From NCBI GenBank assembly GCA_963811105.1, contig CAWEPZ010000011.1, positions 1,312,001 through 1,376,000 on the forward strand: a stretch of 64,000 nt of DNA, in the 5' to 3' direction. Of this stretch, positions 1 to 64,000 are shown in pieces. The DNA comes from Candidatus Bathyarchaeota archaeon. Its GTDB lineage: Archaea > Thermoproteota > Bathyarchaeia > Bathyarchaeales > Bathycorpusculaceae. Positions within the stretch are counted from its first letter, which is position 1, and each line of letters opens with the position of its first letter. Made by a program: the position numbers and the translations under genes. The notes below the pieces were generated by a model that searched no databases, was not told where the DNA came from, and worked only from the letters and a program-made list of their open reading frames with translations.

Positions 1-2
1 GC

Positions 3-122
3 AAAAGTGAACAGTTGAAATCTCAATACGAAAAAACCGAGGATAAAGGTTATGGCTGTAACGCATGGGCTAGTGAGACAGAGCAACCAAAAAGCCTAAA
101 CCAAGTCACCGAGACAAACTAG
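3..122 (+). CDS. possible 3' end of a gene entering from the left edge (KSEQLKSQYEKTEDKGYGCNAW...)
   Basis: Open frame from position 3 to TAG at 120-122; no recognisable motif. Confidence 0.25.
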   Translation, partial: KSEQLKSQYEKTEDKGYGCNAWASETEQPKSLNQVTETN

Positions 123-259
123 AATTTGAGTTTGACAAATATAGTGAATATTTAATATTAATTTATTGCTTAACTATTGCAAAAATAACAAACTTAGCTA
201 AAAAAAAGCAATTAGTATAAACATACGAGCAATGAATATAAACATGAGAAAAGAGGTAA

Positions 260-400
260 ATGAAAATGTGTCAATTAAGAGCAGGTTTAGTTAAAAACTG
301 CCGCAGGTGCAAATCGTCTATTCGACTTAATTGTCCGATTAGAAAGAAAGTGAAAAAGAAAACTTACATAGACACCAAGAAGAAGGGCGAAAGTAAATAA
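260..400 (+). CDS. small basic Cys-rich protein, 46 aa (MKMCQLRAGLVKNCRRCKSSIRLNCPIRKKVKKK...)
   Basis: Manual translation (below ORF-track cutoff); GAGGT SD motif at 253-257; TATA-like TATAAA elements upstream; four Cys and a Lys-rich tail. Confidence 0.55.
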   Translation: MKMCQLRAGLVKNCRRCKSSIRLNCPIRKKVKKKTYIDTKKKGESK

Positions 401-612
401 CAACTAAGAGTGAAGCCAAATAACAACAGAGAAAAAACTGAATTAAACTAATCAGCGTATGCGCTGAAAACTAGCTTCACTTTCAGAAAATTGCCAAGTT
501 TATATCTAAGAACGCGTCTTGACACCCTTACCGAATCACAATATGTTCTAATGATGTAGAGAGAACGGATTTACTGCTTCTATCCGAAATATGTTTAAAT
601 GAGTGTTGAAAA

Positions 613-2781
613 TTGAACGAAGTTCAGCTGAAAGTTCTGGATTCCAGACAGAGAGATGTGGCAAGAGGAATCGCCAGAATAGACCAGATAACAATGCAGA
701 AGTTAGGAGTTTTATCTGGAGACGTAATAGAGTTCTCAGGGAAGAAAAAAACGTCGGCGAGCGCTTGGCCAGCGTACTCTGAAGACCAGGATCCAAACGT
801 TATGCGAATCGATGGGGTCTTACGTAAAAATGCTGGCGTATCAATAAACGATTTCGTTGTAGTTCGCAAGGCTGACGTTAAAAATGCCCTGAGCATAGTG
901 CTTGCTCCTGTGGATATGCAATTGAAAGTTGACGAAGACTTTGCAAATTTTGTGAAGAACAGACTTATAGATAGGACTTTTGTTGAGGGAGACAAGACGT
1001 CCGTTATGATGCTTGGTCATTCTGTTCAGTTCACTGTTGCGAAGATGCAGCCCCAAGGAATAGTAAAGATGACCAACGATACTATATTGCAGATATTAAC
1101 TGACCCCGTTGCTGAAGCTGAAAGTGTGCCACGTATCACCTATGAGGACTTAGGAGGTTTGGAGGAGGAGATTCAACGCATAAGGGAGATGGTTGAACTT
1201 CCAATGCGGCATCCCGAGATTTTCCAGAGGCTTGGAATAGATCCTCCGAAAGGGGTTCTACTGCTTGGTCCACCCGGCTGCGGAAAGACACTCCTAGCTA
1301 GAGCAGTAGCGAATGAGTCTGACGCAAACTTCTTCTCAATAAACGGGCCTGAGATAATAAGTAAGTTCTATGGGGAGTCGGAGGCGAAGCTTCGAGAAAT
1401 ATTTCAACAGGCTCATAAAAGCGCTCCGAGCATCATACTCATAGATGAGTTGGACTCCATCGCGCCCAAACGTGAGGAGGTTACTGGTGAAGTGGAGAAA
1501 AGGGTTGTCGCTCAGCTTCTATCTCTCATGGACGGATTGACTGGTAGAGGAAATGTCATAGTAATAGGTGCAACAAACAGACCGAATGCTTTGGATCCAG
1601 CTCTCAGGAGGCCTGGGCGGTTTGACCGCGAGATAGAGATAGGGACCCCGGACAAGCGGGGGCGTCATGAAATATTGTTGATTCATAGCAGAGGTATGCC
1701 CTTAGCCCGTGATGTTGAGTTAAAGGTGCTTGCTGAGCGGACGCACGGTTACACGGGTGCTGACTTGGCTGCCCTGTGTAGAGAGGCAGCTATGAAAGCT
1801 CTACTTAGGTATCTTCCCGAGATAAATCTGAAGGAAGAGCGAATACCTCCCTGCGTCCTGGAGAAGATGGATGTTCGAATAGATGATTTCATGAGCGCCT
1901 TCAAGGAGATTACACCTACAGCTATGAGGGAGATTGCTGTGGAAGTTCCGGTTGTTCATTGGGATGAAGTGGGAGGCTTGGAGGAGGTTAAAGAGAAGTT
2001 AAAGGAGGCTGTTGAGTGGCCGCTGAAAAATCCTGAAGTCTTCAAGAGATTGGGGATTCAGCCGCCTAAAGGTATACTGTTAATAGGCCCGCCTGGGTGT
2101 GGGAAGACAATGCTGGCTAGGGCTGTTGCAACTGAGAGCGAGGCAAACTTCATTTCGATTAAGAGTCCGGAGGTTTTCTCTAAGTGGGTTGGCGAGTCTG
2201 AAAAGGCTATTCGAGAGATTTTCAGGAAGGCTAGAATGGCTTCGCCAGCGGTCATATTCTTCGATGAAGTTGACTCTCTTGTTCCAAGGAGGGAGCAGGG
2301 TTACGGTGACAACGGAGTAACTGAACGCGTCATCAGCCAGCTTTTGACAGAAATGGATGGAATAATGCCCTTAGAAGACATCATAGTTATAGCTGCGACA
2401 AATAGGCCCGATATTGTCGACTCAGCCATATTAAGGCCAGGCAGATTCGATCGGCTAATTTATGTTCCAGAACCCGACGAAGCGGCCAGGCTTGAAATCT
2501 TTAAGATTCATACGAAGAATATGCCACTACAAAATCTTGTGGACATCAAGGCGTATCGCATGACGAAAGGTTACTCTGGCGCCGATATATCATCCGTTTG
2601 CAGGGAGGCCGCCATGAACGCTTTGAGAAGAGACAGCAACGCAAAAGAGGTTGCCTTCAGCGATTTTGAGAAAGCTATACACGAAGTTCCGCCGAGCATA
2701 TCGCCAGAAATTGAGATTTGGTATAGGAGTTTTATGAATCAGGTTCGAAGGCTGCAGAAGCCTGCGCCTTTTGTAGTGTAA
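613..2781 (+). CDS. cdc48: CDC48/VCP (VAT) AAA+ ATPase
   Basis: N-domain ([11 protein letters not shown]...), two AAA modules with Walker A GPPGCGKT, Walker [16 protein letters not shown] and second region of homology RPGRFDR. Confidence 0.96.
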
Positions 2782-3237
2782 TTCCGGAAGGGACAGATAA
2801 ACGTGAATTTACGCTGTGAGTCGATTCAGCTTTATTAGGGTCTTCCCAAAGAAAGAGTGCGATGAATGGTTCCCCCAAATTTGGAACGCAACAGGAACCC
2901 GCCAAACAGAGAACCAGGTCGAAAGGAGAATTGCTTACTTCTCCCAGGAAATCGTAATTCGATTCGTGATGTTCTTCATTAAAAGGCGATAAAGCATTAG
3001 AAAGTAATAACCATAAGAAAGTGTAACGAACCGTGTTTTATCGGCAAAGAAATGAAATAATGTGTAAAAAAAGTTTATTAGAGCTGTACAGGTTGTGTGT
3101 ACGGCTCTTAAAAATTGGAGACTGTTTTTCGAGTTGGATGATTCAACATCAGAGGAAATCAAAAGTTCGAGAAGATCCGCATTCGAAAAGCACATTCACA
3201 CATGAATATCGTTTCGTAATTAAACTAACGGGGATAA

Positions 3238-6200
3238 ATGACTTTGACTGAAATTTCAAAAGAAGATATACATTTGTTGTTAAAATCTTTCTTCCACGAG
3301 AAAGGACTAGTTAGACAGCATCTGGATTCTTATAACGAGTTTATCGATCATGGATTGCAGGAGGTGGTGGATGAGGTTGGCGAAATCAATATTGAAGTTC
3401 CTGAATGTCCGTACAAGGTGAAGCTTGGGCAGGTTTGGGTGATAGATCCTCAATCAAGGATAACAGGGCCATACGTGGTAGAAGTAGATGGCGGTAAACA
3501 CGAAATTTACCCCATGGAAGCTAGACTCAGGAACCTTGCATACGCCGTGCCAGTGGCGCTTGAAATGACGCCCATAATAGATGGGAGAGAACAGGACACC
3601 GAACTTGTCTACATCGGCAACATTCCAGTCATGCTGAAATCGAAACTTTGCTTCTTATCCCAGCTTTCAACGGAGGAACTTATTGCTGCTGGAGAAGACC
3701 CTGATGACCAAGGCGGATACTTTGTTGTTAACGGGTCTGAACGCGTTATCATTGCCATGGAGGATCTGGCACCTAATCGCGTACTTGTTGACATTGACGA
3801 GAAAGGAACCTCACCAGTTTTTCAAGCAAAAATTTTCTCAACCACAGTCGGCTTCAGGGCTAGAATCGAACTTAAACTCAAATCGGACGATGCCATCTAC
3901 GTCACCATGCCAGGATTACCAACAGAAATCCCGTTCGTTGTCATAATGCGTGCGTTAAGCTTAGAAAAAGACAAAGATATTGCAGAAGCGGTCTCACTTG
4001 ATAGCGAAATGCAAAGCCACTTGGCCGCTTCATTTGAAAAAGCCATCGGTGTAGACACACCCGCTGACGCAATCCTATTCATTGGTAACCGTGTAGCTCA
4101 CGGGCAGGTTGAAGAATACCGCTTACTGAAAGCTGAGACTGCCCTTGACAAAAATTTCCTGCCCCACCTTGGCAGAAGCGACGCGAACCGAAAGGAAAAA
4201 GCAATTTTCCTAGGCGAAATGGCATACAGAGTTATACAGTTGAAAACAGGTAGACGGCAACCTGATGATAAAGATCATTTCAAGAATAAACGTTTGCGTC
4301 TCGGAGGTCCGCTTCTTGCAGACCTTTTCCGTGTCTCATTTAGAAACTTGACGAGAGACATGAAATACCAGCTTGAACGGATAGGCGTTAAAGGTCCAAT
4401 CATTAATGTTTCAGCGGCTGTTCGCTCTGGCATTATAACAGAACGTTTTCAGCATGCGTTGGCAACGGGCAACTGGGGAAGAGGCAGAGTCGGCATCACT
4501 CAGCTTTTAGACAGAACCAACTTCATCTCTACCCTAAGCCACTTACGCAGGCTTCAGTCGCCCCTGAGCAGAAGCCAACCTAACTTTGAAGCCAGAGACT
4601 TGCACCCAACCCATTGGGGACGCTTATGCCCTAACGAGACGCCTGAAGGCTCCAATTGTGGCTTAGTCAAAAACCTAGCATTGTCAGCTTCCATAGCAGT
4701 CGGTGTAAACCCTGACAAAATTAAGCAATTACTTTTTGAAATGGGTGCTGTTCCGGCAGGTGAAGCCAGCCGTGATTTACGTATTTCGGGAGCCAAAGTT
4801 TTCTTGGACGGAAACATCATTGCCTATTGCAATAACCCAATAGAAATTGTGAAGTCTTTCCGGGAAAAAAGGCGAGCTGGAGAAATCTCAACGGAGGCAA
4901 ACGTAACATATTTCTCAAAAATGCAAACTGAAACCGAAGAAGTTCATGCTAACTGTGACGAAGGCAGGGTAAGACGCCCACTCATAATTGTTGAGAATGG
5001 CGCTTCAAAACTTCAATCTAAACATTTTGAAAAGATTGGTTTAGGCGAGTGGACGTGGGAAGACGTGGTTAAGAACGGTTTGATTGAGTATTTAGACGCT
5101 GAAGAAGAGGAAAACGCTTTCATCGCCTTAACCTTCGACAAAATTGAGCCTCAAAACACTCATGTTGAAATAGCTACTTACACGATTCTCGGCATATGCG
5201 CTTCAACAATCCCCTATCCAGAACACAACCAGTCGCCTCGTAACTCGTACCAAGCAGCTATGGCTAAGCAAGCGTTGGGCGTTTATTGCACCAACTTCCA
5301 TCACCGAGTTGATTCACGCTCGCACATACTCCACTACCCGCAAGTCCCAATGGTTGAAACGGAATTAATGGAAGTCATGGGCTACAAGCAACGTCCTACA
5401 GGACAAAATTGCGTCGTCGCGGTGCTCAGCTTCGAAGGCTATAACATGGAAGACGCTCTAATATTCAATAAAGCATCAGTAGATCGTGGCTTAGCCAGAT
5501 CCACATTCTACCGCATTTACGAAGCTGAATGCCGCCAGTATCTAGGCGGATTAAAAGACAAGTTTACCGTTCCAGAACCTGGAACCCGTGGTTACCGCGG
5601 CGAACAATATTACAGGCTTTTGGAACCTGATGGAATAATCAGTTTAGAATCGCAAGTGGTCGGCGGAGATGTTTTAATCGGAAGAATTAGCCCGCCCAGA
5701 TTTCTTGAAGAATATAAAGAATTTGAAGTTAAAGGTCCCTCGATGCGTGATACTTCAGTTGACATGCGTCCCTCAGAAACAGGCGTCGTCGACAAGATCT
5801 TCATAACTCAGTCTGGAGGAGGAAGCAAACTCGTAAAGGTAAGAATCCGCGATCAACGTGTTCCAGAGTTAGGCGACAAGTTTGCCTCTAGACACGGTCA
5901 AAAAGGAGTAATCGGTCTAATCGTACCGCAAGAAGATTTGCCCTTCACGGATGAAGGAATTGTACCTGACCTAATAATCAATCCACATGCCATCCCCTCA
6001 AGAATGACCATCGGTCAATTCATCGAGTCACTCGCTGGAAAAGCTGCTTCGGCGAGAGGTAAACCAGCAAATGGTACACCATTTTCCAACGAAGGACCCG
6101 ACGAAATACGCAAGAGCCTTGTAAAACTCGGCTTTAGTCACACTGGAGGCGAAGTCTTCTATAGCGGTACAACAGGCGAAAAATTCGTTGCAGATGTATT

Positions 6201-6609
6201 CGTCGGCGTAGTTTACTACCAGAAACTTCACCACATGGTTGCGGACAAGATTCACGCAAGAGCCAGAGGTCAAGTACAGATGTTAACACGGCAACCAACT
6301 GAAGGCAGAGCTAGAGGTGGCGGTCTCAGGTTCGGAGAAATGGAGCGAGATTGCCTAATTGGACACGGCGCAGCCATGCTGCTCAGCGACAGAATGCTGG
6401 AAGAGTCAGACAAGTACACGCTTTACATCTGCGAGAACTGTGGGGAAATAGCCTACTATGATATGAAACAGAGGCGGTATGTGTGTAAAATCTGCGACGA
6501 AAAAGCCAAAGTTTCCCCAGTAATCGTCTCTTACGCTTTTAAGCTTCTGTTGCAGGAGCTCAAGAGTCTGTGTATAACTCCCAAATTAAGACTAAAGGAG
6601 AAGGCATAA
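3238..6609 (+). CDS. rpoB: DNA-directed RNA polymerase subunit B (Rpo2), unsplit
   Basis: GDKFASRHGQKG, KLHHMVADKIHAR, GGLRFGEMERDC and C-terminal Zn site CENCG...CKIC. Confidence 0.98.
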   Translation: MTLTEISKEDIHLLLKSFFHEKGLVRQHLDSYNEFIDHGLQEVVDEVGEINIEVPECPYKVKLGQVWVIDPQSRITGPYVVEVDGGKHEIYPMEARLRNLAYAVPVALEMTPIIDGREQDTELVYIGNIPVMLKSKLCFLSQLSTEELIAAGEDPDDQGGYFVVNGSERVIIAMEDLAPNRVLVDIDEKGTSPVFQAKIFSTTVGFRARIELKLKSDDAIYVTMPGLPTEIPFVVIMRALSLEKDKDIAEAVSLDSEMQSHLAASFEKAIGVDTPADAILFIGNRVAHGQVEEYRLLKAETALDKNFLPHLGRSDANRKEKAIFLGEMAYRVIQLKTGRRQPDDKDHFKNKRLRLGGPLLADLFRVSFRNLTRDMKYQLERIGVKGPIINVSAAVRSGIITERFQHALATGNWGRGRVGITQLLDRTNFISTLSHLRRLQSPLSRSQPNFEARDLHPTHWGRLCPNETPEGSNCGLVKNLALSASIAVGVNPDKIKQLLFEMGAVPAGEASRDLRISGAKVFLDGNIIAYCNNPIEIVKSFREKRRAGEISTEANVTYFSKMQTETEEVHANCDEGRVRRPLIIVENGASKLQSKHFEKIGLGEWTWEDVVKNGLIEYLDAEEEENAFIALTFDKIEPQNTHVEIATYTILGICASTIPYPEHNQSPRNSYQAAMAKQALGVYCTNFHHRVDSRSHILHYPQVPMVETELMEVMGYKQRPTGQNCVVAVLSFEGYNMEDALIFNKASVDRGLARSTFYRIYEAECRQYLGGLKDKFTVPEPGTRGYRGEQYYRLLEPDGIISLESQVVGGDVLIGRISPPRFLEEYKEFEVKGPSMRDTSVDMRPSETGVVDKIFITQSGGGSKLVKVRIRDQRVPELGDKFASRHGQKGVIGLIVPQEDLPFTDEGIVPDLIINPHAIPSRMTIGQFIESLAGKAASARGKPANGTPFSNEGPDEIRKSLVKLGFSHTGGEVFYSGTTGEKFVADVFVGVVYYQKLHHMVADKIHARARGQVQMLTRQPTEGRARGGGLRFGEMERDCLIGHGAAMLLSDRMLEESDKYTLYICENCGEIAYYDMKQRRYVCKICDEKAKVSPVIVSYAFKLLLQELKSLCITPKLRLKEKA

Positions 6610-6610
6610 A

Positions 6611-6715
6611 ATGGCTATAGATGAGATAACCCAGAGCTTTTGACGAAATCTCATTCGGTCTGATTTCATCGTAGACCTCCGCAAACAATCAGTCGTGGAA
6701 ATCCTAACACCCGAT
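6611..6715 (+). pseudogene. rpoA1: frameshifted N-terminal remnant of RNA polymerase subunit A' (Rpo1N)
   Basis: ATG 1 nt after the rpoB stop. Reading across two frameshifts gives MAIDEITQ..DEISFGLIS..DLRKQSVVEILTPD, which resembles the Rpo1N start (I.FG.LSP..IR.MSV.EI.TPD); similarity then ends. Confidence 0.75.
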
Positions 6716-6746
6716 AGGAGTATATTGCGCTTCCCCAAAAAAAGCG

Positions 6747-6835
6747 TTTGGGCCTGTCGTGGTTCTTAAAATTTGAGGTATCAGGAAAAACAAAAAGTGT
6801 CAAAAACTTGTTTTTCAGGCATTTAGAGGCCCAAA
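6747..6835. repeat. nested inverted repeats (possible hairpin, terminator or element scar)
   Basis: TTTGGGCCT 6747-6755 pairs with AGGCCCAAA 6827-6835; GAAAAACAA 6785-6793 pairs with TTGTTTTTC 6808-6816. Confidence 0.45.
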
Positions 6836-6883
6836 ACACTTGGCGCCTTAATGTTTGCCTATTGCGTGTTTCGCAAAGTATTC

Positions 6884-7171
6884 CTACTCTTTTGTAAGCA
6901 TTATTTCAATTGTTGAAACCATTCGTGCTCTGGTTTCGCCTTCTCTTGGCGGCATCTCCTCTGTTCCTATCACGATTTTATGTACTTTCAGGTCTTTTAG
7001 GAATCGATTTCTCGTTATTTCAGCTGCGTCAACAGCTGTAGTTATTGATTTTCCTCTGGCCTTTAAGGTTATATCTTTAGCATCGCTCGCCGACAAGCCT
7101 GTAATAATCGCCAAAACATAGTCCATCGGCATCTTATTTCCAACGAAAACAATTCTTGATTTTTCCGACAT
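6884..7171 (-). CDS. albA: Alba nucleic-acid-binding chromatin protein
   Basis: VFVGNK..MDYVLA, LKARGKSITTAVDAAE, VSTIEIML. Confidence 0.95.
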   Translation of the reverse strand: MSEKSRIVFVGNKMPMDYVLAIITGLSASDAKDITLKARGKSITTAVDAAEITRNRFLKDLKVHKIVIGTEEMPPREGETRARMVSTIEIMLTKE

Positions 7172-7562
7172 TTTCCATCACCATTTAATCATAACGTTAC
7201 TGCCCTATACTACGCAACTGCCCTATAAAGCGATTAAACAACAGAGCAGTCTGAAGATGTTTCAGTGTGGCTCCCTTATCCCAAAAGGTCGCCAGCCCGA
7301 AACTGGTCCGACTTGCACTGGACACTGAACGTTTGCCCAACATGTTTTTCGATGTTTTCTTGACTGTGAACGATTTTCGAGCTGATGGTTTACAAGGATT
7401 TAATTAGACTAATGGAGCCGTTTCCAAAGATGACGTCCGCGTTTTGAAGTTAGGCTGCTCTTGATAGGGGATTTGCTTAATATTTTAAACACATCCCAAT
7501 AGAATAGTAAAAACAGAATAAAAACAAAAGAAGGTTATTTTGACAGTGAAAATTTAACCGAC

Positions 7563-7757
7563 TAAGCGGTTATGCCTGTGATTTCACAGATTGAGGTGGG
7601 TCTGCGTATTTTTGGTGTGAGGATTTCCCATACTTTGCCTTTGGTATTCATGTCTTCATCTATGAAGTTGTTGACGGATACTTCTTGCTCGATTATTAAT
7701 CGTGCACGTTTTGTTAGCTTTTCTAAATATTGGTGTGTTCTTTGAAGCGTGAAGAAG
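7563..7757 (-). pseudogene. decayed gene 3' fragment (FFTLQRTHQYLEKLTKRARL...ICEITGITA*), possibly transposase-derived
   Basis: Open 60+ codon frame on the minus strand with no convincing start, in an AT-rich accessory region; the transposase assignment is a guess. Confidence 0.25.
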
Positions 7758-8112
7758 CAATATTAGTTTTAAAAGAGCTTTTTGAAAAATGCACTTTTCT
7801 TGATGGACGTTATTTGGCATTAATGCCAGCGGAAGCCCTACCTTAATGTCTCAAAAGTATCAAATTCTGATTAAGACCTCTCTTGACGAAGAAACAAGAA
7901 ACTGTATGCAAGATATTCTGATAAAATATCTGCTTACCATTAAAATTAAAGAAGAAAATACATTCATCATTTATCGACCAATTCAAGATAAAGAATAAAG
8001 GTTGAAGGCGAAAATATATGGAAAACTCTCCAAAATCCAAGCCACAGTAAACAATCTATAGAGCAAAGTTTCGTAGTAAAGCATTAAATATGACTAGAGA
8101 TAATCACAGGTT

Positions 8113-8220
8113 ATGACTGTTCTGGGTAGCAAGTGTTTCTGTGGAGGAAACGCTAATGTTTTCGAGGGCGGCGAGCAGTTCTGTAACGACTGTTACCTGA
8201 AGAAGAAGGGCAGACGTTAA
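8113..8220 (+). CDS. micro Zn-finger protein, 35 aa (MTVLGSKCFCGGNANVFEGGEQFCNDCYLKKKGRR)
   Basis: Manual translation; CxC...CxxC and basic tail; BRE/TATA-like AAAGCATTAAATA about 25-35 nt upstream. Confidence 0.6.
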   Translation: MTVLGSKCFCGGNANVFEGGEQFCNDCYLKKKGRR

Positions 8221-8275
8221 ACAACTTTGAATTTCTTAGGGCGTTCATCATACAGATTAGTTGGAGATAGAATTA

Positions 8276-8404
8276 ATGTCTAAAGAATTTGTAAAAGATT
8301 GTCCTTGTCCTTACTGTGGAAGTAGCAACATTGAAAACACAGACAAAGAAATAAAATGTCTTGATTGTGGAATGGGTAAATATAAAGTTGGCAAAGGTAA
8401 ATAA
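8276..8404 (+). CDS. CPxCG Zn-ribbon microprotein, 42 aa (MSKEFVKDCPCPYCGSSNIENTDKEIKCLDCGMGKYKVGKGK)
   Basis: Manual translation; GGAG SD at 8263-8266; CPYCG...CLDCG motifs. Confidence 0.7.
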   Translation: MSKEFVKDCPCPYCGSSNIENTDKEIKCLDCGMGKYKVGKGK

Positions 8405-8431
8405 ATAATAATTTTGAAATAGTTATTCTCA

Positions 8432-8677
8432 GTGCACTCAAAACTGAATAGCGTAAATGCCTTAAAGGGAATAGCTAACAGGTGGATACCTTATGTCATT
8501 CAACAACAGTTAAACGCTAAATCCGACGGAAAATCAGCGGTTTATTGGTTAGATGGCATTCCGAAATCCGATGATGCAGAACTTAAGGAAGGCGGGTTAA
8601 AGGCTTTTTCAGGTTCTGGTATACTATCTAGTGGTAGGCTAACTTTTTCTCCCTTTTACAATTCGGGTGATGATTGA
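8432..8677 (+). CDS. hypothetical protein or gene fragment
   Basis: 81-aa ORF with protein-like composition and no motif. Confidence 0.25.
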   Translation: MHSKLNSVNALKGIANRWIPYVIQQQLNAKSDGKSAVYWLDGIPKSDDAELKEGGLKAFSGSGILSSGRLTFSPFYNSGDD

Positions 8678-8810
8678 TTTTTACCAAAAGAATAAAAAAC
8701 TGTGAAAACCAAATAGTTTTTCTTGAGAGGTTTTTGGTGTGTACATAGCGCCATCATCATAGAAAGGCTTAAGCCTACTTTGGAAAATAGGATACTGAGG
8801 AGCTTATGAA

Positions 8811-9320
8811 ATGGTTAACGAAAGAATTAATGAGACTAAACAAAAAATTTTAGATTGGCTTAAAGAAGAAGCTTTTTCCGCAGAAGAAAAAGCTGACCCA
8901 AACGCATTTTTCAATATACAAGCAACTAGGAATAACATGGGGGTCAACATTATCCAGGCTATTCCTCGCAATGATAGTTTCTTTGTAGTAGCAAACATAA
9001 TCACAGCTGAAGAGGAACAAACTTTCTTGAAGGGTATGGGTTCTGAGAAAAGGCTAGATTTTATTTGGGATTTGCAAATGAACCTTCTTAAGAACAATGA
9101 ACTTGGCGATTTTGCTTTTAAACCAAAAGCTCCAGAGGAAATACAAATAATAACTATCACTTCAAGGGCAATTTTTTATGATGAGTTAACAAAAGCAAAA
9201 CTCCATTTCACAATACACGTTGTTCTAAAAGCTATGGTAATGACTATGTGGATGTTGCAAAAATATGCAGGAATAGCCCTTCCGAAGATAAACCAGAAAA
9301 AGCAAGACTATTCTATGTAG
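8811..9320 (+). CDS. DUF2299-like archaeal protein
   Basis: GAGGAG SD; KQKILDWLKEE N-terminus and IFYDELTK motif recalled as typical of this family. Confidence 0.65.
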   Translation: MVNERINETKQKILDWLKEEAFSAEEKADPNAFFNIQATRNNMGVNIIQAIPRNDSFFVVANIITAEEEQTFLKGMGSEKRLDFIWDLQMNLLKNNELGDFAFKPKAPEEIQIITITSRAIFYDELTKAKLHFTIHVVLKAMVMTMWMLQKYAGIALPKINQKKQDYSM

Positions 9321-9659
9321 TAACTTCCAGTTTTGTTTACTTTTTTCTTCTAAGGTATTGACGTGAGTTACACAGGTCGTTCAAAGGGTTCTTATGGGCT
9401 TATAATGTTTCAGCGTTTTCATGCTTAAAGTGAATCTTCGGGGAACACAGTAAAGTGATACAACATAGTCACCGAATTGCTCTTTAAGGCATCCATTTAC
9501 AAGCAAAAGACGCCGAAAATGAAGGCTTCATTGTTACGTGGAACCTTCCCTGGTGCTTTCACGGGGTTTTCGAACTTAAGCAAATTGTGCTTTTAGAATT
9601 AGCGTCTGAAATGGGTATATAAAGTCATTTTACCTTTTTAATATGACAGGTTGAATGTT

Positions 9660-9884
9660 ATGCCGAAATGTCCAAATTGTACAGCTCATATGAAAGAACC
9701 AGATAAAGAATGGAACTTTGGGCAATTTCGAGTAAAGATGTATAAGTGCACTAAATGCGGAAATCAATTTAGAGAATACTTCAAAGAAAACACTTTGAAA
9801 TTTACTTTGAGCGCACACAACGGTGGCTTGGGAAAGACCAGAGTGAGCAAAGAAACAACGGATAGACACAAGTTCTATCAATAA
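9660..9884 (+). CDS. Zn-ribbon protein, Cren7-like (CPNC...PDKEW...YKCTKCGNQFREY)
   Basis: Two CxxC knuckles with P-x-K-x-W and F-R motifs reminiscent of Cren7; strong TATA box (TATATAAA) at about 9617. Confidence 0.7.
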   Translation: MPKCPNCTAHMKEPDKEWNFGQFRVKMYKCTKCGNQFREYFKENTLKFTLSAHNGGLGKTRVSKETTDRHKFYQ

Positions 9885-10187
9885 CTCTTCTCTCTCGCGA
9901 ATATTGGTTCTTTCTCATTTGCATCCCTGATTTTTGTCACGTTTAGGTGCTTGTAACTAGCGCGCATGGCTGTTCCTAAATTAGTTTGCGAAGTATCGTA
10001 TGCTTCTTTATTTGCCTATTTTGTGCGTGTCTTTATAAGAGCTCGAGACTACTCATGATATGGCAGCGTTTAGCGGGTTTTACAGTGTTGAATCCTCTTT
10101 TTCCATGAATTCGCTGCAATATGGGCGCGGGCTAAGATCTGCTAGATGCTGCTTATAGAAGAAGGATGAAAAATACAAGAAGGAGAG

Positions 10188-10859
10188 GTGAAAAAAGTTT
10201 TGAAATATAAGTATCCTTTCGAGTATGAATTGGATCCTACGGAGATAGAGAAGGGAACTAACTGGGTAACCTTGAAACTAAAAAACATAGGAAATGAAAC
10301 TCTCAGAGACCTTGACGCACAATTGCACTCAAGGGACACATATAACCTATCAATTTTTGGATCATGGTCGTATGGGGCTGGACAACTCATTACGGAGTTG
10401 GAACCGAATAAGGAGGTCAGATTGGTTTTCCGGGCTAATGCAATAGGATCAGCTAATGTATACGCTACCCTCAAAGGACGTAAGGATGGAAAATACTTCT
10501 GGTGGGAATCCAGTTGGACGAGTCTCCATTTAAGCGACGAAAAAGCAGAAATCGGTAGCCTACTAGTGCTTTCGCATCCGTATACGTCAATTGGAAAGAC
10601 CATCAGCGCCGAGGCAACCGTTAAGGGCTTGAGAAAAAATGGTGTATTGACGCTGGAGTTTTGGGTGGAGACCCCCTCTGGAAAGAATGAACAGCAGGCT
10701 AAAATGGATATAAAGGATCTTCCCGTTGGAGAGGAATCCCGTTACACGGCTGAGTTCACGCCCAAGGAAACGGGGTTTTATACGATATACGCGTATTTGT
10801 ACGATGGATATATGAGAATAGGTTACAAGACAGCGCATATCCATGCGGCGAAAACATAG
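10188..10859 (+). CDS. protein with two Ig-like/CARDB-type beta-sandwich domains, no signal peptide
   Basis: GGAGAGG SD; VTLKLKNIGNE, LEPNKEVRLVF, LPVGEESRYTAEFTPKETGFYTIYAYL patterns. Confidence 0.65.
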   Translation: MKKVLKYKYPFEYELDPTEIEKGTNWVTLKLKNIGNETLRDLDAQLHSRDTYNLSIFGSWSYGAGQLITELEPNKEVRLVFRANAIGSANVYATLKGRKDGKYFWWESSWTSLHLSDEKAEIGSLLVLSHPYTSIGKTISAEATVKGLRKNGVLTLEFWVETPSGKNEQQAKMDIKDLPVGEESRYTAEFTPKETGFYTIYAYLYDGYMRIGYKTAHIHAAKT

Positions 10860-10962
10860 CAATAACCAAGCCAACCAAGTCTCAAGCTCAGCCCCATTTA
10901 CGTAATTATGAAAGTTGAGAGTAAAGAAAAAGGGAGATAGTGGTTGTTTTGGCTTCCAAGTT

Positions 10963-13500
10963 TTATGGTCGTTTTCTTAGTATCAGCACAATGACTGCAC
11001 CTATGATTAGGACTGCAATTATTATGGCGATTACTCCGGCTATGATTGTCATTGTGTAATCAGGTACTGCTTGCGCTTGGGTTGGCGTTTGTGTTGGTTG
11101 TGCATTTGCCACGACTGCTGCTGTTTCTGCCCATGAACTGCCGTATCCGCCGTTGCCTGCAAAGGTTGCTGTAATCTGGTAAGTTCCTGCGATTGTTGGG
11201 GTCCAAGTGTAGTGGAATGTTCCGCTGATGTCGCTTGTTGTGTCTCCGAGGTGTTGTGGGTTTCCGTTAGGGTCAGTTGCATCGATTGATACTGGTACAC
11301 CTGTGATTGTTATGTTGTGGTATATTCCGTCAATCGGGTGCTGCATATGCAAATATTCCATGTATGTGCCCATTGAATCGTCAGAAACGCATGCTTTACC
11401 CATCTGTGCTGGAGATTGGTCTAAGACTGTTCCAGAAATAATAGCGTTTGTACCAGCTGTTACTTGTGTTTGTGGAGCTGAAACAGAGGTAGCGCTTTCT
11501 CCTTTACCGAAAACGTACATGTACCCGTCATAACTATTGGACGCAGTCAAATAGCCATCTGCAACTGCACCTGGAGTCATGGGTCCAGTTATATTCCATA
11601 TGCCTTCGCCTGTAGTAGCGTTAATGCAATGTAGTTTCCAACCTCTTGTAATTGGCTCAGTTGGTGTGTGCTCAGTGTTGTATGTGTATACTTTTCCGTC
11701 AGCAACGAGGGTTGAGCCGTAGAAGGAATAAACCGTTGAACCGCTTGCATCAATGTATGGAGTTTCGTACGGGTTTGCTGGAGCTTCGTACTTCCAAATT
11801 ATTTTTCCTGTATCCCAATCGAAAGCATAGACACCGGAGTATGCTGCACGGAATATCATACCATAGGCTGAGGCTATATCATAAGCTCCAAAACCGGGTG
11901 CATCCCAAGGATAATCCATTCTGTCACTTACCCAAGCTACTGTTCCAGTTTGTGCATTCCAAGCATGAAAACGTCCGTCATCCATTAACACGGCAACTTT
12001 TCCATGATCAGCAACGTCTGAGCCTGCATTAAACATAACTAATCCTGCAACGTAATTATCCCACAACTGCGTACCTGTTGTCAAGCTAGCGGCTCTTACG
12101 CGTGTGCCATTGTATGAAGTCCCTTGCCCTCCTGCTCTAACCCATGATACGTCAACGCATACGTCTGATTGGAAGTCTTGTAAGCCGTTGCCAAATCCAA
12201 GGTTTGCCCATGGCCACGTTATGTTATTCATTATTCTCGAATTAAAGTCAGTGCTTGTCCCAAGCGTAGTCCAGTTGATCAAACGGTAGTTGTTTGCAGT
12301 AGCGTTTACGGTCTGTAAAGTCAATGCGTATCCGTTCCTGTAGTAAGTTCCAGAAGTCAGCACACCAGTTGAGACGTTGGCAGTAACTGCACCTGTGTAT
12401 GGATTATATTTTATCAGTCTTCCATTACTAATCGCTAAGAGACTCACGGAAGCGCCAGCATTGCCTGTGTTATCTGTAGCTACATATTCAATCGCTGTAG
12501 GTGCTATAACATCGGTTAAATCCCAATAAACCTGTCCAGTTCTTAGATCGTAGCATTCCCAAACGGTTGTTGGCAATGTTCGATAAGTCCCATTAAGCAA
12601 CGTTAACATTGGTTTCGTTAGAGTCTGGTAACATCGACCATCAAAGATTATGTTTGGCGTACCGCCACCACTGCTTAAAGAGACAATTCCTTGGTCACCG
12701 CCTATGAGTCCGGCAATGGCACCTTGACGTTTCCAGAGTATATGTGCAGAATCTGGCGCTTGAACCCATGGAACAAAGCCATAACTGTCGCTAAAATAGG
12801 GGTTTGTGTTAGGATAGAGTGCATCCCATTGTGGGCCTCCTCCGCTTGGTCCGTGCCATGGATAGTTTCCTGAGATTGGCCACCACTCTCGGTTTTCTGG
12901 TGAAATTGGTCTTGTCCAGTAATCAGTAGGCAAAGGAGCAACAGGCCATGACGCGATTAGATTCTCCTGAACAGTCAGATTTTGTTCTGCAGTTGAAGCA
13001 GGGGTAAAGTAATGCGAGACTGGATAAACTGTGCCTGATGTGTTAGTTACTAGATAGCCATTGAAGTATCTCCCCGCTGGGAAATATACGCCGGGAAAGT
13101 CAAATTTAAGCTTCCATGTGCCAACTTGGTCTGGATTGAACTCAAACCAATAGGTTCCGTCATTAACTTGAGAATTTACGGGTCCAATGGTTTGTTTGGT
13201 TCCGTCAGGTTTTGTGATTGTCACCACGTAACCTAGTTGCATTCGATCTTGTGCTGGCGGAGTAGTTGTCCATATGTTGACAAGGACGACTTGTTTCAGT
13301 CCTATAGGATTTGGTCTAAAACTGAGGTAGGCGCTTGGAGTGTAGGTTTCAGTTGCGGCAACTCCTGTTGGTAGCGGTCCTGCGGTGGGTTGTTGGGCAG
13401 CAATCTGAGCGTTGACAGGTTGAAATGAAAATAGTAATGAGGGCGAAATCATTAGCAGTATTATCAGTGTTGCATTTGTTATGATTTTCATTTTTTTCAT
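10963..13500 (-). CDS. secreted, membrane-anchored PQQ-like beta-propeller repeat protein (paralog 1)
   Basis: Signal peptide ending VNA-Q; WxxxTG propeller repeats; PTDYWTRP, ADHGK, EHTPTEPITRGW motifs; C-terminal TM plus RKRP. Confidence 0.88.
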   Translation of the reverse strand: MKKMKIITNATLIILLMISPSLLFSFQPVNAQIAAQQPTAGPLPTGVAATETYTPSAYLSFRPNPIGLKQVVLVNIWTTTPPAQDRMQLGYVVTITKPDGTKQTIGPVNSQVNDGTYWFEFNPDQVGTWKLKFDFPGVYFPAGRYFNGYLVTNTSGTVYPVSHYFTPASTAEQNLTVQENLIASWPVAPLPTDYWTRPISPENREWWPISGNYPWHGPSGGGPQWDALYPNTNPYFSDSYGFVPWVQAPDSAHILWKRQGAIAGLIGGDQGIVSLSSGGGTPNIIFDGRCYQTLTKPMLTLLNGTYRTLPTTVWECYDLRTGQVYWDLTDVIAPTAIEYVATDNTGNAGASVSLLAISNGRLIKYNPYTGAVTANVSTGVLTSGTYYRNGYALTLQTVNATANNYRLINWTTLGTSTDFNSRIMNNITWPWANLGFGNGLQDFQSDVCVDVSWVRAGGQGTSYNGTRVRAASLTTGTQLWDNYVAGLVMFNAGSDVADHGKVAVLMDDGRFHAWNAQTGTVAWVSDRMDYPWDAPGFGAYDIASAYGMIFRAAYSGVYAFDWDTGKIIWKYEAPANPYETPYIDASGSTVYSFYGSTLVADGKVYTYNTEHTPTEPITRGWKLHCINATTGEGIWNITGPMTPGAVADGYLTASNSYDGYMYVFGKGESATSVSAPQTQVTAGTNAIISGTVLDQSPAQMGKACVSDDSMGTYMEYLHMQHPIDGIYHNITITGVPVSIDATDPNGNPQHLGDTTSDISGTFHYTWTPTIAGTYQITATFAGNGGYGSSWAETAAVVANAQPTQTPTQAQAVPDYTMTIIAGVIAIIIAVLIIGAVIVLILRKRP

Positions 13501-14179
13501 TTTTTTTCCTCTTAGTTTTTGTGAAGGATCATTTTTGTACTTCTTCTAAGGGACTATACTAAGAATTTAGCTTTAAAGTCATGTGGAAAGTGGATACTGA
13601 GTACACAGTGATAGTTGTTAATGGTGTTGAAAGAAACGACTCTGCTAGAAATCATGCTTTGAAGATTCCAAAGTTTAGAGATTCCTTAAACCGATTCAAC
13701 GATTGTGGAGTGAGCGGTTGCAAAAGGAATGTTGGATTTATTCAGATTTCTCATTGTTTTGTTTCTTCCTTTAGTTTTTCGAGAAAGAGTTTAAACAAAG
13801 AAAGCATTTTCTTCAAATCTAAACATTTTCTCTGATAGACAACTTTACGTTAACTAGCTTTTAAGACTGAGTGGACAGTACCCACTGGTAACAAAATAGC
13901 ACTAAAATGAATCCATAGTGAATAAATGGGTTCTTTATTAAGTAACAAAAAGATAAAGAAATTGAGCTATCTAAGACAAGACATAACAAAAAACAATTGC
14001 TATATTGAGGCATTAAGCAAACAAGACTTGTATTTAATTTAAACCCTAAGATGGTTTTACAAATTCCTTTCGAGGTTTACAATTAGAGATTCTGAAAGTT
14101 TGCTGTCATCAGATACTTGGGAAAGACTTTAAAATGAAACAACCGATAAATCAGCAGTTAAAATAAGGAGAATAGAAAA

Positions 14180-16792
14180 ATGAAAATTAAATTTTCAGCA
14201 AATCTAAAAACGACTACAGCGATCGCTATTATACTAATGTTTTCTATGCTAATATCAACATTATCCGTTCAGTCGGTTAATGCTCAAACTACATATACAA
14301 ATTTGCAAGACGGCTCTTCCATGCCGTTACCCACCGGCGTGACAGCCGATGAAACAGTCACCACAAGCGCACATCTAAGCTATAGGCCTAATCCTGTAGG
14401 ACTCAATCAACCTATCCTAGTAAATCTTTGGATGCAACCGCCAATTCACGTAACTCACTACTTTAAGAACGCATTCATGGTGACATTCACAAAACCAGAT
14501 GGAACCACAGAGCAAGTCGGTCCATTATCTTCGTACCAAGGCGACTCAACAGCTTGGTTTGAAAAGAAAATGGATCAAATGGGCACATGGACCATAAAGT
14601 TTGACTTCCTAGGTGCATACTTCCCCGCAGGTAATTATACAATCGTTGCTGGTACTTTTTCAGGTCAAGGCGGTGTTAGTACAAATGCAGTATTCCCAAA
14701 TTCAATTTACTATGCCCCTAGTTCAGATGGCCCATACAACATCACCGTCCAACAAGACTTGATAGCCTCTTGGCCAACGGCACCACTACCAACCGACTAT
14801 TGGACAAGACCTATAGAACCACAAAACAGAGAATGGTGGCCAATCGCAGGTAACTATCCAGCAACTGGCATACTTGGAGGAGGCACTGATTGGCCAGCGG
14901 ACACAAATACTTACATGAGTAACTATGGATTCATCCCTTACGTTCAAGCGCCTAACACAGCACACATAGTATGGAAGCGACAAGGAGCTACAGCCGGTTT
15001 AATCGGTGGCGAAGCAGGGCAATACAGTATAACTACTGGTCCAGGAACCCCAAGCCTGGTCTATGCTGGAAGAGCATATCAAACGCTCACAAAAATCCTA
15101 AACGGAGTACAAACAAGCGTTTGGGAATGCTACGATTTGCGTACAGGCGAAGTTTACTGGGACCAAACAGGAGTCACTCAAGTACCCACATTCATTGGAT
15201 ATGATCCTCAAGCATTGAGTACCACTATAGCAGGAGCTGAGGCATCTTCATCTTGGGTTGCAAGTCTTGTCTTTGTCGGCAGCGGAAGGCTAATCAAATA
15301 CAACCCATGGATTGGCAGCGCAACACTGAACATCTCAATCGCTCCATTAACAACAGCTACACCATATGCTTACCCAAACTTCTTAAGCATTCAGAATATC
15401 GGTAGTACTGCAAGTCCAAACTACCGCTTAATTACTTGGACAGTAGCAACCGGCGGACTTTCAACAACCCCCATAGTACAATTCACAAGCAACGTCTCCT
15501 ACCCATTCGCAAGCATAGGCACTGCAGACTACGAATCGATGATAGCCGTTACAACACAAGGTATACGCGACATTCCCGCATCTGGACAAGTCGCTTCTTG
15601 GGAACCAACAGCAGCCGTCAACTCAGGAGTATCCTATAGCTACCGCATAATAGGAGTTAGCCTCTCAACCGGGCAAGTGCAGTTCAATGTCACAACCAAT
15701 CAGGCATACGGAGGAGTTTTCAGCGGAAGCACCGCAGTAGCTGACCATGGAAAATTCGCCCTCAGAATGAACGATGGACATTGGCATGCTTGGGACTTAC
15801 ACACAGGAAACGAGTTATGGACAAGTGAGATGTCTAGTTGGCCATGGGGTTCTTTTGGGATTTATGGCGTGACTTCATACGGCGGTCTTATTATTTATCC
15901 ACAGTACGACGGAGTTGTAGCATATAACTGGACTAACGGAAAAGTAGCTTGGCGATACCAATACGAAACCCCATATCCTTACGAAACTCCATATGAAGGC
16001 AACTATCCTTTCTATAGCTCCGCGGTTGACATTGCCGATGGAAAGCTCTATACATCCAATACTGAACACACACCAAGTAACCCCATTACTAGAGGATGGA
16101 AACTACATTGCATGAACGTAACTACAGGCGAAGGCATATGGAATATCACAGGTTCTTTCAGTGCAGGCGCTGTTGCTGACGGCTACTTAACCGCTTCTGA
16201 TGGCTATGATGGCTACATGTATGTTTTCGGCAAAGGACTCAGTTCAACTACAGTCTCAGCACCGCAGAATCAAATAATTGCAGGACAGAATGCCGTCATA
16301 TCGGGAACCGTGTTAGATCAATCTCCAGCACAGACGGGCAAAGCATGCGTTTCAGACAGTTCAATGGCTACATGGATGGAATACCTACATATGCAAATGC
16401 CAATAGACGGATTATCCCACAAAGTAATCATTACTGGTGTTCCAGTTTCAATCGATGCAGTTGACCCTAACGGAAATACAATACACCTTGCAACAGTTAC
16501 AAGCGATGTAAGTGGAACATTTGCTTATACATGGACACCAAGCCTAGCAGGCGACTGGAGAATTACTGCAACTTTCGCAGGAAGCGGCTCTTACGGCAGC
16601 TCATACGCAGAAGCGCATGCAAACGTTGTAAACGCACCTACAACAACAGTAACGCCAACCACAATAAGTTCAGCATCAGTAACCTCAACAGACGTAATGA
16701 CCTACATCGTCATAGCTGCAATCGCCATCATAATTGCTGTAGCAATAGTTGGCGCACTAATCATAAGGACTATCGCAAGAAAGCATTCATAA
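14180..16792 (+). CDS. secreted, membrane-anchored PQQ-like beta-propeller repeat protein (paralog 2)
   Basis: AAGGAG SD; same conserved blocks as paralog 1; Thr-rich linker and C-terminal TM. Confidence 0.88.
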   Translation: MKIKFSANLKTTTAIAIILMFSMLISTLSVQSVNAQTTYTNLQDGSSMPLPTGVTADETVTTSAHLSYRPNPVGLNQPILVNLWMQPPIHVTHYFKNAFMVTFTKPDGTTEQVGPLSSYQGDSTAWFEKKMDQMGTWTIKFDFLGAYFPAGNYTIVAGTFSGQGGVSTNAVFPNSIYYAPSSDGPYNITVQQDLIASWPTAPLPTDYWTRPIEPQNREWWPIAGNYPATGILGGGTDWPADTNTYMSNYGFIPYVQAPNTAHIVWKRQGATAGLIGGEAGQYSITTGPGTPSLVYAGRAYQTLTKILNGVQTSVWECYDLRTGEVYWDQTGVTQVPTFIGYDPQALSTTIAGAEASSSWVASLVFVGSGRLIKYNPWIGSATLNISIAPLTTATPYAYPNFLSIQNIGSTASPNYRLITWTVATGGLSTTPIVQFTSNVSYPFASIGTADYESMIAVTTQGIRDIPASGQVASWEPTAAVNSGVSYSYRIIGVSLSTGQVQFNVTTNQAYGGVFSGSTAVADHGKFALRMNDGHWHAWDLHTGNELWTSEMSSWPWGSFGIYGVTSYGGLIIYPQYDGVVAYNWTNGKVAWRYQYETPYPYETPYEGNYPFYSSAVDIADGKLYTSNTEHTPSNPITRGWKLHCMNVTTGEGIWNITGSFSAGAVADGYLTASDGYDGYMYVFGKGLSSTTVSAPQNQIIAGQNAVISGTVLDQSPAQTGKACVSDSSMATWMEYLHMQMPIDGLSHKVIITGVPVSIDAVDPNGNTIHLATVTSDVSGTFAYTWTPSLAGDWRITATFAGSGSYGSSYAEAHANVVNAPTTTVTPTTISSASVTSTDVMTYIVIAAIAIIIAVAIVGALIIRTIARKHS

Positions 16793-16805
16793 AAAGCGAA
16801 AACAA

Positions 16806-16830
16806 ATTTCTTCTCTTTTTTCTTCTTTCT
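16806..16830 (+). terminator. pyrimidine/oligo-T tract terminator
   Basis: TTTCTTCTCTTTTTTCTTCTTTCT just after the paralog 2 stop. Confidence 0.5.
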
Positions 16831-16854
16831 CATAAGACTGCAGCTAGTGGTTTC

Positions 16855-17049
16855 TTATTTTTCCAAATTCAAGAAAAAGGGACCTCCATAACCATTTCCT
16901 ACACCGCCGAGTGGTTCATCTTGAGCTTTGACTGGCAAGGGTATTAGTAACGAAGAGCTAAATAACAGTATCAAAATGACTGCAACTGTTAACGTCTTAG
17001 TATTCAAAGGAAAATTAGTCTTGTCTTTTAGTTCTTATAGAATTTTCAT
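16855..17049 (-). pseudogene. truncated fourth beta-propeller paralog (signal peptide region only)
   Basis: Upstream TAAGGAGAATACAAGAATGAAAATT nearly matches the paralog 2 start TAAGGAGAATAGAAAAATGAAAATT; reads MKIL*ELKDKTNFPLNTKTLTVAVILILLFSSSLLIPLPVKAQDEPLGG...; in-frame TAA at 17035-17037. Confidence 0.6.
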
Positions 17050-17299
17050 TCTTGTATTCTCCTTAATTCTAAGGGTGTCACAATTTATGCGAGGGATGCC
17101 AATTTAAGACTTTGCGAAATACCGTTTTACCTTAAAGAGCATATATCAAAAATTAAGGATGATTCTTCTCAACAATAAATAGAAGAAAGGAGGGAGCGTC
17201 GCGTAAAGTAACATTAGAAACTTGACATGACAAAGACTAAAGTTTTCTAAGCCAAACTTTTTAATTGTCCTTAGTTATTTAATTAATTGGGATGTTTGA

Positions 17300-17533
17300 A
17301 TGCCGCAAGCTTATGTTCTATTTAATGTAGAGTCAGGCTCAGAAGACATCGTGTTAAAAAAACTTAGGAGTCTCAGCAATGTCCAAGAATCCTATGTTTC
17401 CTATGGAGTATACGACTTAATCGTGAGGATAAAAGCAGACACCATGGAAGAGTTAAAAGACTCAGTCACTCACAAAATTCGAACCATCAATCAAGTTCGG
17501 TCGACCTTAACTTTGATAATGATGGAAGAATAA
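17300..17533 (+). CDS. Lrp/AsnC ligand-binding (RAM) domain protein
   Basis: AYVLFNVESG...YGVYDLIVRI...VRSTLTLI; no HTH. Confidence 0.9.
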   Translation: MPQAYVLFNVESGSEDIVLKKLRSLSNVQESYVSYGVYDLIVRIKADTMEELKDSVTHKIRTINQVRSTLTLIMMEE

Positions 17534-17697
17534 AAAAAAGACTCATGAAATTCGATTATTACTATCTCTAAACCTAGGTCTTCCTGTCCGCATTCTTTCA
17601 CAGATGTTAAAATTCAAGCATCGCCAATTCGAAGGGTAATTAGGTTAATTTTATATTTGGTTCATAGAGTAATTTGTTGATGAGCGGATGTAGTAAA

Positions 17698-17889
17698 ATG
17701 GAAAAGATTGCTGAAGGCATTAGTGACTTTGGTGATTTTACAGCTATTTTGTTTAAAACCTCTGATGACCGTCATTTTGTTCGGTTCATGCCCTTGAATA
17801 GTAAAGAAAAACCACATGTCGAGTGGCTTTCCGGCGATGATCATTTAGAATGGCTCAGACGTTGGTTTCATGAGCCAACAATCGAATAA
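17698..17889 (+). CDS. small hypothetical protein
   Basis: ORF with plausible ATG at 17698 and TATA-like TTTATAT upstream. Confidence 0.5.
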   Translation: MEKIAEGISDFGDFTAILFKTSDDRHFVRFMPLNSKEKPHVEWLSGDDHLEWLRRWFHEPTIE

Positions 17890-18009
17890 TAAAAAACGAC
17901 TTTTGATTAAAAAAATGTAAATTGTTTAGACCTCCTCCGCCAACTGTCTGAATGCCGGGAGACTGTGTAGAAACGTTATCACCCAAAGAACGCGGATCCA
18001 TGTCGCGGC

Positions 18010-19860
18010 TTATTCAGTCATGTATGCAATATCGTCCCAGGGATGTCTGTAGAGACCTTGTTTGAGTCGCTTCTGGTCCAGAACATGGGCCGTCATGCCG
18101 ATTGTTCTGCCAACAACGAACAATCCGTTTAGTGCACCTATCTGAATACATTCATCTGCTTCATTCTTCGGAATCTCACTTCTCAACATATCGACAAAGC
18201 AAATTCCGATGCAACCGTCAACGTTTAGGATAAGGTTGTCTTTCTTAGCCGTTGTGAGTTTCTCAACCTCAAGGGCATAATCCAGAAGGGGGGTGACCTT
18301 GAAGTGTTTCCTAGCATATTCCTTCAAAATTGTCACTCGCATATCAGGATTGTTGATATTTTTAACTAAGTGCCCTATTCCTTGGATGTTCTCACCTTTC
18401 GCTTTCATTTCCTCGACAAACTGTCCGGGAGTTAATCCCCTATCATAAGCATTAGAGAACATCTGCGCGGCACCGTCGATGGCACCTCCGAATCTAGGAC
18501 CTATAGTGAGCATTCCACTCGCGACTGAGGAGATCAAGTCTCTACCTGCCCTAGCCGCGACTATAGCGTTGTGTGCACCCGAAACTGCAGGTCCGTGATC
18601 AGCCGTCACCATTATGGCCATTTCTATGAATTTCGTTGCATATTCCGGAAATTGACGCTTGAACCAGAGGATACTGAGTACGCCACCGATTCCTATGTCT
18701 TTCTTGAATGCCTCGGAAATCGGCATTTTCCCATAAAGCAGTTCTTCACCCCGGTCATCAGAGATTGTGCATATGAAATTGGCTGGTTTCCTGATTAAGC
18801 CTTCCTTCACAGCCTTAGCGTAGTCCATCGGGACCCTTGGCACACAGGGTTCGGGCTTTGGTTTGATAATTCCCTTCGCAACAAGAAGCTCATAAGTCTC
18901 CCTTATCTTTTGGTCATAGTCATCATATGAGTTGGGAACTATAGCCCCAGCTTTCCTAAGTGCCGCGTTCTTTGCATCCGCAGTCTCCACCTCATTTCCT
19001 GCTTTCGCTCCAGCATGCCCAAACTGAACTTCAGTTTTGAATGCCTTCGAACAGGTTCCAGTAACCCAAATCACCAGAGGCTTTGTTATCTTCTTGTTTT
19101 TAAGCGCTTCGGCAATCTCGTACTCGCCGCTGCCGCCTACTTCACCCAAGCATACCAGCATCTTAATTTCAGGAATACTCTCAAACCTGAGAAGATGATC
19201 TAGTAGACTTGAACCAGGATATGTATCTCCTCCGATTGCTATACCCTCATAAAGACCATCAGTATTTCTGGCGAGAATATTATATGCTTCGTTGCTTAGC
19301 CCTCCCGACTTAGAGACGAATCCCACGGAACCAGGTCTGTGAAGTTTGGAATCTATAATGTTTTCAATCGTGCCGCCAGCGTTGCCAATTTTGAAGCAAC
19401 CGGCCTTTATTCCTCCCACAGTTGCAGGGCCAATTATTACTTTTCCAAGAGCTTTGGCCTTCGCTGTGAGCAGCTTCATCCGTCTCTCAGGCACTCCCTC
19501 CGCAATTATCACGATAGTCCTTATCTGCGGTATGGACAGCGTTTCCTCGGTTGAAGATGCTGCCGACCTGAATGATGCGAAGTTTATCAGCACATCAACG
19601 TTAGGATGCATCTTGGCGGCTTTCTCTATGGTTTTGTAAATAGGTATTAGGATTTCGCGTTTTCCGAAGAAGAACTTTGCAAAGCTATCAGCTCCAGTTG
19701 GGTTGATTATTGCGGCAACTGAAGGTGTCTCGCGACCTGAAGCATAGTCGAAGTCTAGCATTCTCTGTGTTGCAGCAACTTGGTTATTGTAGATGAATGA
19801 TTGAGTGCTTCTATCGAACAGTTCATTGGGGTTCTTTTTGGCGTAATCTGCCTTTGCCAT
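18010..19860 (-). CDS. aclA: ATP citrate lyase subunit alpha (CoA-binding/phospho-His plus citryl-CoA lyase domain)
   Basis: [28 protein letters not shown] (phospho-His), [28 protein letters not shown]. Confidence 0.95.
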
Positions 19861-19861
19861 G

Positions 19862-21175
19862 TTACTTTGCTCCGTTTAATGCCATGGAAACAATTCTCGT
19901 CATGTGAGTTTCTGGTCCGTACACTTCAATCGGCACGCCCAATTTCTCGCCTAGAGCTCTCATTTGACACAAACCTTCCTGATAGTTCGGGCCGCCTCTT
20001 CGAACATATATCTTTACCCTATGCTCCCGAAGATTCTTTTGATATTCTTTAAGCGCTTTGATTATCCCCTTGAAGGTGCTGGCAACGTCAGTAAAATTTG
20101 CTATTCCGCCGCCAATAATAAGGAATTTGCCTTTAGGGTTCATCTTCCTTGTCATTAGGTTAAGTATTGTTTTGGCATAAAGATACGTGAACTCTTCACT
20201 TGGATCCCCGGAATATTCTCCATAGTTTGCCAGCTCACTCATGTATCCAAGGTCAGTTATGGTGTCCGCATAAATGACTGACGCTCCACCCCCTGCCACC
20301 ATTGTCCAGACTCTTCCTTCTGGATTAAGCACAGTTAGCTTAAGAGAAGCCCCAGTCTTTGAGTCTAAATCTTCAATAAAAGCTTCTTCTTTGGTTGGCA
20401 TTCGACCAAATGGTGTTGGGAACTCTATGTTGCCCCATTTCCCACCACTCTCGAATTCGGCTGTGCTATCCAATTTAGCTGCGAAGTCAAGAGGAATAAC
20501 GGAATCATTCGTTATTACAATCGGGTTTATCTCTAAATACGTAAAGTTTAGGTCTGCGTAGAATTTGAACAAAGCTTCTATGAAGCCTGAAAGGAGCTTT
20601 TTGCGTTCACCTGCGATTTTGCACAGTAGTTTTTTTTCGATTTCTTCTGAAGTGGGGGATGTTCCGATGGGTACTTCTAATCGTTCCGCTTTGATATCCA
20701 CGTTCCCGACATTTACTCCGCCTATGTTGTAGAACATGATTGTGTCGCCGTCTTTAGTCGACATTATAGCAAGGTAACATTCGTCCGAATCCTTGTGGGG
20801 TATCATTGGCTCGATGATAAAGTGTGTCAATTGTCCAACCGTTCCTTTGTCCGCAGGTTTTCCGTTGGCATCAAATTTGCCGTAGACAGTTATCGGGCTC
20901 TTCGATTTTTCTTCTATCCATTTCTTAACTTGGTTGTAATCCGCGTCAACAAGTATGAGTTTGTTCTTTCCCCTACGCTTTATAAGCTGATCAGGTTTGA
21001 CAACCAACTTCTCAGTAGAAAGCCACTTATACTGATTAGGCAACTTGGCCAAGTCGGTATCTGGCCCGACAGAAACAATCTTATCTTGAATATAGTATTT
21101 TCCTTCCGAGTAGTCGTTGAAAAGACGGGCGAGCATGCGCTTGCCGTCGGCTTCTCTGATTGCTTTATGCGCCAT
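19862..21175 (-). CDS. aclB: ATP citrate lyase subunit beta (ATP-grasp plus citrate-binding domain)
   Basis: [54 protein letters not shown]. Confidence 0.95.
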
Positions 21176-21188
21176 TCATATTTCTCCT

Positions 21189-22406
21189 CTACTCAATCTT
21201 CTTTCTGAGCCTTTTTGCCACTTCCGCAATGAATTCTTCAGTATAAGCCTTCTTATTTCTTGGGTCTGGTGAGACAACAGCCATCAAGTCACCCGTCATA
21301 ATCCCGCTTTCTACAGTCTCAAGAGCTGCATCTTCCAGCTTTTTCGCAAAGTCCACGACTTCTGATGTCTTATCCAGTTCGCCCCTTTTTCTTAAGCAAC
21401 CAGTCCAAGCAAATATCAAAGCCATTGAGTTGCTTGAAGTTTTTTCACCCTTCAAATACTTGTAATAATGCTTCTGAACTGTTCCATGAGAAGCTTCAAA
21501 CTCGTAGTAGCCTTGCGGGCTAACAAGTACGGAAGTCATCATTGCCAAGCTGCCATAAGCTGATCCTAGCATATCGCTCATAACGTCGCCATCATAGTTC
21601 TTGCATGCCCAGAGCAAACCGCCTTCTGTCTTCATGATTCTAGCTATGGCGTCATCGATAAGTGTAAAAAAGTAATCAAGTCCCGCGTCTTTGAATTTTG
21701 ATTTCCAGTTTTTCTCATATTCCTCTTCAAATATCTTGCGGAACTGTGCATCGTACGTCTTAGATATGGTATCCTTGGCACCAAACCACAAATGAATCTT
21801 CTGATCATACGCATAAGTAAAACACGCCTTCGCAAAACTCTCTATGGATTTATCGGTATTATGAATGCCTTGAATAATGCCCGACCCTTTGAAGTCCTGA
21901 ATGGTTCCACGCCAAAGCTCTTTGCCAGCGCTGTTTGTGAAAACCATCTCGGCTTTTCCAGCTTCCGGAACCCTGTACTCACAGTTTTTATAAACGTCAC
22001 CGTAAGCATGTCGGCCGATATGGATTGGTTTTTTCCAAGATTTGACGGATGGCGAAATGTTGTTAACCAAAATCGGCGCCCTAAAAACTGTGCCGTCAAG
22101 TGCTGCTCTGATGGTCGCATTGGGACTGCTCCATTCTTTTTTAAGGTTGTATTCTTTCACCCGGTCCTTGTTCGGCGTAATTGTGGCACATTTTACACCC
22201 ACACCGAATTTCTTTATGGCTTCCGCTGCTTCAAGGGTTATTTTATCATCTGTCGCATCCCTTCTCTTTAGCTGCAAGTCGTAGTAGGCAAGGTTCATAT
22301 CTAGGTAAGGCAAAAGCAGCTGATCCTTAACCATTTGCCACATCACTCGAGTCATTTCGTCGCCGTCTATTTCGACGATTGTTGTCTTTACTTTTATTTT
22401 ACTCAA
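21189..22406 (-). CDS. icd: isocitrate dehydrogenase, type II (eukaryote-like), probably NADP-dependent
   Basis: [41 protein letters not shown]. Confidence 0.95.
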
Positions 22407-22424
22407 TAAGATTCCTCTTTTTTA

Positions 22425-24356
22425 CTACTTGACCGTATACGGGAGAAGACCGCCAGCGAAGAGAATGTCTTTCTGTCTCTGGGAAAGATTGTATCCAAGC
22501 TCGATTTCCAGATTTTTGGTCTTGTTGACTAAGATGATAGGTTCATTGCTCTGCAGCTTTTTCTTTAGATTTGGAATTTCAATCTCATCGCTTTGCTCTA
22601 TCTTGTCATAGTCAGCCATGTTCTTGAATGATAAGGAGATTATGCCAAAGTTTACAAGATTGGCTTCATGAATTCTCTCCACTGATTTGGCTATGATTGC
22701 TTTGACTCCAAGGTACATCGGACATAGCGCAGCGTGTTCTCTGGAGCTTCCTTGGCCATACGACTCGCCTGCAACTATAACAGTGGCTAGACCTTTTTTC
22801 TTGGCTTCCATTGCTCTGTTTGGGAATGTTTTGTCAATCGGTTCGAAAACATATTTTGAGTATTCTGGCACATTAGAGCGGTACTTAAGTCTGGCTCCAG
22901 CAGGCATTATGTGATCAGTTGTAATTTTATCGCCGACTTTTATGCCGACAATACCTTTTATTTCTTCAGGCATTTTATCGTTGACTGGCGGCGTTCCAAT
23001 GTTCGGTCCTCTAACAATTTCAGTATTTCTGTCAGTATCCTTTGGGAAGATAAACATGGAGTCATCTATGAGGAATTTGGTTGGCGTTCTGATATTCGGG
23101 TACTTGATGTCTGTTTTTCTGGGATCGGTGAATTTTCCTGTGATTGCTGATACGGCAGCAACTTCTGGGCTTACAAGGTAAACCTGAGCATCCGATGTGC
23201 CGCTTCTTCCTTCGAAGTTTCTGTTGCTTGTTCTAAGGGATACGGCGTTGGTTTTTGGGCTTTGGCTGTTGCCTATACAAAATCCGCATGTTGCTTCGAG
23301 CAGTCTAGCGCCTGAATCTAGCAAATCAGAAAGGTAATCATCTTTTGCTATCATTTGCAGAACTTGTCTTGAACCTGGAGCAACGCCGAATGATACGTCA
23401 GGATGAACTTTTTTGCCCTTCATTATTTGGGCTACCGTGGCTATTTCTTTGTAAGAAGAATTGGTGCATGAGCCAATCATCACTTGATCAACCTTCAGGT
23501 CCTTCATATCACTGACTTTGACTGTGTTTCCTGGGCTATGTGGTGCCGCCGCAAGAGGTTCCAATGCGCAAAGATCAATGTCCTCAACCCTGTCGTACTC
23601 TGCATCGTCGTCAGCTTTCAGTTCAATCCAATCTGCCTCTCTATCCTGTGCCTTGAGAAACTTTCTTGTTTCTTCGTCTGAGGGAAATATGGAGGTTGTG
23701 ACACCCATCTCTGCACCCATGTTGGTGATTGTGGCTCTCTCAGGAACTGTGAGATTCTTTACGCCAGGCCCCGCGTATTCAATTATGACGCCGACATTGC
23801 CCTTAACTGTAAACAGCTCAAGCATCTTTAAAACAACATCTTTGGCGCTTACCCAAGGCTGAAGTCTGCCCTGCAGATTTATCTTGTAAACTTTTGGGCA
23901 TGTTAAATAGAATTCACCGCCTCCCATGGCAACAGCAACATCTAATCCTCCGGCGCCTATGGCTATCATGCCTATGCCGCCTCCAGTCGTTGTATGGCTG
24001 TCGGAGCCTAAGAGCGTCTTACCAGGTTTGCCGAACCTTTCCAAATGGACTTGATGACATATTCCATTTCCTGCCTTAGAGTAAACTATACCATATTTTG
24101 CGGCTACTGTCTGAAGGTATTTGTGATCGTCGGCGTTCTCGAAACCCACCTGGATGGTATTGTGATCTACATAACTAACAGAAAGCTCAGTTTTTACTTG
24201 CTTCAGGTCCATTGCCTCGAACTGCAGGTACGCCATCGTTCCTGTGGCATCCTGAGTTAAGGTTTGATCAATCTTTATACCTATCTCAGTACCTGGAACG
24301 TATTCACCCACTACCAGATGTTTTTCTAATATCTTTCGTGTAAGAGACTTGCCCAT
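22425..24356 (-). CDS. acn: aconitate hydratase (short, about 640-aa type)
   Basis: DQTLTQDATG, GICHQVH, GSDSHT, GSCTN, CGFCIG ([4Fe-4S] Cys), TTDHIMPAG, GSSREHA. Confidence 0.93.
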   Translation of the reverse strand: MGKSLTRKILEKHLVVGEYVPGTEIGIKIDQTLTQDATGTMAYLQFEAMDLKQVKTELSVSYVDHNTIQVGFENADDHKYLQTVAAKYGIVYSKAGNGICHQVHLERFGKPGKTLLGSDSHTTTGGGIGMIAIGAGGLDVAVAMGGGEFYLTCPKVYKINLQGRLQPWVSAKDVVLKMLELFTVKGNVGVIIEYAGPGVKNLTVPERATITNMGAEMGVTTSIFPSDEETRKFLKAQDREADWIELKADDDAEYDRVEDIDLCALEPLAAAPHSPGNTVKVSDMKDLKVDQVMIGSCTNSSYKEIATVAQIMKGKKVHPDVSFGVAPGSRQVLQMIAKDDYLSDLLDSGARLLEATCGFCIGNSQSPKTNAVSLRTSNRNFEGRSGTSDAQVYLVSPEVAAVSAITGKFTDPRKTDIKYPNIRTPTKFLIDDSMFIFPKDTDRNTEIVRGPNIGTPPVNDKMPEEIKGIVGIKVGDKITTDHIMPAGARLKYRSNVPEYSKYVFEPIDKTFPNRAMEAKKKGLATVIVAGESYGQGSSREHAALCPMYLGVKAIIAKSVERIHEANLVNFGIISLSFKNMADYDKIEQSDEIEIPNLKKKLQSNEPIILVNKTKNLEIELGYNLSQRQKDILFAGGLLPYTVK

Positions 24357-25088
24357 AATCGTCCCGTCCTTTGGAAAGGATTTGTCTTTCTTTTGTACAT
24401 ATAAAGGTTGTCAATTTATAGAACCAAGGGCATGCGCCTATTTACTTAAAAAAAATATTAAGTTCAAATTCTTGAATCATAAAAGTAAAAAAAAGAAATG
24501 AAACTGTCTGCATGATTATTAATGTCAAGTAATTAATTCTGACCGATACGATTGTGCAATCGCATTAGACGAAAAAAGATACCTATTATTGCCAACAACC
24601 TTCCCCAGACATCCTGCCAGTAATCATACGGATTCGAGTGTTAATTCAAGGAAGTAAGCTTTAGGATCAGTTGTTTTTTGTTGTAGCGCAACTATAACAT
24701 AACCTGGGAACAGTTATGCGACCGTCCGGAAGCATAATGGCCAAAAAACTTTCCTGAAAACATAAATTAAATATTTTCAAATTAATCTTCAATAGTTGAG
24801 AAGCCGCAAGTTTGTAATGCCAACGAACCACTTTTCGCACTTAAAGCGATTTTGATTCTGCAATTGCACCTTATATGCAAGGCTTCGAGTTAATGGAAAA
24901 ACAAACCTTCTTTTTCAACCTTTTGCATACTTTTTTAGCCGAAACTGTACGGAATTGTTCGAATCTAGCCGAATCCAAATGAATTCATATGCAACCTACA
25001 AATAACTTAAGCTTTGCTGCAAAAGATCATCCCCAAAACACAAAGAAAAAAATGTGCCACGCGCACCAGAAACACCTAAGTACTAACT

Positions 25089-27023
25089 TTAACTTTCATA
25101 CATCTGCCTAAAGATTTGCAGAGGGCTATCATTTTGCCTCTTATTCTTGAAGTAAAGTATGGTTGAAACAAGGACTAAAAATAGAACAGTTGTCAAGGTA
25201 ACGTATGTTTCAAAGCAGTTGTTACCATCCTTTGTTTTTTCATCGCTGTTAGGCATTACAATTGCGTTGCTGAGGTTTTGAATTCTCAAGTTTTTCATAA
25301 TTACTGCGCTATTCACGTTATTTGCTACCAAAATTAGTATTTTATTGTTGGCTAGATTATAAGGAGTTGCCACGTTTTCTATTAGGGTACCATTTCTATT
25401 GTTTATTTCAGTTATTACTTGATTCTCGGAGATACGTTCTGTAATAGTGTACCAATTGTTAGCTTCGATGGTTTCCGAAGCATTCAAGAAAGCCGGATTG
25501 ACTGCGTTTCCTTCCGTTATATTAGAAATGTCATAACTATTTAGCGCTCTCATATCTAATGAGCAATTATTGGGACCGTTGTCCTGAAGGAGAAAACAAA
25601 ATTGATTGTTTATAGTTTGATTAATATCATCGGGTAAGGTTAGAGGTTGCATGTTCGGGGGCACCTCTGTTGGTACTGTCAGTGTTTCTTCAGGAATTTT
25701 GATTGTTTGTATTGGCCTGTTTCTTCCAATTCTTATTGTCTCCTGGCGGGCCGGAATTGTTATTGTTTGTGACGAAATGTTAGACGCGGTGTGACCCGTT
25801 GGCATTATGATAAAATCGTAGCTGAAAGAAATATTTGTACTCAAAGGAATACTGAGAAAATTATCAACTCCTTGCAATGGACGAATAATATGCGGTAAAA
25901 TAACTGCGGATCCAAAGAGGTAGTAAGCAAGGTTAGTTTGTGTCAGAATATAATTGTACTCAGGCGTTTGGAACTGGACAAATGATTCAGGACCAACAAA
26001 AACCGTGAGTGTTTCGCTGTCATCACCCTCGTAGTTGTAGGCGCCACTCCAACTTGTTGTAATATAATATGTGCCCGCTGACGCGAAGTTCCAACCCAAA
26101 GCATAATTGCCATCGATATCTGTAACTGTTTCGAAGTAGCTGCTACAGGAACTATTTTTGCAGTATACCGTGACCTTCTGCCCGGCCATTACGGGCGAAA
26201 TTGATCCTGAAATGATAAACCCCCGCGATGTATTTTGGATGCTTGTTGGTTTTTGGGATAGATCTCCTGTAATAGAGGAAGAGAGAAGTTGACTACCTAA
26301 GCTCGCTGAAATCTCTCCTGGTGTTGAATTCTCGCTACTTTCAAGTTGAGTAATGACTGATTTAGTATTTACCAGCATTTGGGACTGATCACCTACCTTC
26401 CAGTCTGTTTCGGGAGTAGCTTCCGCAGTCCAGTAGGTTTTATTATTGTAATCAAAACCAGTCGGCGGAGTCAGGATATTATGATAAACGGGTGTATGTG
26501 GTAGGTATACTCCCACATTGACGTGTCCTGGATTTATCCCTGTGTAGCTAATCAAGACAACTTCTAAACCTCCTGCCTTCATGATGGAAGCCGCTAGAAG
26601 AGACAGGCCAACGCAATCTCCAGAATTGTTCACAAGGGTTTCAACTGGATATTTTACTCCCGTAACAACGTATGGGATTTGATGGACCAATGTTAGTACG
26701 GCATCGGCGAACCGTTCCTCACTGTAAGGAAGGGTGTTAGTAACTTCTTGAATGCGTTCTGCGATAGGTTCTACGGCTAGAGGTGTTACAAATCGTGCGT
26801 AATCAGTTTCGCAATTGATTGTGTGACTCAGGTTATTGTAATAGTTGTATAAGGAAGGTTGTATTGAGACATACATTTTTTGGCTAAGCAACCCATATTG
26901 GAATTGAAAACTGTAGTTTTTTTCATAGTTAGTTGCAGATGATATAGGTATCATGAAGGTAAGTATCAACATACAAAATATAGAGAAGACTGGCTTTATG
27001 ATACTTAAAGTGCATGATGACAC
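25089..27023 (-). CDS. secreted transglutaminase-like (Cys protease fold) protein with Ig-like domain and C-terminal TM
   Basis: Signal peptide; KYPVETLVNNSGDC, HVNVGV, WTAEAT putative Cys-His-Glu triad; VTDIDGNY Ig-like strand; TM plus KNKR. Confidence 0.75.
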   Translation of the reverse strand: MSSCTLSIIKPVFSIFCMLILTFMIPISSATNYEKNYSFQFQYGLLSQKMYVSIQPSLYNYYNNLSHTINCETDYARFVTPLAVEPIAERIQEVTNTLPYSEERFADAVLTLVHQIPYVVTGVKYPVETLVNNSGDCVGLSLLAASIMKAGGLEVVLISYTGINPGHVNVGVYLPHTPVYHNILTPPTGFDYNNKTYWTAEATPETDWKVGDQSQMLVNTKSVITQLESSENSTPGEISASLGSQLLSSSITGDLSQKPTSIQNTSRGFIISGSISPVMAGQKVTVYCKNSSCSSYFETVTDIDGNYALGWNFASAGTYYITTSWSGAYNYEGDDSETLTVFVGPESFVQFQTPEYNYILTQTNLAYYLFGSAVILPHIIRPLQGVDNFLSIPLSTNISFSYDFIIMPTGHTASNISSQTITIPARQETIRIGRNRPIQTIKIPEETLTVPTEVPPNMQPLTLPDDINQTINNQFCFLLQDNGPNNCSLDMRALNSYDISNITEGNAVNPAFLNASETIEANNWYTITERISENQVITEINNRNGTLIENVATPYNLANNKILILVANNVNSAVIMKNLRIQNLSNAIVMPNSDEKTKDGNNCFETYVTLTTVLFLVLVSTILYFKNKRQNDSPLQIFRQMYES

Positions 27024-27273
27024 TGTTCTTGACTCTTAAAGAGCTTGAATATTATCGTTATTATTGGTTATATTTCTTTGCTTGCCAGCAATTGTAGCTC
27101 ACGAGTAATGTCTGCTAAAACAGCACGATTCTCCAAAATATTTTTAGCTTGGAGGGACTAAAACAGGAATGTTCATTTCAGACTCTTGCCAAGCTAAAAA
27201 TAGAATATGTAGGCAGAAGTTTGAGGTGAACACCTGACTAAATTGCTTTATTAAATTGAAAATGGCTCAGCGT

Positions 27274-27573
27274 TTAACCCATTATTGTTGGGTTCGCCTC
27301 TTCTTCATTTATGTGATGCATAACGTGGACCGCGAGGCCTGTCGCGGCTCCTGCAGAGAGTCCCAATAGCAAATTATTAAGCCAATTAAATTGGCCAACC
27401 AACCCTAAAACTACCAACACATCAAAAACCAATGCGACCATCAAGTAACCTACACACCACATTTTAACACTCATGCCTCTCGGCTTGTTTATGCCAATTC
27501 CGCCAAGTACTCCAAGCATTACTAAAAAGCCTATTAACGCATAAATCCAATCTAAAGTCAAATTGCATTTCAC
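27274..27573 (-). CDS. small 3-TM membrane protein with HVMHH motif
   Basis: Three hydrophobic segments; AGGTG SD overlapping the start. Confidence 0.7.
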   Translation of the reverse strand: MKCNLTLDWIYALIGFLVMLGVLGGIGINKPRGMSVKMWCVGYLMVALVFDVLVVLGLVGQFNWLNNLLLGLSAGAATGLAVHVMHHINEEEANPTIMG

Positions 27574-27714
27574 CTATTTAGTGTGGCTATGTTCATATAG
27601 TGCTTAATTAGTTTATCGAAAACACGTCTGCTTTATAGATGCATTATCGTTCTTCAACGGATCTACCGTTAACTTTTTGTACTTTCGGCTAAGAGTCTTA
27701 CCTACTTCAAGGAC

Positions 27715-29808
27715 GTGGATGCATTAACAAAGTTCGACCAAAGACACTGCCATAAATGGGCACAACTTTTGCTTGCAAGGCAACAAAGACTCAATCAAGC
27801 TTTAACGGCCATTGCAGAAGAAGACTTTGATTTGGCAATACCACTGGTTTCTCAAATTTTTGCTGGAAACAATAAGCAAGGTGACCCTGGATTCGCTGGC
27901 TCACTTTTATACCATATGGCCATGGTAACGAAAATGGAATCTGAAACTCGAATGTTGATCGATGAGTTACATGTCCCCTTACCAGATGTATCATTAAAAC
28001 TTAACTCAATTTATGATGTTTTCCAATTAGACTCAAAAGAGATAGCTAAAGAAATTACGCTTTTTACATTAAGTTCAACCGAAATAGCAACAGGCAAATA
28101 TCCTGGAACGATTGAGAAAATCAAACTTTTCAAAAAATTGAGCGAAGAAGAGAAAGAAGTCGAAATTCTCTTAAACAGAAGGAGCCCAAAGTCGGGGGAC
28201 AAGTTAAGGGAAGTTTTCTGTAACTGGGCAAATCAGATTGTGAAAATGCGTTTAATCCAAGAGTTTGAAACAATAAAGGGATTACTAGTCTTGTCTGAAT
28301 TGACTAAAAGTATTGACTTATCAGTCCTTGAGAAAGCTATTGACAGGATAAAGAACAAATTCGGGGAAGAAACAGTTAACATAGCTCTTGATGTGACTCT
28401 TAAAGTTGGGATGCGAAGAGAAAAACTTCAATCAATCATGTTAAGTGACCATTTCATAAACTACACAATGAGTGCGGATACCTTAGATGGTCACATGGAA
28501 TTTCGTAATTGCCCAATTTTTGGATGCCACAAATACATCCAAGAAAAATATGGCATATCATCTGAAGTGTCTTCGCTTTTTTGCACCCATTTCTGTTTTG
28601 CTCATGCTAAAGCGATGCTTGATACAGTTCTTCCTTTTCCATTTACACTTTGGCAACCCAAAAGAATAGCGACGCATGGAATCTGCGAATTTTACTTAAA
28701 ATTGGCTTACTCACCGGTGGCAAAATCCTCTGAACAGTTTGTTCCTCTAGTTATGTCATGGAACGTCACACGAGAATGCAACATGAAATGCTCCCATTGC
28801 TACATTAACGCTTCAAACAAGAAACTCGATAACGAATTAACAACTCAAGAAGCCAAGAACTTAATGGATCAAATCTACCAAGTCAGCAGACCGCTGCTCA
28901 TACTTAGCGGTGGAGAACCGCTCTTGCGTCCAGACATTTTTGAACTCATCAGCTATGGCTCAAGGATAGGTTTGAAGATGGGTTTAGGAAGCAACGGAAG
29001 TCTAATTAATGACACAACAGCAAAAAAACTCAAAGATGCAGGCATAACTACAGTTTCAATCAGCTTAGATTCTAATATTCCCATGCAGCACGATGAGTTC
29101 AGAGGAGTAGCCGGCGCCTGGGAAAAAGCTGTCCAAGCCTGCATTGCATTGAGAAAAAACAATGTTCTGGTTCAAGTCAACACAACACTAACTCAGCAGA
29201 ACTACAATCAAATAGACGATATAATGTCTTTAGCTGAAAACATTGGTGTTGAGAACTTTCATCTATTCTTCCTTGTTCCAACAGGCCGCGGAACCAAGCT
29301 GACAGATATTTCCCCAGAAAAATATGAAGAAATGATAACAAAAACCTTCGCAAAAGCAGCAAACCACAAACTAAACGTGCGACCCTCCTGTGCGCCACAG
29401 TTTATGCGAATCGCCAAAGGTATGGGCTTAGACATGAGACAGTGGATTCGCGGCTGCATTGCAGGATTATACTATTGTCGCATTTACCCCAACGGTGACG
29501 TAACACCATGCCCCTACTTGCCAATAAAGCTGGGCAACGTTAGAGAAAAAAACTTCAGAGATATATGGGTTGAATCAAATGTCTTCAAAACTTTAAGAAC
29601 CCCCAATCTATTGAAAGGCAAATGCGGCGCTTGTGAATATCGCGTTTTGTGCGGTGGCTGCCGAGCACGGGCTTATGGTCTTTCTAATGATTTCATAGAT
29701 TATTGTGGAGATCTTCATGAACCCGGGGAAATAAAAAGTGACTACTTGACAGAAGACCCATGGTGTGTTTATCAACCAAAAAAATTCTCCTCACTGAAAG
29801 ATGAATAG
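27715..29808 (+). CDS. radical SAM/SPASM protein (AhbD/NirJ-like) with about 340-aa N-terminal extension containing a Cys-rich V4R-like domain
   Basis: CNMKCSHC, GGEPL; SPASM GCIAG...PCPY...CGACEYRVLCGGCRARA...DPWC; N-terminal NCPIFGC...FCTHFC...GICEF. Confidence 0.85.
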   Translation: MDALTKFDQRHCHKWAQLLLARQQRLNQALTAIAEEDFDLAIPLVSQIFAGNNKQGDPGFAGSLLYHMAMVTKMESETRMLIDELHVPLPDVSLKLNSIYDVFQLDSKEIAKEITLFTLSSTEIATGKYPGTIEKIKLFKKLSEEEKEVEILLNRRSPKSGDKLREVFCNWANQIVKMRLIQEFETIKGLLVLSELTKSIDLSVLEKAIDRIKNKFGEETVNIALDVTLKVGMRREKLQSIMLSDHFINYTMSADTLDGHMEFRNCPIFGCHKYIQEKYGISSEVSSLFCTHFCFAHAKAMLDTVLPFPFTLWQPKRIATHGICEFYLKLAYSPVAKSSEQFVPLVMSWNVTRECNMKCSHCYINASNKKLDNELTTQEAKNLMDQIYQVSRPLLILSGGEPLLRPDIFELISYGSRIGLKMGLGSNGSLINDTTAKKLKDAGITTVSISLDSNIPMQHDEFRGVAGAWEKAVQACIALRKNNVLVQVNTTLTQQNYNQIDDIMSLAENIGVENFHLFFLVPTGRGTKLTDISPEKYEEMITKTFAKAANHKLNVRPSCAPQFMRIAKGMGLDMRQWIRGCIAGLYYCRIYPNGDVTPCPYLPIKLGNVREKNFRDIWVESNVFKTLRTPNLLKGKCGACEYRVLCGGCRARAYGLSNDFIDYCGDLHEPGEIKSDYLTEDPWCVYQPKKFSSLKDE

Positions 29809-30124
29809 AAACGTTATGTCCAGTTAGAAACGTTTTGTGCAAAAAACTCTCTGACAGAAACTATTTAAGACATGTGTGTCTTTCAAAAACTTTAGCAGGC
29901 AGTTAAAATGGCTTTGGGCAGCCCGCAAACAGGCGCTCGGTAACTGTGGATAGCCAAACAAGAATTGAGGCGGGGAAAAATGAGAACGGTCAACGATACA
30001 GCAAATGCAAAAAACTGGAAAACACCAACCGTTTTGTTGAATGTAACAGGAAAACACATTAATTTCAATCAGGCGTTAACCAGTAAACTTGCAAGAATAA
30101 CTCTAAAAAAGTATTTCTTATTTT

Positions 30125-31345
30125 TTGAATGTTAAGGAGGCAACCAGAATTTCGAATGGCCCCTCTGAGAAATTCTTGGGAATGTTCAGGCAAACAGCGA
30201 TAGCATATTTTTTTGACATATTCGGATTGCTAGCCGGCTTCCTAATTGTGTACCAACTTGACGTTTTTACGCGTACCCCTTGGGCCTTAGCTCTTTATCC
30301 GACGCTCATAACCATAAGAGTTATTAGCGGTTTACTTAGCGGACGATTAAGCACTGCCTTGCATCTGGGCACAATTTACCCGCGGTTTTTTGGAAACACA
30401 AAAAGCTTCTATAAATTAGTTGATTCGATAATAGTATTAACATTAGTAACAAGCTTGACAGTTAGCATAATTTCCCTTCTCTTCGGTTACCTACTATGGA
30501 GCATAACCATAGCTGATTTCTCAGCCATACTATCGGTAATGGTTTCAACTTTAGCAATAGGCCTGCTTTTCTCTATAGTAACCATCAAGATTGCTTTTGT
30601 CTCGTTCAAAAAAGGCCTGGACCCCGACATAATTGTCTATCCAATAATATCTACAGCCTCCAGCATTTTCACAACCTTATGCTACATAGCTGTTTTGGAC
30701 TTGTTTTTCTTTTCAACTTACTTTGGAAGGTTGGTAATTCTTGCCATAGGATTTACACATGTATTTTTGGTATTATACTTGCTAATTAAAAACAAGCGAG
30801 AACCGGAATTTATTAAAATAATACGAGAATCTTTGATGATGTTGATGGTTGTAGCTATTTTATTAACCTTAACGGGAACTATTTTCAAAGGAATCAGCAA
30901 CTTCGCACAAAACCGAAAAGAAATCTACACAATTTATCCAGCCTTAATTAACATGGTAAGCAACCTAGGGTCAGTTGTAGGCTCCACTACCAATACTAAA
31001 CTTGCTTTAGGTTTGCTTGCACCTAATTTCTCCTCAATAAAAAAACACACTAAGAACATTACAAGTGCATGGGTGGCCTCACTTTTGATTTTCACCATTT
31101 TAGCACTCATATCTCTAATAGTAAATCGTGTGTTTGCGCTATCACCAGTACTTAATTTCTTGGAAGTAATCTGGATTTCTAACGTAATTGCAGTCAGTGG
31201 TATGGTACTTCTTTCTTATGGAATCGCAGTACTAACCTTCAAAAGAGGCTTAAACCCGGAAAACTTTGTAATTCCAGTCGAAACATCCTTGGCAACCATT
31301 ATAACCTCGACAGCACTACTATTGGCATTACTTTTAATCGTATAG
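30125..31345 (+). CDS. mgtE: MgtE/SLC41-type divalent cation transporter (duplicated membrane domain)
   Basis: SGRLSTALHLG, GLDPDIIVYP and GLNPENFVIP repeats; about 10 TM. Confidence 0.85.
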   Translation: MNVKEATRISNGPSEKFLGMFRQTAIAYFFDIFGLLAGFLIVYQLDVFTRTPWALALYPTLITIRVISGLLSGRLSTALHLGTIYPRFFGNTKSFYKLVDSIIVLTLVTSLTVSIISLLFGYLLWSITIADFSAILSVMVSTLAIGLLFSIVTIKIAFVSFKKGLDPDIIVYPIISTASSIFTTLCYIAVLDLFFFSTYFGRLVILAIGFTHVFLVLYLLIKNKREPEFIKIIRESLMMLMVVAILLTLTGTIFKGISNFAQNRKEIYTIYPALINMVSNLGSVVGSTTNTKLALGLLAPNFSSIKKHTKNITSAWVASLLIFTILALISLIVNRVFALSPVLNFLEVIWISNVIAVSGMVLLSYGIAVLTFKRGLNPENFVIPVETSLATIITSTALLLALLLIV

Positions 31346-31408
31346 TTAAAAGAGCACAATTAAAATAATTCAAATCGCTATTTACCTTTGGAGAGCGACC
31401 TCAACGAT

Positions 31409-32605
31409 ATGCCTAAATTTGAAAAGATAGAATACAAACCCATTCCGGTGAGAGAACTCCTGCTTGAAATGAAAAACTTATCTGAACTAATGATTGATTT
31501 GGCCTATTCCTCGGCTTTGTATAACGATAATGACCTCGCTGAAGATGTTCTTGCACTTGAAAGTCGAGTAGATACCCTGGCATACCTTTTAGAGATGGAA
31601 ATAATGGTTGCCTCAAGAGATCCCAAAGACGCAGAAGCATTAGTTGGCATTTCGAGAGTAGCATCCTCTACAAATAAAATTTCAGATGCCGCTGCAGACA
31701 TAGCAGCCATAGTAACACGGAAAATTGGAATCCATCCCATAGTTAGACAAATATTTGAACAAGTAGAAGAACGCCTAATCAAAGTGACAGTTAAAGCTAA
31801 CTCAGCGATTATCAAGAAAGAGATACGCGAACTCGATTTAGCAGCAAAAATGGGCGTTGATATTATAGCTATTCGTCGAAACAACGATTGGATACTTAAC
31901 CCTGAGAAAACGGAAAAGGTCTTACAAGGAGATACGTTGATTACTCGTGGAGCGCAATCGGGGATTGAAGAATTCAAAGATCTAGCTGAAGGAGTGCTTG
32001 CAAAACTAAATGTGGAAGAACGAGCTAAATTTGAGGAGATTGTCTCAAGGTTCGTTGAACTCAAAGACACATCTGAATTGATGTTAGATTTAGCTTACTC
32101 GTCTCTTCTATTAAAAAGCAAAGAACTAGCTGAAGAAGTGGAACGACTTGAAGAGCGCATGGACAAACTTCACACTGACTTTGAATTGCTCGCTTTAACT
32201 AGTGACTTCAAAAAAGAAGAAGCTTCAGGTTTTCTAGGTCTAATTCGATTAGGTGTAGCAACAGAAAAAATTGCTGACGCTGCTGCCGATATGGCGGAGG
32301 TTGTTCTAAGAGGAATAGAACCACACCCAGTTTTGAAGCTGACAATCAAAGAAGCTGAAGAAACAGTAACCCAAGCTTGTGTCACTAAAGAGTCCCCACT
32401 CTTAAATAAAACATTAAAGGAAGCACGGATTCATGAAGAAACGGGTATGTGGGTTTTAGTGATTAAAAGAGCAGACAAATGTCTACGTCCTAAAGCAGAC
32501 TCAAAAATTGAACTAGGTGATGTGCTAATTGCATCAGGGTACGCTGAGGGTGCTGATGACCTAAAGAAGCTTGCTTCGCCTGCGCAAGTATGCAGCATTG
32601 ATTAG
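31409..32605 (+). CDS. tandemly duplicated PhoU-TrkA_C (RCK_C) regulatory protein
   Basis: Internal repeat: EMKNLSELMIDLAYS / ELKDTSELMLDLAYS and KISDAAADIA / KIADAAADMA, each followed by a TrkA_C-like domain. Confidence 0.85.
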   Translation: MPKFEKIEYKPIPVRELLLEMKNLSELMIDLAYSSALYNDNDLAEDVLALESRVDTLAYLLEMEIMVASRDPKDAEALVGISRVASSTNKISDAAADIAAIVTRKIGIHPIVRQIFEQVEERLIKVTVKANSAIIKKEIRELDLAAKMGVDIIAIRRNNDWILNPEKTEKVLQGDTLITRGAQSGIEEFKDLAEGVLAKLNVEERAKFEEIVSRFVELKDTSELMLDLAYSSLLLKSKELAEEVERLEERMDKLHTDFELLALTSDFKKEEASGFLGLIRLGVATEKIADAAADMAEVVLRGIEPHPVLKLTIKEAEETVTQACVTKESPLLNKTLKEARIHEETGMWVLVIKRADKCLRPKADSKIELGDVLIASGYAEGADDLKKLASPAQVCSID

Positions 32606-32681
32606 TGAACATCCTTATTTCAGATTCATTAACACTATAAACCAGTAGTTCTCATACTTAATAATAGCAATCGTTGGTTAG

Positions 32682-33035
32682 ATGAGAACGAGGGATAAGA
32701 AGACGCACACCTGTCCAAATACCGCGTGTAAGAGAGATTTTGAAACACCCCTTAGAACCTTAAATCTACAGCAGGAGTCAGCGGAACCATATGACGCCTG
32801 CCCGTTCTGTTTGACTGAAATAGCGATACCTCAACTGGAAAAGGACAACAAGCTGGAAAAGACAACTTCAGTTTCTTCTAAAGACAAGTCAAGCAAAAAT
32901 AAAGAAAAAAGCTACGCTTGCCAATATCACATGGGCTATTTAAGTGAAAGAGAGCAAAAGCAACCAATTCCCGACGAATGCATCGTTTGCAAAGACATTG
33001 TTGAATGCATGCTCAAGAAAATTAGAGCGCAATAG
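32682..33035 (+). CDS. double Zn-finger protein
   Basis: CPNTAC...CPFC and CQYHMGYL...IPDECIVCKDIVEC joined by a Lys/Ser-rich linker. Confidence 0.8.
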   Translation: MRTRDKKTHTCPNTACKRDFETPLRTLNLQQESAEPYDACPFCLTEIAIPQLEKDNKLEKTTSVSSKDKSSKNKEKSYACQYHMGYLSEREQKQPIPDECIVCKDIVECMLKKIRAQ

Positions 33036-33101
33036 AATTTGAAGTTCAGATGAATATAATTAAAAAAATTAAGAATTGAAAGATAGGATAAATTAAAGTT
33101 T

Positions 33102-33470
33102 TTATTTCTTTTTCTTAGCTTTTTCTTCGGTGGCAGAAGCTTCAGCAGTTTTAATTGGCGCTGGCTCTTCAACTTTGGGCTCTTCCTTTTTCTCTTCGAT
33201 TTCAGATGTGATTTCTTCGATCGGTTTTGGAGGCGGTGTTGTTGCCATTGTCCAGCCAATCCACGCGCCGATTGCTAGAATAGCAATAAATGCTATTGAA
33301 ACAAGAATTAATACTGCGTCAAGCCTGATGTTATTGCCAGTGTTGTCTGTGACAGTACCGACGAGTCCATAGACTTGGGCTGGGAAGATTATTAATAACG
33401 CGAATACCAAAGCTACGATAACACATACTGCGAGTATTGCTCCACCTATTGCTTGATCTTTGCTAACCAT
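33102..33470 (-). CDS. 2-TM membrane protein (WIGWTMATTPPPKPIEEI family)
   Basis: GGTGA SD; two TM segments and a charged C-tail. Confidence 0.8.
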   Translation of the reverse strand: MVSKDQAIGGAILAVCVIVALVFALLIIFPAQVYGLVGTVTDNTGNNIRLDAVLILVSIAFIAILAIGAWIGWTMATTPPPKPIEEITSEIEEKKEEPKVEEPAPIKTAEASATEEKAKKKK

Positions 33471-33544
33471 TTAAGTCACCACTTTATAGCCATGTATAAT
33501 CTCAATCAATTTAAAGTTTGTCATGGTTTTAAGCTTGCTCTTGT

Positions 33545-34801
33545 TTATGTTGTTCCCATTTCCCAAGTCGACAGGTACTTTTTCTGTTCAGCAGTTAGTT
33601 CGTCAATGTTTATGCCCATTGCTTTCAGCTTCAGCTCAGCAACCTTTTCGTCTATCTCTTTAGGCACACAGTAAACTTTGGCTTGGAGCTTTGCGGATTT
33701 AGCTATGAACTCAGAGCTAAGGGCTTGGTTTGCAAAGGACATATCCATGACTTCCGAGGGGTGCCCTTCCGCGGCAGCTAAATTTACCAGCCTGCCCTCA
33801 GCAAGTAAGTATAGTTTTCTGCCATCCTTTAGTGAATATTCCTCCATGTTTGGACGAATCGTGCGTTTGCCTGTGGAAAGAGATTCTAAGTCAGGTATGC
33901 TGATTTCTACATTGAAATGACCGCTGTTGCAAATAATAGCACCATCCTTCATCTTCTCCATGTGTTCCTTGCGGATAACGTTAAGGTCGCCGGTCGCGGT
34001 TACAAAGATATCGCCAATATCCGCTGCTTCAGACATCGGCATAACGCGAAGACCATTCATGGCTGCTTCTAATGCCCGGGTAGGTTGGACTTCGGTGACT
34101 ATGACGTTTGCACCCATACCTTGTGCCCGCATTGCTATGCCTCTACTGCACCACCCATATCCTCCGACCACAAAGTTTTTGCCTGCAATCAAAACAGAAG
34201 TTGCCCGCAGGATACCATCCATGGTGCTTTGACCTGTTCCATAGCGATTATCGAAGAGGTATTTTGTGTAAGCATCGTTAACTGCTACAATAGGATACTT
34301 AAGGCTACCATCTTGTTCCATGGCTCTCAAGCGGATAACACCCGTAGTCGTTTCTTCGGTTCCACCTTTGAGGTCTTTTATCTGGTTTTGGCGTTTGCTA
34401 TGCAAAGTTCCGACTAAATCTGCACCATCATCGAGAGTTATACTTGGCTTAAAGTCAAGAACCTTGTCGATACATTGATAGTATTCTTCTGTGTTTTGAC
34501 CCCTCCAAGCGAAAACGTGCACTCCGCTTTCTGCTAATGCAGCAGCGACATCGTCTTGGGTAGAAAGAGGATTAGAACCACAGAGTGCGATGTCTGCGCC
34601 TCCAGCGATTAATACTTTTATTAGAACTGCCGTTTCCTTGGTTACGTGGAGACAAGCCGCCAAGGTTTGGCCTTTAAGCGGTTTTTCTTTCTCAAAGCGT
34701 TTTTTGATTATGTTGAGAACGGGCATGTGTTTAGCTGCCCATTCAATTTGTAAATGACCTTGCGTTGAAAGACTCTTATCTTTAACTTGGAATTCTTCCA
34801 T
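33545..34801 (-). CDS. ahcY: S-adenosylhomocysteine hydrolase
   Basis: [50 protein letters not shown]. Confidence 0.98.
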
Positions 34802-34960
34802 GAATATTCCTTCTTTTTATGAAGAATGTGCAGTCTACCTATTTAGAATTTGCTTCATTCTTGAGGGGTAATTAATATCACCCCTCGCAAGCAAAATTTT
34901 GATTGTGGAAAAAGTTTTATTACACAACACCCAAAGCTAACTGCAAGAGAGAGTGATTGA

Positions 34961-35566
34961 ATGAAGGAACCTTTTGCCGAATATATTAGAGCCAACCTTG
35001 GATCAAAAACCTTGCTTATCACATGCGGATTACCTGGAACCTGGAAAACAGAAACTGCAGAACAAGTATCAAAAATCAAAGGATACCCAATTCTTCGAAG
35101 CGATCTAATCCGCTTAGAGGTTCTGAAAAACGAAGATGTTTTTGATCCCAAAGTCGCTGGAAACATGAGCAAACGCATGTCTGTTTATGATGAAGTTTTC
35201 CGCCGAGCAGATGATCTTGCAGACAAAAATGACACAGGGATTATTTTGGATGCTACTTTCGTAACTCAGGAATTGCGCAGGAGAGCGGCTGAAGTTGCGG
35301 CAAGACACAATATGACTTTTGTTATTATGCAAACAAGTTGCACACAGGAAGTGTCTGTTGGAAGGATTGAGAGACGAACCAAGGAGAAATATGAGTCAAA
35401 CGCTTTGACAATAGATGCTTATTTAGCTAATAAGAAAAAGTTTGAACCAGTCGACATCAACGATCTAAAAAGAAACAATAAAAAACTAAAGATTGTCCAT
35501 TTAACGGTCGACACTTGCCACGACAACGCTGAAGACTGGTACGTCATAGGAATGGAAAAAAGTTAA
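34961..35566 (+). CDS. P-loop kinase (AAA_33/COG0645-like) with atypical Walker A
   Basis: GLPGTWKT, LRSDLIR, ILDATF. Confidence 0.8.
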   Translation: MKEPFAEYIRANLGSKTLLITCGLPGTWKTETAEQVSKIKGYPILRSDLIRLEVLKNEDVFDPKVAGNMSKRMSVYDEVFRRADDLADKNDTGIILDATFVTQELRRRAAEVAARHNMTFVIMQTSCTQEVSVGRIERRTKEKYESNALTIDAYLANKKKFEPVDINDLKRNNKKLKIVHLTVDTCHDNAEDWYVIGMEKS

Positions 35567-35582
35567 CGGGACCCGCTCTATA

Positions 35583-36461
35583 ATGACAATCGACTTGCAC
35601 ATTCACTCAAGAGCTTCAGATGGAAAACTCACTATTCAAGAAATTTTCAAAGAAGCAAAAAAACGACAAATTGCCTTCATTTCAATAACAGATCATGACT
35701 CGATTAGTAATCAAATTCAAGCTATCGCAACAGCAAAACAAGAGTGCGTCCGATTCGTCACCGGCGTTGAATTAAACGTTACTTTTTCGTACCCAAAGTA
35801 CCGTGAAGGCAAAGCAATATCGCTGGATTTCTTAGGGTATCAATTCGACGCCAACAATAACACATTGAAAAAGAAACTTGAAACAATGGCAAAGTATCGA
35901 GAAGAAAGGGCAACAAAAATTCTCATTAACCTTAACATTGAATTTAAGAAAGAAAACATTCCAGCTTTAACAACTGACGACTTTAGATATATTGAAGATT
36001 CTGTAGATGGAGTGTTGGGCAGACCTCACATTGCAGATTATTTAGTCAAGAAGAAGATAGTTAAATCACGGCAGGAAGCATTTGACAAGTACCTTGTAAA
36101 GTGTGATGTGCCAAAATATCCACTGTTCTTAGAGGAAGCATCTAAGCTTATCAGAGAAGCTGGGGGAAAGCTGGTTTTGGCTCATCCAAACGACTCTCAT
36201 GGGACTTCGTTAATAACATTAACTAAATCGTTAATTGAGCAAACGAAAATCATCGAGGAAAAAATGTTACCTTACATCAACGGCGTTGAATGTTGGCACT
36301 CAAGAAACACGACTGAAACAACACAACACTATGTAGCATTTGCTAAAGAGCACGGATTAATGATGACAGGCGGAAGCGATTGTCACCAAAAACCAATTGT
36401 CATGGGGTCAGTTCAAATTCCTGATTGGGTGGCTGACCAATTTAGACAAGTTTGTTTATAG
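35583..36461 (+). CDS. PHP-domain metallophosphoesterase (TrpH/YciV-like)
   Basis: DLHIHSRASDG, ITDHD, GRPHIA, LAHP, GGSDCH. Confidence 0.9.
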   Translation: MTIDLHIHSRASDGKLTIQEIFKEAKKRQIAFISITDHDSISNQIQAIATAKQECVRFVTGVELNVTFSYPKYREGKAISLDFLGYQFDANNNTLKKKLETMAKYREERATKILINLNIEFKKENIPALTTDDFRYIEDSVDGVLGRPHIADYLVKKKIVKSRQEAFDKYLVKCDVPKYPLFLEEASKLIREAGGKLVLAHPNDSHGTSLITLTKSLIEQTKIIEEKMLPYINGVECWHSRNTTETTQHYVAFAKEHGLMMTGGSDCHQKPIVMGSVQIPDWVADQFRQVCL

Positions 36462-37463
36462 GTTCTTCGCGTAAGTCTCAGCTAGTTTGAAGTAAGCTTG
36501 TGACTCTTTGGCTGCATCATCCTTTTCTATGCTGTTTACATTGGGGTCGTCAAGTTTGAAGCTGATTACTTTGCCGCGTACATATGCGCGGTAGCACTTA
36601 TAAAATGCGAGAAGTGAGGTTAACTCCTTGTCTTTCGAGTATGCTTCGTATCTCTTGATAAAATACCTTGACAAGTCAGGTTTCTGTTGAAAATCCAAGT
36701 CCATAGCTAAAAAGGCGATGTCTGAGGCTACATCGGAATATCTAAAGCGGTCGTTGAATTCTATTGCGTCAAAAATACAAATTTTGTCTGTGAGAAAAAT
36801 GTTTCCTGAATGCATATCACCATGGCAGTCTCTAATTTTGTTGTTTTTTATTCGGTTTGAAAAAAGTACCTTTTTGTTTTCCATGAAGGCGACAACTTTG
36901 TCTTGAAGATATTGGAATTGTGCCTTTGAGATTGTTCGGCTAATATACTCTTGAGTTTGAGCGAAATTCTCTTCCCAATTAGTTTTGATGATTTTAACCG
37001 AACCAAACTCATTTATTTCAGGACTTGTGTGCGCTTTAGAGTGAAATTTTGAAATTATTTCTGCTAATTCATCAATAGTTTTACTATCCACTAGATTCTT
37101 TCTCAAAAGTGCAGTCATGATTTTTTCTTGGGGCAACCGTTTCATCTTTAAAGCATATTCAACTGTTTCGCCGCTGCCTTTTATCTGGATAGAATTGGAT
37201 TTGTTGATAGGTACAACTTCAAGGTACACATCTGAACAAAGTCTCCGGTTAAGCTCTAATTCTTTTTCGCAGAAGAATCGTCTCTTATCAAGAGTGGAAA
37301 AGTCAAGAAAGCCAAAGTTTACTGCCTTCTTCATCTTATAAACAAATTCTTTGGTTAGGAAAACAAATGATATGTGTGTTTGTATCAGCTCGACTTTTCC
37401 GGATTTTTCAGGGTATGCTTGTGAAGTAAGTAGAGCTTCAACCACTTGTTTTTGACTGTTCAT
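36456..37463 (-). CDS. aminoglycoside-phosphotransferase-like kinase (COG2187)
   Basis: QTHISFVFL, FLDFSTL, ELELNRRL, CHGDMHSGNI, FDAIEFNDRFR, YRAYVRGKV. Confidence 0.9.
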   Translation of the reverse strand: MNSQKQVVEALLTSQAYPEKSGKVELIQTHISFVFLTKEFVYKMKKAVNFGFLDFSTLDKRRFFCEKELELNRRLCSDVYLEVVPINKSNSIQIKGSGETVEYALKMKRLPQEKIMTALLRKNLVDSKTIDELAEIISKFHSKAHTSPEINEFGSVKIIKTNWEENFAQTQEYISRTISKAQFQYLQDKVVAFMENKKVLFSNRIKNNKIRDCHGDMHSGNIFLTDKICIFDAIEFNDRFRYSDVASDIAFLAMDLDFQQKPDLSRYFIKRYEAYSKDKELTSLLAFYKCYRAYVRGKVISFKLDDPNVNSIEKDDAAKESQAYFKLAETYAKNL

Positions 37464-37670
37464 TGGTGTACGCCTTCGTTCGAGATGTATACTCAAGTGA
37501 AGGTGGTCCAAATAAATGTAAGGTATCTTCCTGCAATATTATTGCAATACCTGATTAATTTCATGTTCAATAAGATAAAACTATTTTGAAGATAAACATG
37601 AACTCTGACTAGAAAGTAGACAAGAAGAAGTCTCTCATAAAAGAGCGCTAATGTAATCTCTCAGAAGAAA

Positions 37671-38309
37671 TTATCGAGTTGTATTCTTCAGTGTCTTGAA
37701 ATTTTTTACAAACTCTAAAACTTCATCGATTTGTCCCTTTGAAATATGTTTGTTCTGATATAGCGAATTAGCGAGGTCGCTAACTTTGGCTAAAGCATGC
37801 ACTTTGAACCCCAGTTTCTCAAGGTTTTCTTTTCCGCCTTGTTCTCGGTTTACAACAACTAGCAAGTGCCTAACATTGCCACCTAGCTCTTGCAAAGGTT
37901 TGATGCCTTCAATTTTTGATAACCCGTCGCTTATTACGTCATCGAAGAAGAGGATATTGTCACCTTTTGTGACTTCGGCGCCTGCGATTCGTCCTGTGAC
38001 ACCATAGGCTTTAGCCTCCTTTCTAACTACTATACATGGTAAATTAACCTTGCAGGCAATATTGGGCACTATCAAAGCGCCCTTTAGCTCAATAGAGGCC
38101 AGTTTATCTATCTTATTTGAAACCATTATCTGCTTAATAGCGTCAGCAGCCACTTCGGCAACAGTACATAGCGCGTTTGGTGTGGCAAGCAAACGGGCAA
38201 GATCAATATAGTATGGGCTGATTGCTCCAGACTTAATTTTGAAGCTTCCAAACTTCAGGCACCCTGAAGAGTAAAGAGCATTAGCCACCTTATCAGTAAC
38301 AGATGACAT
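37671..38309 (-). CDS. pyrE: orotate phosphoribosyltransferase
   Basis: FGSFKIKSGAISPYYIDL, RKEAKAYG, PRPP-binding ILFFDDVISDG. Confidence 0.93.
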   Translation of the reverse strand: MSSVTDKVANALYSSGCLKFGSFKIKSGAISPYYIDLARLLATPNALCTVAEVAADAIKQIMVSNKIDKLASIELKGALIVPNIACKVNLPCIVVRKEAKAYGVTGRIAGAEVTKGDNILFFDDVISDGLSKIEGIKPLQELGGNVRHLLVVVNREQGGKENLEKLGFKVHALAKVSDLANSLYQNKHISKGQIDEVLEFVKNFKTLKNTTR

Positions 38310-38375
38310 GTGAATTATCCCAAATGTGAATGCAAGCTACGAAATTTAACTCTTTACTACTGCAAAAAAAAGATC

Positions 38376-39347
38376 TTAAACAACCAAGTCTGCCATGTCT
38401 ACGCTGCGTTCATAAATCTGTCTGAGAAAAGATACAGCTGCCAAAAGCTGAGGCATCAAATCCACAGAAGATTCTTTCGCAACGCGTTCAATATTTGCGT
38501 AGATAAAATCCAATTTTTCTCTCAAATTACGCACATTCTCAGCTAACTCGATGTCTTTTGTTACAAATGATTTTAATGCTTGCTCGTGAGCTTCACAGCA
38601 GATATTTTGCAAATCAACCAACAACCTTTGAAGCTCACTCGACAACTTTACCCCTTTGAGCGCAATGGTTTTAGCAGCCACCTGAACACATGCATCGCCA
38701 ATTCCTTCAATTAAACTTGCTGCCAAACGGTAATCCAAACATTCTATCGGTGTAATCTCAAGCTTTTCGCTTAAACGTGGATTTTGAATTATTGTCCGCA
38801 AAATTCTTACTAACAAGAAATACAATCTGTTACTTTCATCATCTCGGGCAATTACGGTCTTTGCAAGCTGTAGATCTCCATTTATGAACGAGTTAGCGAC
38901 GTCACGAGACATCCCTGCAACAATAGCATGGTTGCGTCGCAAAATCTTCTCAGGCACAAAACCAGACGGCTCCAGCAAACACTGCAAAACCATAGATGAA
39001 GATGTCTCCTCAACAATTTCTAAACCAATAAGCGAACTTACAGTTGACTTAACTATATTTCTGACGTCGTAAGCTATTCGATCTTTTGCTTCAATACGAA
39101 TCGTGTCAAAACCGAGAAGATAACGACCAACAATTTCCCGACCCAAGTAGGGACCAACATTTAGAGAGGCAGTTTTTGGTTGCTGTTCAACATTATATTC
39201 AGAATCAACAATAAGCTTGCCATCAACAGCAACATCCAAATTCACCAAAGTACCTTTCTTTAACCCGTTTTGATTAGCCCAAGCCTTGGGTAAGCAAACA
39301 AAAAAAGTTCCCGTCGGTGTTTGTTGAACCTTGCGCAATTCACCCAT
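38376..39347 (-). CDS. phoU: AbrB-PhoU phosphate uptake regulator
   Basis: RKVQQTPTGTFFVCLPKAW AbrB N-terminus; two PhoU helical repeats. Confidence 0.88.
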   Translation of the reverse strand: MGELRKVQQTPTGTFFVCLPKAWANQNGLKKGTLVNLDVAVDGKLIVDSEYNVEQQPKTASLNVGPYLGREIVGRYLLGFDTIRIEAKDRIAYDVRNIVKSTVSSLIGLEIVEETSSSMVLQCLLEPSGFVPEKILRRNHAIVAGMSRDVANSFINGDLQLAKTVIARDDESNRLYFLLVRILRTIIQNPRLSEKLEITPIECLDYRLAASLIEGIGDACVQVAAKTIALKGVKLSSELQRLLVDLQNICCEAHEQALKSFVTKDIELAENVRNLREKLDFIYANIERVAKESSVDLMPQLLAAVSFLRQIYERSVDMADLVV

Positions 39348-39562
39348 GAAAATACCCCAAGCAAGATATTACAAATCTAAACTATTTATCGATTATATAA
39401 ACTAAGTTGCTTTTGAATAATTAATAGTTAACATATAAAAAATAAGCTAAACCAGTAAACTCCAAAATTTATCCTGCAAACAAGAAACAGTAAATAACTC
39501 AAAAGCATAAGAACTTAAGGACAAAGTATACCTCCACCAATTGTTTAAGAGAATACTGCGAA

Positions 39563-41131
39563 ATGAACAGCCAAGAAAATCTTCAGAAAGCAATCGAAGC
39601 TACACTCGCAGCCGGATACCAACTAAACAGCGAAGCCTTTGAATTTTTAAGCCAAAACTCAGACACAACAAATCCACAGGACATTATGAATTTAGCACTT
39701 GAAAAGATACAGGACTTGGAGGAAAAACCATTTTTCATAGACAAAGTTTTCTTAGAACCCTTCATGCAACAGCTAACAGTAACTCAAATAAATGCACCAT
39801 TAGAGATGCAACAAAACACAGTAAAGCAACCAATACCTTCAGCTTTGAGGCAAACAAATGAAATTGAAAGCGTTTTTTATCCGTACGCAAGAGATATTAA
39901 AACAAATCTTAGCATTCTAGAAGATGCCACTGGCAAGCTTAGCTCCAACGGTACACTTGAAGAGTACTTAGAATATTTCCAAGACAGATTCAAACGAATA
40001 GAACATCTGCTTAGGCAAAGAATGGATGTTAAAGCTGCAACTTCCATCGTAGAAGCACTCAAATCACCTGCTAAAACAAAACTCAAAATTATTTGCATGG
40101 TGACAGAGAAAAGGGAATCAAAACACCAAATGATACTATCAATTGAAGACCTACAGGGAAGTGCAACTGTTCTGGTGCCTCAAAAAGCGCAAGAAGAAGT
40201 CAAGAAAAAAGCGCTCTTGCTTTTGCCGGATCAAGTAATTTGCTTGGCAGTTATAAAAACAAGAACCGCCCTTTTCCTAGTAGAAGATATTATTTTCCCA
40301 GAAATAGGTAGAAAAAGCCAACAAAGAGCCCAAGAACCTGTTTACGCAGTCTTAACATCAGACCTTCATATTGGCAGCAATAAATTTGAAAAGGAAGCAT
40401 TCAAACGCTTCATACTCTGGCTCAGGGGAAAATATGGAAACGATGAAATGAAGCAAATAGCAGGTAGAGTAAAGTACCTGCTAATCGCCGGTGACATCGT
40501 TGACGGAGTTGGAGTTTACCCCAACCAGGCAAAAGAACTGTCCATAAAAGACGTCCACAAACAATACGACTTTGCCTCAAAATATATGGGAAAAATTCCA
40601 GATTACATCGAAATAATAATTTCGCCGGGCAACCATGATGCCGCACGCAAGGCCCTGCCTCAACCGGCAATACCGGAAGGTTACTTGACTGGTATTCAAG
40701 ATAGAAAGAACATTCACTCGGTTGGAAGCCCTTGCCTATTGAGTTTGCATGGCGTAGAAGTTTTAATGTATCATGGACGAAGCTTAGATGATATAATCTC
40801 TGTTATACCGGGAATGGATCATGATCACCCAGAAAAAGCTATGAAGCTGCTCATGCAATGCCGTCACTTAGCGCCCGTTTACGGCGGGAAAACAATGTTA
40901 TCTCCCGAAAACCGCGATTACCTAGTTATAGATAGGGTCCCGGATATCTTCCATGCGGGTCACATTCATGTTTTAGGCTACCTCAATTATCGTGGAGTAC
41001 TAGTTGTAAACTCCGGCGGTTGGCAGAAACAAACGGATTACATGGAAAAACTAGGTTTAGTTCCTACACCAGGAAAAGTTCCAGTAGTAAATCTACAAAC
41101 ACTAGAGACTACTGTGCTTTCTTTTCTATAA
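39563..41131 (+). CDS. polB: DNA polymerase D small (proofreading) subunit DP1
   Basis: OB fold plus calcineurin-like motifs SDLHIGS, AGDIVDG, PGNHD, YHGRS, HAGHIH. Confidence 0.96.
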   Translation: MNSQENLQKAIEATLAAGYQLNSEAFEFLSQNSDTTNPQDIMNLALEKIQDLEEKPFFIDKVFLEPFMQQLTVTQINAPLEMQQNTVKQPIPSALRQTNEIESVFYPYARDIKTNLSILEDATGKLSSNGTLEEYLEYFQDRFKRIEHLLRQRMDVKAATSIVEALKSPAKTKLKIICMVTEKRESKHQMILSIEDLQGSATVLVPQKAQEEVKKKALLLLPDQVICLAVIKTRTALFLVEDIIFPEIGRKSQQRAQEPVYAVLTSDLHIGSNKFEKEAFKRFILWLRGKYGNDEMKQIAGRVKYLLIAGDIVDGVGVYPNQAKELSIKDVHKQYDFASKYMGKIPDYIEIIISPGNHDAARKALPQPAIPEGYLTGIQDRKNIHSVGSPCLLSLHGVEVLMYHGRSLDDIISVIPGMDHDHPEKAMKLLMQCRHLAPVYGGKTMLSPENRDYLVIDRVPDIFHAGHIHVLGYLNYRGVLVVNSGGWQKQTDYMEKLGLVPTPGKVPVVNLQTLETTVLSFL

Positions 41132-41158
41132 GGCGTGTTTGCATGTTTGAGACGCCAA

Positions 41159-42400
41159 TCAGTTAGTATCAGTCGATTTTTTGTGGACAGCTTGCTTAGA
41201 ATAGTCAACCAAGCGGCTGAAACGATTGTCATCGGCAAACACATCTTTGATGAGGTTTCGTGAAATTTCTAACCTGATTTTCTTAGTTCTGCCATACCTG
41301 CCCATGCTTACTACCCTAGCGTTAACAAGACCCATCGAATCAAGCTCGTTAATCAGGGTGCCTAAACGGCGTTGTGTTAGAAGCCCAGAACCCATTTCTC
41401 CACAAAGTTCATTGTAGACATCGTATATTTCGCCTGTAGTTGAACTTGGCTTGTTTATGTGATAAACGCTGAGTAGTACTAATTTTGAGTGTAGAGTTAA
41501 GTTTTTGAGAGCGTCCACCACTCGGTTGTGCTCAATGTGTTTTTCTGCTTGACGCACATGCTCTTCTGTAATCACCTTAGCGCCTTGTCGTTCAGCGACT
41601 TCCCCGGCAACACGCAACAAATCCAAAGCTCTCCTAGCGTCGCCATGCTCCGCAGCGGCCAAAGCCGAGCAAATACTTAGAGCAGAATCAGACAGAGCGC
41701 CATCTTGGAAAGATAGTTTTGATCTTTCGAGGAGAATGTTTCGCAGTTCAGGTGCATCATATGGTCTAAAAACTAGTTCTTCCTCGCTAAGTGAACTGAA
41801 TACTCTAGGATCCAAAAACTCCTTTAATCGCAGGTCGTTTGATATGCCGATTATCGAAACTTTGCTTTTGCTTAGAGTTTCATTAATTCTAGTCAATTCA
41901 TACATGAAAGCGTCCCCTTTGTCTTTTATTAAGGCGTCAATTTCGTCGAGAACTATTATGAAGATTATTCTGGAAGCATCTAAACTAGTTCGGAACCTAT
42001 CAAAAACTTCACCCACTGATAAACCTGTGAAGGGAATAGCCATGCCTAGGTTTTGACTTAAACTCGCGAAAACACGATATTCAGACCCCGTCATCCGGCA
42101 GTTTATGTAACAAAATCTTACTTGCGCGCCATATTCTTTGGCTTTAGACTCTAGATGGCTTAAAACGTATTTTGTTACAGCTGTTTTTCCAGTTCCAGTT
42201 TTTCCGTAAATAAAAATGTTAGAGCATCGTGCATCTTTGAGAACTGGAGCAACAGTCTGTCCTAACAATTTTATTTGGTCTTCTCTATGGGGTAATCTTT
42301 CTGGAAGGTAATCATGCCTTAAGACTTCTCTATCTTTAAACAGCTTAATTCCGTTAACGAAACTTTCGAATACGTCATCTAGTGCATTTGGATTTCCCAT
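41159..42400 (-). CDS. cdc6: Orc1/Cdc6 replication initiator
   Basis: GKTGTGKT, VLDEID, HGDARRALDLL, C-terminal wHTH with SMGRYGRT. Confidence 0.97.
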   Translation of the reverse strand: MGNPNALDDVFESFVNGIKLFKDREVLRHDYLPERLPHREDQIKLLGQTVAPVLKDARCSNIFIYGKTGTGKTAVTKYVLSHLESKAKEYGAQVRFCYINCRMTGSEYRVFASLSQNLGMAIPFTGLSVGEVFDRFRTSLDASRIIFIIVLDEIDALIKDKGDAFMYELTRINETLSKSKVSIIGISNDLRLKEFLDPRVFSSLSEEELVFRPYDAPELRNILLERSKLSFQDGALSDSALSICSALAAAEHGDARRALDLLRVAGEVAERQGAKVITEEHVRQAEKHIEHNRVVDALKNLTLHSKLVLLSVYHINKPSSTTGEIYDVYNELCGEMGSGLLTQRRLGTLINELDSMGLVNARVVSMGRYGRTKKIRLEISRNLIKDVFADDNRFSRLVDYSKQAVHKKSTDTN

Positions 42401-42427
42401 ATATTCATCCCCATATTCCCAGAGGTA

Positions 42428-43013
42428 GCACCGTTATTTCGTGTGGAACAGATAAAGCATACAGTACAAAAAACTGGTTCTATAGCACAATAATTCTAAA
42501 AAACCATGGAAAGAGAAGATAATAAGTAAGCTAACTAAGAGCAAGACACACCCCAAAGTTTCTACTGGAGAAAAATTGAGGATTACCGCAAAAACCACTT
42601 ATTACAATTAACCTAAATATACTCTAAGTACTTAATAATAATTTTATATATTAATAATTATTATTCAAAAATTTAGATAAAAAAACTGCAAATGTTTTTC
42701 CAGCATTTTCTTAGCTTCTTTTTGCCTGAAGACTTCGAGAGGAAACATAGGGGTGCCTCTCCTAACTGATTGCAACGACAAATTCTTAAAAATAAGCTGC
42801 GATTAATCCCTTTTTAACCATAAACTTTCCAAGATTTAGTACCTGAAATCTTTAATGTTCTCTTTAATATTTTTGCCAATTTTTGGTTCACAAAATTGTG
42901 AATACATGTGAATTGGCATTAATTTTGTAGCTTATTTAGTTCCCATTTCTTTTAAATTACCTTGTTCTTGTCTCTTGACAGTGAATGAGGCACCCCTACG
43001 CTTCTACTGGAAA
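42428..43013. other. chromosomal replication origin (oriC): four ORB elements and an AT-rich DUE
   Basis: ORBs at 42428-42449 (-) GTTCCACACGAAATAACGGTGC, 42547-42570 (-) CTCCAGTAGAAACTTTGGGGTGTG, 42733-42758 (+) CTTCGAGAGGAAACATAGGGGTGCCT and 42988-43013 (-) TTTCCAGTAGAAGCGTAGGGGTGCCT; AT-rich tract at about 42600-42690 between the inverted ORB2/ORB3; directly upstream of cdc6. Confidence 0.9.
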
Positions 43014-43186
43014 AGCGAAAGCAGGCAGTAACAGCAATTTTCTTGCTGTTCTGATTTCTTGTGAAGTCGGTTATAGTGAACAGAATGATAATTGTGCCGA
43101 TTCTTATGAAATAAGCTTGCTATTTAGCTTTACAGTTTTCCTATTTCACCATAACAGCTATAAGCTGTGAAGTGTAAACCTGTGAA
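42887..43186. repeat. TGTGAA/TTCACA motif cluster
   Basis: Palindrome TTCACA-AAAT-TGTGAA 42887-42902; more TGTGAA at 42907, 43060, 43166 and 43181. Confidence 0.6.
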
Positions 43187-43207
43187 CACCGCCTAAGGTG
43201 CACATTG

Positions 43208-43636
43208 ATGCCAGCTCGTAAAATACGTGTGGAGCTGTTCGATAGCGATGGCAATCGATACACTATTGCTTTTGAGGGACAAGTGACGCGCGATAAAGCT
43301 TTACGGCTTTTAGATCTTGTCGAATTACTAGGCGGAGTACCGGGTGAGGAATCAAATTCAGGAATAATGTCTTCTTTGCCGAATCGTGTTCTTACACGCT
43401 TCGAGAAGGTTCAGCTTGTGATTCAGAAAAGTTTTCCATTAATTTGGTTCTCTTCAAAAGATATTCAGTCAATTTATGAGCAGGACCTTAAAGAACCAGT
43501 TAGCCTTAGCACAGTTTCCACTTATCTTTCGAGGATGGCAACCAAAGGGCTGCTTTTAAGGACAGGTGGCTCAAACAATTTAAGATATAAAACCATAAAC
43601 ATTCCTCAAGCTACAATTAAACAAAGCACAAAGTAG
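43208..43636 (+). CDS. origin-adjacent winged-HTH protein
   Basis: AAGGTG SD; small N-terminal beta domain; C-terminal FSSKDIQSIYEQ...LSTVSTYLSRMATKGLL wHTH pattern. Confidence 0.85.
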   Translation: MPARKIRVELFDSDGNRYTIAFEGQVTRDKALRLLDLVELLGGVPGEESNSGIMSSLPNRVLTRFEKVQLVIQKSFPLIWFSSKDIQSIYEQDLKEPVSLSTVSTYLSRMATKGLLLRTGGSNNLRYKTINIPQATIKQSTK

Positions 43637-43690
43637 ATTGCTTTACTATGTTGCGAAGCATTGGCCATCCATTTACGTTTCCGTATCCGA

Positions 43691-44425
43691 TTAGGTTGGC
43701 TGGCTGTTTTCCGGCTTCCTTAATAGTTTTTCCATTTCTTTCTTTATGCTATATCTGAATGGTATTTTACCTATTTCTCTTTCCAAGTAGCCCTTTTCAT
43801 AAAGTTTCTTCATTAGTCTTGCCGTGTGTTCCCTGCTAAGATGCACTCTGTCTTTAATTTCAGGTGCTGTCTTTGGACCCTCTGAAGATAACATTTCCAA
43901 TACTGCAATTTCGGTATCTGTTAATGCAGCCATTGCTTTATCACGTTTGATTGGCATGACGGGTTCAATTTTAATTTCAGGGGCAGCAACAAACTTTTGA
44001 ATTTGTTCTTCAAAACCTATAACTTTAACTCTCAACGTTTCCTGCGAACCTTCAATATCTTTAATTTTAGATTCCAAACCCGTTAAACTCGAAAGAATAG
44101 TCGTCATGCTATTGGATAAGTCAAGTTTACCTTGAGAAAAAGAGTTAACTTGATCCCCTATTGGCGCCATCTTCTTTTCAACGGCTTCTATTTTTTTGAG
44201 GCTTGTGTCAACTTTAGCCGAGTTTCCTTCAACTTCAAATGCTATTAGCTCTATTCTGTCTGCATCACGCCTAAGCTCTCTGTTAAAACTTAATACAATA
44301 TCCTCCACAATATTCTTCGATTTCTCATATTCTTTCTGTGCTCTACGTACTATTCTATAATACTCAACTGATGATGCAACAGTCACAACGAGCAAGGAAC
44401 CTAATAGGATATCTATAAAGTCAAT
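43691..44425 (-). CDS. N-terminal TM, coiled coil and C-terminal winged-HTH protein
   Basis: Hydrophobic IDFIDILLGSLLVVTVASSV (frame open to 44446, possible ATT start at 44425); heptad-rich middle; LTDTEIAVLEML...TAPEI...LSREHTARLMKKLYEKGYL MarR/TrmB-like wHTH. Confidence 0.85.
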   Translation of the reverse strand: MDFIDILLGSLLVVTVASSVEYYRIVRRAQKEYEKSKNIVEDIVLSFNRELRRDADRIELIAFEVEGNSAKVDTSLKKIEAVEKKMAPIGDQVNSFSQGKLDLSNSMTTILSSLTGLESKIKDIEGSQETLRVKVIGFEEQIQKFVAAPEIKIEPVMPIKRDKAMAALTDTEIAVLEMLSSEGPKTAPEIKDRVHLSREHTARLMKKLYEKGYLEREIGKIPFRYSIKKEMEKLLRKPENSQPT

Positions 44426-44716
44426 CGTGATTTTCGCCCCTGTGATTCATGCGTGATACGATGCGTTGCATCACACATCACAGTTCCCATGGACTTTTTA
44501 AGGTTTGCGGTGACATCAATTCACGTTAGCCATGATATCACACATCACATCAATAAACATTTTATTTGACCTATAAGAATGAGCCTTCTGATACTCTTTG
44601 ATTTAGGCTTATTTTGTAAATTGAAGCTCATATATGACATACCAACTATCGTGTTTGATGCTTCCAATTCATGGTAATGAACAGACCGATTATAGTGTGA
44701 TTTGTGACATCACAAA
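44426..44716. repeat. GTGAT/ATCAC motif array
   Basis: ATCACACATCACA exact direct repeat at 44470-44482 and 44537-44549; GTGAT at 44427, 44442, 44453 and 44697; inverted repeat TTTGTGA-CA-TCACAAA 44701-44716. Confidence 0.7.
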
Positions 44717-45189
44717 CTCTCATCCGATGGGCTGGAAAGTCGTTTTAAGCTTGTTTCAAGCTCCTCTCGAATGATTTCTATGACCTTTACACGGTCTTTT
44801 AGCTCTCCTTCCCTTTCAGGTATATCGTGGTGTGCCTCCACATATTCGTGCAATTTATTGGCTATTTCGAGATACGGGTCAAGAGTTGTACTGTCGAACA
44901 CACCTAAATAGCCAAGAAGTAGTACTGTATAAATGGATTTTATTACGTTTTCTTTAGACTGTCTTAACGTCCTATTAAAGGCTCCGCGGCTTATTTTAGC
45001 CTTGGTTAGCCGCAAATTGGCTTTTTCATCATATTTAAGCTGTTTGCCTGCCATGCTCTCAGCTAAAACGTCAATTAACAATGTTTCAAGCTGTGTTTTT
45101 GTTAATTGGCTATTTTTTGAGAGTATTTTCACAATGGGGTCGCTTAAAGCTCTATTTAGCCAAGCTTGAACACTGTCTTTAAGCTTCAA
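44710..45189 (-). CDS. HTH-domain protein (sigma70-r4/Tfx-like), probable TTG start at 45189
   Basis: LTKTQLETL...YDEKANLR...ISRGAFNRTLRQS HTH-like pattern; GGAG upstream of the TTG. Confidence 0.8.
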   Translation of the reverse strand: MKLKDSVQAWLNRALSDPIVKILSKNSQLTKTQLETLLIDVLAESMAGKQLKYDEKANLRLTKAKISRGAFNRTLRQSKENVIKSIYTVLLLGYLGVFDSTTLDPYLEIANKLHEYVEAHHDIPEREGELKDRVKVIEIIREELETSLKRLSSPSDESL

Positions 45190-45578
45190 ATCGCTCGGTT
45201 CTCCGTTATACAGAATGGATACGGTTTTGTATACTGACCCTATGTTTTTAAGCCTTTTCCAAGCAAATATCACTCTTTCACAAGTAATTAAAACCTGTTG
45301 CCTTTGTCAGAGACGGAAAAGAGGGTAGAATCTGATTCCTTTCAGCCTTTGGGCAGAGAAGAGGCCGATTTACAATTATCTATCAAACGCATTGAACCTC
45401 CACACATGACCTTCGTAAAGACTTTAAATAAATAGTTAAACTTCAGCAAGCTATTTTACCTTCTATGATATTACGTTAGTGTAGTTTTCTTGATATATGG
45501 CTTTAAACAAACTTTTTGAGGTTTAATGCTATTCTTTTGCTTTAAATAATGAAGCAGGATTCATTAATATCATAGTTT

Positions 45579-45670
45579 TGTGATATCACTTGTCACGGAA
45601 AAATCACGGTAATTCATTAGAAAAACCTTGATATCACAGTTTTGTGACCAACTTGTGATCCTTATGTGAT
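45579..45670. repeat. GTGAT/ATCAC motif array
   Basis: Palindrome GTGATATCAC 45580-45589; TGTCAC 45591; ATCAC 45603; TGATATCACA 45629-45638; TGTGAC 45643; TGTGAT 45654 and 45665. Confidence 0.7.
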
Positions 45671-45692
45671 ATGAGTTTTTATGCAGTGGTAT

Positions 45693-46526
45693 TCAAAGTT
45701 GCTCCGAGTACTCTTTTAGTTTATCATAGAGTTCAGGTCGTAAATCCCTTAATGTTGGAATGAAAGTCTCTGCGGTTCTAAGATCGTTGTAGTCCACTTC
45801 ACAAATTAGAAAGTCCTCTTCATCGTATTTACCTTTGGCAAGGACATCTCCATTAGGGTTGACCAGCCTGCTACCTCCCCAGAACTGCAAGCCATCCTGA
45901 ACCCCGGCAAGATTAACGTAGGCTACATACGTTGTATTTTCTATCGCTCTGGCACAAGTTAAAGTTTCAAAATAGCTCCTACGCACTGCAGGAGATGCTG
46001 ATATACAGACGATTAATTGTGCACCCTTCAAGCGCGTGAGCCTGAGCACTTCTGGGAAAAATATGTCATAGCAAATGCATAGACCAATGCTACCAATACT
46101 CGTTTGGAAAGAGGCTACTTCATATCCTGGACGGAAATACCTTTTTTCTTCAAACACGCTATGGGTTGGCAAAAACATTTTACGGTATTTACCAATAAAC
46201 CCTTGAGGTCCGACAAAGACAGCTGTATTAAAGACAGTTGCCTTGGTTTTCTGGCTTAACTCAGGCATTCCAAAAATAATATGCATCCCAGTTCTCTTTG
46301 CTAGAGACTCTACTCTTTCAACTGTTGGTCCAGGCACAGTTTCTGCCAACTCATAGAATTGATCTCTTATCAAATAACCTGTTAATGCCATTTCAGGAAA
46401 AATAGCTAGATCTGCTCCCTGCTCCTTAGCTTTTAAAGTTAAGTTCTCAATTTTCTGCAGATTTGCCTCTTTTTTTTCTCGTTTACTGCTTATTTGGGCA
46501 AGTGCAAGTATGATCCTATCTTTCAT
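45693..46526 (-). CDS. carbon-nitrogen hydrolase (nitrilase superfamily), possible glutaminase partner of NadE
   Basis: Glu-Lys-Cys triad: FPEM, YRKMFLP, ICYDIFFPE. Confidence 0.92.
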   Translation of the reverse strand: MKDRIILALAQISSKREKKEANLQKIENLTLKAKEQGADLAIFPEMALTGYLIRDQFYELAETVPGPTVERVESLAKRTGMHIIFGMPELSQKTKATVFNTAVFVGPQGFIGKYRKMFLPTHSVFEEKRYFRPGYEVASFQTSIGSIGLCICYDIFFPEVLRLTRLKGAQLIVCISASPAVRRSYFETLTCARAIENTTYVAYVNLAGVQDGLQFWGGSRLVNPNGDVLAKGKYDEEDFLICEVDYNDLRTAETFIPTLRDLRPELYDKLKEYSEQL

Positions 46527-46539
46527 CTTTTTTCCCACT

Positions 46540-47433
46540 TTAATAGGCATGCCTTGGAAGCCTAAAATCATTTCCTACGGTTCGGAAGCCAATTTTAGGC
46601 GCAAGTGGCATTCGTCTTTTGTGCTCATTTGCGAGCCACCTATTTTTAACTTTGTCAACAATAGGCATCTTAATGCTTAGTTGGTAGGCAATTTCTTGAG
46701 TGGTCATAAACCGCTCTAATCCATAAAGAATCAGGTCCAAAGTTTCGTACTTAATGCCTAACTCGTTCTCTGCCATCTGGTTAGGCCAAAGAGCCGGTGT
46801 TGACGGTTTTAATGCAAGCGCTTCTGGGATTCCTAGATGGAGTGCAAGTTTCCGAACCTGAGTTTTGTATAAATCCATGATTGGGGTAATGTCTGCGGCG
46901 GCGTCTCCCCATTTGGTGAAGTAACCCATCATTGTTTCTGACTTGTCTGAGCTTCCGCAAACGATTCGGTTAAGTTTGTTGGCATAATAATAGAGGTAAA
47001 TCATTCGTGTTCTCGCTTTAATATTTCCTTTGCAAAGCCTGTTTGAAGACTCAAAAACTGGAATTGACTTGTATATGGCTTCTAATGAAGTTGACATGTC
47101 GCAGATTTGGGTTTTGAGTTTGAATTTGTCAGCGACTAATTTTGCATCATCAATATCTTTTTGGCTGAAGTTTTCTTCTTCTGGAAGCATAAGACCTATT
47201 ACGTTATCTCCTCCTATAGCGAGGCTTGAAAGTGCTGCAGTTGTTCCGCTGTCGATTCCTCCAGATAGTCCTAGCACAATTCCTTTTGCCCCTGCATTTT
47301 CAACGTATTCTTTAATGAAACGGCTAATTCTTTTTTCGGCTTCAGAAAAATCTATGTTTAACACAGAGGGCGTTAAATTCACTTGGCTCACGAGCTTCAT
47401 ATTCTTGGTTTGTAGGCAAGTATTTAAGGACAA
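46540..47433 (-). CDS. nadE: NAD+ synthetase (single domain)
   Basis: GLSGGIDS, GNIKARTRM, GYFTKWGD, KPSTPALW, EHKRRMP; true start probably slightly downstream. Confidence 0.95.
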   Translation of the reverse strand: MSLNTCLQTKNMKLVSQVNLTPSVLNIDFSEAEKRISRFIKEYVENAGAKGIVLGLSGGIDSGTTAALSSLAIGGDNVIGLMLPEEENFSQKDIDDAKLVADKFKLKTQICDMSTSLEAIYKSIPVFESSNRLCKGNIKARTRMIYLYYYANKLNRIVCGSSDKSETMMGYFTKWGDAAADITPIMDLYKTQVRKLALHLGIPEALALKPSTPALWPNQMAENELGIKYETLDLILYGLERFMTTQEIAYQLSIKMPIVDKVKNRWLANEHKRRMPLAPKIGFRTVGNDFRLPRHAY

Positions 47434-47480
47434 GGATAAATATTAAATGAACATTACCATCGTTTAGAAGGTTGTTATGA

Positions 47481-47747
47481 TTGGGGCGAAGAAGGAAGAA
47501 AGTTGTTCATATTCCTAAGAAACGTTTACCTAAGTTCTTCTCTTGCCCTAGATGTGGAAAAGAAACAATAAAAGTTGAAATATTCAGAGATGATGGTCAT
47601 GCCCTTGCGCAATGCAGTAGCTGCGGTCTTAAGGAAGAATTTCCAATTAGACCTGCTCAGGGCGAAGTCGACATTTACTGCATGCTAACTGACCGAGTTT
47701 ATGGTTCCACGAAAAGAACGCCTGTAACAAACGTTAAAAAAGAGTAA
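47481..47747 (+). CDS. elf1: transcription elongation factor Elf1
   Basis: MGRRRKK...LPKFFSCPRCG...CSSCG...VDIYC. Confidence 0.9.
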   Translation: MGRRRKKVVHIPKKRLPKFFSCPRCGKETIKVEIFRDDGHALAQCSSCGLKEEFPIRPAQGEVDIYCMLTDRVYGSTKRTPVTNVKKE

Positions 47748-47763
47748 TCGAAGGATATTTGCC

Positions 47764-48516
47764 ATGCAAGGGCCTACAGAAAAGTACTTACTTGAGAAAA
47801 TAAAAACCGAAGGTTCCATCCACTTAACTCTGATAGACCCCGAAGAAGTATCAGTTACTCAAGCTTCTCGGATTGCTGAAAACTCTCAAAAAAGTGGAAC
47901 AGCAGCCATAATGATTGGAGGCTCAACTTTTGCATCTCAAGCTCACCTTGATGACGTGGTAAAAGCCATCAAGTTTTCAGTAAGAATTCCTACAATATTA
48001 TTTCCAAATAATATAACTGGTATAAGCAGTTATGCAGATGCTATATGGTTCATGTCGCTTCTGAATTCTGTGGATCCCTATTTTCTTATGGGCGCTCAAA
48101 TTCTTGGAGCCCCTCTAGTCAAAAAGTATGGCATAGAACCGATTTCTATGGGCTATATAATTGTTGGTGAAGGTGGCACTGCAGGCATTGTCGGGAAAGC
48201 GATTTCAGTGCCTTATACTAAGCCTGAACTTGCAGCTGCTCATGCCCTTGCTGGTCAATATCTTGGGATGCGCTTCATTTATTTGGAAGGCGGTTCTGGC
48301 GCCACAAATCCAGTGCCGCCTGAAATGATTCGAGCAGTCAAACATTTGCTTGATATTCCGCTTATCGTAGGTGGCGGAATTAGAACTAAAGAGCAAGCTT
48401 TAGCTGCAGTATCTGCAGGAGCCGACATAATCGTTACTGGTAACGTTACAGAAAATAATGATGCAAAACAACGGATTACTGAAATCGTTGAAGCAATAAG
48501 AAGCATTAAGGCTTAA
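47764..48516 (+). CDS. geranylgeranylglyceryl phosphate synthase (group II)
   Basis: HLTLIDP, IMIGGS, YLEGGSGA, LIVGGGIR, IVTGN. Confidence 0.93.
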   Translation: MQGPTEKYLLEKIKTEGSIHLTLIDPEEVSVTQASRIAENSQKSGTAAIMIGGSTFASQAHLDDVVKAIKFSVRIPTILFPNNITGISSYADAIWFMSLLNSVDPYFLMGAQILGAPLVKKYGIEPISMGYIIVGEGGTAGIVGKAISVPYTKPELAAAHALAGQYLGMRFIYLEGGSGATNPVPPEMIRAVKHLLDIPLIVGGGIRTKEQALAAVSAGADIIVTGNVTENNDAKQRITEIVEAIRSIKA

Positions 48517-48605
48517 TGCTATCTATTTTTGCTCGCCATTTCTGTTTGTTTTCTAGAAAGCCAAAATAACCTATTACTCTATATCTTGTCAAGGGAAGTT
48601 GCGCT

Positions 48606-51600
48606 TTGAACATCAGCAAAGGCTATCAAAAATACGTGGAAACAATGGAAAACACGCTGAAGCAATTGTATGCCATAAGCGACAGCGCAAGGTCAGAAGG
48701 CTTGGATCCAGCTTTAAAAACAGAATGCATTATCGCTCAAGACATTGCTGACTTAGTTGAAGGCCTTGTGGGTCCAAAGGAAGTGGCACACAGCATCAGG
48801 GAATTGAGCACTAAAATTCAGAGAGAAGAAATCGCTTTTAAAGTTGCTGAAGAAATTGTTTTAGGCAAATTCGGTTCTCTGGATCCTGAAAGGGCTGCTG
48901 AACAGGCGATTCGGACTGCTCTTGCTATTTTCACTGAAGGTTTAACCGCAGCGCCAATACAGGGCATAGCTCAGGTCAAAATAAAAACTAATGCTGACCG
49001 AACCCGCTATTTGGCTATTTATTTTGCTGGACCGATACGTTCGGCAGGTGGAACAGACCAAGCTTTGACGCTTGTCGTGGGTGATTTCGTTCGCAAGCAG
49101 TTAGGTTTAGATAGATATAAGCCGACAGATGAAGAGGTTTCTCGTTTTATCGAGGAATTAAGGTTATATGAGCGGTCTGTTGGCCGTTTTCAATATCACA
49201 TTCCCGATGAAGAATTAAAAAAGGCGCTTAATCTAATTCCAGTCGAATGCACTGGTACAGAATCCGATCCCGTGGAAGTTTCCTCGTACAGGAACCTGCC
49301 TAGGGTAGAAACTAACCGTGTAAGGGGTGGAGCGCTCCGAGTAGTTAATGATGGCATCGTTGGACGGGCACAAAAAGTCTATGTAATTATTGACAAAATT
49401 GGTTTCCAAGGTTGGGATTGGTTAAGAGATTTCAAAAAGAAATCTGAAAAGAAATCGGGCGGCTTTATGGATGATGTTATTGCTGGGCGACCAATTTTCG
49501 CTTTCCCTTCAAGGCGTGGGGGCTTCAGGTTAAGGTATGGTAGATCACGGAATACGGGTTTATCAGCAGTCGGTATTCATCCTGCTACAATGTATGTGCT
49601 TGAAAGTTTTCTTGCGGCTGGAACCCAAATGCGTTTGGAGCTTCCAGGAAAAGGCTGTGTTACCCTCCCTGTGGATAGTATTGAGCCCCCTGTTGTTCTG
49701 CTAAAGGATAACTCAGTTGTCAAGGTAACCCTTGAAAATTTTAGTGAAGTTAAAGGCAAAATTCAAAAAATTCTTTTCTTAGGTGACATTCTAATTAGTT
49801 TTGGCGACTTTCTTTACTCTAACAAAACTCTTCCACCATCGGGATACGTTGAAGAATGGTGGGCTAAAGACCTTCAGGTTGCGCTTAATGAGAAATTTGG
49901 GTTAGATTACCAGAAAGCAGCAGAGACCATTAAAGTTTCTTTTGAAAGCCTCCTAGGGTTCTTGAATAATCCTTTTAGCAATAAGCCTACATTTAAAGAA
50001 GCTCTGCTTCTAAGCCAGTATTTAGCTGTTCCTTTACACCCGAATTTTACATTCTTTTGGTCTAGCTTATCCTCTGTCCAAGAGCTTGAGATTCTGCAAC
50101 AATGGTTGGCCTCTTGCAAAGTTCATACTGAAGGAGATCTCGTTTTCAAGATTTCAGGCCAAAACAATGAAGAGGCGGTAAAGTTACTTAGGCGAATTCT
50201 GGCGCCACATAAGCTTGCTGATAACAAGGTTTTGCTTGAAGGTCAAGACGCTGCCGCTTTGGCTTATTGTCTTGGTTACAATGGTACAAAAACAGTTGAT
50301 TGCGTTGCGGCTCCTAATGTATTGGCTGCAGTTAGTTTGATTTCTGGAGTGCAAATTAAAGATAAAGCCCCAACCTTTGTTGGCGGTCGCATGGGAAGAC
50401 CCGAGAAGGCTAAACATAGGGAAATGAAGCCTCTTGTACACGTCCTTTTTCCAGTGTCCCTGGCAGGTGGCACACATAGGGATCTTTTAGAGGCGGCAAA
50501 ACAAGGTCCTGTGTTTGTCCAGATGGTTAAGAGGAAGTGTCCTAACTGCAAAAACTTCACTTCAAAGGTAAAATGCTCCGTTTGTGGCTGTGATACAATT
50601 ACAGAAAAAAGTTGTCCCCGTTGCGGTAGGACTCTTAAGGATATTAGTTGTCCAACTTGTAAAACAGACGCTGTTCAATATCAGCGACAACCAGTGAACT
50701 TCAAAGAAATGGTTGATACCGCATGTAAGTTACTATGTTATCCTCCTCCAAAAATGCTGAGGGGTGTTAAAGGCTTAACCAACCTCGATAAAACTCCTGA
50801 AATTGTGGAAAAAGGGATTTTGCGAGCTAAATATGGTTTATCGGTTTATAAAGATGGTACAATTCGCTTTGATGCCACAAATGCTCCGTTAACCCATTTT
50901 ACGCCAATTGAGATCGGAGTATCGGTTGAAAAAATAAGGCAGCTAGGCTACTGTTGCGATACGCACGGAGTAAAACTTACTGATTCCACACAGGTTTGTG
51001 AGTTAAAAGTTCAAGACATTGTTATTCCGTGGAAAGCAGGAGAATACTTTATTCAAATAGCAGCTTTCATCGACGATTTGCTTGTAAGAGTTTACAAACT
51101 TCCAGCTTACTATAACGTTAAGAGACCTGAGGATCTTGTTGGCCATTTAGTTTTTGGTTTAGCTCCCCACACTTGCGCTTGCATTTTAGGGCGTGTGGTC
51201 GGTTATACAGACCGTAACGTGATTTATGCTCATCCTATTTGGCACTCAGCTAAACGCAGAGACTGTGACGGTGACGAAGATGCTATCATGCTGGCTTTGG
51301 ATACACTTCTAAACTTTTCCCGAGTGTTCTTGCCAGCCCAAATAGGGGGAATCATGGACGCTCCAATCCTCTTAATTCCTTTTGTTAACACCAAGGAAGT
51401 ACAAAGGCAAGCCCATGATTTTGACGTTGACGCAACTTACCCACTTGAGTTTTACCAGAAAACCTGCGATAAGGGAGAGGCTAGAATCGTTAGCTCAATA
51501 ATGGATGTCATCAGTCACAGGCTTGGAACAGAAGCACAGTTTGAAGGCTTCCAATACACCACTCCTGTGACGAACATTAACCTCGGCAACGCTAACAGCT

Positions 51601-52016
51601 CGTATAAAGAATTCAAATCTATGATTGAGAAGCTCAATATGCAGCTCGAATTAGGTTCCCGAATTGATGCTGTAGATGTCGAGCGCGTCGCCCTAAAGGT
51701 TTTAACAACCCACTTTATCAGAGACATTGCGGGGAATTTGCGGGCTTTTTCCACACAAGGGTTTAGGTGTAAATCATGCAACAAGAAGTTTCGTCGTCTC
51801 CCTCTTAAAGGGAAATGTTCTTTCTGTGGGGGAAAATTAACTCTCACTGTCTATCGTGGTGGTATAGAGAAGTATTTGGTGGCTGCACAGCAGCTTGTGG
51901 ACAAATATGGATTACCTAACTATTACACGCAGCGAATGGATTTGATAAAAGAGGAGATAGCTTCTATGTTTGATAACAAAAAACCTAGACAAGCTAAACT
52001 TTTTGATTTTCATTAG
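48606..52016 (+). CDS. polC: DNA polymerase D large subunit DP2 (no intein)
   Basis: YFAGPIRSAGGT, GGFRLRYGR, catalytic KRRDCDGDED, Zn clusters, C-terminal PIP-like QAKLFDF. Confidence 0.98.
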   Translation: MNISKGYQKYVETMENTLKQLYAISDSARSEGLDPALKTECIIAQDIADLVEGLVGPKEVAHSIRELSTKIQREEIAFKVAEEIVLGKFGSLDPERAAEQAIRTALAIFTEGLTAAPIQGIAQVKIKTNADRTRYLAIYFAGPIRSAGGTDQALTLVVGDFVRKQLGLDRYKPTDEEVSRFIEELRLYERSVGRFQYHIPDEELKKALNLIPVECTGTESDPVEVSSYRNLPRVETNRVRGGALRVVNDGIVGRAQKVYVIIDKIGFQGWDWLRDFKKKSEKKSGGFMDDVIAGRPIFAFPSRRGGFRLRYGRSRNTGLSAVGIHPATMYVLESFLAAGTQMRLELPGKGCVTLPVDSIEPPVVLLKDNSVVKVTLENFSEVKGKIQKILFLGDILISFGDFLYSNKTLPPSGYVEEWWAKDLQVALNEKFGLDYQKAAETIKVSFESLLGFLNNPFSNKPTFKEALLLSQYLAVPLHPNFTFFWSSLSSVQELEILQQWLASCKVHTEGDLVFKISGQNNEEAVKLLRRILAPHKLADNKVLLEGQDAAALAYCLGYNGTKTVDCVAAPNVLAAVSLISGVQIKDKAPTFVGGRMGRPEKAKHREMKPLVHVLFPVSLAGGTHRDLLEAAKQGPVFVQMVKRKCPNCKNFTSKVKCSVCGCDTITEKSCPRCGRTLKDISCPTCKTDAVQYQRQPVNFKEMVDTACKLLCYPPPKMLRGVKGLTNLDKTPEIVEKGILRAKYGLSVYKDGTIRFDATNAPLTHFTPIEIGVSVEKIRQLGYCCDTHGVKLTDSTQVCELKVQDIVIPWKAGEYFIQIAAFIDDLLVRVYKLPAYYNVKRPEDLVGHLVFGLAPHTCACILGRVVGYTDRNVIYAHPIWHSAKRRDCDGDEDAIMLALDTLLNFSRVFLPAQIGGIMDAPILLIPFVNTKEVQRQAHDFDVDATYPLEFYQKTCDKGEARIVSSIMDVISHRLGTEAQFEGFQYTTPVTNINLGNANSSYKEFKSMIEKLNMQLELGSRIDAVDVERVALKVLTTHFIRDIAGNLRAFSTQGFRCKSCNKKFRRLPLKGKCSFCGGKLTLTVYRGGIEKYLVAAQQLVDKYGLPNYYTQRMDLIKEEIASMFDNKKPRQAKLFDFH

Positions 52017-52078
52017 GCTAAAGTTTTTCAATGTAAACCTCTTGATTATCTGTTGGTGAAAAAAAAATAAAGGACTCT

Positions 52079-52330
52079 TTGCATCCTAACGCTCACTTGA
52101 AGAATGTGAGAAATGTAAGTAGCGGTCTTAGAGCCCGAACCAAGATATTGCAAACGCTTGAGCATAACCCATCTGCAGCTGCGAGGATAGCAGAAGAAAA
52201 CTCTTTGTCCTACAGCGTTGTGCGGCATCACTTGCGGCTTCTTGAAGACGATGGTATTGTTCACCGCAAAGGGGGTAGACCATATTGTTGGATGTCTACT
52301 GGTTTAGGACAGAAACGCCTAGTCACTTAG
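52079..52330 (+). CDS. small ArsR-like winged-HTH protein
   Basis: RTKILQTL...LSYSVVRHHLRLLEDDGIV. Confidence 0.8.
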   Translation: MHPNAHLKNVRNVSSGLRARTKILQTLEHNPSAAARIAEENSLSYSVVRHHLRLLEDDGIVHRKGGRPYCWMSTGLGQKRLVT

Positions 52331-52623
52331 AAAGTGCATTGACAGGGTGACTGCTGGCATTTTGGGCATTTGTAATTGTATTTGTTGATGGCTGCTTTTT
52401 CAAGGTCAATTCCCATTATGTTAGCAAGAGAGGCAAGCCAGGCAATTACATCTGCAAACTCCTTCTCAGTAGACTCTCCATCGGTTCCTTTCTCCAATTC
52501 TTCTCCTAACTCTGCGACCTCATCAACAAGCCAGTTGTAAGTTCCACTTATTCCACGGTTTCTGTCCCTCTTGAAATAGAGGGTTCGCATCATTTGTTGA
52601 AATTCTTTTATGTCCACAACCAA
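52327..52623 (-). CDS. MazG-like nucleotide pyrophosphohydrolase with C-terminal Cys motif
   Basis: WLVDEVAEL, EFADVIAWLASLAN, CPKCQQSPCQC. Confidence 0.9.
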   Translation of the reverse strand: MVVDIKEFQQMMRTLYFKRDRNRGISGTYNWLVDEVAELGEELEKGTDGESTEKEFADVIAWLASLANIMGIDLEKAAINKYNYKCPKCQQSPCQCTF

Positions 52624-52754
52624 TCATCTCTTTGGTTTTCGACAGTTGCATGTTGAATATTATTGAATAACTGCGAGAATTCAAGTTTTATACTTTCCGT
52701 TTCTGCGTAAGATTAATTAAATGCATGCAATACATGAGAGGAACAGGGATATTA

Positions 52755-52925
52755 GTGAGCAGAAAGAAAAAGAAAGAAGCTGGTCCAATGCCTGCAGCAA
52801 GTGCAGGTCTGCTACGTTTCTTTGAGGAAGAGACTGAAGGAATCAAAATTAGACCTGAGCTTCTTGTGGTCTTTTCGGTTTCGTTGATAGTTATTTCTGT
52901 TTTAGCAAAAGTTTTCTTCATTTAA
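52755..52925 (+). CDS. secG: preprotein translocase subunit Sec61beta
   Basis: SAGLLRFFEEE.EGIKIRPE followed by one TM. Confidence 0.9.
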   Translation: MSRKKKKEAGPMPAASAGLLRFFEEETEGIKIRPELLVVFSVSLIVISVLAKVFFI

Positions 52926-52933
52926 CGCTTGCT

Positions 52934-53224
52934 CTATCGTCTCGGTGGAGTAGCGTGTAACACTTCTATTCTTTGAACAGAATTCAAATGGAGAAACAAC
53001 TCACTTCTTTCTTCACGACTCGTCACTTGTGGAATAGGCTGGGCCATGGTTGATCTCAAAACGATTGCTTCTGCTTCTGAAAGCCAGATTCCTGTCGGTT
53101 CGAGCGTTACAGCAGCTAGTAACCCTTCAAAACCGTAAGCTGGATCGATAATGACTCTGATTTTCTTGCCCACATTTCTCTCCAGCATATGAAATATTGA
53201 AAGGGGCACTTCTTGATCTGGCAT
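52934..53224 (-). CDS. divergent Sm/LSm-fold protein
   Basis: LERNVGKKIRVII...FEGLLAAV...IWLSEAE (Sm1-like) and LFLHLNSVQRIEVL (Sm2-like). Confidence 0.6.
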   Translation of the reverse strand: MPDQEVPLSIFHMLERNVGKKIRVIIDPAYGFEGLLAAVTLEPTGIWLSEAEAIVLRSTMAQPIPQVTSREERSELFLHLNSVQRIEVLHATPPRR

Positions 53225-53478
53225 AGACTTCGCAAATTAGTATGATTGTCATTTTAAAGATAAAACAGTTCCCATCCAGGACACATGTTACTCTTTGTTG
53301 TGACTTGCTAAATTGGGATCTTGTTCCTTGGATTTTATATTCTTTTGTGCTAAATGCGTTTCTCTTGAATCGTTGGTTGTTAAGAAATTTGTATTTAATG
53401 TCTAAAACTCAGGCTTTAATTTAGCTAATTTTAATAAGCATCACCAATTTCAATAGGAAGCCATGCTGAGTTGAAAAG

Positions 53479-55296
53479 ATGGAGGATAACCGTTCGCTTA
53501 GTAGCTCAATGGATGATGCAAAGAAACATTATTCCTCACTGTTTTCCTTGCCTTCACTAAACGAAGCGTTGATTATTGTTGCGCTGCTTTGCGTTGTTAT
53601 CGGTGTTTCAACTTTTTTTGTTGCTCCTTCTCAGGGTTTAGTTGGCGCTTTGTTTCTTGGTCTTTCGCTTTTTGTTTTATCACTCACATCAGACCTTTTG
53701 ATGAGTAAAGTGCTTCTCAAGGGTGACCCAATTTTTTCATTACGACGAACTTCAGTTTTGTCTCTTGCCAGTTTTGTTTTCTGGCTAGTCTTTATCGTAA
53801 TAGGTGTTGGCTTAAGTTTTCAATTTGGATGGATACTTTGGGTTAAACTTTCCCTGCTGGGGTACGCTGTTATTGTGACTTTAAGGATTGTTGTGCTTAT
53901 GGCAACCTCAATGGCAGTAGGCTGGCGAAAAGGGCTGTCTGTTCTTCTTCAACCGACGTTTTGCGTGGGGGCTTTTCTGATTTTTTGGGTTGGCCTTTCA
54001 AGCGCCATAATCTTGCAAGTTTTGGCTTTCATAATTGTTTCTCCAATAATTAGTTTAATCGTTGTTTTGTTGTTTTTCTGGTCTTTGGAACGGGTAAGTA
54101 AAAAGTTTTCTTCACTGGCTTCTGTGCCGCTGTTTAGGGCGTTTATTGTTGACTGGGTATCCAATGTCAACGCCCCTCTTGAGAAATTCCTTGAAGAAAT
54201 GGGGGAATACAAAGATATTGAAGTTAGCCTTCTAAGGTTTGATTCTTCAAAACCCTTAGCTGCTATCATTGTTCCTCTTGTGCATCCAGGTCCTTTTAAG
54301 AATATAGGCAGCAGTCTTCTGCCTTCTCTGCTCAAGAGTGGATTTGAAAGAGAATATGCCTGTGACACTTGTACTCCGCTTGGCATTTTGGGGCATGAGC
54401 TTGACTTAGCATCACAAGGTCAGAACCAAAAAATAATTTCGCACGTTGTAGCTTCTGCAAAGTTTCAGGCATCAGCAGGTTTAGCCTCTCCTTTTGTTAG
54501 AGCGACTGAAGGTCCAGCTTCCGTTTCCTGCCAAATTTTCGGCGACACGGCTCTTCTTTCTTTTACCCTTGCTCCAAAAACAACCGAAGATTTACCTCAA
54601 GAGTTAGGTCGAATTGTAAGGGAGCAAGCAGCAAACTATGGATTAAAAGATACCCTAGTGATTAATGCTCACAACAGCTTAGCCGATTTAATTGACACAG
54701 ACAGGTATATAGATGAATTACGCACAGCTGCTTCCAAATGCCTCCAACAAGCAGCGCTTCAACCAACTAAACCCTTCATGGTTGGCGGCGCAAGTGTGTT
54801 TCCGAAAGAGTTTTCTCTAAAGCAGGGGATGGGAACTGGCGGCATCACAGCAATTGTAGTTCAAGTAGAGAACCAGAAAACCGCCTATATTACAATTGAC
54901 GGAAACAACATGATTCCTCATTTAAGAGAAAAAATCCTCGCAACTTTATCATCTGCAGGTTTTTCTGAAAGTGAAGTATTCACAACAGATACTCATGCAG
55001 TCACCGGCATGGTTACTGGAAAACAAGGTTACAACTCCGTTGGAAAAGCAATAGATAATGAAACTTTGATTCGATATATTCTTGAAGCTGCAAAAACCGC
55101 AGAATCTAAACTTGAAAGGGCCAAAGCTGGAAGTATACATTTAGTTGTGCCTCACGTCAGGGTAATTGGGGAGGAACGTTTGAAATCTGTAACTACGCTT
55201 GTTGACAAGGCAATTGGAAAAGCAAAGCAAACGTTAGTTCCCATCTTTGGGTTAGAAGGGGTGCTTCTACTTTTGCTCTTATGGTTCTTGATATAG
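53479..55296 (+). CDS. DUF2070 family membrane protein
   Basis: N-terminal multi-TM region; VHPGPF, HELDL, NAHNS, IDGNNM, TTDTH motifs. Confidence 0.85.
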   Translation: MEDNRSLSSSMDDAKKHYSSLFSLPSLNEALIIVALLCVVIGVSTFFVAPSQGLVGALFLGLSLFVLSLTSDLLMSKVLLKGDPIFSLRRTSVLSLASFVFWLVFIVIGVGLSFQFGWILWVKLSLLGYAVIVTLRIVVLMATSMAVGWRKGLSVLLQPTFCVGAFLIFWVGLSSAIILQVLAFIIVSPIISLIVVLLFFWSLERVSKKFSSLASVPLFRAFIVDWVSNVNAPLEKFLEEMGEYKDIEVSLLRFDSSKPLAAIIVPLVHPGPFKNIGSSLLPSLLKSGFEREYACDTCTPLGILGHELDLASQGQNQKIISHVVASAKFQASAGLASPFVRATEGPASVSCQIFGDTALLSFTLAPKTTEDLPQELGRIVREQAANYGLKDTLVINAHNSLADLIDTDRYIDELRTAASKCLQQAALQPTKPFMVGGASVFPKEFSLKQGMGTGGITAIVVQVENQKTAYITIDGNNMIPHLREKILATLSSAGFSESEVFTTDTHAVTGMVTGKQGYNSVGKAIDNETLIRYILEAAKTAESKLERAKAGSIHLVVPHVRVIGEERLKSVTTLVDKAIGKAKQTLVPIFGLEGVLLLLLLWFLI

Positions 55297-55366
55297 GCTG
55301 GCTGTTTTTCTGGATTCATAAAGGTTAATATTGCTTCTTACCTTCGCTTTTGTTGGAGTTTATCAA

Positions 55367-56704
55367 ATGTTTGCTTATCCAAAAATTGTTGTTTCTCCGC
55401 CTGGACCCAAAGCCAGAGAGCTTGTTATGAAGGATGAACAACTTGTTTCTCCATCGTACCAGCGATATTATCCGTTTGTAGTTGAGTCAGCAAACGACTG
55501 CATAGTTAAAGATGTAGATGATAACGAGTATATTGACTTAAATTCAGGCATAGCCTGCATGAACGTTGGGCACAATCATCCTCGTGTAGTTGAGGCGATA
55601 AAGAGTCAATGTGACAGGTTCCTGCATTATTCTACCGCTGACTTCTACTCCAAAGAAGTTATCAACCTAGCTCAAAAATTAGCAACCATAACTCCCGGCG
55701 AATTTGGAAAAAAAACATATTTCGGAAACAGTGGAACCGAAGCCGTTGAAGCAGCAGTCAAACTTGCCCGATGGCACACACGCAAACAATTATTCATAGG
55801 GTTCACAGGAGCCTTTCATGGACGTACGATGGGTTCCTTAGCTTTCACTGCCAGCAAGCCTGTGCAAAGAAGCCATTTTTCCCCTTTTATGCCTGGTGTA
55901 ACCCATGTTCCTTATCCTTACTGCTACCGCTGCCCATTCAAACTTGAAACTTCAAGTTGCGATTGTTGGTGCGCAGATTTTATCGAAGAAGAAGTACTGC
56001 AGAAATATTTGCCAGCTGAAGATGTGGCAGCCGTTCTTTTTGAACCAATTCAAGGCGAAGGCGGCTACGTGGTTCCTCCGCCAGAGTTTTTTCCAAAGCT
56101 GAAGAAAATCGCTGACAAGTACGGTCTACTTCTTATCGATGATGAAGTTCAGTCTGGTGTAGGGCGAACCGGTAAATGGTTCGCTATCGAACATTGGGAC
56201 ATTGAACCAGACATTATTTGTACTGCAAAAGCCTTGGCTTCAGGCTTACCTCTGGGTGCAACAATTGCCAAAACAAAAATTATGGATTGGACTGGAGGCT
56301 CGCAATCAAGTACTTTTGGCGGAAATCCATTATCATGCGTTGCTGCATCCGCAGTTTTAGACATTATTAAGGAGCAGCAGTTGCTGGATAACACTAACAA
56401 ACAGGGCGCTTATGCAATGAAACGGCTGGATAGACTGCAAGAGACCAATAGCATAGTTGGCGATGTACGTGGTAAGGGTTTGATGATTGGGGTGGAACTT
56501 GTTGAAGATAAGGAATCAAAGAAGCCTGCCGTGCAAAAAACAGCTAAAGTTGTTTTGCGTTCTTGGAAACGAGGGGTGGCCCTTATTAGTTGTGGTGTTT
56601 CAACGCTTAGGATAGCGCCGCCGCTTACTATTCAAACTGATATGCTTGAAGCCGCTTTGGATATTGTTGAAGATACGATTAATGACGTAGCAAAAGAAAT
56701 CTAA
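55367..56704 (+). CDS. class III PLP aminotransferase (acetylornithine/4-aminobutyrate family)
   Basis: NSGTEAVE, FHGRT, EPIQGEGG, DEVQSGVGRTG, AKALASG, TFGGNP. Confidence 0.93.
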   Translation: MFAYPKIVVSPPGPKARELVMKDEQLVSPSYQRYYPFVVESANDCIVKDVDDNEYIDLNSGIACMNVGHNHPRVVEAIKSQCDRFLHYSTADFYSKEVINLAQKLATITPGEFGKKTYFGNSGTEAVEAAVKLARWHTRKQLFIGFTGAFHGRTMGSLAFTASKPVQRSHFSPFMPGVTHVPYPYCYRCPFKLETSSCDCWCADFIEEEVLQKYLPAEDVAAVLFEPIQGEGGYVVPPPEFFPKLKKIADKYGLLLIDDEVQSGVGRTGKWFAIEHWDIEPDIICTAKALASGLPLGATIAKTKIMDWTGGSQSSTFGGNPLSCVAASAVLDIIKEQQLLDNTNKQGAYAMKRLDRLQETNSIVGDVRGKGLMIGVELVEDKESKKPAVQKTAKVVLRSWKRGVALISCGVSTLRIAPPLTIQTDMLEAALDIVEDTINDVAKEI

Positions 56705-56705
56705 A

Positions 56706-57260
56706 CTATTTTGCCTTCAGACTTTTTAATGTTCTATGCGGCTTTCGCTTGAGCTCTGTACCGCAAATCTGGCACTCTTTGTATGAGCAGTTTACGGGGT
56801 ATTGTCTGTGGCATGCTGGGCAATATCTTATCCATTCTAAGAGTCGTTTGATGCCGAATGTGGCGAGTGCTAGGAATTCTATTCGTAAATGTGTGGCAAC
56901 ATTCTGGATTGAATAGTCGTCCGTGATAATTTGGGCTGTATACCCTTCAGCTTTCAATTCTGAGGCTAAGGCAAGAAGTTGAACGTCAGTGCCTGATAGC
57001 TTAAATGAGTCGCCAACTTTGCCTGCTGACTTTTTTACACTGTTCAAAAATATTTCTGAGGGAACTTTAACCTTCAACTTTCCGCTTTCGAGCGCAGCGT
57101 CAAAACGCACCTTAATCATTGAGTTCCTTATTATTTCCTGTTCAACCTTAGGAACAGTTACTTGCTCCTCACCTAAAGAGAAAGGATCAAAACCAGCCAG
57201 AAAAGCAGACGTATCTAAAATAATGATTCTTTTACATTGGCTGTTTGTCTGAGTATTCAT
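56706..57260 (-). CDS. nob1: Nob1 rRNA maturation endonuclease (PIN plus Zn ribbon)
   Basis: ILDTSAF, LSGTD, TDDYSIQNVA, CPAC...CQICG. Confidence 0.92.
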   Translation of the reverse strand: MNTQTNSQCKRIIILDTSAFLAGFDPFSLGEEQVTVPKVEQEIIRNSMIKVRFDAALESGKLKVKVPSEIFLNSVKKSAGKVGDSFKLSGTDVQLLALASELKAEGYTAQIITDDYSIQNVATHLRIEFLALATFGIKRLLEWIRYCPACHRQYPVNCSYKECQICGTELKRKPHRTLKSLKAK

Positions 57261-58105
57261 TCTGTTCCCTTAAACAGCAATCGGCTTTTCAATCGGTCGT
57301 AAAAATCGGTTTCAAACCGAATGAAAGAAGTTACATTTTTGGATACTGAAACCTCTGCGGTAGGCTCTTTACTATTTATCATTTTACGGTACTTTCCATC
57401 AATCAGGACAAGGATTTTCTCTGCCTTAGTTACTTTGATTGCAATTTTGCAGTTAGCTGGAAAAACAATTGAATGGAAAACTGTTAAAGAGCAGATGGGA
57501 GTAATCACGAAAGCGCCAACCGCCGGGTCTAAAACTGGACCCCCTGCTGAAAAAGAATAGCCAGTAGAGCCTGTTTCGGTTGCTACAATTAGGCCGTCTG
57601 CTTGGCTATTGATAATAGGTTTGCCTTCCTTGCATATTTGAGTATAAAGTATTTTTGAGGGTTCACCTGCAGAAATTACAACGTCATTCAAGGCATCAGG
57701 CATGTCTTCTTCGCCTGCTTTTACACATAGCTTTGCGCATTTTTCTATCTTGTATTTACCCTCAAGAATTTTGTTTACTGCTTCAAAAGCGTTTTTCGGT
57801 TCAGCTTCAGTTAGAAATCCTCGAAGCCCCATGTTTATCGCTAAAATTGGCGGTTCAGGCTTAGCTATTCCGATGCATGTGCGCAAAATTGTTCCGTCGC
57901 CGCCGATAGTTATTATAAAATCGGTTTTCATTTTTGAAAGAGGAACCATCTGCGCTTGGGTGGTGACTTTATCCGATAAGGTATCTTCTACGTAAACTTT
58001 CAATCCTTTGCCACTCAGATACTCAGCTAGCTCTTCTGTAAGCTTCAGAGCAGGTTTTTTGTCGTAGCGGGCAACTAATCCCACGCTTCTAAACACTAAA
58101 TCCAC
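57257..58105 (-). CDS. nadK: NAD(+) kinase
   Basis: GGDGT, LND, DGLIVATETGSTGYSFSAGGP. Confidence 0.93.
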   Translation of the reverse strand: MDLVFRSVGLVARYDKKPALKLTEELAEYLSGKGLKVYVEDTLSDKVTTQAQMVPLSKMKTDFIITIGGDGTILRTCIGIAKPEPPILAINMGLRGFLTEAEPKNAFEAVNKILEGKYKIEKCAKLCVKAGEEDMPDALNDVVISAGEPSKILYTQICKEGKPIINSQADGLIVATETGSTGYSFSAGGPVLDPAVGAFVITPICSLTVFHSIVFPANCKIAIKVTKAEKILVLIDGKYRKMINSKEPTAEVSVSKNVTSFIRFETDFYDRLKSRLLFKGTE

Positions 58106-58361
58106 CGTTCAGTAAATACCGTTATCCTATCTTATATTAAGCTTTTAATGGGCATTTTCAGATTTTTTCACACTTTTTCTATTAGAAGTTTCGTAAATCT
58201 ATATAGATTACTCAATTGTGAGCAAGAATGGGGTACACCCTCTTTGGCAAATATCGCGGATTAGGAATCAATGGCTTTTCTGATTGCGGGTAGGGTCAAT
58301 TTTGTATATTTTAGCTTGCAACCGATGGAAAATGTACTTGTTGCTGTAAGATGGTTACAAC

Positions 58362-58553
58362 ATGGTTTCATATACAATGATTGACCATATTTGCAAAGTT
58401 GATTCTGTGATTTCCTGTTACAAGGTTAACTGTCCGAAATGTGGAAATGAGCTTGCTAAGGCTGACAAAAAATTAGAGAATTCTGTGTTCAGCATTGCGA
58501 TTTATACTTGTGAAGCGTGTGGTTCTAAATTTAAGCATACTCGGTCATTTTGA
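58362..58553 (+). CDS. small Zn-ribbon protein (Cren7-like spacing), start uncertain
   Basis: CPKCG...YTCEACGSKFK; same architecture as 9660-9884. Confidence 0.6.
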   Translation: MVSYTMIDHICKVDSVISCYKVNCPKCGNELAKADKKLENSVFSIAIYTCEACGSKFKHTRSF

Positions 58554-59386
58554 TTATTTTGGCTTCTTCTTGACGGATATATCTCGCAAAAGTCAGAATC
58601 TTAATTTGTAAAGCTTACAAGTAGCTTTGAGGTCTTAGATCTAATAAAATTGCGTTTTATACGGTTCTATTGGCCGGGCAGTTGTTGTTTCATTTTGTGA
58701 CAACATTATTTTATATCATTTAGAATCGTAACAGATTAACAGGAAAGAAGAAGGATTAAACTAGGAGCCACGTTTGTTGAGCGGGTCTGGCTGCTAAATG
58801 CGGTAAGGTGCCCCCTCTTAACTTCTACACCTTATCCATCTTAGCGCTTGGCTAAATCCGCTTAACTCTGCTTTTACCCCTCCCAAATAGATTAAATTGC
58901 ACCAGATTCTTTTTTCTATTAGGAGTTTTATTTTTTGGCAAAGTATTATGTATTTTAATGCAAGTCAGAAGCAGAGGGGGCTTACGCACGCTTGGGAGCA
59001 AGCAGTCGCTTTAGTGAAGGAGCTATTAACGAATAATTTGATTTCAAAAAAAAAACTTTGAGATAAAAGAAGATAAAGGAGAAGAATCTTATGTCATATA
59101 CAAAAAACAAGAACCAGAAAAATTATAAGTTATAAAGAAGTCCATTTTGGACTTTTCATCTTTGAGGTTGTTCTTCCCCTCCTGCTATTTAATAAAAGAC
59201 ACGGGAACTAAAAAAATCGTTTAAGGTTGCGGTGTCTCTTCAAATTATGATTATTACACAAATGCCCCAATTGAAATATGAAAAATTTGTCCATGCAACA
59301 CAATTTGATTGTTTATCCAATTCCTGATGTTTGCCAAATTATATAAGCAAAACGATTGCATACTACAAACCACTATCTAAAAAATT

Positions 59387-62029
59387 ATGGAGAAAAAGAA
59401 AATGCAAAATTCAAGAATTAAAGGAAAGACTCTCGTAATCGCTATTGTTGTTCTTTTGATGACTTCCGCTATCTTAATGGATGTCAAAGTTCAAACCGTT
59501 CAAGCACAACTTGCAGCGAAGCAGCCGTACAGTGGACCACTAAAAACCGGCGATATCGCGGACGGAACCTTCCACAGTGAAATTTCAATCAGCGCTCGAC
59601 CCAAACTCGTAGGCCTTGGCCAAGAAGTCCTAGTCAACATGTGGGTCACACCCGCAGCCGCAGCAGGTCGCAAACTTCTGGGTTACCATGTGACAATCAC
59701 CAAACCAGACGGAACTACAGACCAAATGACGCTGGATTCCGAAAGAGATACCGCAGCTACATGGTTTGACTACTATCCAGACCAAGTTGGCGAATACAAG
59801 TACAAAGTCGATTTCCCAGGAACGTTCCTACCACCTGGCGTCTACAATGACGGAAAAATCTACGTCGACACAGCAGCAGCAGGTGCAGGCTATCAAGGAG
59901 TACCAACAATCTATACAGGCTCAAGCTACTATCTACCCGACTCTAGCCCAGAATACAGCTTCACTGTTCAAAAAGATATGGTAGCATCTTGGGGTGCAGC
60001 CTCGCTACCAACTGACTACTGGACGCGACCTGTGGCGCCAGAACTTAGAGAATGGCTCCCAATCATAGGAGACTGGCCTTGGTATGGACCTGCAGGCGCT
60101 GACTACGCACAACTTTACCCTAACACTAGCCCTGCCTGGAGTCCACGAACTGACTTCTATCCATATGTCCAAGGACCGAGTACCGCGCACATAGCATGGA
60201 AACTAGTGCAAAACATAGCAGGCATTACTGGCTCTGGCAGATATGCCACCTACGGCGCTGAAGGATGGAGCTATGACGTTCCAGCCGCAACCACATCATC
60301 ATCTCCAAGCCAAATTACAATGGTCATTGCAGGACGAGGTTACATGACAGTTCCAAGAGTAAGGTCAGAAATGATCAATGGCACTATTCAGCAAATGGCA
60401 ACGACCGCTTTGGACTGTGTTGACATTCGCACTGGAGAAGTGCTCTGGGAAGTAGACGGATTCACACATTCACAAGGCTTGGCTAGTTTCGGAAGCTGGA
60501 TATTTGGTGGTGCAATCGAGTACCCATCCACGATCGTTTACCTAGACGGCAGCAGACTCTGCAAGTACAATGCAAATACTGGCGCCCAGACACTAAACAT
60601 GTCGATTTCACCGTTAACATCAGCTATTCACTACAAGAATGGATACGCCTTAGGCGTACAAACATTAGGCTCTGGAGCAACAGCAACATACCGACTGATC
60701 AACTTCACCACAGCTGGAACTTCCACCAACTTCACGACTAGAATAGCGGGGAACATTACCTGGCCGATGAGCAGTTTTCCAGCTACTACCGATTTCGATT
60801 TAGGCATAGCTGCTTCGTTTGGACGTGGCTTGATTGGCAATAACGGCAACACTCCTGAAATGAGGCTAATATCCGTGAGCATAACCACAGGCCAAGTGAT
60901 AGTGAACAAATCATTCGCACCAGTAGGCTCAGATGAATTAATGGGCTACAGCGGCGCATCTGACGTTTGCGATCATGGAATATACGCGTTCCTTACGGCT
61001 TGGGGACAATTCAAGGGATTAGACATCAGAACAGGAAATCTAGCGTGGACGACACCTAGAATGGACGCTCCTTGGGATGTAAACGGTTTCGGCGCTTATG
61101 ATACAACATCAGCCTACGGAATGTTCTACAGAGCTGCATACTCGGGTATCTACGCTTTCGACTGGACAAACGGCAACCTAGTGTGGAAATACGAAGCCCC
61201 AGCTATCAGCCCATACGAAACCCCTTACATTGACTCGAACGGAACCACAGTGTACTCTTTCAACGGTGACTGCTATGCTGCAGACGGAAAAATCTACAGT
61301 ATCAACACTGAACACACGCCTACTCAACCCATCACAAGAGGATGGCAACTTCACTGCATTAACGCCACTACTGGCAAAGGGATATTCAAAACAATACTAA
61401 CAGGAAGCATGGGCGCTATCGCTGACGGATACATGGCAATTTCAGAATCGTATACTGGCACATTGTATGTTTTAGGCAAGGGCAAAACCCAGACAACTGT
61501 TAGTGCACCAGACACTGCAGTGTCGCTTGGAACTCCATTGGTAATCAAAGGCTCTGTCATAGACCAATCACCTGCTCAGCCAAACACTCCGTGCGTTTCT
61601 GCAGACTCAATGTCCACTCAGATGGAACACATACACCGACAACTGCCAATCGACGGTATATGGCACAACATAACTCTAACCGGCGTCCCAGTGACATTAA
61701 CAGCAGTTGACTCAAACGGCAACTACCAAGCCATTGGCACAGTAACATCCGACGGCTATTATGGCACATTCAGCAAGACCTGGACTCCACCAATTCAAGG
61801 CGACTATAAGATCATAGCTTCCTTTGCAGGCGACGATTCCTACGGAAGCTCAGGAGCATCAACTTATGTTACAGTGAGCGCGGCCCAATCAACAGCAACC
61901 CAAACACCACAAAATGTACAAGCAGCACCAGATTACACGATGACAATCATAGCCGCAGCAATCGGAATAGCAATAGTAGTAGTAATCTCCGCAATAGCTA
62001 TCGTGCTATTACTCAGAAAACGACCATAA
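59387..62029 (+). CDS. secreted, membrane-anchored PQQ-like beta-propeller repeat protein (paralog 3)
   Basis: Signal peptide ending VQA-Q; PTDYWTRP, EHTPTQPITRGW, DQSPAQ motifs; PDYTMTI-TM-RKRP tail as in paralog 1. Confidence 0.88.
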   Translation: MEKKKMQNSRIKGKTLVIAIVVLLMTSAILMDVKVQTVQAQLAAKQPYSGPLKTGDIADGTFHSEISISARPKLVGLGQEVLVNMWVTPAAAAGRKLLGYHVTITKPDGTTDQMTLDSERDTAATWFDYYPDQVGEYKYKVDFPGTFLPPGVYNDGKIYVDTAAAGAGYQGVPTIYTGSSYYLPDSSPEYSFTVQKDMVASWGAASLPTDYWTRPVAPELREWLPIIGDWPWYGPAGADYAQLYPNTSPAWSPRTDFYPYVQGPSTAHIAWKLVQNIAGITGSGRYATYGAEGWSYDVPAATTSSSPSQITMVIAGRGYMTVPRVRSEMINGTIQQMATTALDCVDIRTGEVLWEVDGFTHSQGLASFGSWIFGGAIEYPSTIVYLDGSRLCKYNANTGAQTLNMSISPLTSAIHYKNGYALGVQTLGSGATATYRLINFTTAGTSTNFTTRIAGNITWPMSSFPATTDFDLGIAASFGRGLIGNNGNTPEMRLISVSITTGQVIVNKSFAPVGSDELMGYSGASDVCDHGIYAFLTAWGQFKGLDIRTGNLAWTTPRMDAPWDVNGFGAYDTTSAYGMFYRAAYSGIYAFDWTNGNLVWKYEAPAISPYETPYIDSNGTTVYSFNGDCYAADGKIYSINTEHTPTQPITRGWQLHCINATTGKGIFKTILTGSMGAIADGYMAISESYTGTLYVLGKGKTQTTVSAPDTAVSLGTPLVIKGSVIDQSPAQPNTPCVSADSMSTQMEHIHRQLPIDGIWHNITLTGVPVTLTAVDSNGNYQAIGTVTSDGYYGTFSKTWTPPIQGDYKIIASFAGDDSYGSSGASTYVTVSAAQSTATQTPQNVQAAPDYTMTIIAAAIGIAIVVVISAIAIVLLLRKRP

Positions 62030-62052
62030 AAAAGAGAGAACATAAACAACAT

Positions 62053-62071
62053 CCTCTTCTTTTTTTGTTTT
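62053..62071 (+). terminator. oligo-T terminator
   Basis: CCTCTTCTTTTTTTGTTTT downstream of the paralog 3 stop. Confidence 0.5.
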
Positions 62072-62567
62072 AAACTTAAAATGATTATTTCTGCCTTTGA
62101 TGTTACTATACCTTATGTCATCTGTGGACAACTAACCCGCTTTTGCGCTTAGTGATTCTTTGATATTTGTTTCTTCATTCATTTTTAATGCCCATGTTTC
62201 TATTTGTTGTAGTCTAGTTATTACTCTTTCAGAGGTTTGTTTTTTGACTAACGGCAGCGCTGGCCTCACAATTTTTCAAAAAAAATTTGCCTCAATTCTC
62301 ATCAATCTCATACGACGGTGGTACCATATGATTTTGAATGTAGAAAACAATGTCAATTAAGATTAACTTCAAATCATGTATCTAAATACCCGATTTCCAT
62401 AGGCATCTCTACCCAAGCTTCTGAAGTCGATGGACATAAACCCTTTAGAAAGCGTAAATGGTGAAAGGAAACTCTACATGTTTTCCTTTACTTTGAAAAT
62501 TTAATAAATATTATATATGGCTGTTATTCAGAATGTTTGGATTAGAACTAGTACTGTTGGTGAGTGT

Positions 62568-62963
62568 ATGAGTAAACCAGTTGATGTCGGAGAATTACGC
62601 GTTGGCGGCTACATGATGATTGAAGGCGAACCGTGCCGCATAGTCGATATTGCAAAATCTAAACCTGGTAAACACGGATCAGCCAAAGCAAGAATCGTTG
62701 CAATCGGCGTCTTCGATAAACAAAAAAGACAATTTGTTAAGCCAGTCGATCTTGGCGCCGAAGTTCCCCTAATTGATAAAAGAGCAGGCCAAGTTTTTGC
62801 TATTAACCCAACTGGAATACAAATAATGGATCTTGAAACCTACGAATATTTAGATGCTCCATATCCTGAGGAGGACGAAGTCCCTAAAGCCAAGCTTACC
62901 CCAGGCACCGAAATCGAATACTGGAAAATATTGGGTAGAGTAAAAATCGTTAGAGCAAAATAA
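62568..62963 (+). CDS. eif5a: translation factor aIF5A
   Basis: SKPGKHGSAKAR hypusination motif; GGTGA SD before ATG 62568. Confidence 0.96.
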   Translation: MSKPVDVGELRVGGYMMIEGEPCRIVDIAKSKPGKHGSAKARIVAIGVFDKQKRQFVKPVDLGAEVPLIDKRAGQVFAINPTGIQIMDLETYEYLDAPYPEEDEVPKAKLTPGTEIEYWKILGRVKIVRAK

Positions 62964-63534
62964 TCAAGCATTATCCTGAAAGATCTTTCCCTCTATCATT
63001 ATTTTACATTTGGTTTTCTGCCAATTTAGTTCTCATTTCTGTTCTTAATGTTGGTTTACAGTTTTAGCTCCACCAGTTCAAGCCTAATATCTTGAAGATA
63101 AGATATACTGCTGAAAGAATTACCCCCCAAATTATTGCAATGGTTGCGATAACAAGTATAAGGTTACTTTGTAAGTTAACGTAAAAAGCCCAGTACTTAA
63201 AATACCTAAACCTATAAGCAACAAAAAGAAAATGCTTGCATGGATTACACGTTCTGCTGATATTTAGTAAGCCTAATTACTCATGTTTATTTACGTGTAT
63301 TGTTAACAGATTTTCTATCAATGTTTATTTTCTAGTTGGAGCCTTCTGTGGTGAAGCCAATGATGCATGAAGAGCCGTCTGAATTGTGAAGAATAAATTT
63401 AATGGGGAACTGAGGCTTCAACCAACAAAAAAAAGCTTCACAAAAAATAGTTGTTTAAAATTAGGTTTATTTCGATGTTTTTTAGCTTAATCTTTATTTA
63501 AAAGGATTATAGACTGTTTAGGCTGGAGACTCTG

Positions 63535-64000
63535 ATGGCGCTAGACAAGTTAGGTTCTTCTCTAACAGATGCTATAAAGAAACTGTTTAAGGTTGGCGTA
63601 GTGGACGAAGCCGCAGTGAAGGAACTTGTCCGCGACATACAAAGAGCGTTGCTCCAATCAGATGTTAATGTTAACCTTGTCCTCGAAATATCAAAGCGCA
63701 TAGAAGAACGAGCCCTAAAAGAAAAAGTTCCCCCAGGCATTTCAAGACGAGAGCATGTGATAAAAGTTGTTTACGAAGAACTAACTCGCTTTGTAGGTGA
63801 TAAGCCTGTTCCACTCAAAGCGGAGCCAGGCAAAAGAAAAATCATAATGCTTGTCGGAATCCAAGGCTCAGGAAAAACCACCCACGCGGCAAAACTCGCA
63901 CGGTACTTCCAAAAGAGAGGGCTAAAGCCCGCTTTAATTTGCGCTGACACTTTTCGCCCAGGCGCATATGCTCAGCTCCAGCAATTAGCCGCTAGAATAA
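63535..64000 (+). CDS. srp54: signal recognition particle protein SRP54 (partial, runs off window)
   Basis: Manual translation [10 protein letters not shown]...[13 protein letters not shown]...GIQGSGKTT...[12 protein letters not shown]. Confidence 0.96.

Follow-up and report, generated by a model that had tools for sequence, protein, structure and literature searches.

A putative second Rpo2 gene of mosaic history, apart from the rpoA operon, in a genus of Bathyarchaeia

To our knowledge, archaea rely on a single RNA polymerase whose core subunits are each encoded once. A second intact rpoB would be unusual because archaea normally have one such gene, and an intact rpoB lying outside its operon (here rpoB-2, encoding Rpo2-2) raises the question whether the gene is the displaced only copy, an idle duplicate or a second B subunit in use. 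The locus was analysed in a window of 64,000 nucleotides, which is the whole stretch of DNA examined (source genome G000, a soil archaeon), and compared across 120 genomes of the same genus, G000 among them. The following features were located in the window:

613..2781, plus strand: Cdc48-2, a paralog of the CDC48/VCP-type double-AAA ATPase (Pfam CDC48_N, CDC48_2 and two AAA domains)
2840..2990, plus strand: remnant of the 3' part of a gene for an N6/N4 DNA methylase, now decayed, homologous to the upstream neighbour of canonical rpoB
3068..3237, plus strand: promoter-like element and leader of rpoB-2, aligned with canonical upstream regions
3238..6609, plus strand: rpoB-2 (Rpo2-2), RNA polymerase subunit B, 1123 aa, open frame intact
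3238..3637, plus strand: codons 1-133 of rpoB-2, a divergent 5' segment set apart by nucleotide identity and four-fold sites
6612..6716, plus strand: rpoA stub, first ~35 codons, with two frameshifts
6785..6824, plus strand: terminator-like hairpin 3' of the rpoA stub, made up of a nested inverted repeat and a T run
6884..7171, minus strand: Alba paralog (Pfam Alba, E 8e-13), downstream of the orphan rpoB

Domain order, end-to-end similarity and motifs all place rpoB-2 with the unsplit archaeal Rpo2 proteins. All seven Rpb2 domains of Pfam (Rpb2_1 to Rpb2_7) were found in order and above the cut-offs in one polypeptide, with E = 5e-140 for domain 6. A PDB search aligned residues 2-1122 to 5-1116 of the 8cro-type chain B, which is end to end, and the same query range scored 1316-1388 bits against five archaeal Rpo2 (8cro, 2waq, 4qiw, 2pmz and 7ok0 groups). 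The alignment to solved archaeal Rpo2 chains also contained the GDKFASRHGQKG stretch and GDKF(A/S)SRHGQKG, which we take to be the conserved hybrid-binding motif, and the zinc ribbon at the C terminus, CENCG...CKIC with its four cysteines, is intact. The first-pass annotation had described a full-length rpoB with its catalytic motifs, and this description holds. An intact rpoA directly downstream in one operon is absent at rpoB-2, where only a frameshifted stub of 105 nt is found; this is a trait of gene context and not of the protein family.

The genome contains a second full-length rpoB at C1:35801-39169, followed by rpoA, with the order methylase, rpoB, fused rpoA, L30e and NusA on contig C1 (rpoB-rpoA operon at C1:35801-43005). 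The complete operon that was to be sought elsewhere is thus present as methylase-rpoB-rpoA, without the rpoH expected upstream of rpoB. The two Rpo2 paralogs proposed at first pass are therefore both in the assembly, and its alternative, in which rearrangement merely split the operon of an only rpoB, fails. The fused rpoA occurs once in the genome, at the canonical locus only; a single rpoA match was likewise obtained in each of G095, G099, G100 and G074, and none in G130 (68% complete). The proteins of rpoB-2 and the C1 rpoB are 93.4% identical (82.0% at the nucleotide level), and the genes are alike in length, seven Rpb2 domains, motifs, TATA-like box and leader. They differ in what lies downstream, rpoA at the canonical gene and a 35-codon rpoA stub at rpoB-2, in the start codon (ATG in rpoB-2, TTG in canonical rpoB), in the separate and far older silent-site history of codons 1-133, and in the setting of rpoB-2 on an accessory segment found in 6/120 genus genomes. 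Five residues are fixed differently between orphan and canonical copies (P51N, I66V, S103A, P397S and Q1109K); as these are few and conservative, no functional difference is evident.

The flanks of rpoB-2 retain pieces of the canonical locus. Upstream, the methylase remnant aligns with residues 210-258 of the complete protein encoded on C1 at 26/49 identities (E 4e-14), shows 69-77% nucleotide identity to canonical methylases over 62-170 nt and is interrupted by in-frame stops; since this remnant lies at ~2840-2990, the feature begins at ~2840 and not at 3033. The promoter-like element combines GTTTATTAG (3073-3081) with an A-rich stretch, and a conserved leader of ~155 nt follows. The TATA-like box and leader blocks are common to five orphan and 11 canonical upstream regions in the alignment; the leader has a possible conserved hairpin, and neither it nor any other part of the window from 1 to 12000 matched an Rfam family. 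An rpoH remnant at 3033-3251 was rejected: the reading frame there has no Pfam match, the HEYRFVIK (3203-3226) that had been likened to the RpoH C-terminus lies within the conserved rpoB leader, and the genuine rpoH is at C11:429626-429844, far from rpoB-2, with canonical rpoB likewise lacking an upstream rpoH. The downstream flank is as first annotated. The rpoA stub has its ATG at 6612, one base past the rpoB-2 stop, and differs from canonical rpoA by one 2-nt and one 1-nt deletion; similarity to the canonical locus stops sharply at 6714-6716. The nested inverted repeat reported near the stub's end is also present, with arms of 9 nt (6785-6793/6808-6816, 100% complementary) inside or overlapping 6793-6807/6810-6824, and it is kept in 5/7 orphan loci.

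The orphan was sought in related MAGs, as had been suggested, and was found at seven loci in six of the 120 genus genomes, with the rpoA breakpoint identical in 7/7. Five of the seven copies are intact and those of G100 and G099 carry one frameshift each. Frameshifts were also found in 6/35 canonical copies from comparable few-contig assemblies, so those of the two orphans may be sequencing errors. Over the whole gene, dN/dS was 0.036-0.059 for 10 orphan pairs; pairwise values among 17 canonical copies had a median of 0.024 and ranged from 0.005 to 0.069. For codons 7-133 it was 0.09-0.17 among orphans (against canonical copies dS is saturated and dN is 0.08-0.10), and only these 127 codons supply evidence of selection that conversion does not affect. 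The open frame is thus preserved between species, and dN/dS stays well under 1 in the unconverted part, as expected of a functional paralog; the orphans have also kept promoter and leader, whereas the methylase and rpoA fragments next to them have decayed. On these patterns rpoB-2 appears to be a real second Rpo2 under strong purifying selection, in agreement with the earlier proposal that the gene had stayed under selection. Conversion by a functional copy might alone suffice to hold most of the reading frame open.

The two parts of the gene have different histories. The 5' segment is 71-78% identical in nucleotides to every canonical copy and 92-99% identical among orphans, with amino acid identity kept at 87-90%. 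Residues 7, 17, 48, 51, 66, 81 and 103-106 of this segment differ between the two types of copy. The body, from nt ~400 onward, instead matches canonical rpoB from a single sublineage (G004/G095 type) at 91-98% identity, and the orphan bodies are as near to that type as to each other. Four-fold sites differing from canonical copies make up 62-74% in the 5' segment versus 20-53% in the remainder (24/39 versus 97/428, Fisher p = 9e-7). The G000 body and that of one of the two G074 copies (G074_C36) are intact, with dN/dS ~0.04, although each departs from every canonical copy at 41-42% of its four-fold sites. In the body tree the orphans fell inside the diversity of the canonical copies (99/99*), and a clade made up of canonical copies alone was rejected (p-AU 1.6e-94). 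The 5' segment was placed outside the genus in a 101-row tree; an AU test on 42 rows did not reject a position next to the G004 group (p = 0.35), and the topology was dropped as proof of an extra-genus origin. Because this test leaves the alternative standing, the separate 5' history is argued from silent-site divergence instead. Saturated silent sites at the 5' end beside a near-canonical body indicate gene conversion or recombination, and point to rpoB-2 being a mosaic shaped by such events.

These data are probably best explained by a functional second Rpo2 that arose from a copied canonical segment, has been kept by selection, is mosaic and has moved horizontally together with Cdc48-2. A segment of the canonical locus, running from the 3' part of the methylase through the promoter, leader and coding sequence of rpoB into the first 105 nt of rpoA, would have been copied between the accessory Cdc48 paralog and the Alba paralog, after which both truncated neighbours would have decayed. 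rpoB-2 would have kept its promoter, acquired ATG as start codon and a hairpin with T run at its end, and become a stand-alone gene under purifying selection. Canonical rpoB sequence would have overwritten it from nt ~400 onward into the rpoA stub, by gene conversion or recombination, leaving the old separate history in the first ~133 codons only, and the Cdc48-2/rpoB-2 segment would have moved horizontally among species of this Bathyarchaeia genus. The segmental duplication with lost neighbours that was first suggested is supported, with revision from one clean duplication to a mosaic with horizontal spread; the alternative polymerase forms suggested with it are putative, and the two proteins differ little. 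rpoB-2 would presumably be transcribed, translated and incorporated into RNA polymerase. Rpo2-2 would presumably join Rpo1, the only fused RpoA of the genome, and the remaining subunits in a polymerase of essentially unchanged catalysis, so that the cell would gain an extra or differently regulated supply of B and no new enzyme.

rpoB-2 could instead be an idle duplicate, its reading frame repaired by conversion and its segment recently spread by hitch-hiking on selection for Cdc48-2. The near-canonical body, as close to the G004/G095 type as orphans are mutually, would be expected of such a copy, as would the frameshifts in 2/7 copies and the presence of only five fixed substitutions. The gene is also dispensable, since rpoB-2 was removed by deletion in G049, the one genome in which a scar was seen, and 12 more of the genomes with Cdc48-2 lack it. 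Yet the 5' 400 nt are unconverted and, with 62-74% of four-fold sites different, still encode a protein of 87-90% identity at dN/dS 0.09-0.17; promoter and leader outlasted the fragments adjoining them; and the G000 and G074_C36 bodies have diverged at silent sites while remaining intact. We therefore regard an idle copy as unlikely. G098-type loci carry a 424-nt segment in the orphan's place; without similarity to rpoB, rpoA or methylase, it was rejected as the deletion scar of an empty site.

The horizontal spread is implied by Cdc48-2, which is always immediately upstream of the orphan rpoB. It is 73% identical in amino acids to the core Cdc48 (C11:1190565-1192754), and its orthologs (91-96% nucleotide identity) occur in only 19/120 genus genomes, G000 included. 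Between G000 and species whose PolD DP2 is 73-80% identical, Cdc48-2 is 91-96% identical in nucleotides and differs at 7-12% of four-fold sites; it was not found in the sister species G124 (69% complete). The downstream Alba gene is one of five Alba matches in the genome and is 89.5% identical in amino acids to the copy at C2:644805, which is syntenic with G124. A look for hallmarks of mobile elements beside the orphan gave no tRNA genes in positions 1-20000 of the window, and no close relative of rpoB-2 or Cdc48-2 turned up in viral contigs.

The neighbourhood might also suggest a specialised Rpo2 that builds a distinct polymerase, tuned through its N-terminal protrusion segment to other initiation factors (for example the TBP paralog close by) or insensitive to an inhibitor that acts on the canonical subunit. 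The N-terminal 133 codons alone escape homogenisation and hold 3/5 of the fixed substitutions (P51N, I66V and S103A); the G000 genes close upstream encode a TBP paralog, two thermosome paralogs and a Vps4-like ATPase; and an actinomycete rifamycin-insensitive rpoB paralog offers a precedent (PMC5431353). Against this, the substitutions are few and conservative, and the 5' segment may avoid conversion merely because it is too divergent for recombination. TBP-2 (at least 86% nucleotide identity) is present in 3/6 orphan-bearing genomes (G000, G074 and G095) and also where the orphan is absent, and is not supported as an obligate partner. A defence system was likewise rejected: in PADLOC, Cdc48-2 and the Vps4-like protein showed nothing beyond generic AAA+ similarity (IetA, TRIP13), and the other nine proteins tested had no match. 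A specialised enzyme is accordingly doubtful. We think it similarly improbable that the segment is a portable 'spare parts' module of Rpo2-2 and Cdc48, sometimes with TBP, Vps4-like ATPase, thermosome and Alba, in which selection protects the N-terminal protrusion segment from homogenisation and a second polymerase form results. If it were, that form could have altered factor or inhibitor interactions, and would represent a living first step of an archaeal-type polymerase splitting, as in eukaryotes.

A functional second Rpo2, as favoured here, can be set beside several known duplicates. The rpoB paralogs of actinomycetes, such as Nocardia rpoB2, carry rifamycin-pocket substitutions and are tied to antibiotic tolerance and secondary metabolism. 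Another duplicated pair is rpoB(S)/rpoB(R) of Nonomuraea gerenzanensis (PMC5431353). The actinomycete pair resembles rpoB-2 in providing an extra full-length second-largest subunit beside one largest-subunit gene, and so two possible polymerases; the actinomycete paralog is a bacterial beta subunit, whereas rpoB-2 shows five conservative fixed changes and no known inhibitor link. We know of no archaeal inhibitor pocket with which these five differences could be compared. The eukaryotic second-largest subunits RPA2, RPB2, RPC2 and NRPD2 were all recovered when the PDB was searched with rpoB-2 (E 1e-272 to 1e-120); these same-family paralogs show that duplication of the subunit can found separate polymerases, but they diverged anciently and have their own largest subunit and factors, while the Rpo2 copies here are 93% identical and share one Rpo1. 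Multiple TBP/TFB are present in haloarchaea. Sulfolobus TFS4 (PMC5715097) and the two rpoA genes of Francisella (PMC3294249) are with these also retained duplicates of a core transcription component in a prokaryote, yet they are factors or bacterial alpha, and rpoB-2 is an archaeal catalytic-core subunit. Full-text literature searches turned up nothing on an archaeon that keeps a second rpoB, and a term search found no such gene mentioned in the main texts of PMC9012536 and bioRxiv 10.1101/2024.09.16.613360. If selection does keep a second Rpo2 beside one Rpo1, the locus would be a natural system for studying the benefit of an extra catalytic-core subunit, and how duplicate subunits diverge or gene conversion stops their divergence. 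As a single-copy marker, rpoB is used for genome quality estimates and community profiling; an orphan copy would score as contamination and count some Bathyarchaeia double, and its mosaic body would misplace it beside the wrong species in rpoB trees.

That the locus is an artefact (a bin mixing two related organisms, a chimera at ~6715 or a split operon with a single rpoB) is hardly credible: the source is a MAG with 4.3% estimated contamination and G074 (8%) has two orphan-type contigs, but two rpoB genes in the genome exclude the split, the C1 rpoB and C11 PolD DP2 are each 98% identical to G124 (other genomes reach at most 80% for DP2), so that both rpoB copies come from the same organism, orphan and canonical operon share a contig in G095 (C3) and G099 (C5), and mis-assembly cannot yield decayed methylase and rpoA fragments. 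The seven orphan loci with their shared breakpoint are real and of single origin. Short Logan contigs cover rpoB-2 in four runs, and one of them, 963 nt long and from an independent run, extends across 2755-3717; no RNA run was among those listed as containing the stretch; as no listed Logan piece spans 6612-6900, the 3' junction was examined via the comparative loci. The chimera once considered at ~6715 did not materialise, the rpoA junction being shared by all seven loci and by two further metagenome contigs.

The orphan rpoB of the window (rpoB-2) encodes a protein of 1123 aa, Rpo2-2, in which all seven Rpb2 domains are present and which aligns over its full length to solved archaeal Rpo2 chains. 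The GDKFASRHGQKG stretch and the C-terminal zinc ribbon (CENCG...CKIC) are both intact, in agreement with the first-pass annotation of a full-length gene with preserved motifs. Rpo2-2 was placed in archaeal Rpo2 by every sequence test made, operon context being the sole expected feature that rpoB-2 lacks.

Features of the orphan locus and its canonical counterpart (window coordinates unless a contig or locus is named)
613-2781 (+): Cdc48-2, an accessory Cdc48 paralog directly upstream of the orphan, 73% aa identical to core Cdc48
about 2840-2990: N6/N4 DNA methylase fragment, the true upstream remnant (26 of 49 residues shared with the stretch 210-258 of the undamaged methylase, E 4e-14)
3068-3237: conserved rpoB leader of about 155 nt, genus-wide and in the orphans; canonical equivalent at 7620-7803 of extracted locus L033
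3238-6609 (+): rpoB-2
from 1 base 3' of the rpoB-2 stop to 6714-6716: rpoA stub of about 35 codons
6785-6824: nested inverted repeat with a T run
C1:35801-39169: second rpoB, 1122 aa, TTG start

The host MAG (G000) comprises 3.49 Mb on 15 contigs, with 96.65% completeness and an estimated contamination of 4.3%; the window corresponds to C11:1312001-1376000. rpoB-2 is not its only rpoB, as a simple operon split would require: the copy on contig C1 is followed by a fused rpoA (1277 aa), L30e and NusA, with an intact DNA methylase about 1 kb upstream, and this rpoA is the only Rpb1_1 match in a whole-genome search. Identity between the two rpoB copies is 93.4% at the protein level and 82.0% in nucleotides. 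At the DNA level, homology to the C1 locus spans window 3255-6714 and thus ends 105 nt into rpoA. The two frameshifts previously described in the stub were confirmed as deletions of 2 nt and 1 nt relative to canonical rpoA, and the nested inverted repeat is likewise present. Named relatives were MAGs labelled Candidatus Bathyarchaeota or Bathyarchaeia, including Ca. Bathycorpusculum at 87-90% aa. A search for archaeal amoA gave no match, the controls of that search being likewise blank.

At about 157 nt 5' of its start codon, the orphan keeps an A-rich stretch and a GTTTATTAG box, and leader blocks of canonical rpoB are also kept upstream of the orphans; the start codon is ATG in orphans and TTG in canonical copies. 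rpoB-2 has its own promoter-like element and leader and a terminator-like end, in a genome with a single rpoA. The RpoH remnant proposed from an EYRFVIK resemblance was discarded, as HEYRFVIK falls within the genus-conserved leader and the upstream remnant is the DNA methylase; the ORF at 3033-3251 had no family match, and the real rpoH lies unlinked, at C11:429626-429844. The leader may form an 11-bp hairpin (TTTTTCAAxTTGG / AAAGTTTGAAA), and 7 of 30 predicted pairs of its consensus structure have changes on both sides that preserve pairing; no Rfam family matched it.

rpoB-2 is mosaic. Over the first 400 nt, identity of orphans is 71-78% with each of the canonical copies and 92-99% with one another. 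From nt 401 onward (the body), the copies of G095, G099, G100, G130 and contig C96 of G074 are 91-98% identical to the canonical rpoB of G004 and G095, a similarity as high as that to other orphans and higher in some windows. Four-fold sites between orphans and G004 differ at 24/39 to 27/38 (62-71%) in codons 7-133 and at 87/428 to 175/416 (20-42%) in codons 134-1123 (Fisher p = 9e-7 for this contrast in the G130 orphan); in canonical pairs the divergence of the two parts is similar. Between orphans the contrast is reversed: the 5' part differs at 8-22% of four-fold sites, the body at 21-38%. Compared with canonical copies, dS of the 5' part is saturated and dN is 0.08-0.10.

In the whole-gene tree, the seven orphans formed one clade (support 100/100) nested beside G078/G003/G046, G095 and G004, and the canonical copies of their hosts were scattered (G000 with its sister species G124, G100 with G072 and G099 with G071). 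For the body, a canonical-only clade was rejected by the AU test (p-AU 1.6e-94). In the 5' segment tree (101 rows), the orphans are on a long stem of 0.40 changes per site, which falls outside the clade formed by the 53 canonical rows of the genus (100/92). A position beside the G004 group was not rejected for this segment (AU test, 42 rows, p = 0.35), so its tree position is unsure; its excess divergence is not in doubt. rpoB-2 may be an old separate copy, or its 5' end may have been acquired from an unsampled divergent rpoB. Canonical sequence would then have replaced the body, chiefly in genomes of the G004/G095 kind, and the segment would have moved on afterwards.

Five of the seven orphan copies are intact. 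Those of G100 and G099 have a single frameshift each, from either sequencing error or decay; frameshifts also occur in 6 of 35 canonical copies, mostly in few-contig assemblies resembling long-read data. For codon analyses, 8 of 42 sequences were left out for frameshifts or stops. dN/dS (NG86) was 0.036-0.059 in 10 orphan pairs, 0.028-0.055 across 25 orphan-canonical pairs and 0.005-0.069 (median 0.024) in pairs among 17 canonical copies. rpoB-2 is intact and conserved and evolves under purifying selection, as had been proposed, while its neighbours decayed: aa identity of the methylase fragment has fallen to about 50%, and the frame of the rpoA stub is broken. An idle copy held open by conversion and recency is improbable.

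The retained second Rpo2 proposed initially stands, to which mosaic structure and horizontal spread are now added, and rpoB-2 is probably a functional, selected gene. Rpo2-2 would join the same Rpo1 and small subunits, leaving catalysis by the polymerase unchanged, and would serve as an additional or independently regulated supply of B subunit. A truly specialised polymerase form is still less probable than an idle copy, since the two proteins differ little: only five residues are fixed in orphans against 28-29 of 29 canonical sequences (P51N, I66V, S103A, P397S and Q1109K), and another 46 canonical-invariant sites vary in at least one orphan. The nearest precedent is found in some actinomycetes with a duplicated rpoB (PMC5431353); eukaryotic RPA2, RPB2, RPC2 and NRPD2 are deep analogues of a duplicated second-largest subunit. 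Full-text literature searches on archaea and Bathyarchaeia returned nothing relevant about an additional rpoB or a paralog of Rpo2, and term searches of PMC9012536 and bioRxiv 10.1101/2024.09.16.613360 gave no mention of one.

The genus survey covered 120 genomes including G000, with window 2800-6900 as query, and a locus was called orphan-type if the match continued into window-specific flanks. Such loci were found in six genomes: G000, G074 (two contigs), G095, G099, G100 and G130. Orphan and canonical operon are on a single contig in G095 and G099 and on two separate contigs in G100; the canonical copy of G130 is partial. One rpoA match each was found in G095, G099, G100 and G074, and none in G130 (68% complete). 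Among named species representatives across Bathyarchaeia, 3 of 67 rpoB loci were orphan-type (Cdc48-2 upstream, no rpoA behind). An artefact, such as an assembly chimera at about 6715, is very improbable, as the rpoA breakpoint is identical in all seven orphan loci and the junction recurs in two more metagenome contigs (one 98.4% identical to window 6570-6944). The common breakpoint also points to a single origin. rpoB-2 is covered by contigs from four independent runs, one of which (963 nt) bridges 2755-3717. C1 rpoB and the C11 PolD large subunit (DP2) are both 98% identical to G124, DP2 being at most 80% identical in all other genomes, so C1 and C11 belong to the same organism.

One named Bathyarchaeota MAG outside the set has two complete rpoB-rpoA loci, on contigs L098 and L107, both with 88-89% aa identity to the query; the cause is either mixing in the bin or duplication of the entire operon. 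Metagenome contig L181 (375-1504) and one run contig track the window to 6944, within Alba, and then continue into unrelated sequence, which suggests a strain variant whose downstream junction differs.

Cdc48-2 orthologs at 91-96% nt occur in only 19 of the 120 genomes, G000 included; the same search found core Cdc48 at 65-69% in nearly all. Four-fold sites of Cdc48-2 differ by 7-12% between G000 and species with DP2 73-80% identical, the gene being too similar across species for their distances. At this low silent divergence, 43-70 of 723 residues differ, so Cdc48-2 evolves fast, which implies a dN/dS much higher than that of rpoB-2. In G124 (69% complete), no match exceeds 90% identity from about C11:1292175 to window 16921; synteny is regained at 17240. 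Genomes with Cdc48-2 but no orphan have at its place a 424-nt stretch bearing small zinc-ribbon ORFs. In G049, a deletion scar joins window 2920 to 6518; the final 92 nt of rpoB-2 remain there, as does the stub. The variable DNA around Alba holds several very small ORFs of zinc-ribbon type (CxxC...CxxC, 40-50 aa), at window 8100-8404 and in the G098-type empty site.

Alba, 3' of the orphan, is also a paralog, as are two thermosome genes, a Vps4-like ATPase and a TBP gene (74% aa identity with its C2 counterpart) upstream in G000. This TBP-2 was found at ≥86% nt in 14 of 120 genomes; of the six with the orphan only three have it, which does not support a tie to the orphan. Together, L180 12652-19613 (L180 being C11:1292001-1312000, adjoining the window on its 5' side) and window 613-7171 form a cluster of extra housekeeping genes (two thermosome genes, Vps4-like MIT-AAA ATPase, TBP, Cdc48, rpoB and Alba), each with a paralog elsewhere in G000 at 65-93% aa identity.

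L180 also contains an intron-bearing tRNA gene at 51-171 (Rfam tRNA, 47.6 bits) and three direct repeats of its 3' 28-31 nt (4377-4407, 6583-6613 and 9886-9913). The repeats bound three 2-4 kb cassettes, with NikR and ZnuABC, a PAS histidine kinase, and a hybrid-cluster protein with an HTH_10 regulator. In G124 the tRNA directly adjoins the sequence beyond the last repeat. The array looks like serial integration at the tRNA; no integrase was seen. A DUF3800-X RNA (RF02984, 60.9 bits) at L180 11772-11845 (-) lies beside a multi-copy element (10718-11137), which has 81-87% matches on five G124 contigs and a weaker one (73%) on a sixth.

Within the window, large PQQ-like beta-propeller/Ig-like proteins are encoded at 10963-13500 (-), 14180-16792 (+) and 59387-62029 (+); they occur in numerous diverged copies, and dozens of sites in G124 match them at 65-71% nt. 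Genes for ATP-citrate lyase (two subunits), isocitrate dehydrogenase and aconitase form a row at 18010-24356 (-). An Orc1/Cdc6 gene is divergent from the PolD small subunit at 39563-42400, with the PolD large subunit at 48606-52016, and this region is likely a replication-origin neighbourhood.

Follow-up and report, generated by a model that had tools for sequence, protein, structure and literature searches.

A probably horizontally acquired aconitase, isocitrate dehydrogenase and ATP citrate lyase cassette in a Bathyarchaeial genome without citrate synthase

Organization of the locus

Within the window, the whole stretch of 64,000 nucleotides that was analyzed, four genes, acn, icd, aclB and aclA, lie co-oriented on the minus strand, with intergenic gaps of 18, 13 and 1 nt. 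The first gene of the cassette, acn (22425..24356, minus strand), starts with ATG and encodes a 643 aa aconitate hydratase of the PRK07229/TIGR01342 type, featuring the PF00330 and PF00694 domains and matching profile NF005558 at 955.8 bits (cut-off 612). It is followed by icd (21189..22406, minus strand; TTG start, 405 aa), encoding a homodimeric type II (eukaryote-like) NADP-isocitrate dehydrogenase: the product scores 625.3 with NF006156 (cut-off 335) and 511.1 with TIGR00127, nadp_idh_euk (cut-off 397), its residues 1-404 align with profile positions 1-402, and its top match among solved structures is 4aou (606 bits).

The two remaining genes code for the subunits of an ATP citrate lyase (ACL). 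The small one is encoded by aclB (19862..21175, minus strand; ATG, 437 aa) and contains an ATP-grasp domain (PF24948, 283.6 bits, cut-off 83) and a citrate-binding domain (PF16114, 301.4, cut-off 26.8); the large one, encoded by aclA (18010..19860, minus strand; ATG, 616 aa), combines a CoA-ligase part (PF00549, Ligase_CoA) with a citrate-synthase-homology/citryl-CoA lyase part (PF00285). Domain layout is the same in the Methanothrix ACLY-A/B proteins (Methanosaeta concilii, PDB 6hxi/6znw) and in human ACLY, the latter, in contrast to the two subunits found here, being a single fused chain. AclB matches the N-terminal part of human ACLY at 483 bits and the archaeal 6hxi_A at 464; AclA matches human ACLY at 834 bits and the Methanothrix chains 6hxi_B and 6znw_B, the latter named M. 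concilii ACLY-B, at 831 and 827. The 6hxj chains, which we take to represent the Chlorobium-type enzyme, are far more distant (155 bits for AclB, 399 for AclA). A stretch of 24 amino acids and the motif LILNVDG are conserved between AclA and its solved relatives, and the conserved stretches of the two subunits presumably surround the phosphohistidine and the His, Arg and Asp of the lyase site. Gene identities and spacing, as originally proposed in the first-pass annotation, are thus confirmed by both the ORF listing and the profile matches.

Between acn and the next ORF (25089-27023) lie 732 nt of non-coding DNA. The acn leader contains A/T-rich, TATA-like stretches, recognized by eye (TATAAAT at about 24420-24414 and TTTATAT at about 24405-24399), which may constitute an archaeal promoter of the cassette (24357..24430, minus strand). 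At the other end, oligo-T runs (cattttttta...gtcgtttttta), located some 90-130 nt past the aclA stop codon, form a putative archaeal terminator (17880..17925, minus strand), and no ORF of at least 100 aa is listed between 16947 and 18010. The four genes are probably co-transcribed.

Citrate-related enzymes in the host genome

The host is a sediment archaeon, and its genome is 96.65% complete, with 4.3% contamination. The absence of citrate synthase (CS), previously noticed at the locus, holds for the whole of this genome, where PF00285 finds AclA alone and no other member of the CS family. The aconitase family is represented by two genes, the cassette acn and LeuC, and the Iso_dh family likewise by two, the cassette icd and LeuB.

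The presence of ACL, of a 2-oxoacid:ferredoxin oxidoreductase (NF041170, 828 bits, cut-off 800), of a pyruvate:ferredoxin oxidoreductase and of a SdhAB-type flavoprotein/iron-sulfur pair might suggest that the cassette is central to a complete reductive TCA cycle, supporting autotrophic CO2 fixation. We regard this as very improbable. In a search confined to succinyl-CoA synthetases of the SucCD type, SucCD is absent from the genome, PF00549 matching AclA alone; no class I fumarase is found; the sole class II lyase is aspartase-like, scoring 638.8 with NF008909 (cut-off 510) and 521 with fumC_II, below the cut-off of 665 of that model; and the sole Ldh/Mdh gene has its best score with LDH. The genome thus does not encode a full reductive cycle, and it contains neither a canonical CS nor a complete set of reductive TCA genes, which together had been named as refuting replacement of the synthase. 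The gene for the aspartase-like lyase adjoins sdhAB, pointing to an electron sink that runs from aspartate via fumarate to succinate. Among oxaloacetate-forming carboxylases, the search covered archaeal PEPC, which is absent, and PycB, which none of five HMGL-like genes resembles; this counts against a reductive cycle, and equally against the anabolic branch proposed below. Since the acetyl-CoA synthase CdhC is encoded, a source of acetyl-CoA exists while the rest of the reductive cycle is missing. Finally, in none of the phyla examined do related loci show a recurrent linkage of the cassette to KOR, FRD, SCS, MDH or other genes of the reductive cycle: the unit is a citrate branch, not a reductive TCA cycle.

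Distribution and transfer of the cassette

ACL homologues in Bathyarchaeota have already been reported (bioRxiv 10.1101/2022.10.25.513756). The first-pass statement that ACL is uncommon in archaea turns out to be overstated, as a relative is encoded in no fewer than 531 stretches of GTDB species genomes, with many belonging to Thermoplasmatota, Methanotrichaceae and DPANN. Out of 80 related loci taken from these genomes, 25 show the full acn-icd-aclB-aclA order; of the 63 that are not truncated at a contig end, 43 have a cassette-type aconitase directly upstream of aclBA, and 25 of these 43 feature a type II icd. Where the latter is lacking, the adjacent gene often encodes a monomeric IDH or an Iso_dh of type I. 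Hosts of the acn-(icd)-aclB-aclA block include Thermoplasmatota, Chloroflexota, Elusimicrobiota and others, and the block is thus a cassette, not a Bathyarchaeial peculiarity. Loci with aclBA only are mostly contributed by Methanobacteriota (11 out of 19); in Methanotrichaceae a LeuC-like gene comes after aclBA, with no cassette aconitase or IDH, while in the host aclBA is packed with acn and icd. Outside the host family, 50 ACL-bearing genomes were surveyed: a canonical CS was found in 8, a divergent CS-family protein (128-145 bits) in 8, and AclA-type matches only in 28.

In both the AclA and aconitase trees, the cassette of the host family falls inside a clade rich in Thermoplasmatota, and a topology in which Bathyarchaeial AclA is monophyletic is rejected (p-AU 5e-6). 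The cassette proteins are 79-86% identical to those of one Thermoplasmata locus; by comparison, of the 11 ORFs flanking that locus which have a match in the host genome (G000), ten are only 28-46% identical and one 75%. Tree placement and identity values together argue that the cassette was acquired horizontally, and that it has been passed between distant microbes, in agreement with what had been suspected from the type of IDH. The IDH type by itself is a far weaker indication of transfer than these data.

The cassette within the host genus

In the host genus, the cassette nearly excludes CS. Eight of 41 genomes carry ACL only, 14 CS only, two carry both and 17 neither, so that 22 of the 24 carriers have one enzyme only; the two enzymes also coexist in three genomes of a neighboring family. 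The 10 members of the genus that carry ACL, and the three that do so in a sister genus, all have the order acn-icd-aclB-aclA, which does not result from chance; 11 of these 13 cassettes are intact and two (G232 and G342) are split into many short frames.

Aconitases of the PRK07229 type occur, at the threshold used, exactly once in 38 of the 41 genomes and twice in none, and are either of the cassette or of a resident type, 54-59% identical to each other. Similarly, all 41 genomes contain LeuB and one further Iso_dh member, which is the type II IDH in 14 genomes and a resident form of 340-350 aa in the others. The cassette, in other words, replaces a resident aconitase/dehydrogenase pair. In sister species of the genus, CS belongs to the TIGR01800 subfamily, is unlinked, and is accompanied by the resident aconitase and the resident Iso_dh member, a combination found in 13 of the 29 genomes devoid of cassette-type aconitase. 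Two genomes have part of the cassette: in G308, acn-icd are found at the same locus without aclBA, along with an unlinked CS, and in G175 acn-icd are kept, with neither aclBA nor CS.

The 17 genomes with neither CS nor ACL all contain an IDH-like gene, and 15 of them an aconitase above threshold, the exceptions being G151, with no aconitase match, and G345, with a fragment below cut-off. Another source of citrate must therefore exist in the genus. Two homocitrate-synthase-like proteins are encoded genus-wide, host genome included. One of them (449-454 aa; C13:78274-79638 in the host) has orthologues, at least 71% identical, in 60 out of 60 genomes of the host family and in none of 19 from other families; in a neighboring family lacking it, 15 of the 18 genomes sampled contain a match to the CS family. 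As the DAP pathway (dapA-dapB-asd) provides for lysine in the host, homocitrate synthase is not needed for this purpose, and no second aconitase-family or Iso_dh-family set is available for a homocitrate pathway. The family-wide enzyme could thus be a Re-citrate synthase, and ACL possibly not the sole source of citrate. ACL would then not substitute for CS at all, but act as a near-equilibrium valve, running in either direction according to ATP/ADP and acetyl-CoA/CoA ratios. We consider this improbable: for both proteins the top-scoring solved structure, at just 177-188 bits, is a chain deposited as homocitrate synthase, no NCBIfam model names either of them, and 16 of the 41 genomes also keep a Si-type CS, which would be odd were a Re-type enzyme universal. 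We infer that ACL, rather than an unrecognized Re-citrate synthase, makes citrate in the host. The idea that ACL replaces CS is sustained by the lack of CS and by the alternation of the two enzymes, and weakened by the 17 genomes having neither and by the possible Re-citrate synthase.

Proposed role

The cassette is predicted to encode three consecutive, individually reversible reactions, connecting acetyl-CoA and oxaloacetate to 2-oxoglutarate through a eukaryote/Methanothrix-type ACL (AclBA), aconitase and NADP-isocitrate dehydrogenase. In the reading that we prefer, and to which we assign an even chance, judging direction from gene content, these enzymes form an anabolic branch: acetyl-CoA, supplied by the Wood-Ljungdahl pathway or by fermentation, would be condensed with oxaloacetate by ACL running backwards, yielding citrate, CoA and one ATP, and citrate would be converted to 2-oxoglutarate for glutamate synthesis. 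The cassette takes the place of the resident aconitase and IDH-like gene, and stands where sister species carry CS.

The same enzymes might also work in the opposite direction, with NADP-IDH reductively carboxylating 2-oxoglutarate towards citrate, and ACL splitting citrate, at the expense of ATP, into acetyl-CoA and oxaloacetate, to feed gluconeogenesis, lipid synthesis or acetate-linked ATP formation. 2-oxoglutarate would come from glutamate or peptide fermentation, or citrate would be imported. Reductive glutamine metabolism works in this way in hypoxic animal cells, and cleavage is the known role of the eukaryote-type ACL, to which the host enzyme belongs. Many hosts of the cassette come from groups usually regarded as anaerobic heterotrophs, among them Anaerolineae, Elusimicrobia, Thermoplasmata and DPANN; five of the surveyed genomes contain both CS and ACL; and synthesis could do without ACL, given the likely alternative citrate-forming enzyme present family-wide. 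Each of the three steps can run either way, the ACL reaction being described as fully reversible (PMC12137691). Cleavage nevertheless appears rather unlikely. The resident pair displaced by the cassette goes, in the 13 genomes mentioned above, with an effectively one-way CS, and this speaks for an anabolic role in both cases. The near exclusion of ACL and CS within the genus is a further point against cleavage. Moreover, the 2-oxoacid:ferredoxin oxidoreductase of the host could dispose of 2-oxoglutarate more simply, and no citrate transporter was noticed among the neighbors of the cassette.

Replacement of CS by ACL, as in the proposed anabolic branch, has parallels. An ATP-yielding ACL was reportedly described in Desulfobacter postgatei by Moeller, Schauder, Fuchs and Thauer in 1987, as the title of their work indicates. 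There, ACL reportedly stands in place of CS, which the host likewise lacks, and thioester energy is kept as ATP. The D. postgatei cycle is, however, complete, catabolic and driven by sulfate respiration, whereas a short anabolic branch is proposed here, in a genome without SucCD, fumarase or a clear MDH, and with no respiratory acceptor implied.

ACL has also been proposed as a substitute for the missing CS in an anaerobic rhizarian, where aconitase and IDH are retained; the authors likewise leave the direction of ACL open (bioRxiv 10.64898/2026.09.23.753574). The rhizarian case differs in involving a eukaryotic organelle and a fused ACLY, without an operon or indications of cassette transfer.

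The three-step route to 2-oxoglutarate is the same as in the CS-aconitase-IDH oxidative branch of anaerobes, whether based on a Si- or a Re-type CS. In contrast to that branch, the first enzyme of the host is non-homologous in mechanism, ATP-coupled and reversible, and the genes are xenologues which arrived together, packed in one operon-like block.

The cassette and its products

The four genes that the first-pass annotation had read as a compact operon for aconitase, isocitrate dehydrogenase (IDH) and ATP citrate lyase (ACL) are confirmed in position, orientation and spacing by ORF listing, Pfam and NCBIfam. All lie on the minus strand, separated by gaps of 18, 13 and 1 nt: acn, encoding an aconitate hydratase (window positions 22425-24356, 643 aa), and icd, encoding a type II NADP-isocitrate dehydrogenase (21189-22406, 405 aa, with a TTG start), are recognized by both Pfam and NCBIfam, while aclB, encoding an ATP-grasp protein with an ACL citrate-binding domain (19862-21175, 437 aa), and aclA, encoding a CoA-ligase part and a citrate-synthase-homology part (18010-19860, 616 aa), are recognized by Pfam.

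The acn product is a single chain carrying the aconitase and swivel domains (PF00330 and PF00694) and is of the PRK07229/TIGR01342 type, scoring 955.8 bits against NF005558 (cut-off 612) over residues 1-641. The icd product exceeds the type II cut-offs (625.3 against 335 for NF006156, 511.1 against 397 for TIGR00127), while its match to the type I prokaryotic model TIGR00183 is weak (22.2 against a cut-off of 567). Its top solved chains are type II IDHs; the best three, which we take to be bacterial, score 549-606 bits, and chains named mitochondrial or cytoplasmic IDH score about 414-416 bits. A eukaryotic affinity common to the cassette IDH and ACL is unsupported, since the top-scoring solved chains exceed those named mitochondrial or cytoplasmic.

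AclB scores 283.6 bits against PF24948 (cut-off 83) and 301.4 bits against PF16114 (cut-off 26.8), the latter family having no match in any of 14 control genomes. Within the single 616-aa AclA chain PF00549 spans residues 182-307 and PF00285 residues 391-604, and one alignment to human ACLY (834 bits) covers residues 11-614. Archaeal chains score 831 bits (6hxi_B) and 827 bits (6znw_B, named Methanosaeta concilii ACLY-B), and 6hxj_B, presumably the Chlorobium chain, is far weaker (399 bits) than the human or the archaeal ones. In the alignment with human ACLY a stretch of 29 residues and the motif LILNVDG are identical or nearly identical, and the phosphohistidine loop GHAGA and the His, Arg and Asp stretches of the lyase site are conserved; the position following GIGH is L in AclA and R in the human enzyme. 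For the catalytic roles of these residues we assume those given in the structural literature. By domains and catalytic stretches, AclB and AclA fit a two-subunit ACL, the activity being predicted.

Upstream of the cassette lie 732 nt of non-coding DNA with TATA-like stretches, downstream oligo-T runs, and the four genes are likely to be co-transcribed. A scan for sigma-70 promoters and intrinsic terminators returned fewer sites than shuffled sequences, its consensus being bacterial and inapplicable to archaea. Only short, imperfect repeats, as chance would give, flank the cassette, nor did its scanned neighbours in the window include an integrase or transposase. Large ORFs lie on either side, at 10963-13500 (845 aa), 14180-16792 (870 aa) and 25089-27023 (644 aa), with PQQ-like beta-propeller matches in the first two and weak Ig-like matches in the 845- and 644-aa ones; their paralogues (25-40% identity) are also found near citrate synthase or resident aconitase genes in some sister genomes.

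Other TCA cycle genes in the genome

The genome in which the window occupies C11:1312001-1376000 (G000; 3.49 Mb in 15 contigs, 96.65% complete, 4.3% contamination) was inventoried as a whole by six-frame family searches. The expected absence of a canonical citrate synthase (CS) is borne out, the only PF00285 match in the genome being AclA, with no other member of the citrate synthase family. AclA is also the sole Ligase_CoA (PF00549) match, so that SucCD is absent, and the same searches returned neither a class I fumarase (PF05681) nor an archaeal PEPC. The aconitase family comprises just LeuC and the cassette aconitase, and the Iso_dh family just LeuB and the cassette IDH. The genome also encodes CdhC, a subunit of acetyl-CoA synthase.

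Three POR_N matches correspond to a pyruvate:ferredoxin oxidoreductase, whose top model is below its cut-off, to IorA, and to a Sulfolobus-type 2-oxoacid:ferredoxin oxidoreductase (NF041170, 828 against 800) with its beta subunit 1 kb downstream. Between the alpha and beta genes of the last (C11:577345-581299; L108) lies a 351-aa opposite-strand ORF without Pfam match. On contig C9 (C9:238380-242243; L107), three genes stand in series, namely sdhA (its reading divided between overlapping frames of 204 and 482 aa), sdhB and a class II lyase gene, with a 271-aa ORF without family match upstream. The lyase scores 638.8 as aspartase (cut-off 510) and 521 as FumC (cut-off 665), and the row looks less like part of the TCA cycle than like an electron sink leading from aspartate through fumarate to succinate. 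The sole Ldh/Mdh gene (Ldh_1_N; C1:77843-78797; L109:1480-2434) has its best score as L-lactate dehydrogenase and is split into frames of 154 and 184 aa at an A-rich stretch. As NCBIfam scores are aspartase-like and LDH-like, neither "FumC" nor "MDH" can be counted as part of a reductive branch. To call sdhA and the ldh/mdh-like gene pseudogenes would be unsafe, each having one frameshift among short A or T runs; the splits are probably homopolymer indels of the assembly.

The first-pass annotation had also considered that the module might run reductively. Of the ACL-variant reductive TCA (rTCA) set the genome contains ACL; the 2-oxoacid:ferredoxin oxidoreductase may or may not act on 2-oxoglutarate, and SdhA (in two frames) and SdhB are clustered with the aspartase-like lyase. 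SucCD, a class I fumarase, a clear FumC and a clear malate dehydrogenase of the canonical families are missing, and a full rTCA cycle appears very improbable. With CS absent and canonical enzymes insufficient to complete the cycle, the proposal that ACL takes the place of CS stands on this count.

Horizontal spread of the cassette

The closest AclA relatives among the matches listed are MAGs titled Bathyarchaeia or Bathyarchaeota, and at one such locus the flanking sequences share 61-96% identity with G000, at least 81% in six of seven. Relatives are encoded in at least 531 stretches of GTDB species genomes, the best 80 of which were examined. Among these 80 the arrangement is acn-icd-aclBA in 25, acn-aclBA in 18, icd-aclBA in 2 and aclBA alone in 19 (11 Methanobacteriota, mostly Methanotrichaceae), 17 being cut by contig ends; a block of aconitase, with or without IDH, and ACL is thus present in 43 of the 63 untruncated loci. 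The cassette appears under the titles Thermoplasmatota, Chloroflexota, Elusimicrobiota, Pseudomonadota, Myxococcota, Micrarchaeota and others, these taxa being submitters' titles, with mis-binning possible for some short contigs.

The suspected horizontal acquisition of the block is upheld by several lines of evidence. In a locus titled Methanomassiliicoccales archaeon UBA280, Acn, Icd, AclB and AclA are 84%, 85%, 79% and 86% identical to the window's proteins, whereas ten of the 11 flanking ORFs with a match in G000 are only 28-46% identical and one 75%. Trees were quick LG+G4 searches, midpoint-rooted, with SH-aLRT support only. In the AclA tree (103 rows) the sequences of the window's GTDB family form one clade (support 100), nested within a Thermoplasmatota-rich clade of 40 rows (100), and the Bathyarchaeial sequences of five further families are scattered over at least four separate positions elsewhere. 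Forcing monophyly of all 32 Bathyarchaeial AclA rows, a group set by taxonomy but chosen after the tree had been inspected, costs 614.7 log-likelihood units (p-AU 5e-6).

The aconitase tree (91 rows) is concordant: the resident kind of aconitase tracks genera, while the cassette kind mixes the two genera compared and has Thermoplasmata loci as next relatives. Resident aconitases are 80.4% identical within the window's genus and 73.7% between the two genera (the comparison with Thermoplasmata being not applicable), against 87.7% and 88.0% for the cassette kind, which is 84.1% identical between the family and two Thermoplasmata loci. Tree and identities indicate that the cassette either postdates the split of the family's genera or moved among them.

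Alternation with the resident citrate branch

A match to the citrate synthase family (PF00285) occurs in 128 of 401 genomes sampled from the class. Within the genus (41 genomes including G000), counts combining PF00285 with the ACL-specific PF16114 give ACL only in 8 genomes, full-length CS only in 14, both in 2 (G342 and G383) and neither in 17, every CS form tested belonging to the TIGR01800 subfamily. These four states of species, namely ACL cassette, CS, both or neither, make the alternation within one genus a natural experiment. Each of the 10 genomes of the genus with ACL, like 3 of a sister genus, has the gene order acn-icd-aclB-aclA, and most such loci adjoin the same radical-SAM/MgtE/PhoU genes, where the stretch examined extends far enough; two further families, one of them a neighbour within the same taxonomic order, have acn-aclB-aclA without icd. 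The cassette is fragmented into many short frames in G232 (L022) and G342 (L024); in the latter, which also has CS, the icd match holds four TGA and one TAA. Either genuine decay or an error-rich assembly may account for the fragmentation.

G000 and 37 of the 40 other genomes of its genus have a single copy of the PRK07229 aconitase, as do 56 of 60 in the family. Cassette-kind aconitases, 84-89% identical to the window's, occur in the ACL genomes and in G175 and G308; those of the resident kind are 54-59% identical to it. The resident gene adjoins pyrF (OMP decarboxylase) at 24 of the 34 resident-type loci examined, often also beside a metallophosphoesterase and an inositol-monophosphatase-like gene, and in G000 the pyrF locus is present without aconitase, a tblastn search for an aconitase remnant finding none. 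Likewise, all 41 genomes have LeuB and exactly one more Iso_dh member, which is the type II IDH in the 10 ACL genomes and in G175, G193, G308 and G330, and elsewhere in the genus a form of 340-350 aa (352-373 bits) falling under every NCBIfam cut-off (homoisocitrate dehydrogenase 398/540, LEU3_arch 389/410, IDH 353/510). The cassette substitutes for the resident aconitase/Iso_dh pair. Two genomes are informative intermediates: G308 (L076) has the cassette acn-icd at the usual locus, with aclBA missing and CS unlinked, and in G175 (L070) the cassette acn-icd pair has the opposite orientation with respect to the radical-SAM gene, both aclBA and CS being missing from that genome.

Direction of the ACL reaction

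That ACL works as an ATP-yielding citrate synthase has, on gene content, an approximately even chance. Citrate synthesis is favoured by the cassette replacing a resident branch that is headed in many sister species by CS, an enzyme that works one way in practice, and by the near mutual exclusion of ACL and CS within the genus. Wood-Ljungdahl acetyl-CoA, the need for 2-oxoglutarate and the lack of a canonical reductive route to it favour the same direction, as does an ACL reaction near equilibrium; this equilibrium was reportedly studied by Guynn and Veech in 1973. An article that cites both that study and the Desulfobacter postgatei work of Moeller et al. 1987 describes the reaction as fully reversible (PMC12137691). 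If ACL runs backwards, one ATP would be saved per citrate, a relevant gain near the energetic limit, and the mechanism reported for one sulfate reducer would extend to many uncultured lineages.

The 17 of 41 genomes with neither CS nor ACL count against this reading, since another citrate source must exist in the genus: the dehydrogenase is encoded in all 17, and 15 have an aconitase that scores over the threshold. Two homocitrate-synthase-like (HCS-like) proteins, found across the genus, point the same way. The first (C13:78274-79638; L018:1036-2400; minus strand) is 449-454 aa long without the LeuA regulatory domain and has orthologues (71-90% identity) throughout the family (60 of 60 genomes), while the 19 genomes examined from outside the family have none; a homologue search with the 454-aa protein returned generic names only. 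The second (C4:17603-18835; L020:1084-2316; minus strand; 410 aa) is 29% identical to the first, adjoins porCAB, lies 500 nt from the end of a 19.3-kb contig, and has matches of 141-155 bits in at least 27 of 41 genomes of the genus. As G000 contains dapA-dapB-asd and no second aconitase-family or Iso_dh-family set, a homocitrate pathway is not evident, and the first protein is a plausible candidate Re-citrate synthase. A citramalate-synthase-like gene was also seen (C11:902441-903259 region; L019:763-2331; TIGR00977, 437 bits, slightly below the cut-off of 450); among the matches listed for the 41 genomes, only G000 and G383 have one at that score.

If a Re-citrate synthase is active in the family, ACL is not needed for citrate synthesis. 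It could then cleave citrate, converting glutamate-derived 2-oxoglutarate to acetyl-CoA and oxaloacetate, or act as a two-way valve beside the Re-type enzyme; cleavage appears somewhat unlikely and the valve rather improbable.

Composition of the travelling unit

Across phyla the companions of aclBA are aconitase and IDH of one form or another. Among blocks that lack the type II gene, 5 loci have a monomeric IDH (PF03971) beside aclBA and 5 a type I Iso_dh (743 and 413 aa, respectively, in L172, L162 and other examples), unrelated IDH forms having been recruited into the same block. No family of KOR, FRD, SCS or MDH recurs beside aclBA in the related loci examined. The conserved unit therefore corresponds to the three-step segment between acetyl-CoA plus oxaloacetate and 2-oxoglutarate, and not to the reductive cycle.

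In 50 ACL genomes outside the family, of unstated completeness, canonical CS was found in 8, AclA-type matches only in 28, a divergent protein of the citrate synthase family (128-145 bits) in 8, and a citryl-CoA-lyase-sized match in 7, one of them also with CS. The divergent, near-full-length matches (G401-G404, G407, G409, G410 and G413; loci L121-L135) are at loci mostly titled Thermoplasmatota, two being titled Methanobacteriota/Euryarchaeota, and several fall within open frames of 718-841 aa.

In anoxic sediments few archaea are as abundant as Bathyarchaeia, whose central carbon metabolism is known from genomes only, and metagenome surveys routinely take ACL genes to indicate autotrophic carbon fixation by the rTCA cycle. 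With ACL lying in a short block in most of the untruncated loci examined, and the rest of the cycle not encoded in G000, counting aclAB as carbon fixation would mislabel such genomes.

Relation to known systems and to eukaryotic ACLY

The cassette enzymes are all of known kinds. A close parallel is the cycle of Desulfobacter postgatei, in which, reportedly and judging from the title of Moeller et al. 1987, ACL operates in place of CS. The cassette genome similarly lacks CS, with ACL as its only enzyme of the CS family, although it may have a Re-type synthase of another family; unlike in D. postgatei, a complete oxidative cycle with an external electron acceptor is not found, SucCD, fumarase and a clear malate dehydrogenase being missing. 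The cassette can act like the first step of that cycle without belonging to the catabolic cycle itself.

Published work reports ACL homologues in Bathyarchaeota (bioRxiv 10.1101/2022.10.25.513756), proposes ACL as a CS stand-in in an anaerobic rhizarian (bioRxiv 10.64898/2026.09.23.753574) and, for 35 hot-spring Bathyarchaeia MAGs, states that neither ACL nor CS was found (PMC8407382). Full-text searches of the main texts of openly accessible literature gave no account of acn-(icd)-aclBA as one unit, of its transfer between Thermoplasmatota and Bathyarchaeia, or of ACL/CS alternation within a genus; supplementary tables may well contain the last of these.

In the AclA tree the sister group of the Thermoplasmatota/Bathyarchaeia clade (support 92) consists of rows with fungal and dinoflagellate protein names, in agreement with the placement of ACLY beside Thermoplasmatota-E3 in a preprint that reports an archaeal affinity of eukaryotic ACL (bioRxiv 10.1101/2024.05.29.596406). 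It is conceivable, if doubtful, that the cassette is an energy-saving citrate branch, mobile among archaea and bacteria that live as energy-starved anaerobes, which displaces the CS branch because one ATP is recovered per citrate made, and that its Thermoplasmatota/Bathyarchaeia lineage is the closest prokaryotic kin of eukaryotic ACLY, which may then have arisen from such a cassette.

AclA-like proteins of about 1,000-1,040 aa (P0002, P0005, P0006, P0012, P0268, and one at L181, a locus titled Chloroflexaceae MAG) share 53-61% identity. They are not AclA-AclB fusions, AclB domains being absent in both of those scanned: P0005 and P0268 each contain the citrate-synthase domain twice, and P0005 also Ligase_CoA twice. 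These proteins resemble an AclA extended by part of a second one. At L181 a separate aclB lies upstream of the long gene, and in the AclA tree these long proteins group with eukaryotic ACLY.

Follow-up and report, generated by a model that had tools for sequence, protein, structure and literature searches.

What do three small genes beside a putative archaeal replication origin do there, when each has one type of repeated site at its promoter? The locus belongs to the 3.49-Mb genome of Candidatus Bathyarchaeota archaeon (GCA_963811105.1) and lies in a stretch of 64,000 nt of contig CAWEPZ010000011.1 (1,312,001-1,376,000, forward strand), which we analyzed as a whole and call the window; coordinates below are window positions. 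Beside the putative oriC lie ORF143, ORF234, and ORF187. GTGAA(C) sites are grouped around the origin repeat ORB3 and the TATA box of ORF143, GTGAT/GTGAC heptads cover the ORF234 promoter, the ORF234 start codon, and the ORF187 stop, and the element GTATAC-N5-6-GTATCC (equivalently GGATAC-N5-6-GTATAC) is located at the ORF187 promoter next to the putative transcription start. The reading that we favor, with a probability of roughly 0.45, is an origin-linked, locus-restricted module in which ORF143 would be an accessory origin binder and ORF234 would bind the origin-proximal arrays from the membrane.

The sequence next to cdc6 has the appearance of a genuine oriC. An Orc1/Cdc6 initiator gene (41159..42400, minus strand; Pfam Cdc6_lid 3.3e-25, Cdc6_C 1.4e-24, and AAA domains), whose orthologues of 58-92% identity adjoin the cluster in relatives, is followed by an 800-nt spacer (IGR-A) that would serve as the replication origin, with ORB1, an A+T-rich element, inverted ORB2, and then ORB3. 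The candidate oriC contains three copies of a 26-35-nt repeat. ORB-like repeat 1 (42538..42572, plus strand) is a direct repeat (D2) of 42980-43014 with 74% identity over 35 nt, and ORB-like repeat 2 (42734..42759, minus strand) forms an inverted repeat (I1) with 42987-43012 with 81% identity over 26 nt; both are kept in relatives, ORB1 within IGR-A. These two copies, inverted to each other, enclose a stretch of 84% A+T (42595..42700) that is a candidate unwinding element. Inverted ORB repeats around an A+T-rich element, next to an initiator gene, are the arrangement of an archaeal oriC, and we take the repeats to resemble the published ORB consensus. The cumulative GC skew along the contig (C11) had no extremum at the candidate origin.

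GTGAA sites accompany the third repeat, ORB3 (42980..43014, plus strand). A triad, TTCACAAAATTGTGAATACATGTGAA, lies between ORB2 and ORB3 (42887..42912; sites at 42887, 42898, and 42908); the block is kept in same-genus loci, and its counterparts in other families and classes are GTGAA dyads. GTGAA at 42981 abuts ORB3 itself, and the word stands immediately 5' of ORB3 in most relatives displayed. Two sites follow downstream of ORB3 (43061..43080, plus strand; at 43061 and 43076), matched in other families and classes by dyads of the GTGAAgctGTGAA type. The putative ORF143 promoter (43145..43186, plus strand) comprises TTCAC, a TATA-like element that we infer at GCTATAAGC (43157), and GTGAA at 43167 and 43182, and the block TTCACCATAACAGCTATAAGnTGTGAAG...TGTGAAC found there is kept order-wide.

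ORF143 (43208..43636, plus strand; 142 aa) starts at a conserved ATG (MPARK). An AF2 model (pLDDT 69.7) has an N-terminal β-β-α domain and a C-terminal winged helix, and Foldseek matched it to RosR, MecI, Fur, and AspA (E 2e-3 to 8e-3, probability 1.00), the C-terminal half agreeing in fold with MecI, RosR, and Fur at E of about 2e-3 to 5e-3. Penicillinase_R (BlaI/MecI) scored 17.2 bits, under the Pfam gathering score of 22.6, and similarly weak matches below the cut-off were obtained for 16 of 17 family members, the best at 7.9e-5. By its modeled fold ORF143 is thus a wHTH protein, though one below the BlaI/MecI family cut-off.

ORF234 (43691..44431, minus strand) is predicted to consist of a TM helix, a heptad-rich region of ∼120 aa, and a MarR/TrmB-type wHTH. 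Residues 158-217 passed the Pfam cut-offs for MarR (33.7 bits, cut-off 24.6), HTH_27 (29.9, cut-off 22.2), and TrmB (28.1, cut-off 25.6). An N-terminal TM helix and coiled coil are atypical of the MarR/TrmB families. The first canonical start codon is TTG 44395 and the TM helix lies upstream of it; in the host genus the TM helix requires a non-canonical start codon, and the start is likely near ATC 44431. Homologues in other families have an ATG before the TM helix. The N-terminal hydrophobic 19-mer had Kyte-Doolittle values of 1.87-2.64 in 15 of 17 homologues, with Lys/Arg residues after the helix, and a helix of the protein, SREHTARLMKKLY, is invariant in 17/17. The TM-wHTH architecture is retained in amoA-carrying genomes and in other families or orders. 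We therefore regard ORF234, on its predicted features, as a single-pass TM, coiled-coil, MarR-type wHTH protein; in the presumed topology a short N terminus lies outside, a single TM helix crosses the membrane, and the coiled coil is cytoplasmic and leads to a MarR/Lrs14-like winged helix at the C terminus. The prediction thus combines membrane binding with DNA binding in a single protein, as in origin-membrane tethers.

IGR-B, upstream of ORF234, contains 11 GTGAT/GTGAC-type sites in total. A proximal GTGAT/ATCAC array (44427..44549; eight sites spaced by 7, 11, and 15 nt) surrounds the ORF234 promoter, and its heptads flank the putative BRE/TATA (CTTTTTAAGG, 44494-44503, for the TATA) on both sides and cover the transcription start and the start codon. 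The order of elements in this array is kept in 21/21 loci. The distal site GTGATTTGTGACATCAC (44697..44713) overlaps the ORF187 stop codon and has a direct-direct-inverted arrangement in 18 of 21 loci, the remaining three being dyad or direct-inverted-inverted.

The extent first given for ORF187 had to be corrected: the true start is TTG 45189, and the upstream part taken as coding has stops in 8 of 21 relatives. The corrected gene (44710..45189, minus strand) encodes 159 aa, the length of most public gene calls, and its TTG/ATG start is aligned across relatives. The protein is all-helical (seven helices in an AF2 model, pLDDT 67) and of no known family, with no Pfam match in 17/17 family members, no PDB sequence match below E 1, and a best Foldseek E of 0.74. 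In VIA, TetR and sigma region 4 scored Z 5-6.5, a range called common for helical models, and the Atlas lead scored 0.78. ORF187 is a constant neighbor of ORF234 and may have a sigma-4-like HTH. The initial annotation counted three HTH proteins here; the description fits ORF143 (by fold and weak Pfam matches) and ORF234 (Pfam cut-offs passed), and in ORF187 (no Pfam match and weak fold likeness) an HTH is a candidate feature. The putative ORF187 promoter (45217..45254, minus strand; TATA-like GGCTTAAAAAC, then GTATACAAAACCGTATCC) is invariant as a block in 13/13 close relatives, and its element also precedes ORF187 homologues in other classes and amoA genomes. A distal array in IGR-C (45580..45670), of eight GTGAT/GTGAC/ATCAC sites in partly 11-nt phase, lies directly 3' of a nitrilase gene and 390-480 nt upstream of ORF187. 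It is kept in the genus and in locus L052, and was missing in loci with an aminotransferase gene as the upstream neighbor (L049-L051 and L053-L056); most other families of the order lack it.

The strings that had drawn attention to the locus were all confirmed (TTCACAAAATTGTGAA at 42887, ATCACACATCACA at 44470 and 44537, TTTGTGACATCACAAA at 44701, and GTGATATCAC at 45580), as was the claim that their density is not matched elsewhere, the clusters being the top windows genome-wide. TGTGA/TCACA occurs at 20-54 per kb in the three spans originally described versus 1.54 per kb genome-wide, and for GTGAT/ATCAC the second span has 31 per kb and the third 65, versus 1.38 genome-wide, with no occurrence in the first (42887-43186). 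When the entire genome was covered by 69,740 sliding windows of 300 nt and these were ranked for GTGAT/ATCAC, IGR-B (eight sites, 44427-44713) was first and IGR-C (six, 45580-45670) second, followed by a window with five; the same two were first and second for TGTGA/TCACA (seven and six sites). For GTGAA/TTCAC, IGR-A (42887-43186) was joint first with seven sites and top among non-repetitive windows. The window tied with it, C14:36401, codes for a Gly/Glu-rich tandem repeat. When all 5-mers were scanned, independently of the original choice of motif, the same words emerged: GTGAA in IGR-A (9 observed, 0.96 expected; corrected 4e-4), ATCAC in IGR-B (8 and 0.43; 1e-5), and ATCAC in distal IGR-C (6 and 0.18; 2e-5), by a Bonferroni-corrected Poisson calculation. 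The proposed single motif family survives as a common core, TGTGA, but divides into two words, GTGAA(C) in IGR-A only and GTGAT/GTGAC in IGR-B and IGR-C only.

The composite sites are unique to the locus: TGTGAYRTCACA occurs once and ATCACACATCACA twice, and neither occurs elsewhere in the 3.49 Mb. Simple dyads are at chance level genome-wide (GTGANNNGTGA, 59 versus ∼52 expected; GTGANNTCAC, 32 versus ∼26, both expectations calculated from the genome-wide word frequencies), and so no regulon is visible.

Conservation of the genes, their order, and the sites extends across Bathyarchaeia and to amoA-carrying genomes. ORF143 was found in 35 of 41 relatives, ORF234 in 37, and ORF187 in 36. The order cdc6-oriC-143-234-187 was present in 12/12 same-genus loci fetched and in seven of eight loci from other families of the order, in agreement with the expectation that the genes are origin-linked in relatives; it was also seen in other orders of Bathyarchaeia, three other classes, and amoA-carrying genomes. 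GTGA density in IGR-B was 23-46 per kb in 21/21 loci versus 3.0-8.3 in the remainder of each locus. Arrays in four loci of other families or orders of the class had 21-55 per kb, and arrays are also present in amoA-carrying genomes. Three other classes have just 10-13 GTGA per kb between ORF234 and ORF187, with an extra gene there. In a phylum sample of 401 genomes, 256 have a match to the ORF143 family and 157 to the ORF187 family, mostly a single one per genome. Adjacency is broken in some lineages. ORF187 and/or ORF143 lay 11-32 kb from the cdc6 orthologue in four of five genomes checked (two of the four from one genus), and ORF143 lay 258 kb from it in G334. Families f29, f34, and f44 have ORF143 away from cdc6, with a GTGAA dyad near the promoter in only one of four loci.

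We infer which protein binds which site from proximity. ORF143 would most likely bind the GTGAA(C) sites and, because these bracket both ORB3 and its own TATA box, would repress itself and, as an accessory origin factor, also sit on the right half of the origin. ORF234 would most likely bind the GTGAT/GTGAC heptads. Given a membrane anchor in this candidate binder and composite sites that the genome has nowhere else, ORF234 on the arrays would keep DNA at a distance of 1.8-3 kb from oriC attached to the membrane; if ORF234 does bind the arrays, membrane tethering would follow. A deeply conserved set of DNA-binding proteins flanking the origin would in this way act on its own locus and not on a regulon.

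Several known systems have parts of this arrangement. The omega heptads of pSM19035 and ParR/parC of R1 are 7-/11-nt iteron arrays, direct and inverted, that overlie the promoter of the operon encoding the binder and act as operator and partition site at once. Their ribbon-helix-helix binders work together with a motor, ParA or ParM. The heptad word ATCAC(A/T) presumably resembles the omega heptad word; here, however, the protein expected to bind is a winged helix anchored in the membrane, and a partition ATPase was not found in the window. RacA/ram and Noc of Bacillus are origin-membrane tethers of the same kind as RicO of Staphylococcus aureus. RicO is described as a single protein that recognizes the origin-near ricS sites through a sequence-specific domain, attaches to the membrane through another part, and so anchors origins peripherally (bioRxiv 10.64898/2026.03.06.710092). 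ORF234 would do likewise if it binds the GTGAT arrays. The likeness is one of functional class, which is no homology family. RicO is described as using an amphipathic helix at its C terminus; ORF234, from a different domain of life, is predicted to have an integral TM helix at its N terminus, followed by a long coiled coil.

SegAB of the Sulfolobales is, like the module proposed here, an archaeal chromosomal system with a site-specific DNA-binding protein at sites beside its own operon, but as described it needs the ParA-like ATPase SegA (PMC7617429). Repeated centromere-like sites are present beside the genes in arrays of 8-11, unique in the genome. No gene like SegA and no other Walker-type partition ATPase encoded with the DNA-binding proteins was found in the window, and the proteins of the two systems are unrelated by the Pfam results. 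In line with the initial annotation, ParA, ParB, CbiA, and AAA_31 domains were not found in the 41 window ORFs of ≥90 aa at the E-values used.

ORF143 with its GTGAA(C) sites is a candidate analogue of UBP/ucm. In Sulfolobus oriC1 the unwinding element, between ORB2 and ORB3, contains the ucm motif, which is described as bound by UBP, a small non-initiator protein of 111 aa that origin function requires; the discussion in the same report raises whether other lineages have analogous origin proteins (PMC12141716). Common to both is a short conserved non-ORB motif inside an archaeal origin. UBP is, by that description, β-rich and saddle-shaped, contacts DNA by β-hairpins, and has >300 genomic sites (PMC12141716), whereas ORF143 is a predicted winged helix with composite sites confined to the locus. 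The GTGAA sites, unlike ucm as described, lie outside the A+T-rich element, around ORB3.

The main competing explanation is that these are three ordinary, tightly autorepressed transcription factors whose true targets are single or degenerate sites invisible to a word count, the cdc6 neighborhood being an inherited order without meaning for replication or segregation. We consider this somewhat unlikely. Every site type does overlap the putative TATA or transcription start of its own gene, as is seen for plain autorepressors, and ORF234, which passes the MarR and TrmB cut-offs, resembles Lrs14-type regulators. Housekeeping neighbors (the polD small subunit, nitrilase, nadE, and PcrB) keep their order too, and synteny here is therefore generally stable, while adjacency to cdc6 was lost in f29, f34, and f44. 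However, 11 sites in IGR-B and eight in distal IGR-C are far above operator need, and arrays stand at the 3' end of a gene and 390-480 nt from the nearest promoter. GTGAA sites surround ORB3 even in other classes, the composite sites are found nowhere else in the genome, and non-coding elements are kept between classes.

Some relatives have additional genes in the cluster. In G003 and four other families a NurA-like protein and a HerA-like ATPase are encoded between ORF143 and ORF234, in an apparent operon after ORF143. PF01935 scored above its cut-off of 23.2 in L037 and L052 (33.7 and 49.1 bits); NurA scored 19.2 bits in L052 against a cut-off of 21 and gave no match in L037. The HerA-like ATPases fall far under the NCBIfam cut-offs for HerA, CedD, and anti-phage HerA. 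The pair may correspond to the HerA-NurA pairs of the FtsK-HerA superfamily (PF01935, PF09376). It was not found in the host genome, nor in 23 of 24 same-genus genomes searched. The module had been proposed to be ATPase-free, and this holds for the host genome only, because some relatives carry the pair inside the cluster.

Another view, which we regard as improbable, sees in the cluster what is left of an ancestral origin-handling machine of the non-Thermoprotei Thermoproteota, a split FtsK-like device. ORF234 would unite membrane anchor and sequence-reading winged helix, ORF143 would be a second origin-bound winged helix, and a HerA-like pump and NurA-like nuclease would be encoded in the ORF143 operon where lineages keep them. 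Acting together at the membrane, these parts would place sister origins or move them apart, and genomes like this one would keep the passive tether and origin-binder alone. Such a device, if real, would fill the place held elsewhere by ParABS/SegAB or UBP.

It is very doubtful that the GTGAA words are auxiliary, mini-ORB-like initiator sites bound by Orc1/Cdc6 or a second Cdc6 paralogue, with ORF143 a mere neighbor. GTGAA abuts ORB3, GTGAA dyads flank it, a second Cdc6 paralogue is encoded at C1:69902-70804, and extra ORB clusters that regulate origins have been described in haloarchaea (PMC4010727). Yet the word is not part of ORB1 or ORB2, it also frames the ORF143 TATA box in all lineages displayed, and in amoA genomes it changes to GTTAAC while the ORB core is unchanged. 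Least probable is that IGR-B represents a second origin, of iteron type, or what remains of an integrated replicon, with ORF187 or ORF234 as initiator. Inverted GTGAT clusters with 7- and 11-nt spacing do flank ∼140 nt of 68% A+T, but this core is modest against 84% in the oriC element, and the genes, mostly present as one copy, keep the same housekeeping neighborhood across classes. The window yielded neither an integrase nor a Rep domain, and PADLOC matches were weak and to HTH and HerA only.

We thus favor the origin-linked module of ORF143 and ORF234. Because the same arrangement recurs in distant relatives, including ammonia-oxidizing archaea, the locus is a good candidate for an origin-control or origin-positioning device of a still unknown kind.

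The locus lies in a 3.49-Mb genome assembly of 15 contigs, in which the window is C11:1312001-1376000; the names carried by its close homologues assign it to Bathyarchaeia. The gene for the PolD small subunit (39563-41131, + strand) is followed by orc1/cdc6 (41159-42400, - strand), an 804-nt spacer (IGR-A), and three small genes, ORF143 (+), ORF234 (-), and ORF187 (-). A 314-nt spacer (IGR-B) separates ORF234 from ORF187, and IGR-C separates ORF187 from a nitrilase-family gene (-), which is followed by NAD synthetase (-); GGGP synthase (PcrB) and the PolD large subunit are encoded farther along. IGR-A contains a 26-35-nt element in three copies, two direct (ORB1, 42538-42572; ORB3, 42980-43014) and one inverted (ORB2, 42734-42759), which we take to be similar to the published ORB consensus. 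An A+T-rich stretch (42595-42700, 84% A+T) is flanked by ORB1 and ORB2. The three repeats and the A+T-rich stretch are also present in the matching spacers of the 19 relatives compared. This anatomy is usual for an archaeal oriC adjoining an initiator gene, and anatomy and conservation together give good support to IGR-A as the predicted replication origin. The GC skew of contig C11 gave no signal at the predicted origin, and an Rfam scan of 42300-45800 with E values up to 1 returned no match.

The short strings around which the initial annotation was built were all found in place, and their density is above the genomic background. When 69,740 sliding 300-nt windows covering the whole genome were ranked, the three spacers supplied the top windows. 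For GTGAT/ATCAC, IGR-B ranked first (8 sites) and IGR-C second (6 sites), with 5 sites in the next window; the same two spacers were again first and second for TGTGA/TCACA, and IGR-A was joint first for GTGAA/TTCAC. When every 5-mer and 6-mer was scanned, independently of that earlier choice, these words again proved the most over-represented in the respective spacers. A second GTGAA locus at C14:36401, the window that ties with IGR-A, was rejected because that window is a coding tandem repeat; this Gly/Glu-rich repeat (C14:36301-36800) lies near a contig end and is the sole other window with 7 GTGAA words. Elsewhere in the window, three large, paralogous-looking proteins of 845-880 amino acids with PQQ-like β-propeller matches are encoded at 10963-13500, 14180-16792, and 59387-62029, and the last of these genes has 6 GTGAA/TTCAC words inside its coding sequence.

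What had been described as one motif family proved to be three site types: GTGAA(C), GTGAT/GTGAC, and a GTATACAAAACCGTATCC element. The nine copies of GTGAA(C) are confined to IGR-A, as a triad between ORB2 and ORB3, a single copy abutting ORB3, a pair after ORB3, and a block immediately before ORF143 in which TTCAC, a TATA-like box, and two GTGAA words follow one another. GTGAT/GTGAC is confined to IGR-B and IGR-C. Read on the ORF234 strand, IGR-B comprises TGTGATGTCACAAATCACA, which overlaps the ORF187 stop codon, ∼140 nt of 68% A+T, TGTGATGTGTGAT, the inferred BRE/TATA element AAACCTTAAAAAG, a second TGTGATGTGTGAT at the expected transcript start, and three ATCAC words, the final one overlapping the probable ORF234 start codon. 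Eight further sites form the IGR-C array (45580-45670), 390-480 nt upstream of ORF187, with exact 11-nt spacing for four of the eight. The GTATACAAAACCGTATCC element lies just before ORF187, after a second CTTAAAAA box. The composite sites are unique to the locus in this genome; the whole 3.49 Mb contain a single copy of TGTGAYRTCACA and two copies of ATCACACATCACA. Simple dyads are not commoner across the 3.49-Mb genome than word frequencies predict and the composite sites are unique, so no regulon was seen. At 45340-45440 (- strand), IGR-C also contains a second promoter-like block, of TTTGTTTAAAAT type, and ∼50 nt downstream of it a block TTGCC...TGTTAAC, both common to the genus. Neither an ORF nor an Rfam family fits here, so that an unannotated small transcript may be present.

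The linkage of the three genes to the origin is retained by relatives. Among 41 genomes drawn from the genus and its order, ORF143, ORF234, and ORF187 are present in 35, 37, and 36, respectively, and a cdc6 orthologue in 39. The order polD-small, cdc6, ORF143, ORF234, ORF187, nitrilase is found in 12/12 same-genus loci, which represent 12 of the 23 genomes with matches, and cdc6 and the three genes occupy one stretch in seven of eight loci from other families, the eighth (G039) being split over two contigs. The motif is conserved with the genes: the density of GTGA/TCAC in IGR-B is 23-46 per kb at all 21 loci, compared with 3.0-8.3 elsewhere in the same loci, and the element order of this spacer is identical in 21/21. 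Assemblies often break at the origin region, with contigs G028:C24, G031:C46, G033:C6, G035:C211, and G038:C14 ending a few hundred bases from cdc6/ORF143, which can mimic absence of the three genes. In G033 and G035, where the genes were not found, the contigs stop at cdc6 or ≤250 nt from it, so the genes are possibly just unassembled there.

ORF143 starts at ATG 43208 and encodes 142 amino acids. In its AlphaFold2 model (pLDDT 69.7), residues 3-41 form two strands and a helix, from which a disordered linker leads to a winged helix at residues 64-129. Foldseek matched the DNA-binding domains of RosR, MecI/BlaI, Fur, and AspA (E 2e-3 to 8e-3, probability 1.00), and Pfam Penicillinase_R gave matches, every one below the cut-off, in 16/17 members. 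The helix LSTVSTYLSR is near-invariant from Bathyarchaeia through genomes carrying amoA.

The architecture proposed initially for ORF234, an N-terminal transmembrane segment, a coiled coil, and a C-terminal winged helix, agrees with sequence predictions. The N-terminal 19-mer has a Kyte-Doolittle value of 1.87-2.64 in 15 of 17 homologues, the other two having been shortened by our choice of start. Residues 36-150 are heptad-rich and 33% charged, and residues 158-217 score above the Pfam cut-offs for MarR, HTH_27, TrmB, and MarR_2, with a weak likeness to Lrs14/Sta1. Helix SREHTARLMKKLY is invariant (17/17). Two to five Lys/Arg residues follow the hydrophobic helix and none precedes it, from which, with the hydrophobicity and the heptads, the DNA-binding domain is predicted to be cytoplasmic. 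Homologues in other families begin with ATG followed by this helix of ∼20 residues; in the genus studied here the helix precedes the first ATG/GTG/TTG of the reading frame (44396-44431, - strand), and at L040 and L044 the frame has no canonical start for the first ∼45-50 residues of the conserved protein. The 5′ segment keeps its hydrophobicity while its residues vary, which argues that it is translated, and its lack of ATG/GTG/TTG implies initiation at ATC, ATT, or ATA. Translation probably starts at a non-canonical codon near ATC 44431. This candidate codon overlaps the first GTGAT site, so that occupancy could block translation of ORF234 too.

ORF187 starts at TTG 45189, giving 159 amino acids, as in most public gene calls. 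At 8 of the 21 loci compared, stop codons interrupt the 28 codons that a mechanical reading adds upstream, although this stretch is conserved as DNA. Seven helices are modeled (pLDDT 67). No Pfam match was found for any of 17 family members, a sequence profile search of the PDB gave nothing below E 1, and Foldseek against the PDB gave nothing below E 0.7. VIA-align gave Z-scores of 5-6.5 to TetR regulators and sigma region 4, and a protein atlas gave a 0.78 lead to a cluster with Sigma70_r4 in 14% of members. Of the three helix-turn-helix proteins originally proposed, ORF143 (by fold and weak Pfam matches) and ORF234 (by Pfam) are thus upheld, whereas a helix-turn-helix in ORF187 is at best putative. 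A complex prediction for ORF234 residues 27-246 with ORF187, run without controls, gave a score of 0.00 with no verdict and bears on binding in neither direction.

The module had also been called ATPase-free. This is true of the present genome, which has no copy of the gene pair described here, but not of all relatives. One same-genus genome (G003) and families f3, f6, f7, and f9 carry two extra genes after ORF143 on the same strand, between ORF143 and ORF234 (L037:2979-5514 in G003; L052:3018-5595 in G040), and these genes also occur in G026, G029, G030, G037, and G039. The first encodes 339-341 amino acids with a NurA match below threshold. The second encodes a HerA-like ATPase of 515-527 amino acids (PF01935 above cut-off; 66-69% identity across families), which is interrupted by stop codons in G032 and scores far under the cut-offs for HerA, CedD, and anti-phage HerA. 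The pair is absent from 23 of the 24 same-genus genomes searched.

Across the phylum, profiles for ORF143 and ORF187 found 256 and 157 of the 401 genomes sampled, the former mostly with one match each. In 20 loci centered on ORF187 homologues, cdc6 lies ≤7 kb away in 11 and an ORF234-like gene ≤1.3 kb away in 13. Among ten ORF143-centered loci cdc6 is adjacent in five, and two further loci stop at the end of the record. The best 80 of 457 contig matches to ORF187 are close Bathyarchaeota; one of them (L151, 82% identity), labeled Limnocylindrales bacterium, is probably a mis-binned Bathyarchaeia contig. The distant lineages were characterized by a test for amoA alone, which was found in 3/3 genomes tested from family f21 and 1/1 from f64. 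Family f21 has the full cluster. In the amoA genomes the ORF234 homologue has a transmembrane helix and a SREHTSRLMKKLF helix, the spacer separating it from the ORF187 homologue is full of GTGAT/ATCACA arrays, GTATACAAATCTGTATAC precedes the ORF187 homologue, and the origin spacer has GTTAAC(A) in place of the bathyarchaeial GTGAAC. Between the homologues of ORF143 and ORF234 these genomes have a 100-amino acid ORF (L165:7269-7571), whose C-terminal part presumably resembles an AbrB/SpoVT-type swapped hairpin. Three further classes have an additional gene between the homologues of ORF234 and ORF187 (L067:5837-6859, L074:5664-6886, L075:6004-6933), and there the ORF187 homologue is inverted, with GTGAC...TCACatGTGAC sites on its 5′ side at L067 and L075.

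We propose, with a probability of a little under one half, that the locus is an origin-linked module. ORF143 would be an accessory origin binder acting around ORB3, ORF234 a membrane-anchored binder of the origin-proximal arrays, and ORF187 their constant partner. That the proteins act on their own locus is argued by composite sites found nowhere else in the genome, by sites far more numerous than an operator needs and in part distant from any promoter, and by non-coding elements kept between classes. Ordinary autoregulation, in which the proteins would be plain transcriptional regulators, is argued by two points: every site type covers the promoter of its own gene, and cdc6 adjacency is lost in some lineages (f29, f34, and f44). 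We give this reading a lower probability, of a little under one third. In four of five genomes of these families a distance of 11-32 kb separates the cdc6 orthologue from ORF187 and/or ORF143, whereas in G334 ORF143 is 258 kb away; their ORF143 promoters had one GTGAA/GTTAAC dyad in one of four loci and no clear array. Plasmid centromeres often double as operators, and the origin-linked and autoregulatory readings are therefore compatible. A mobile element or defense island was rejected, as the neighborhood is conserved housekeeping and PADLOC matched only weak HTH and HerA.

To our knowledge, no mechanism is known for the control of origin firing or for chromosome separation in Bathyarchaeia and ammonia-oxidizing archaea. 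No literature on the three genes was found within the literature searched. The closest functional analogue of ORF143 would be UBP/ucm of Sulfolobus (PMC12141716) and that of ORF234 would be RicO (bioRxiv 2026). The available part of a cell-cycle review names only SegAB and ParA/ParB as candidates (PMC7617429), and the discussion of the UBP paper explicitly asks whether other archaeal lineages own origin-bound accessory proteins (PMC12141716). From this locus come three concrete candidates outside any described family, and with them the DNA sites that they probably use; its conservation from soil Bathyarchaeia to amoA-carrying genomes makes the proposal testable in cultured ammonia oxidizers as well as with recombinant proteins. 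If the proposed origin-linked role is true, archaeal chromosome biology would gain an origin factor that is not an initiator, and perhaps a membrane tether as well.
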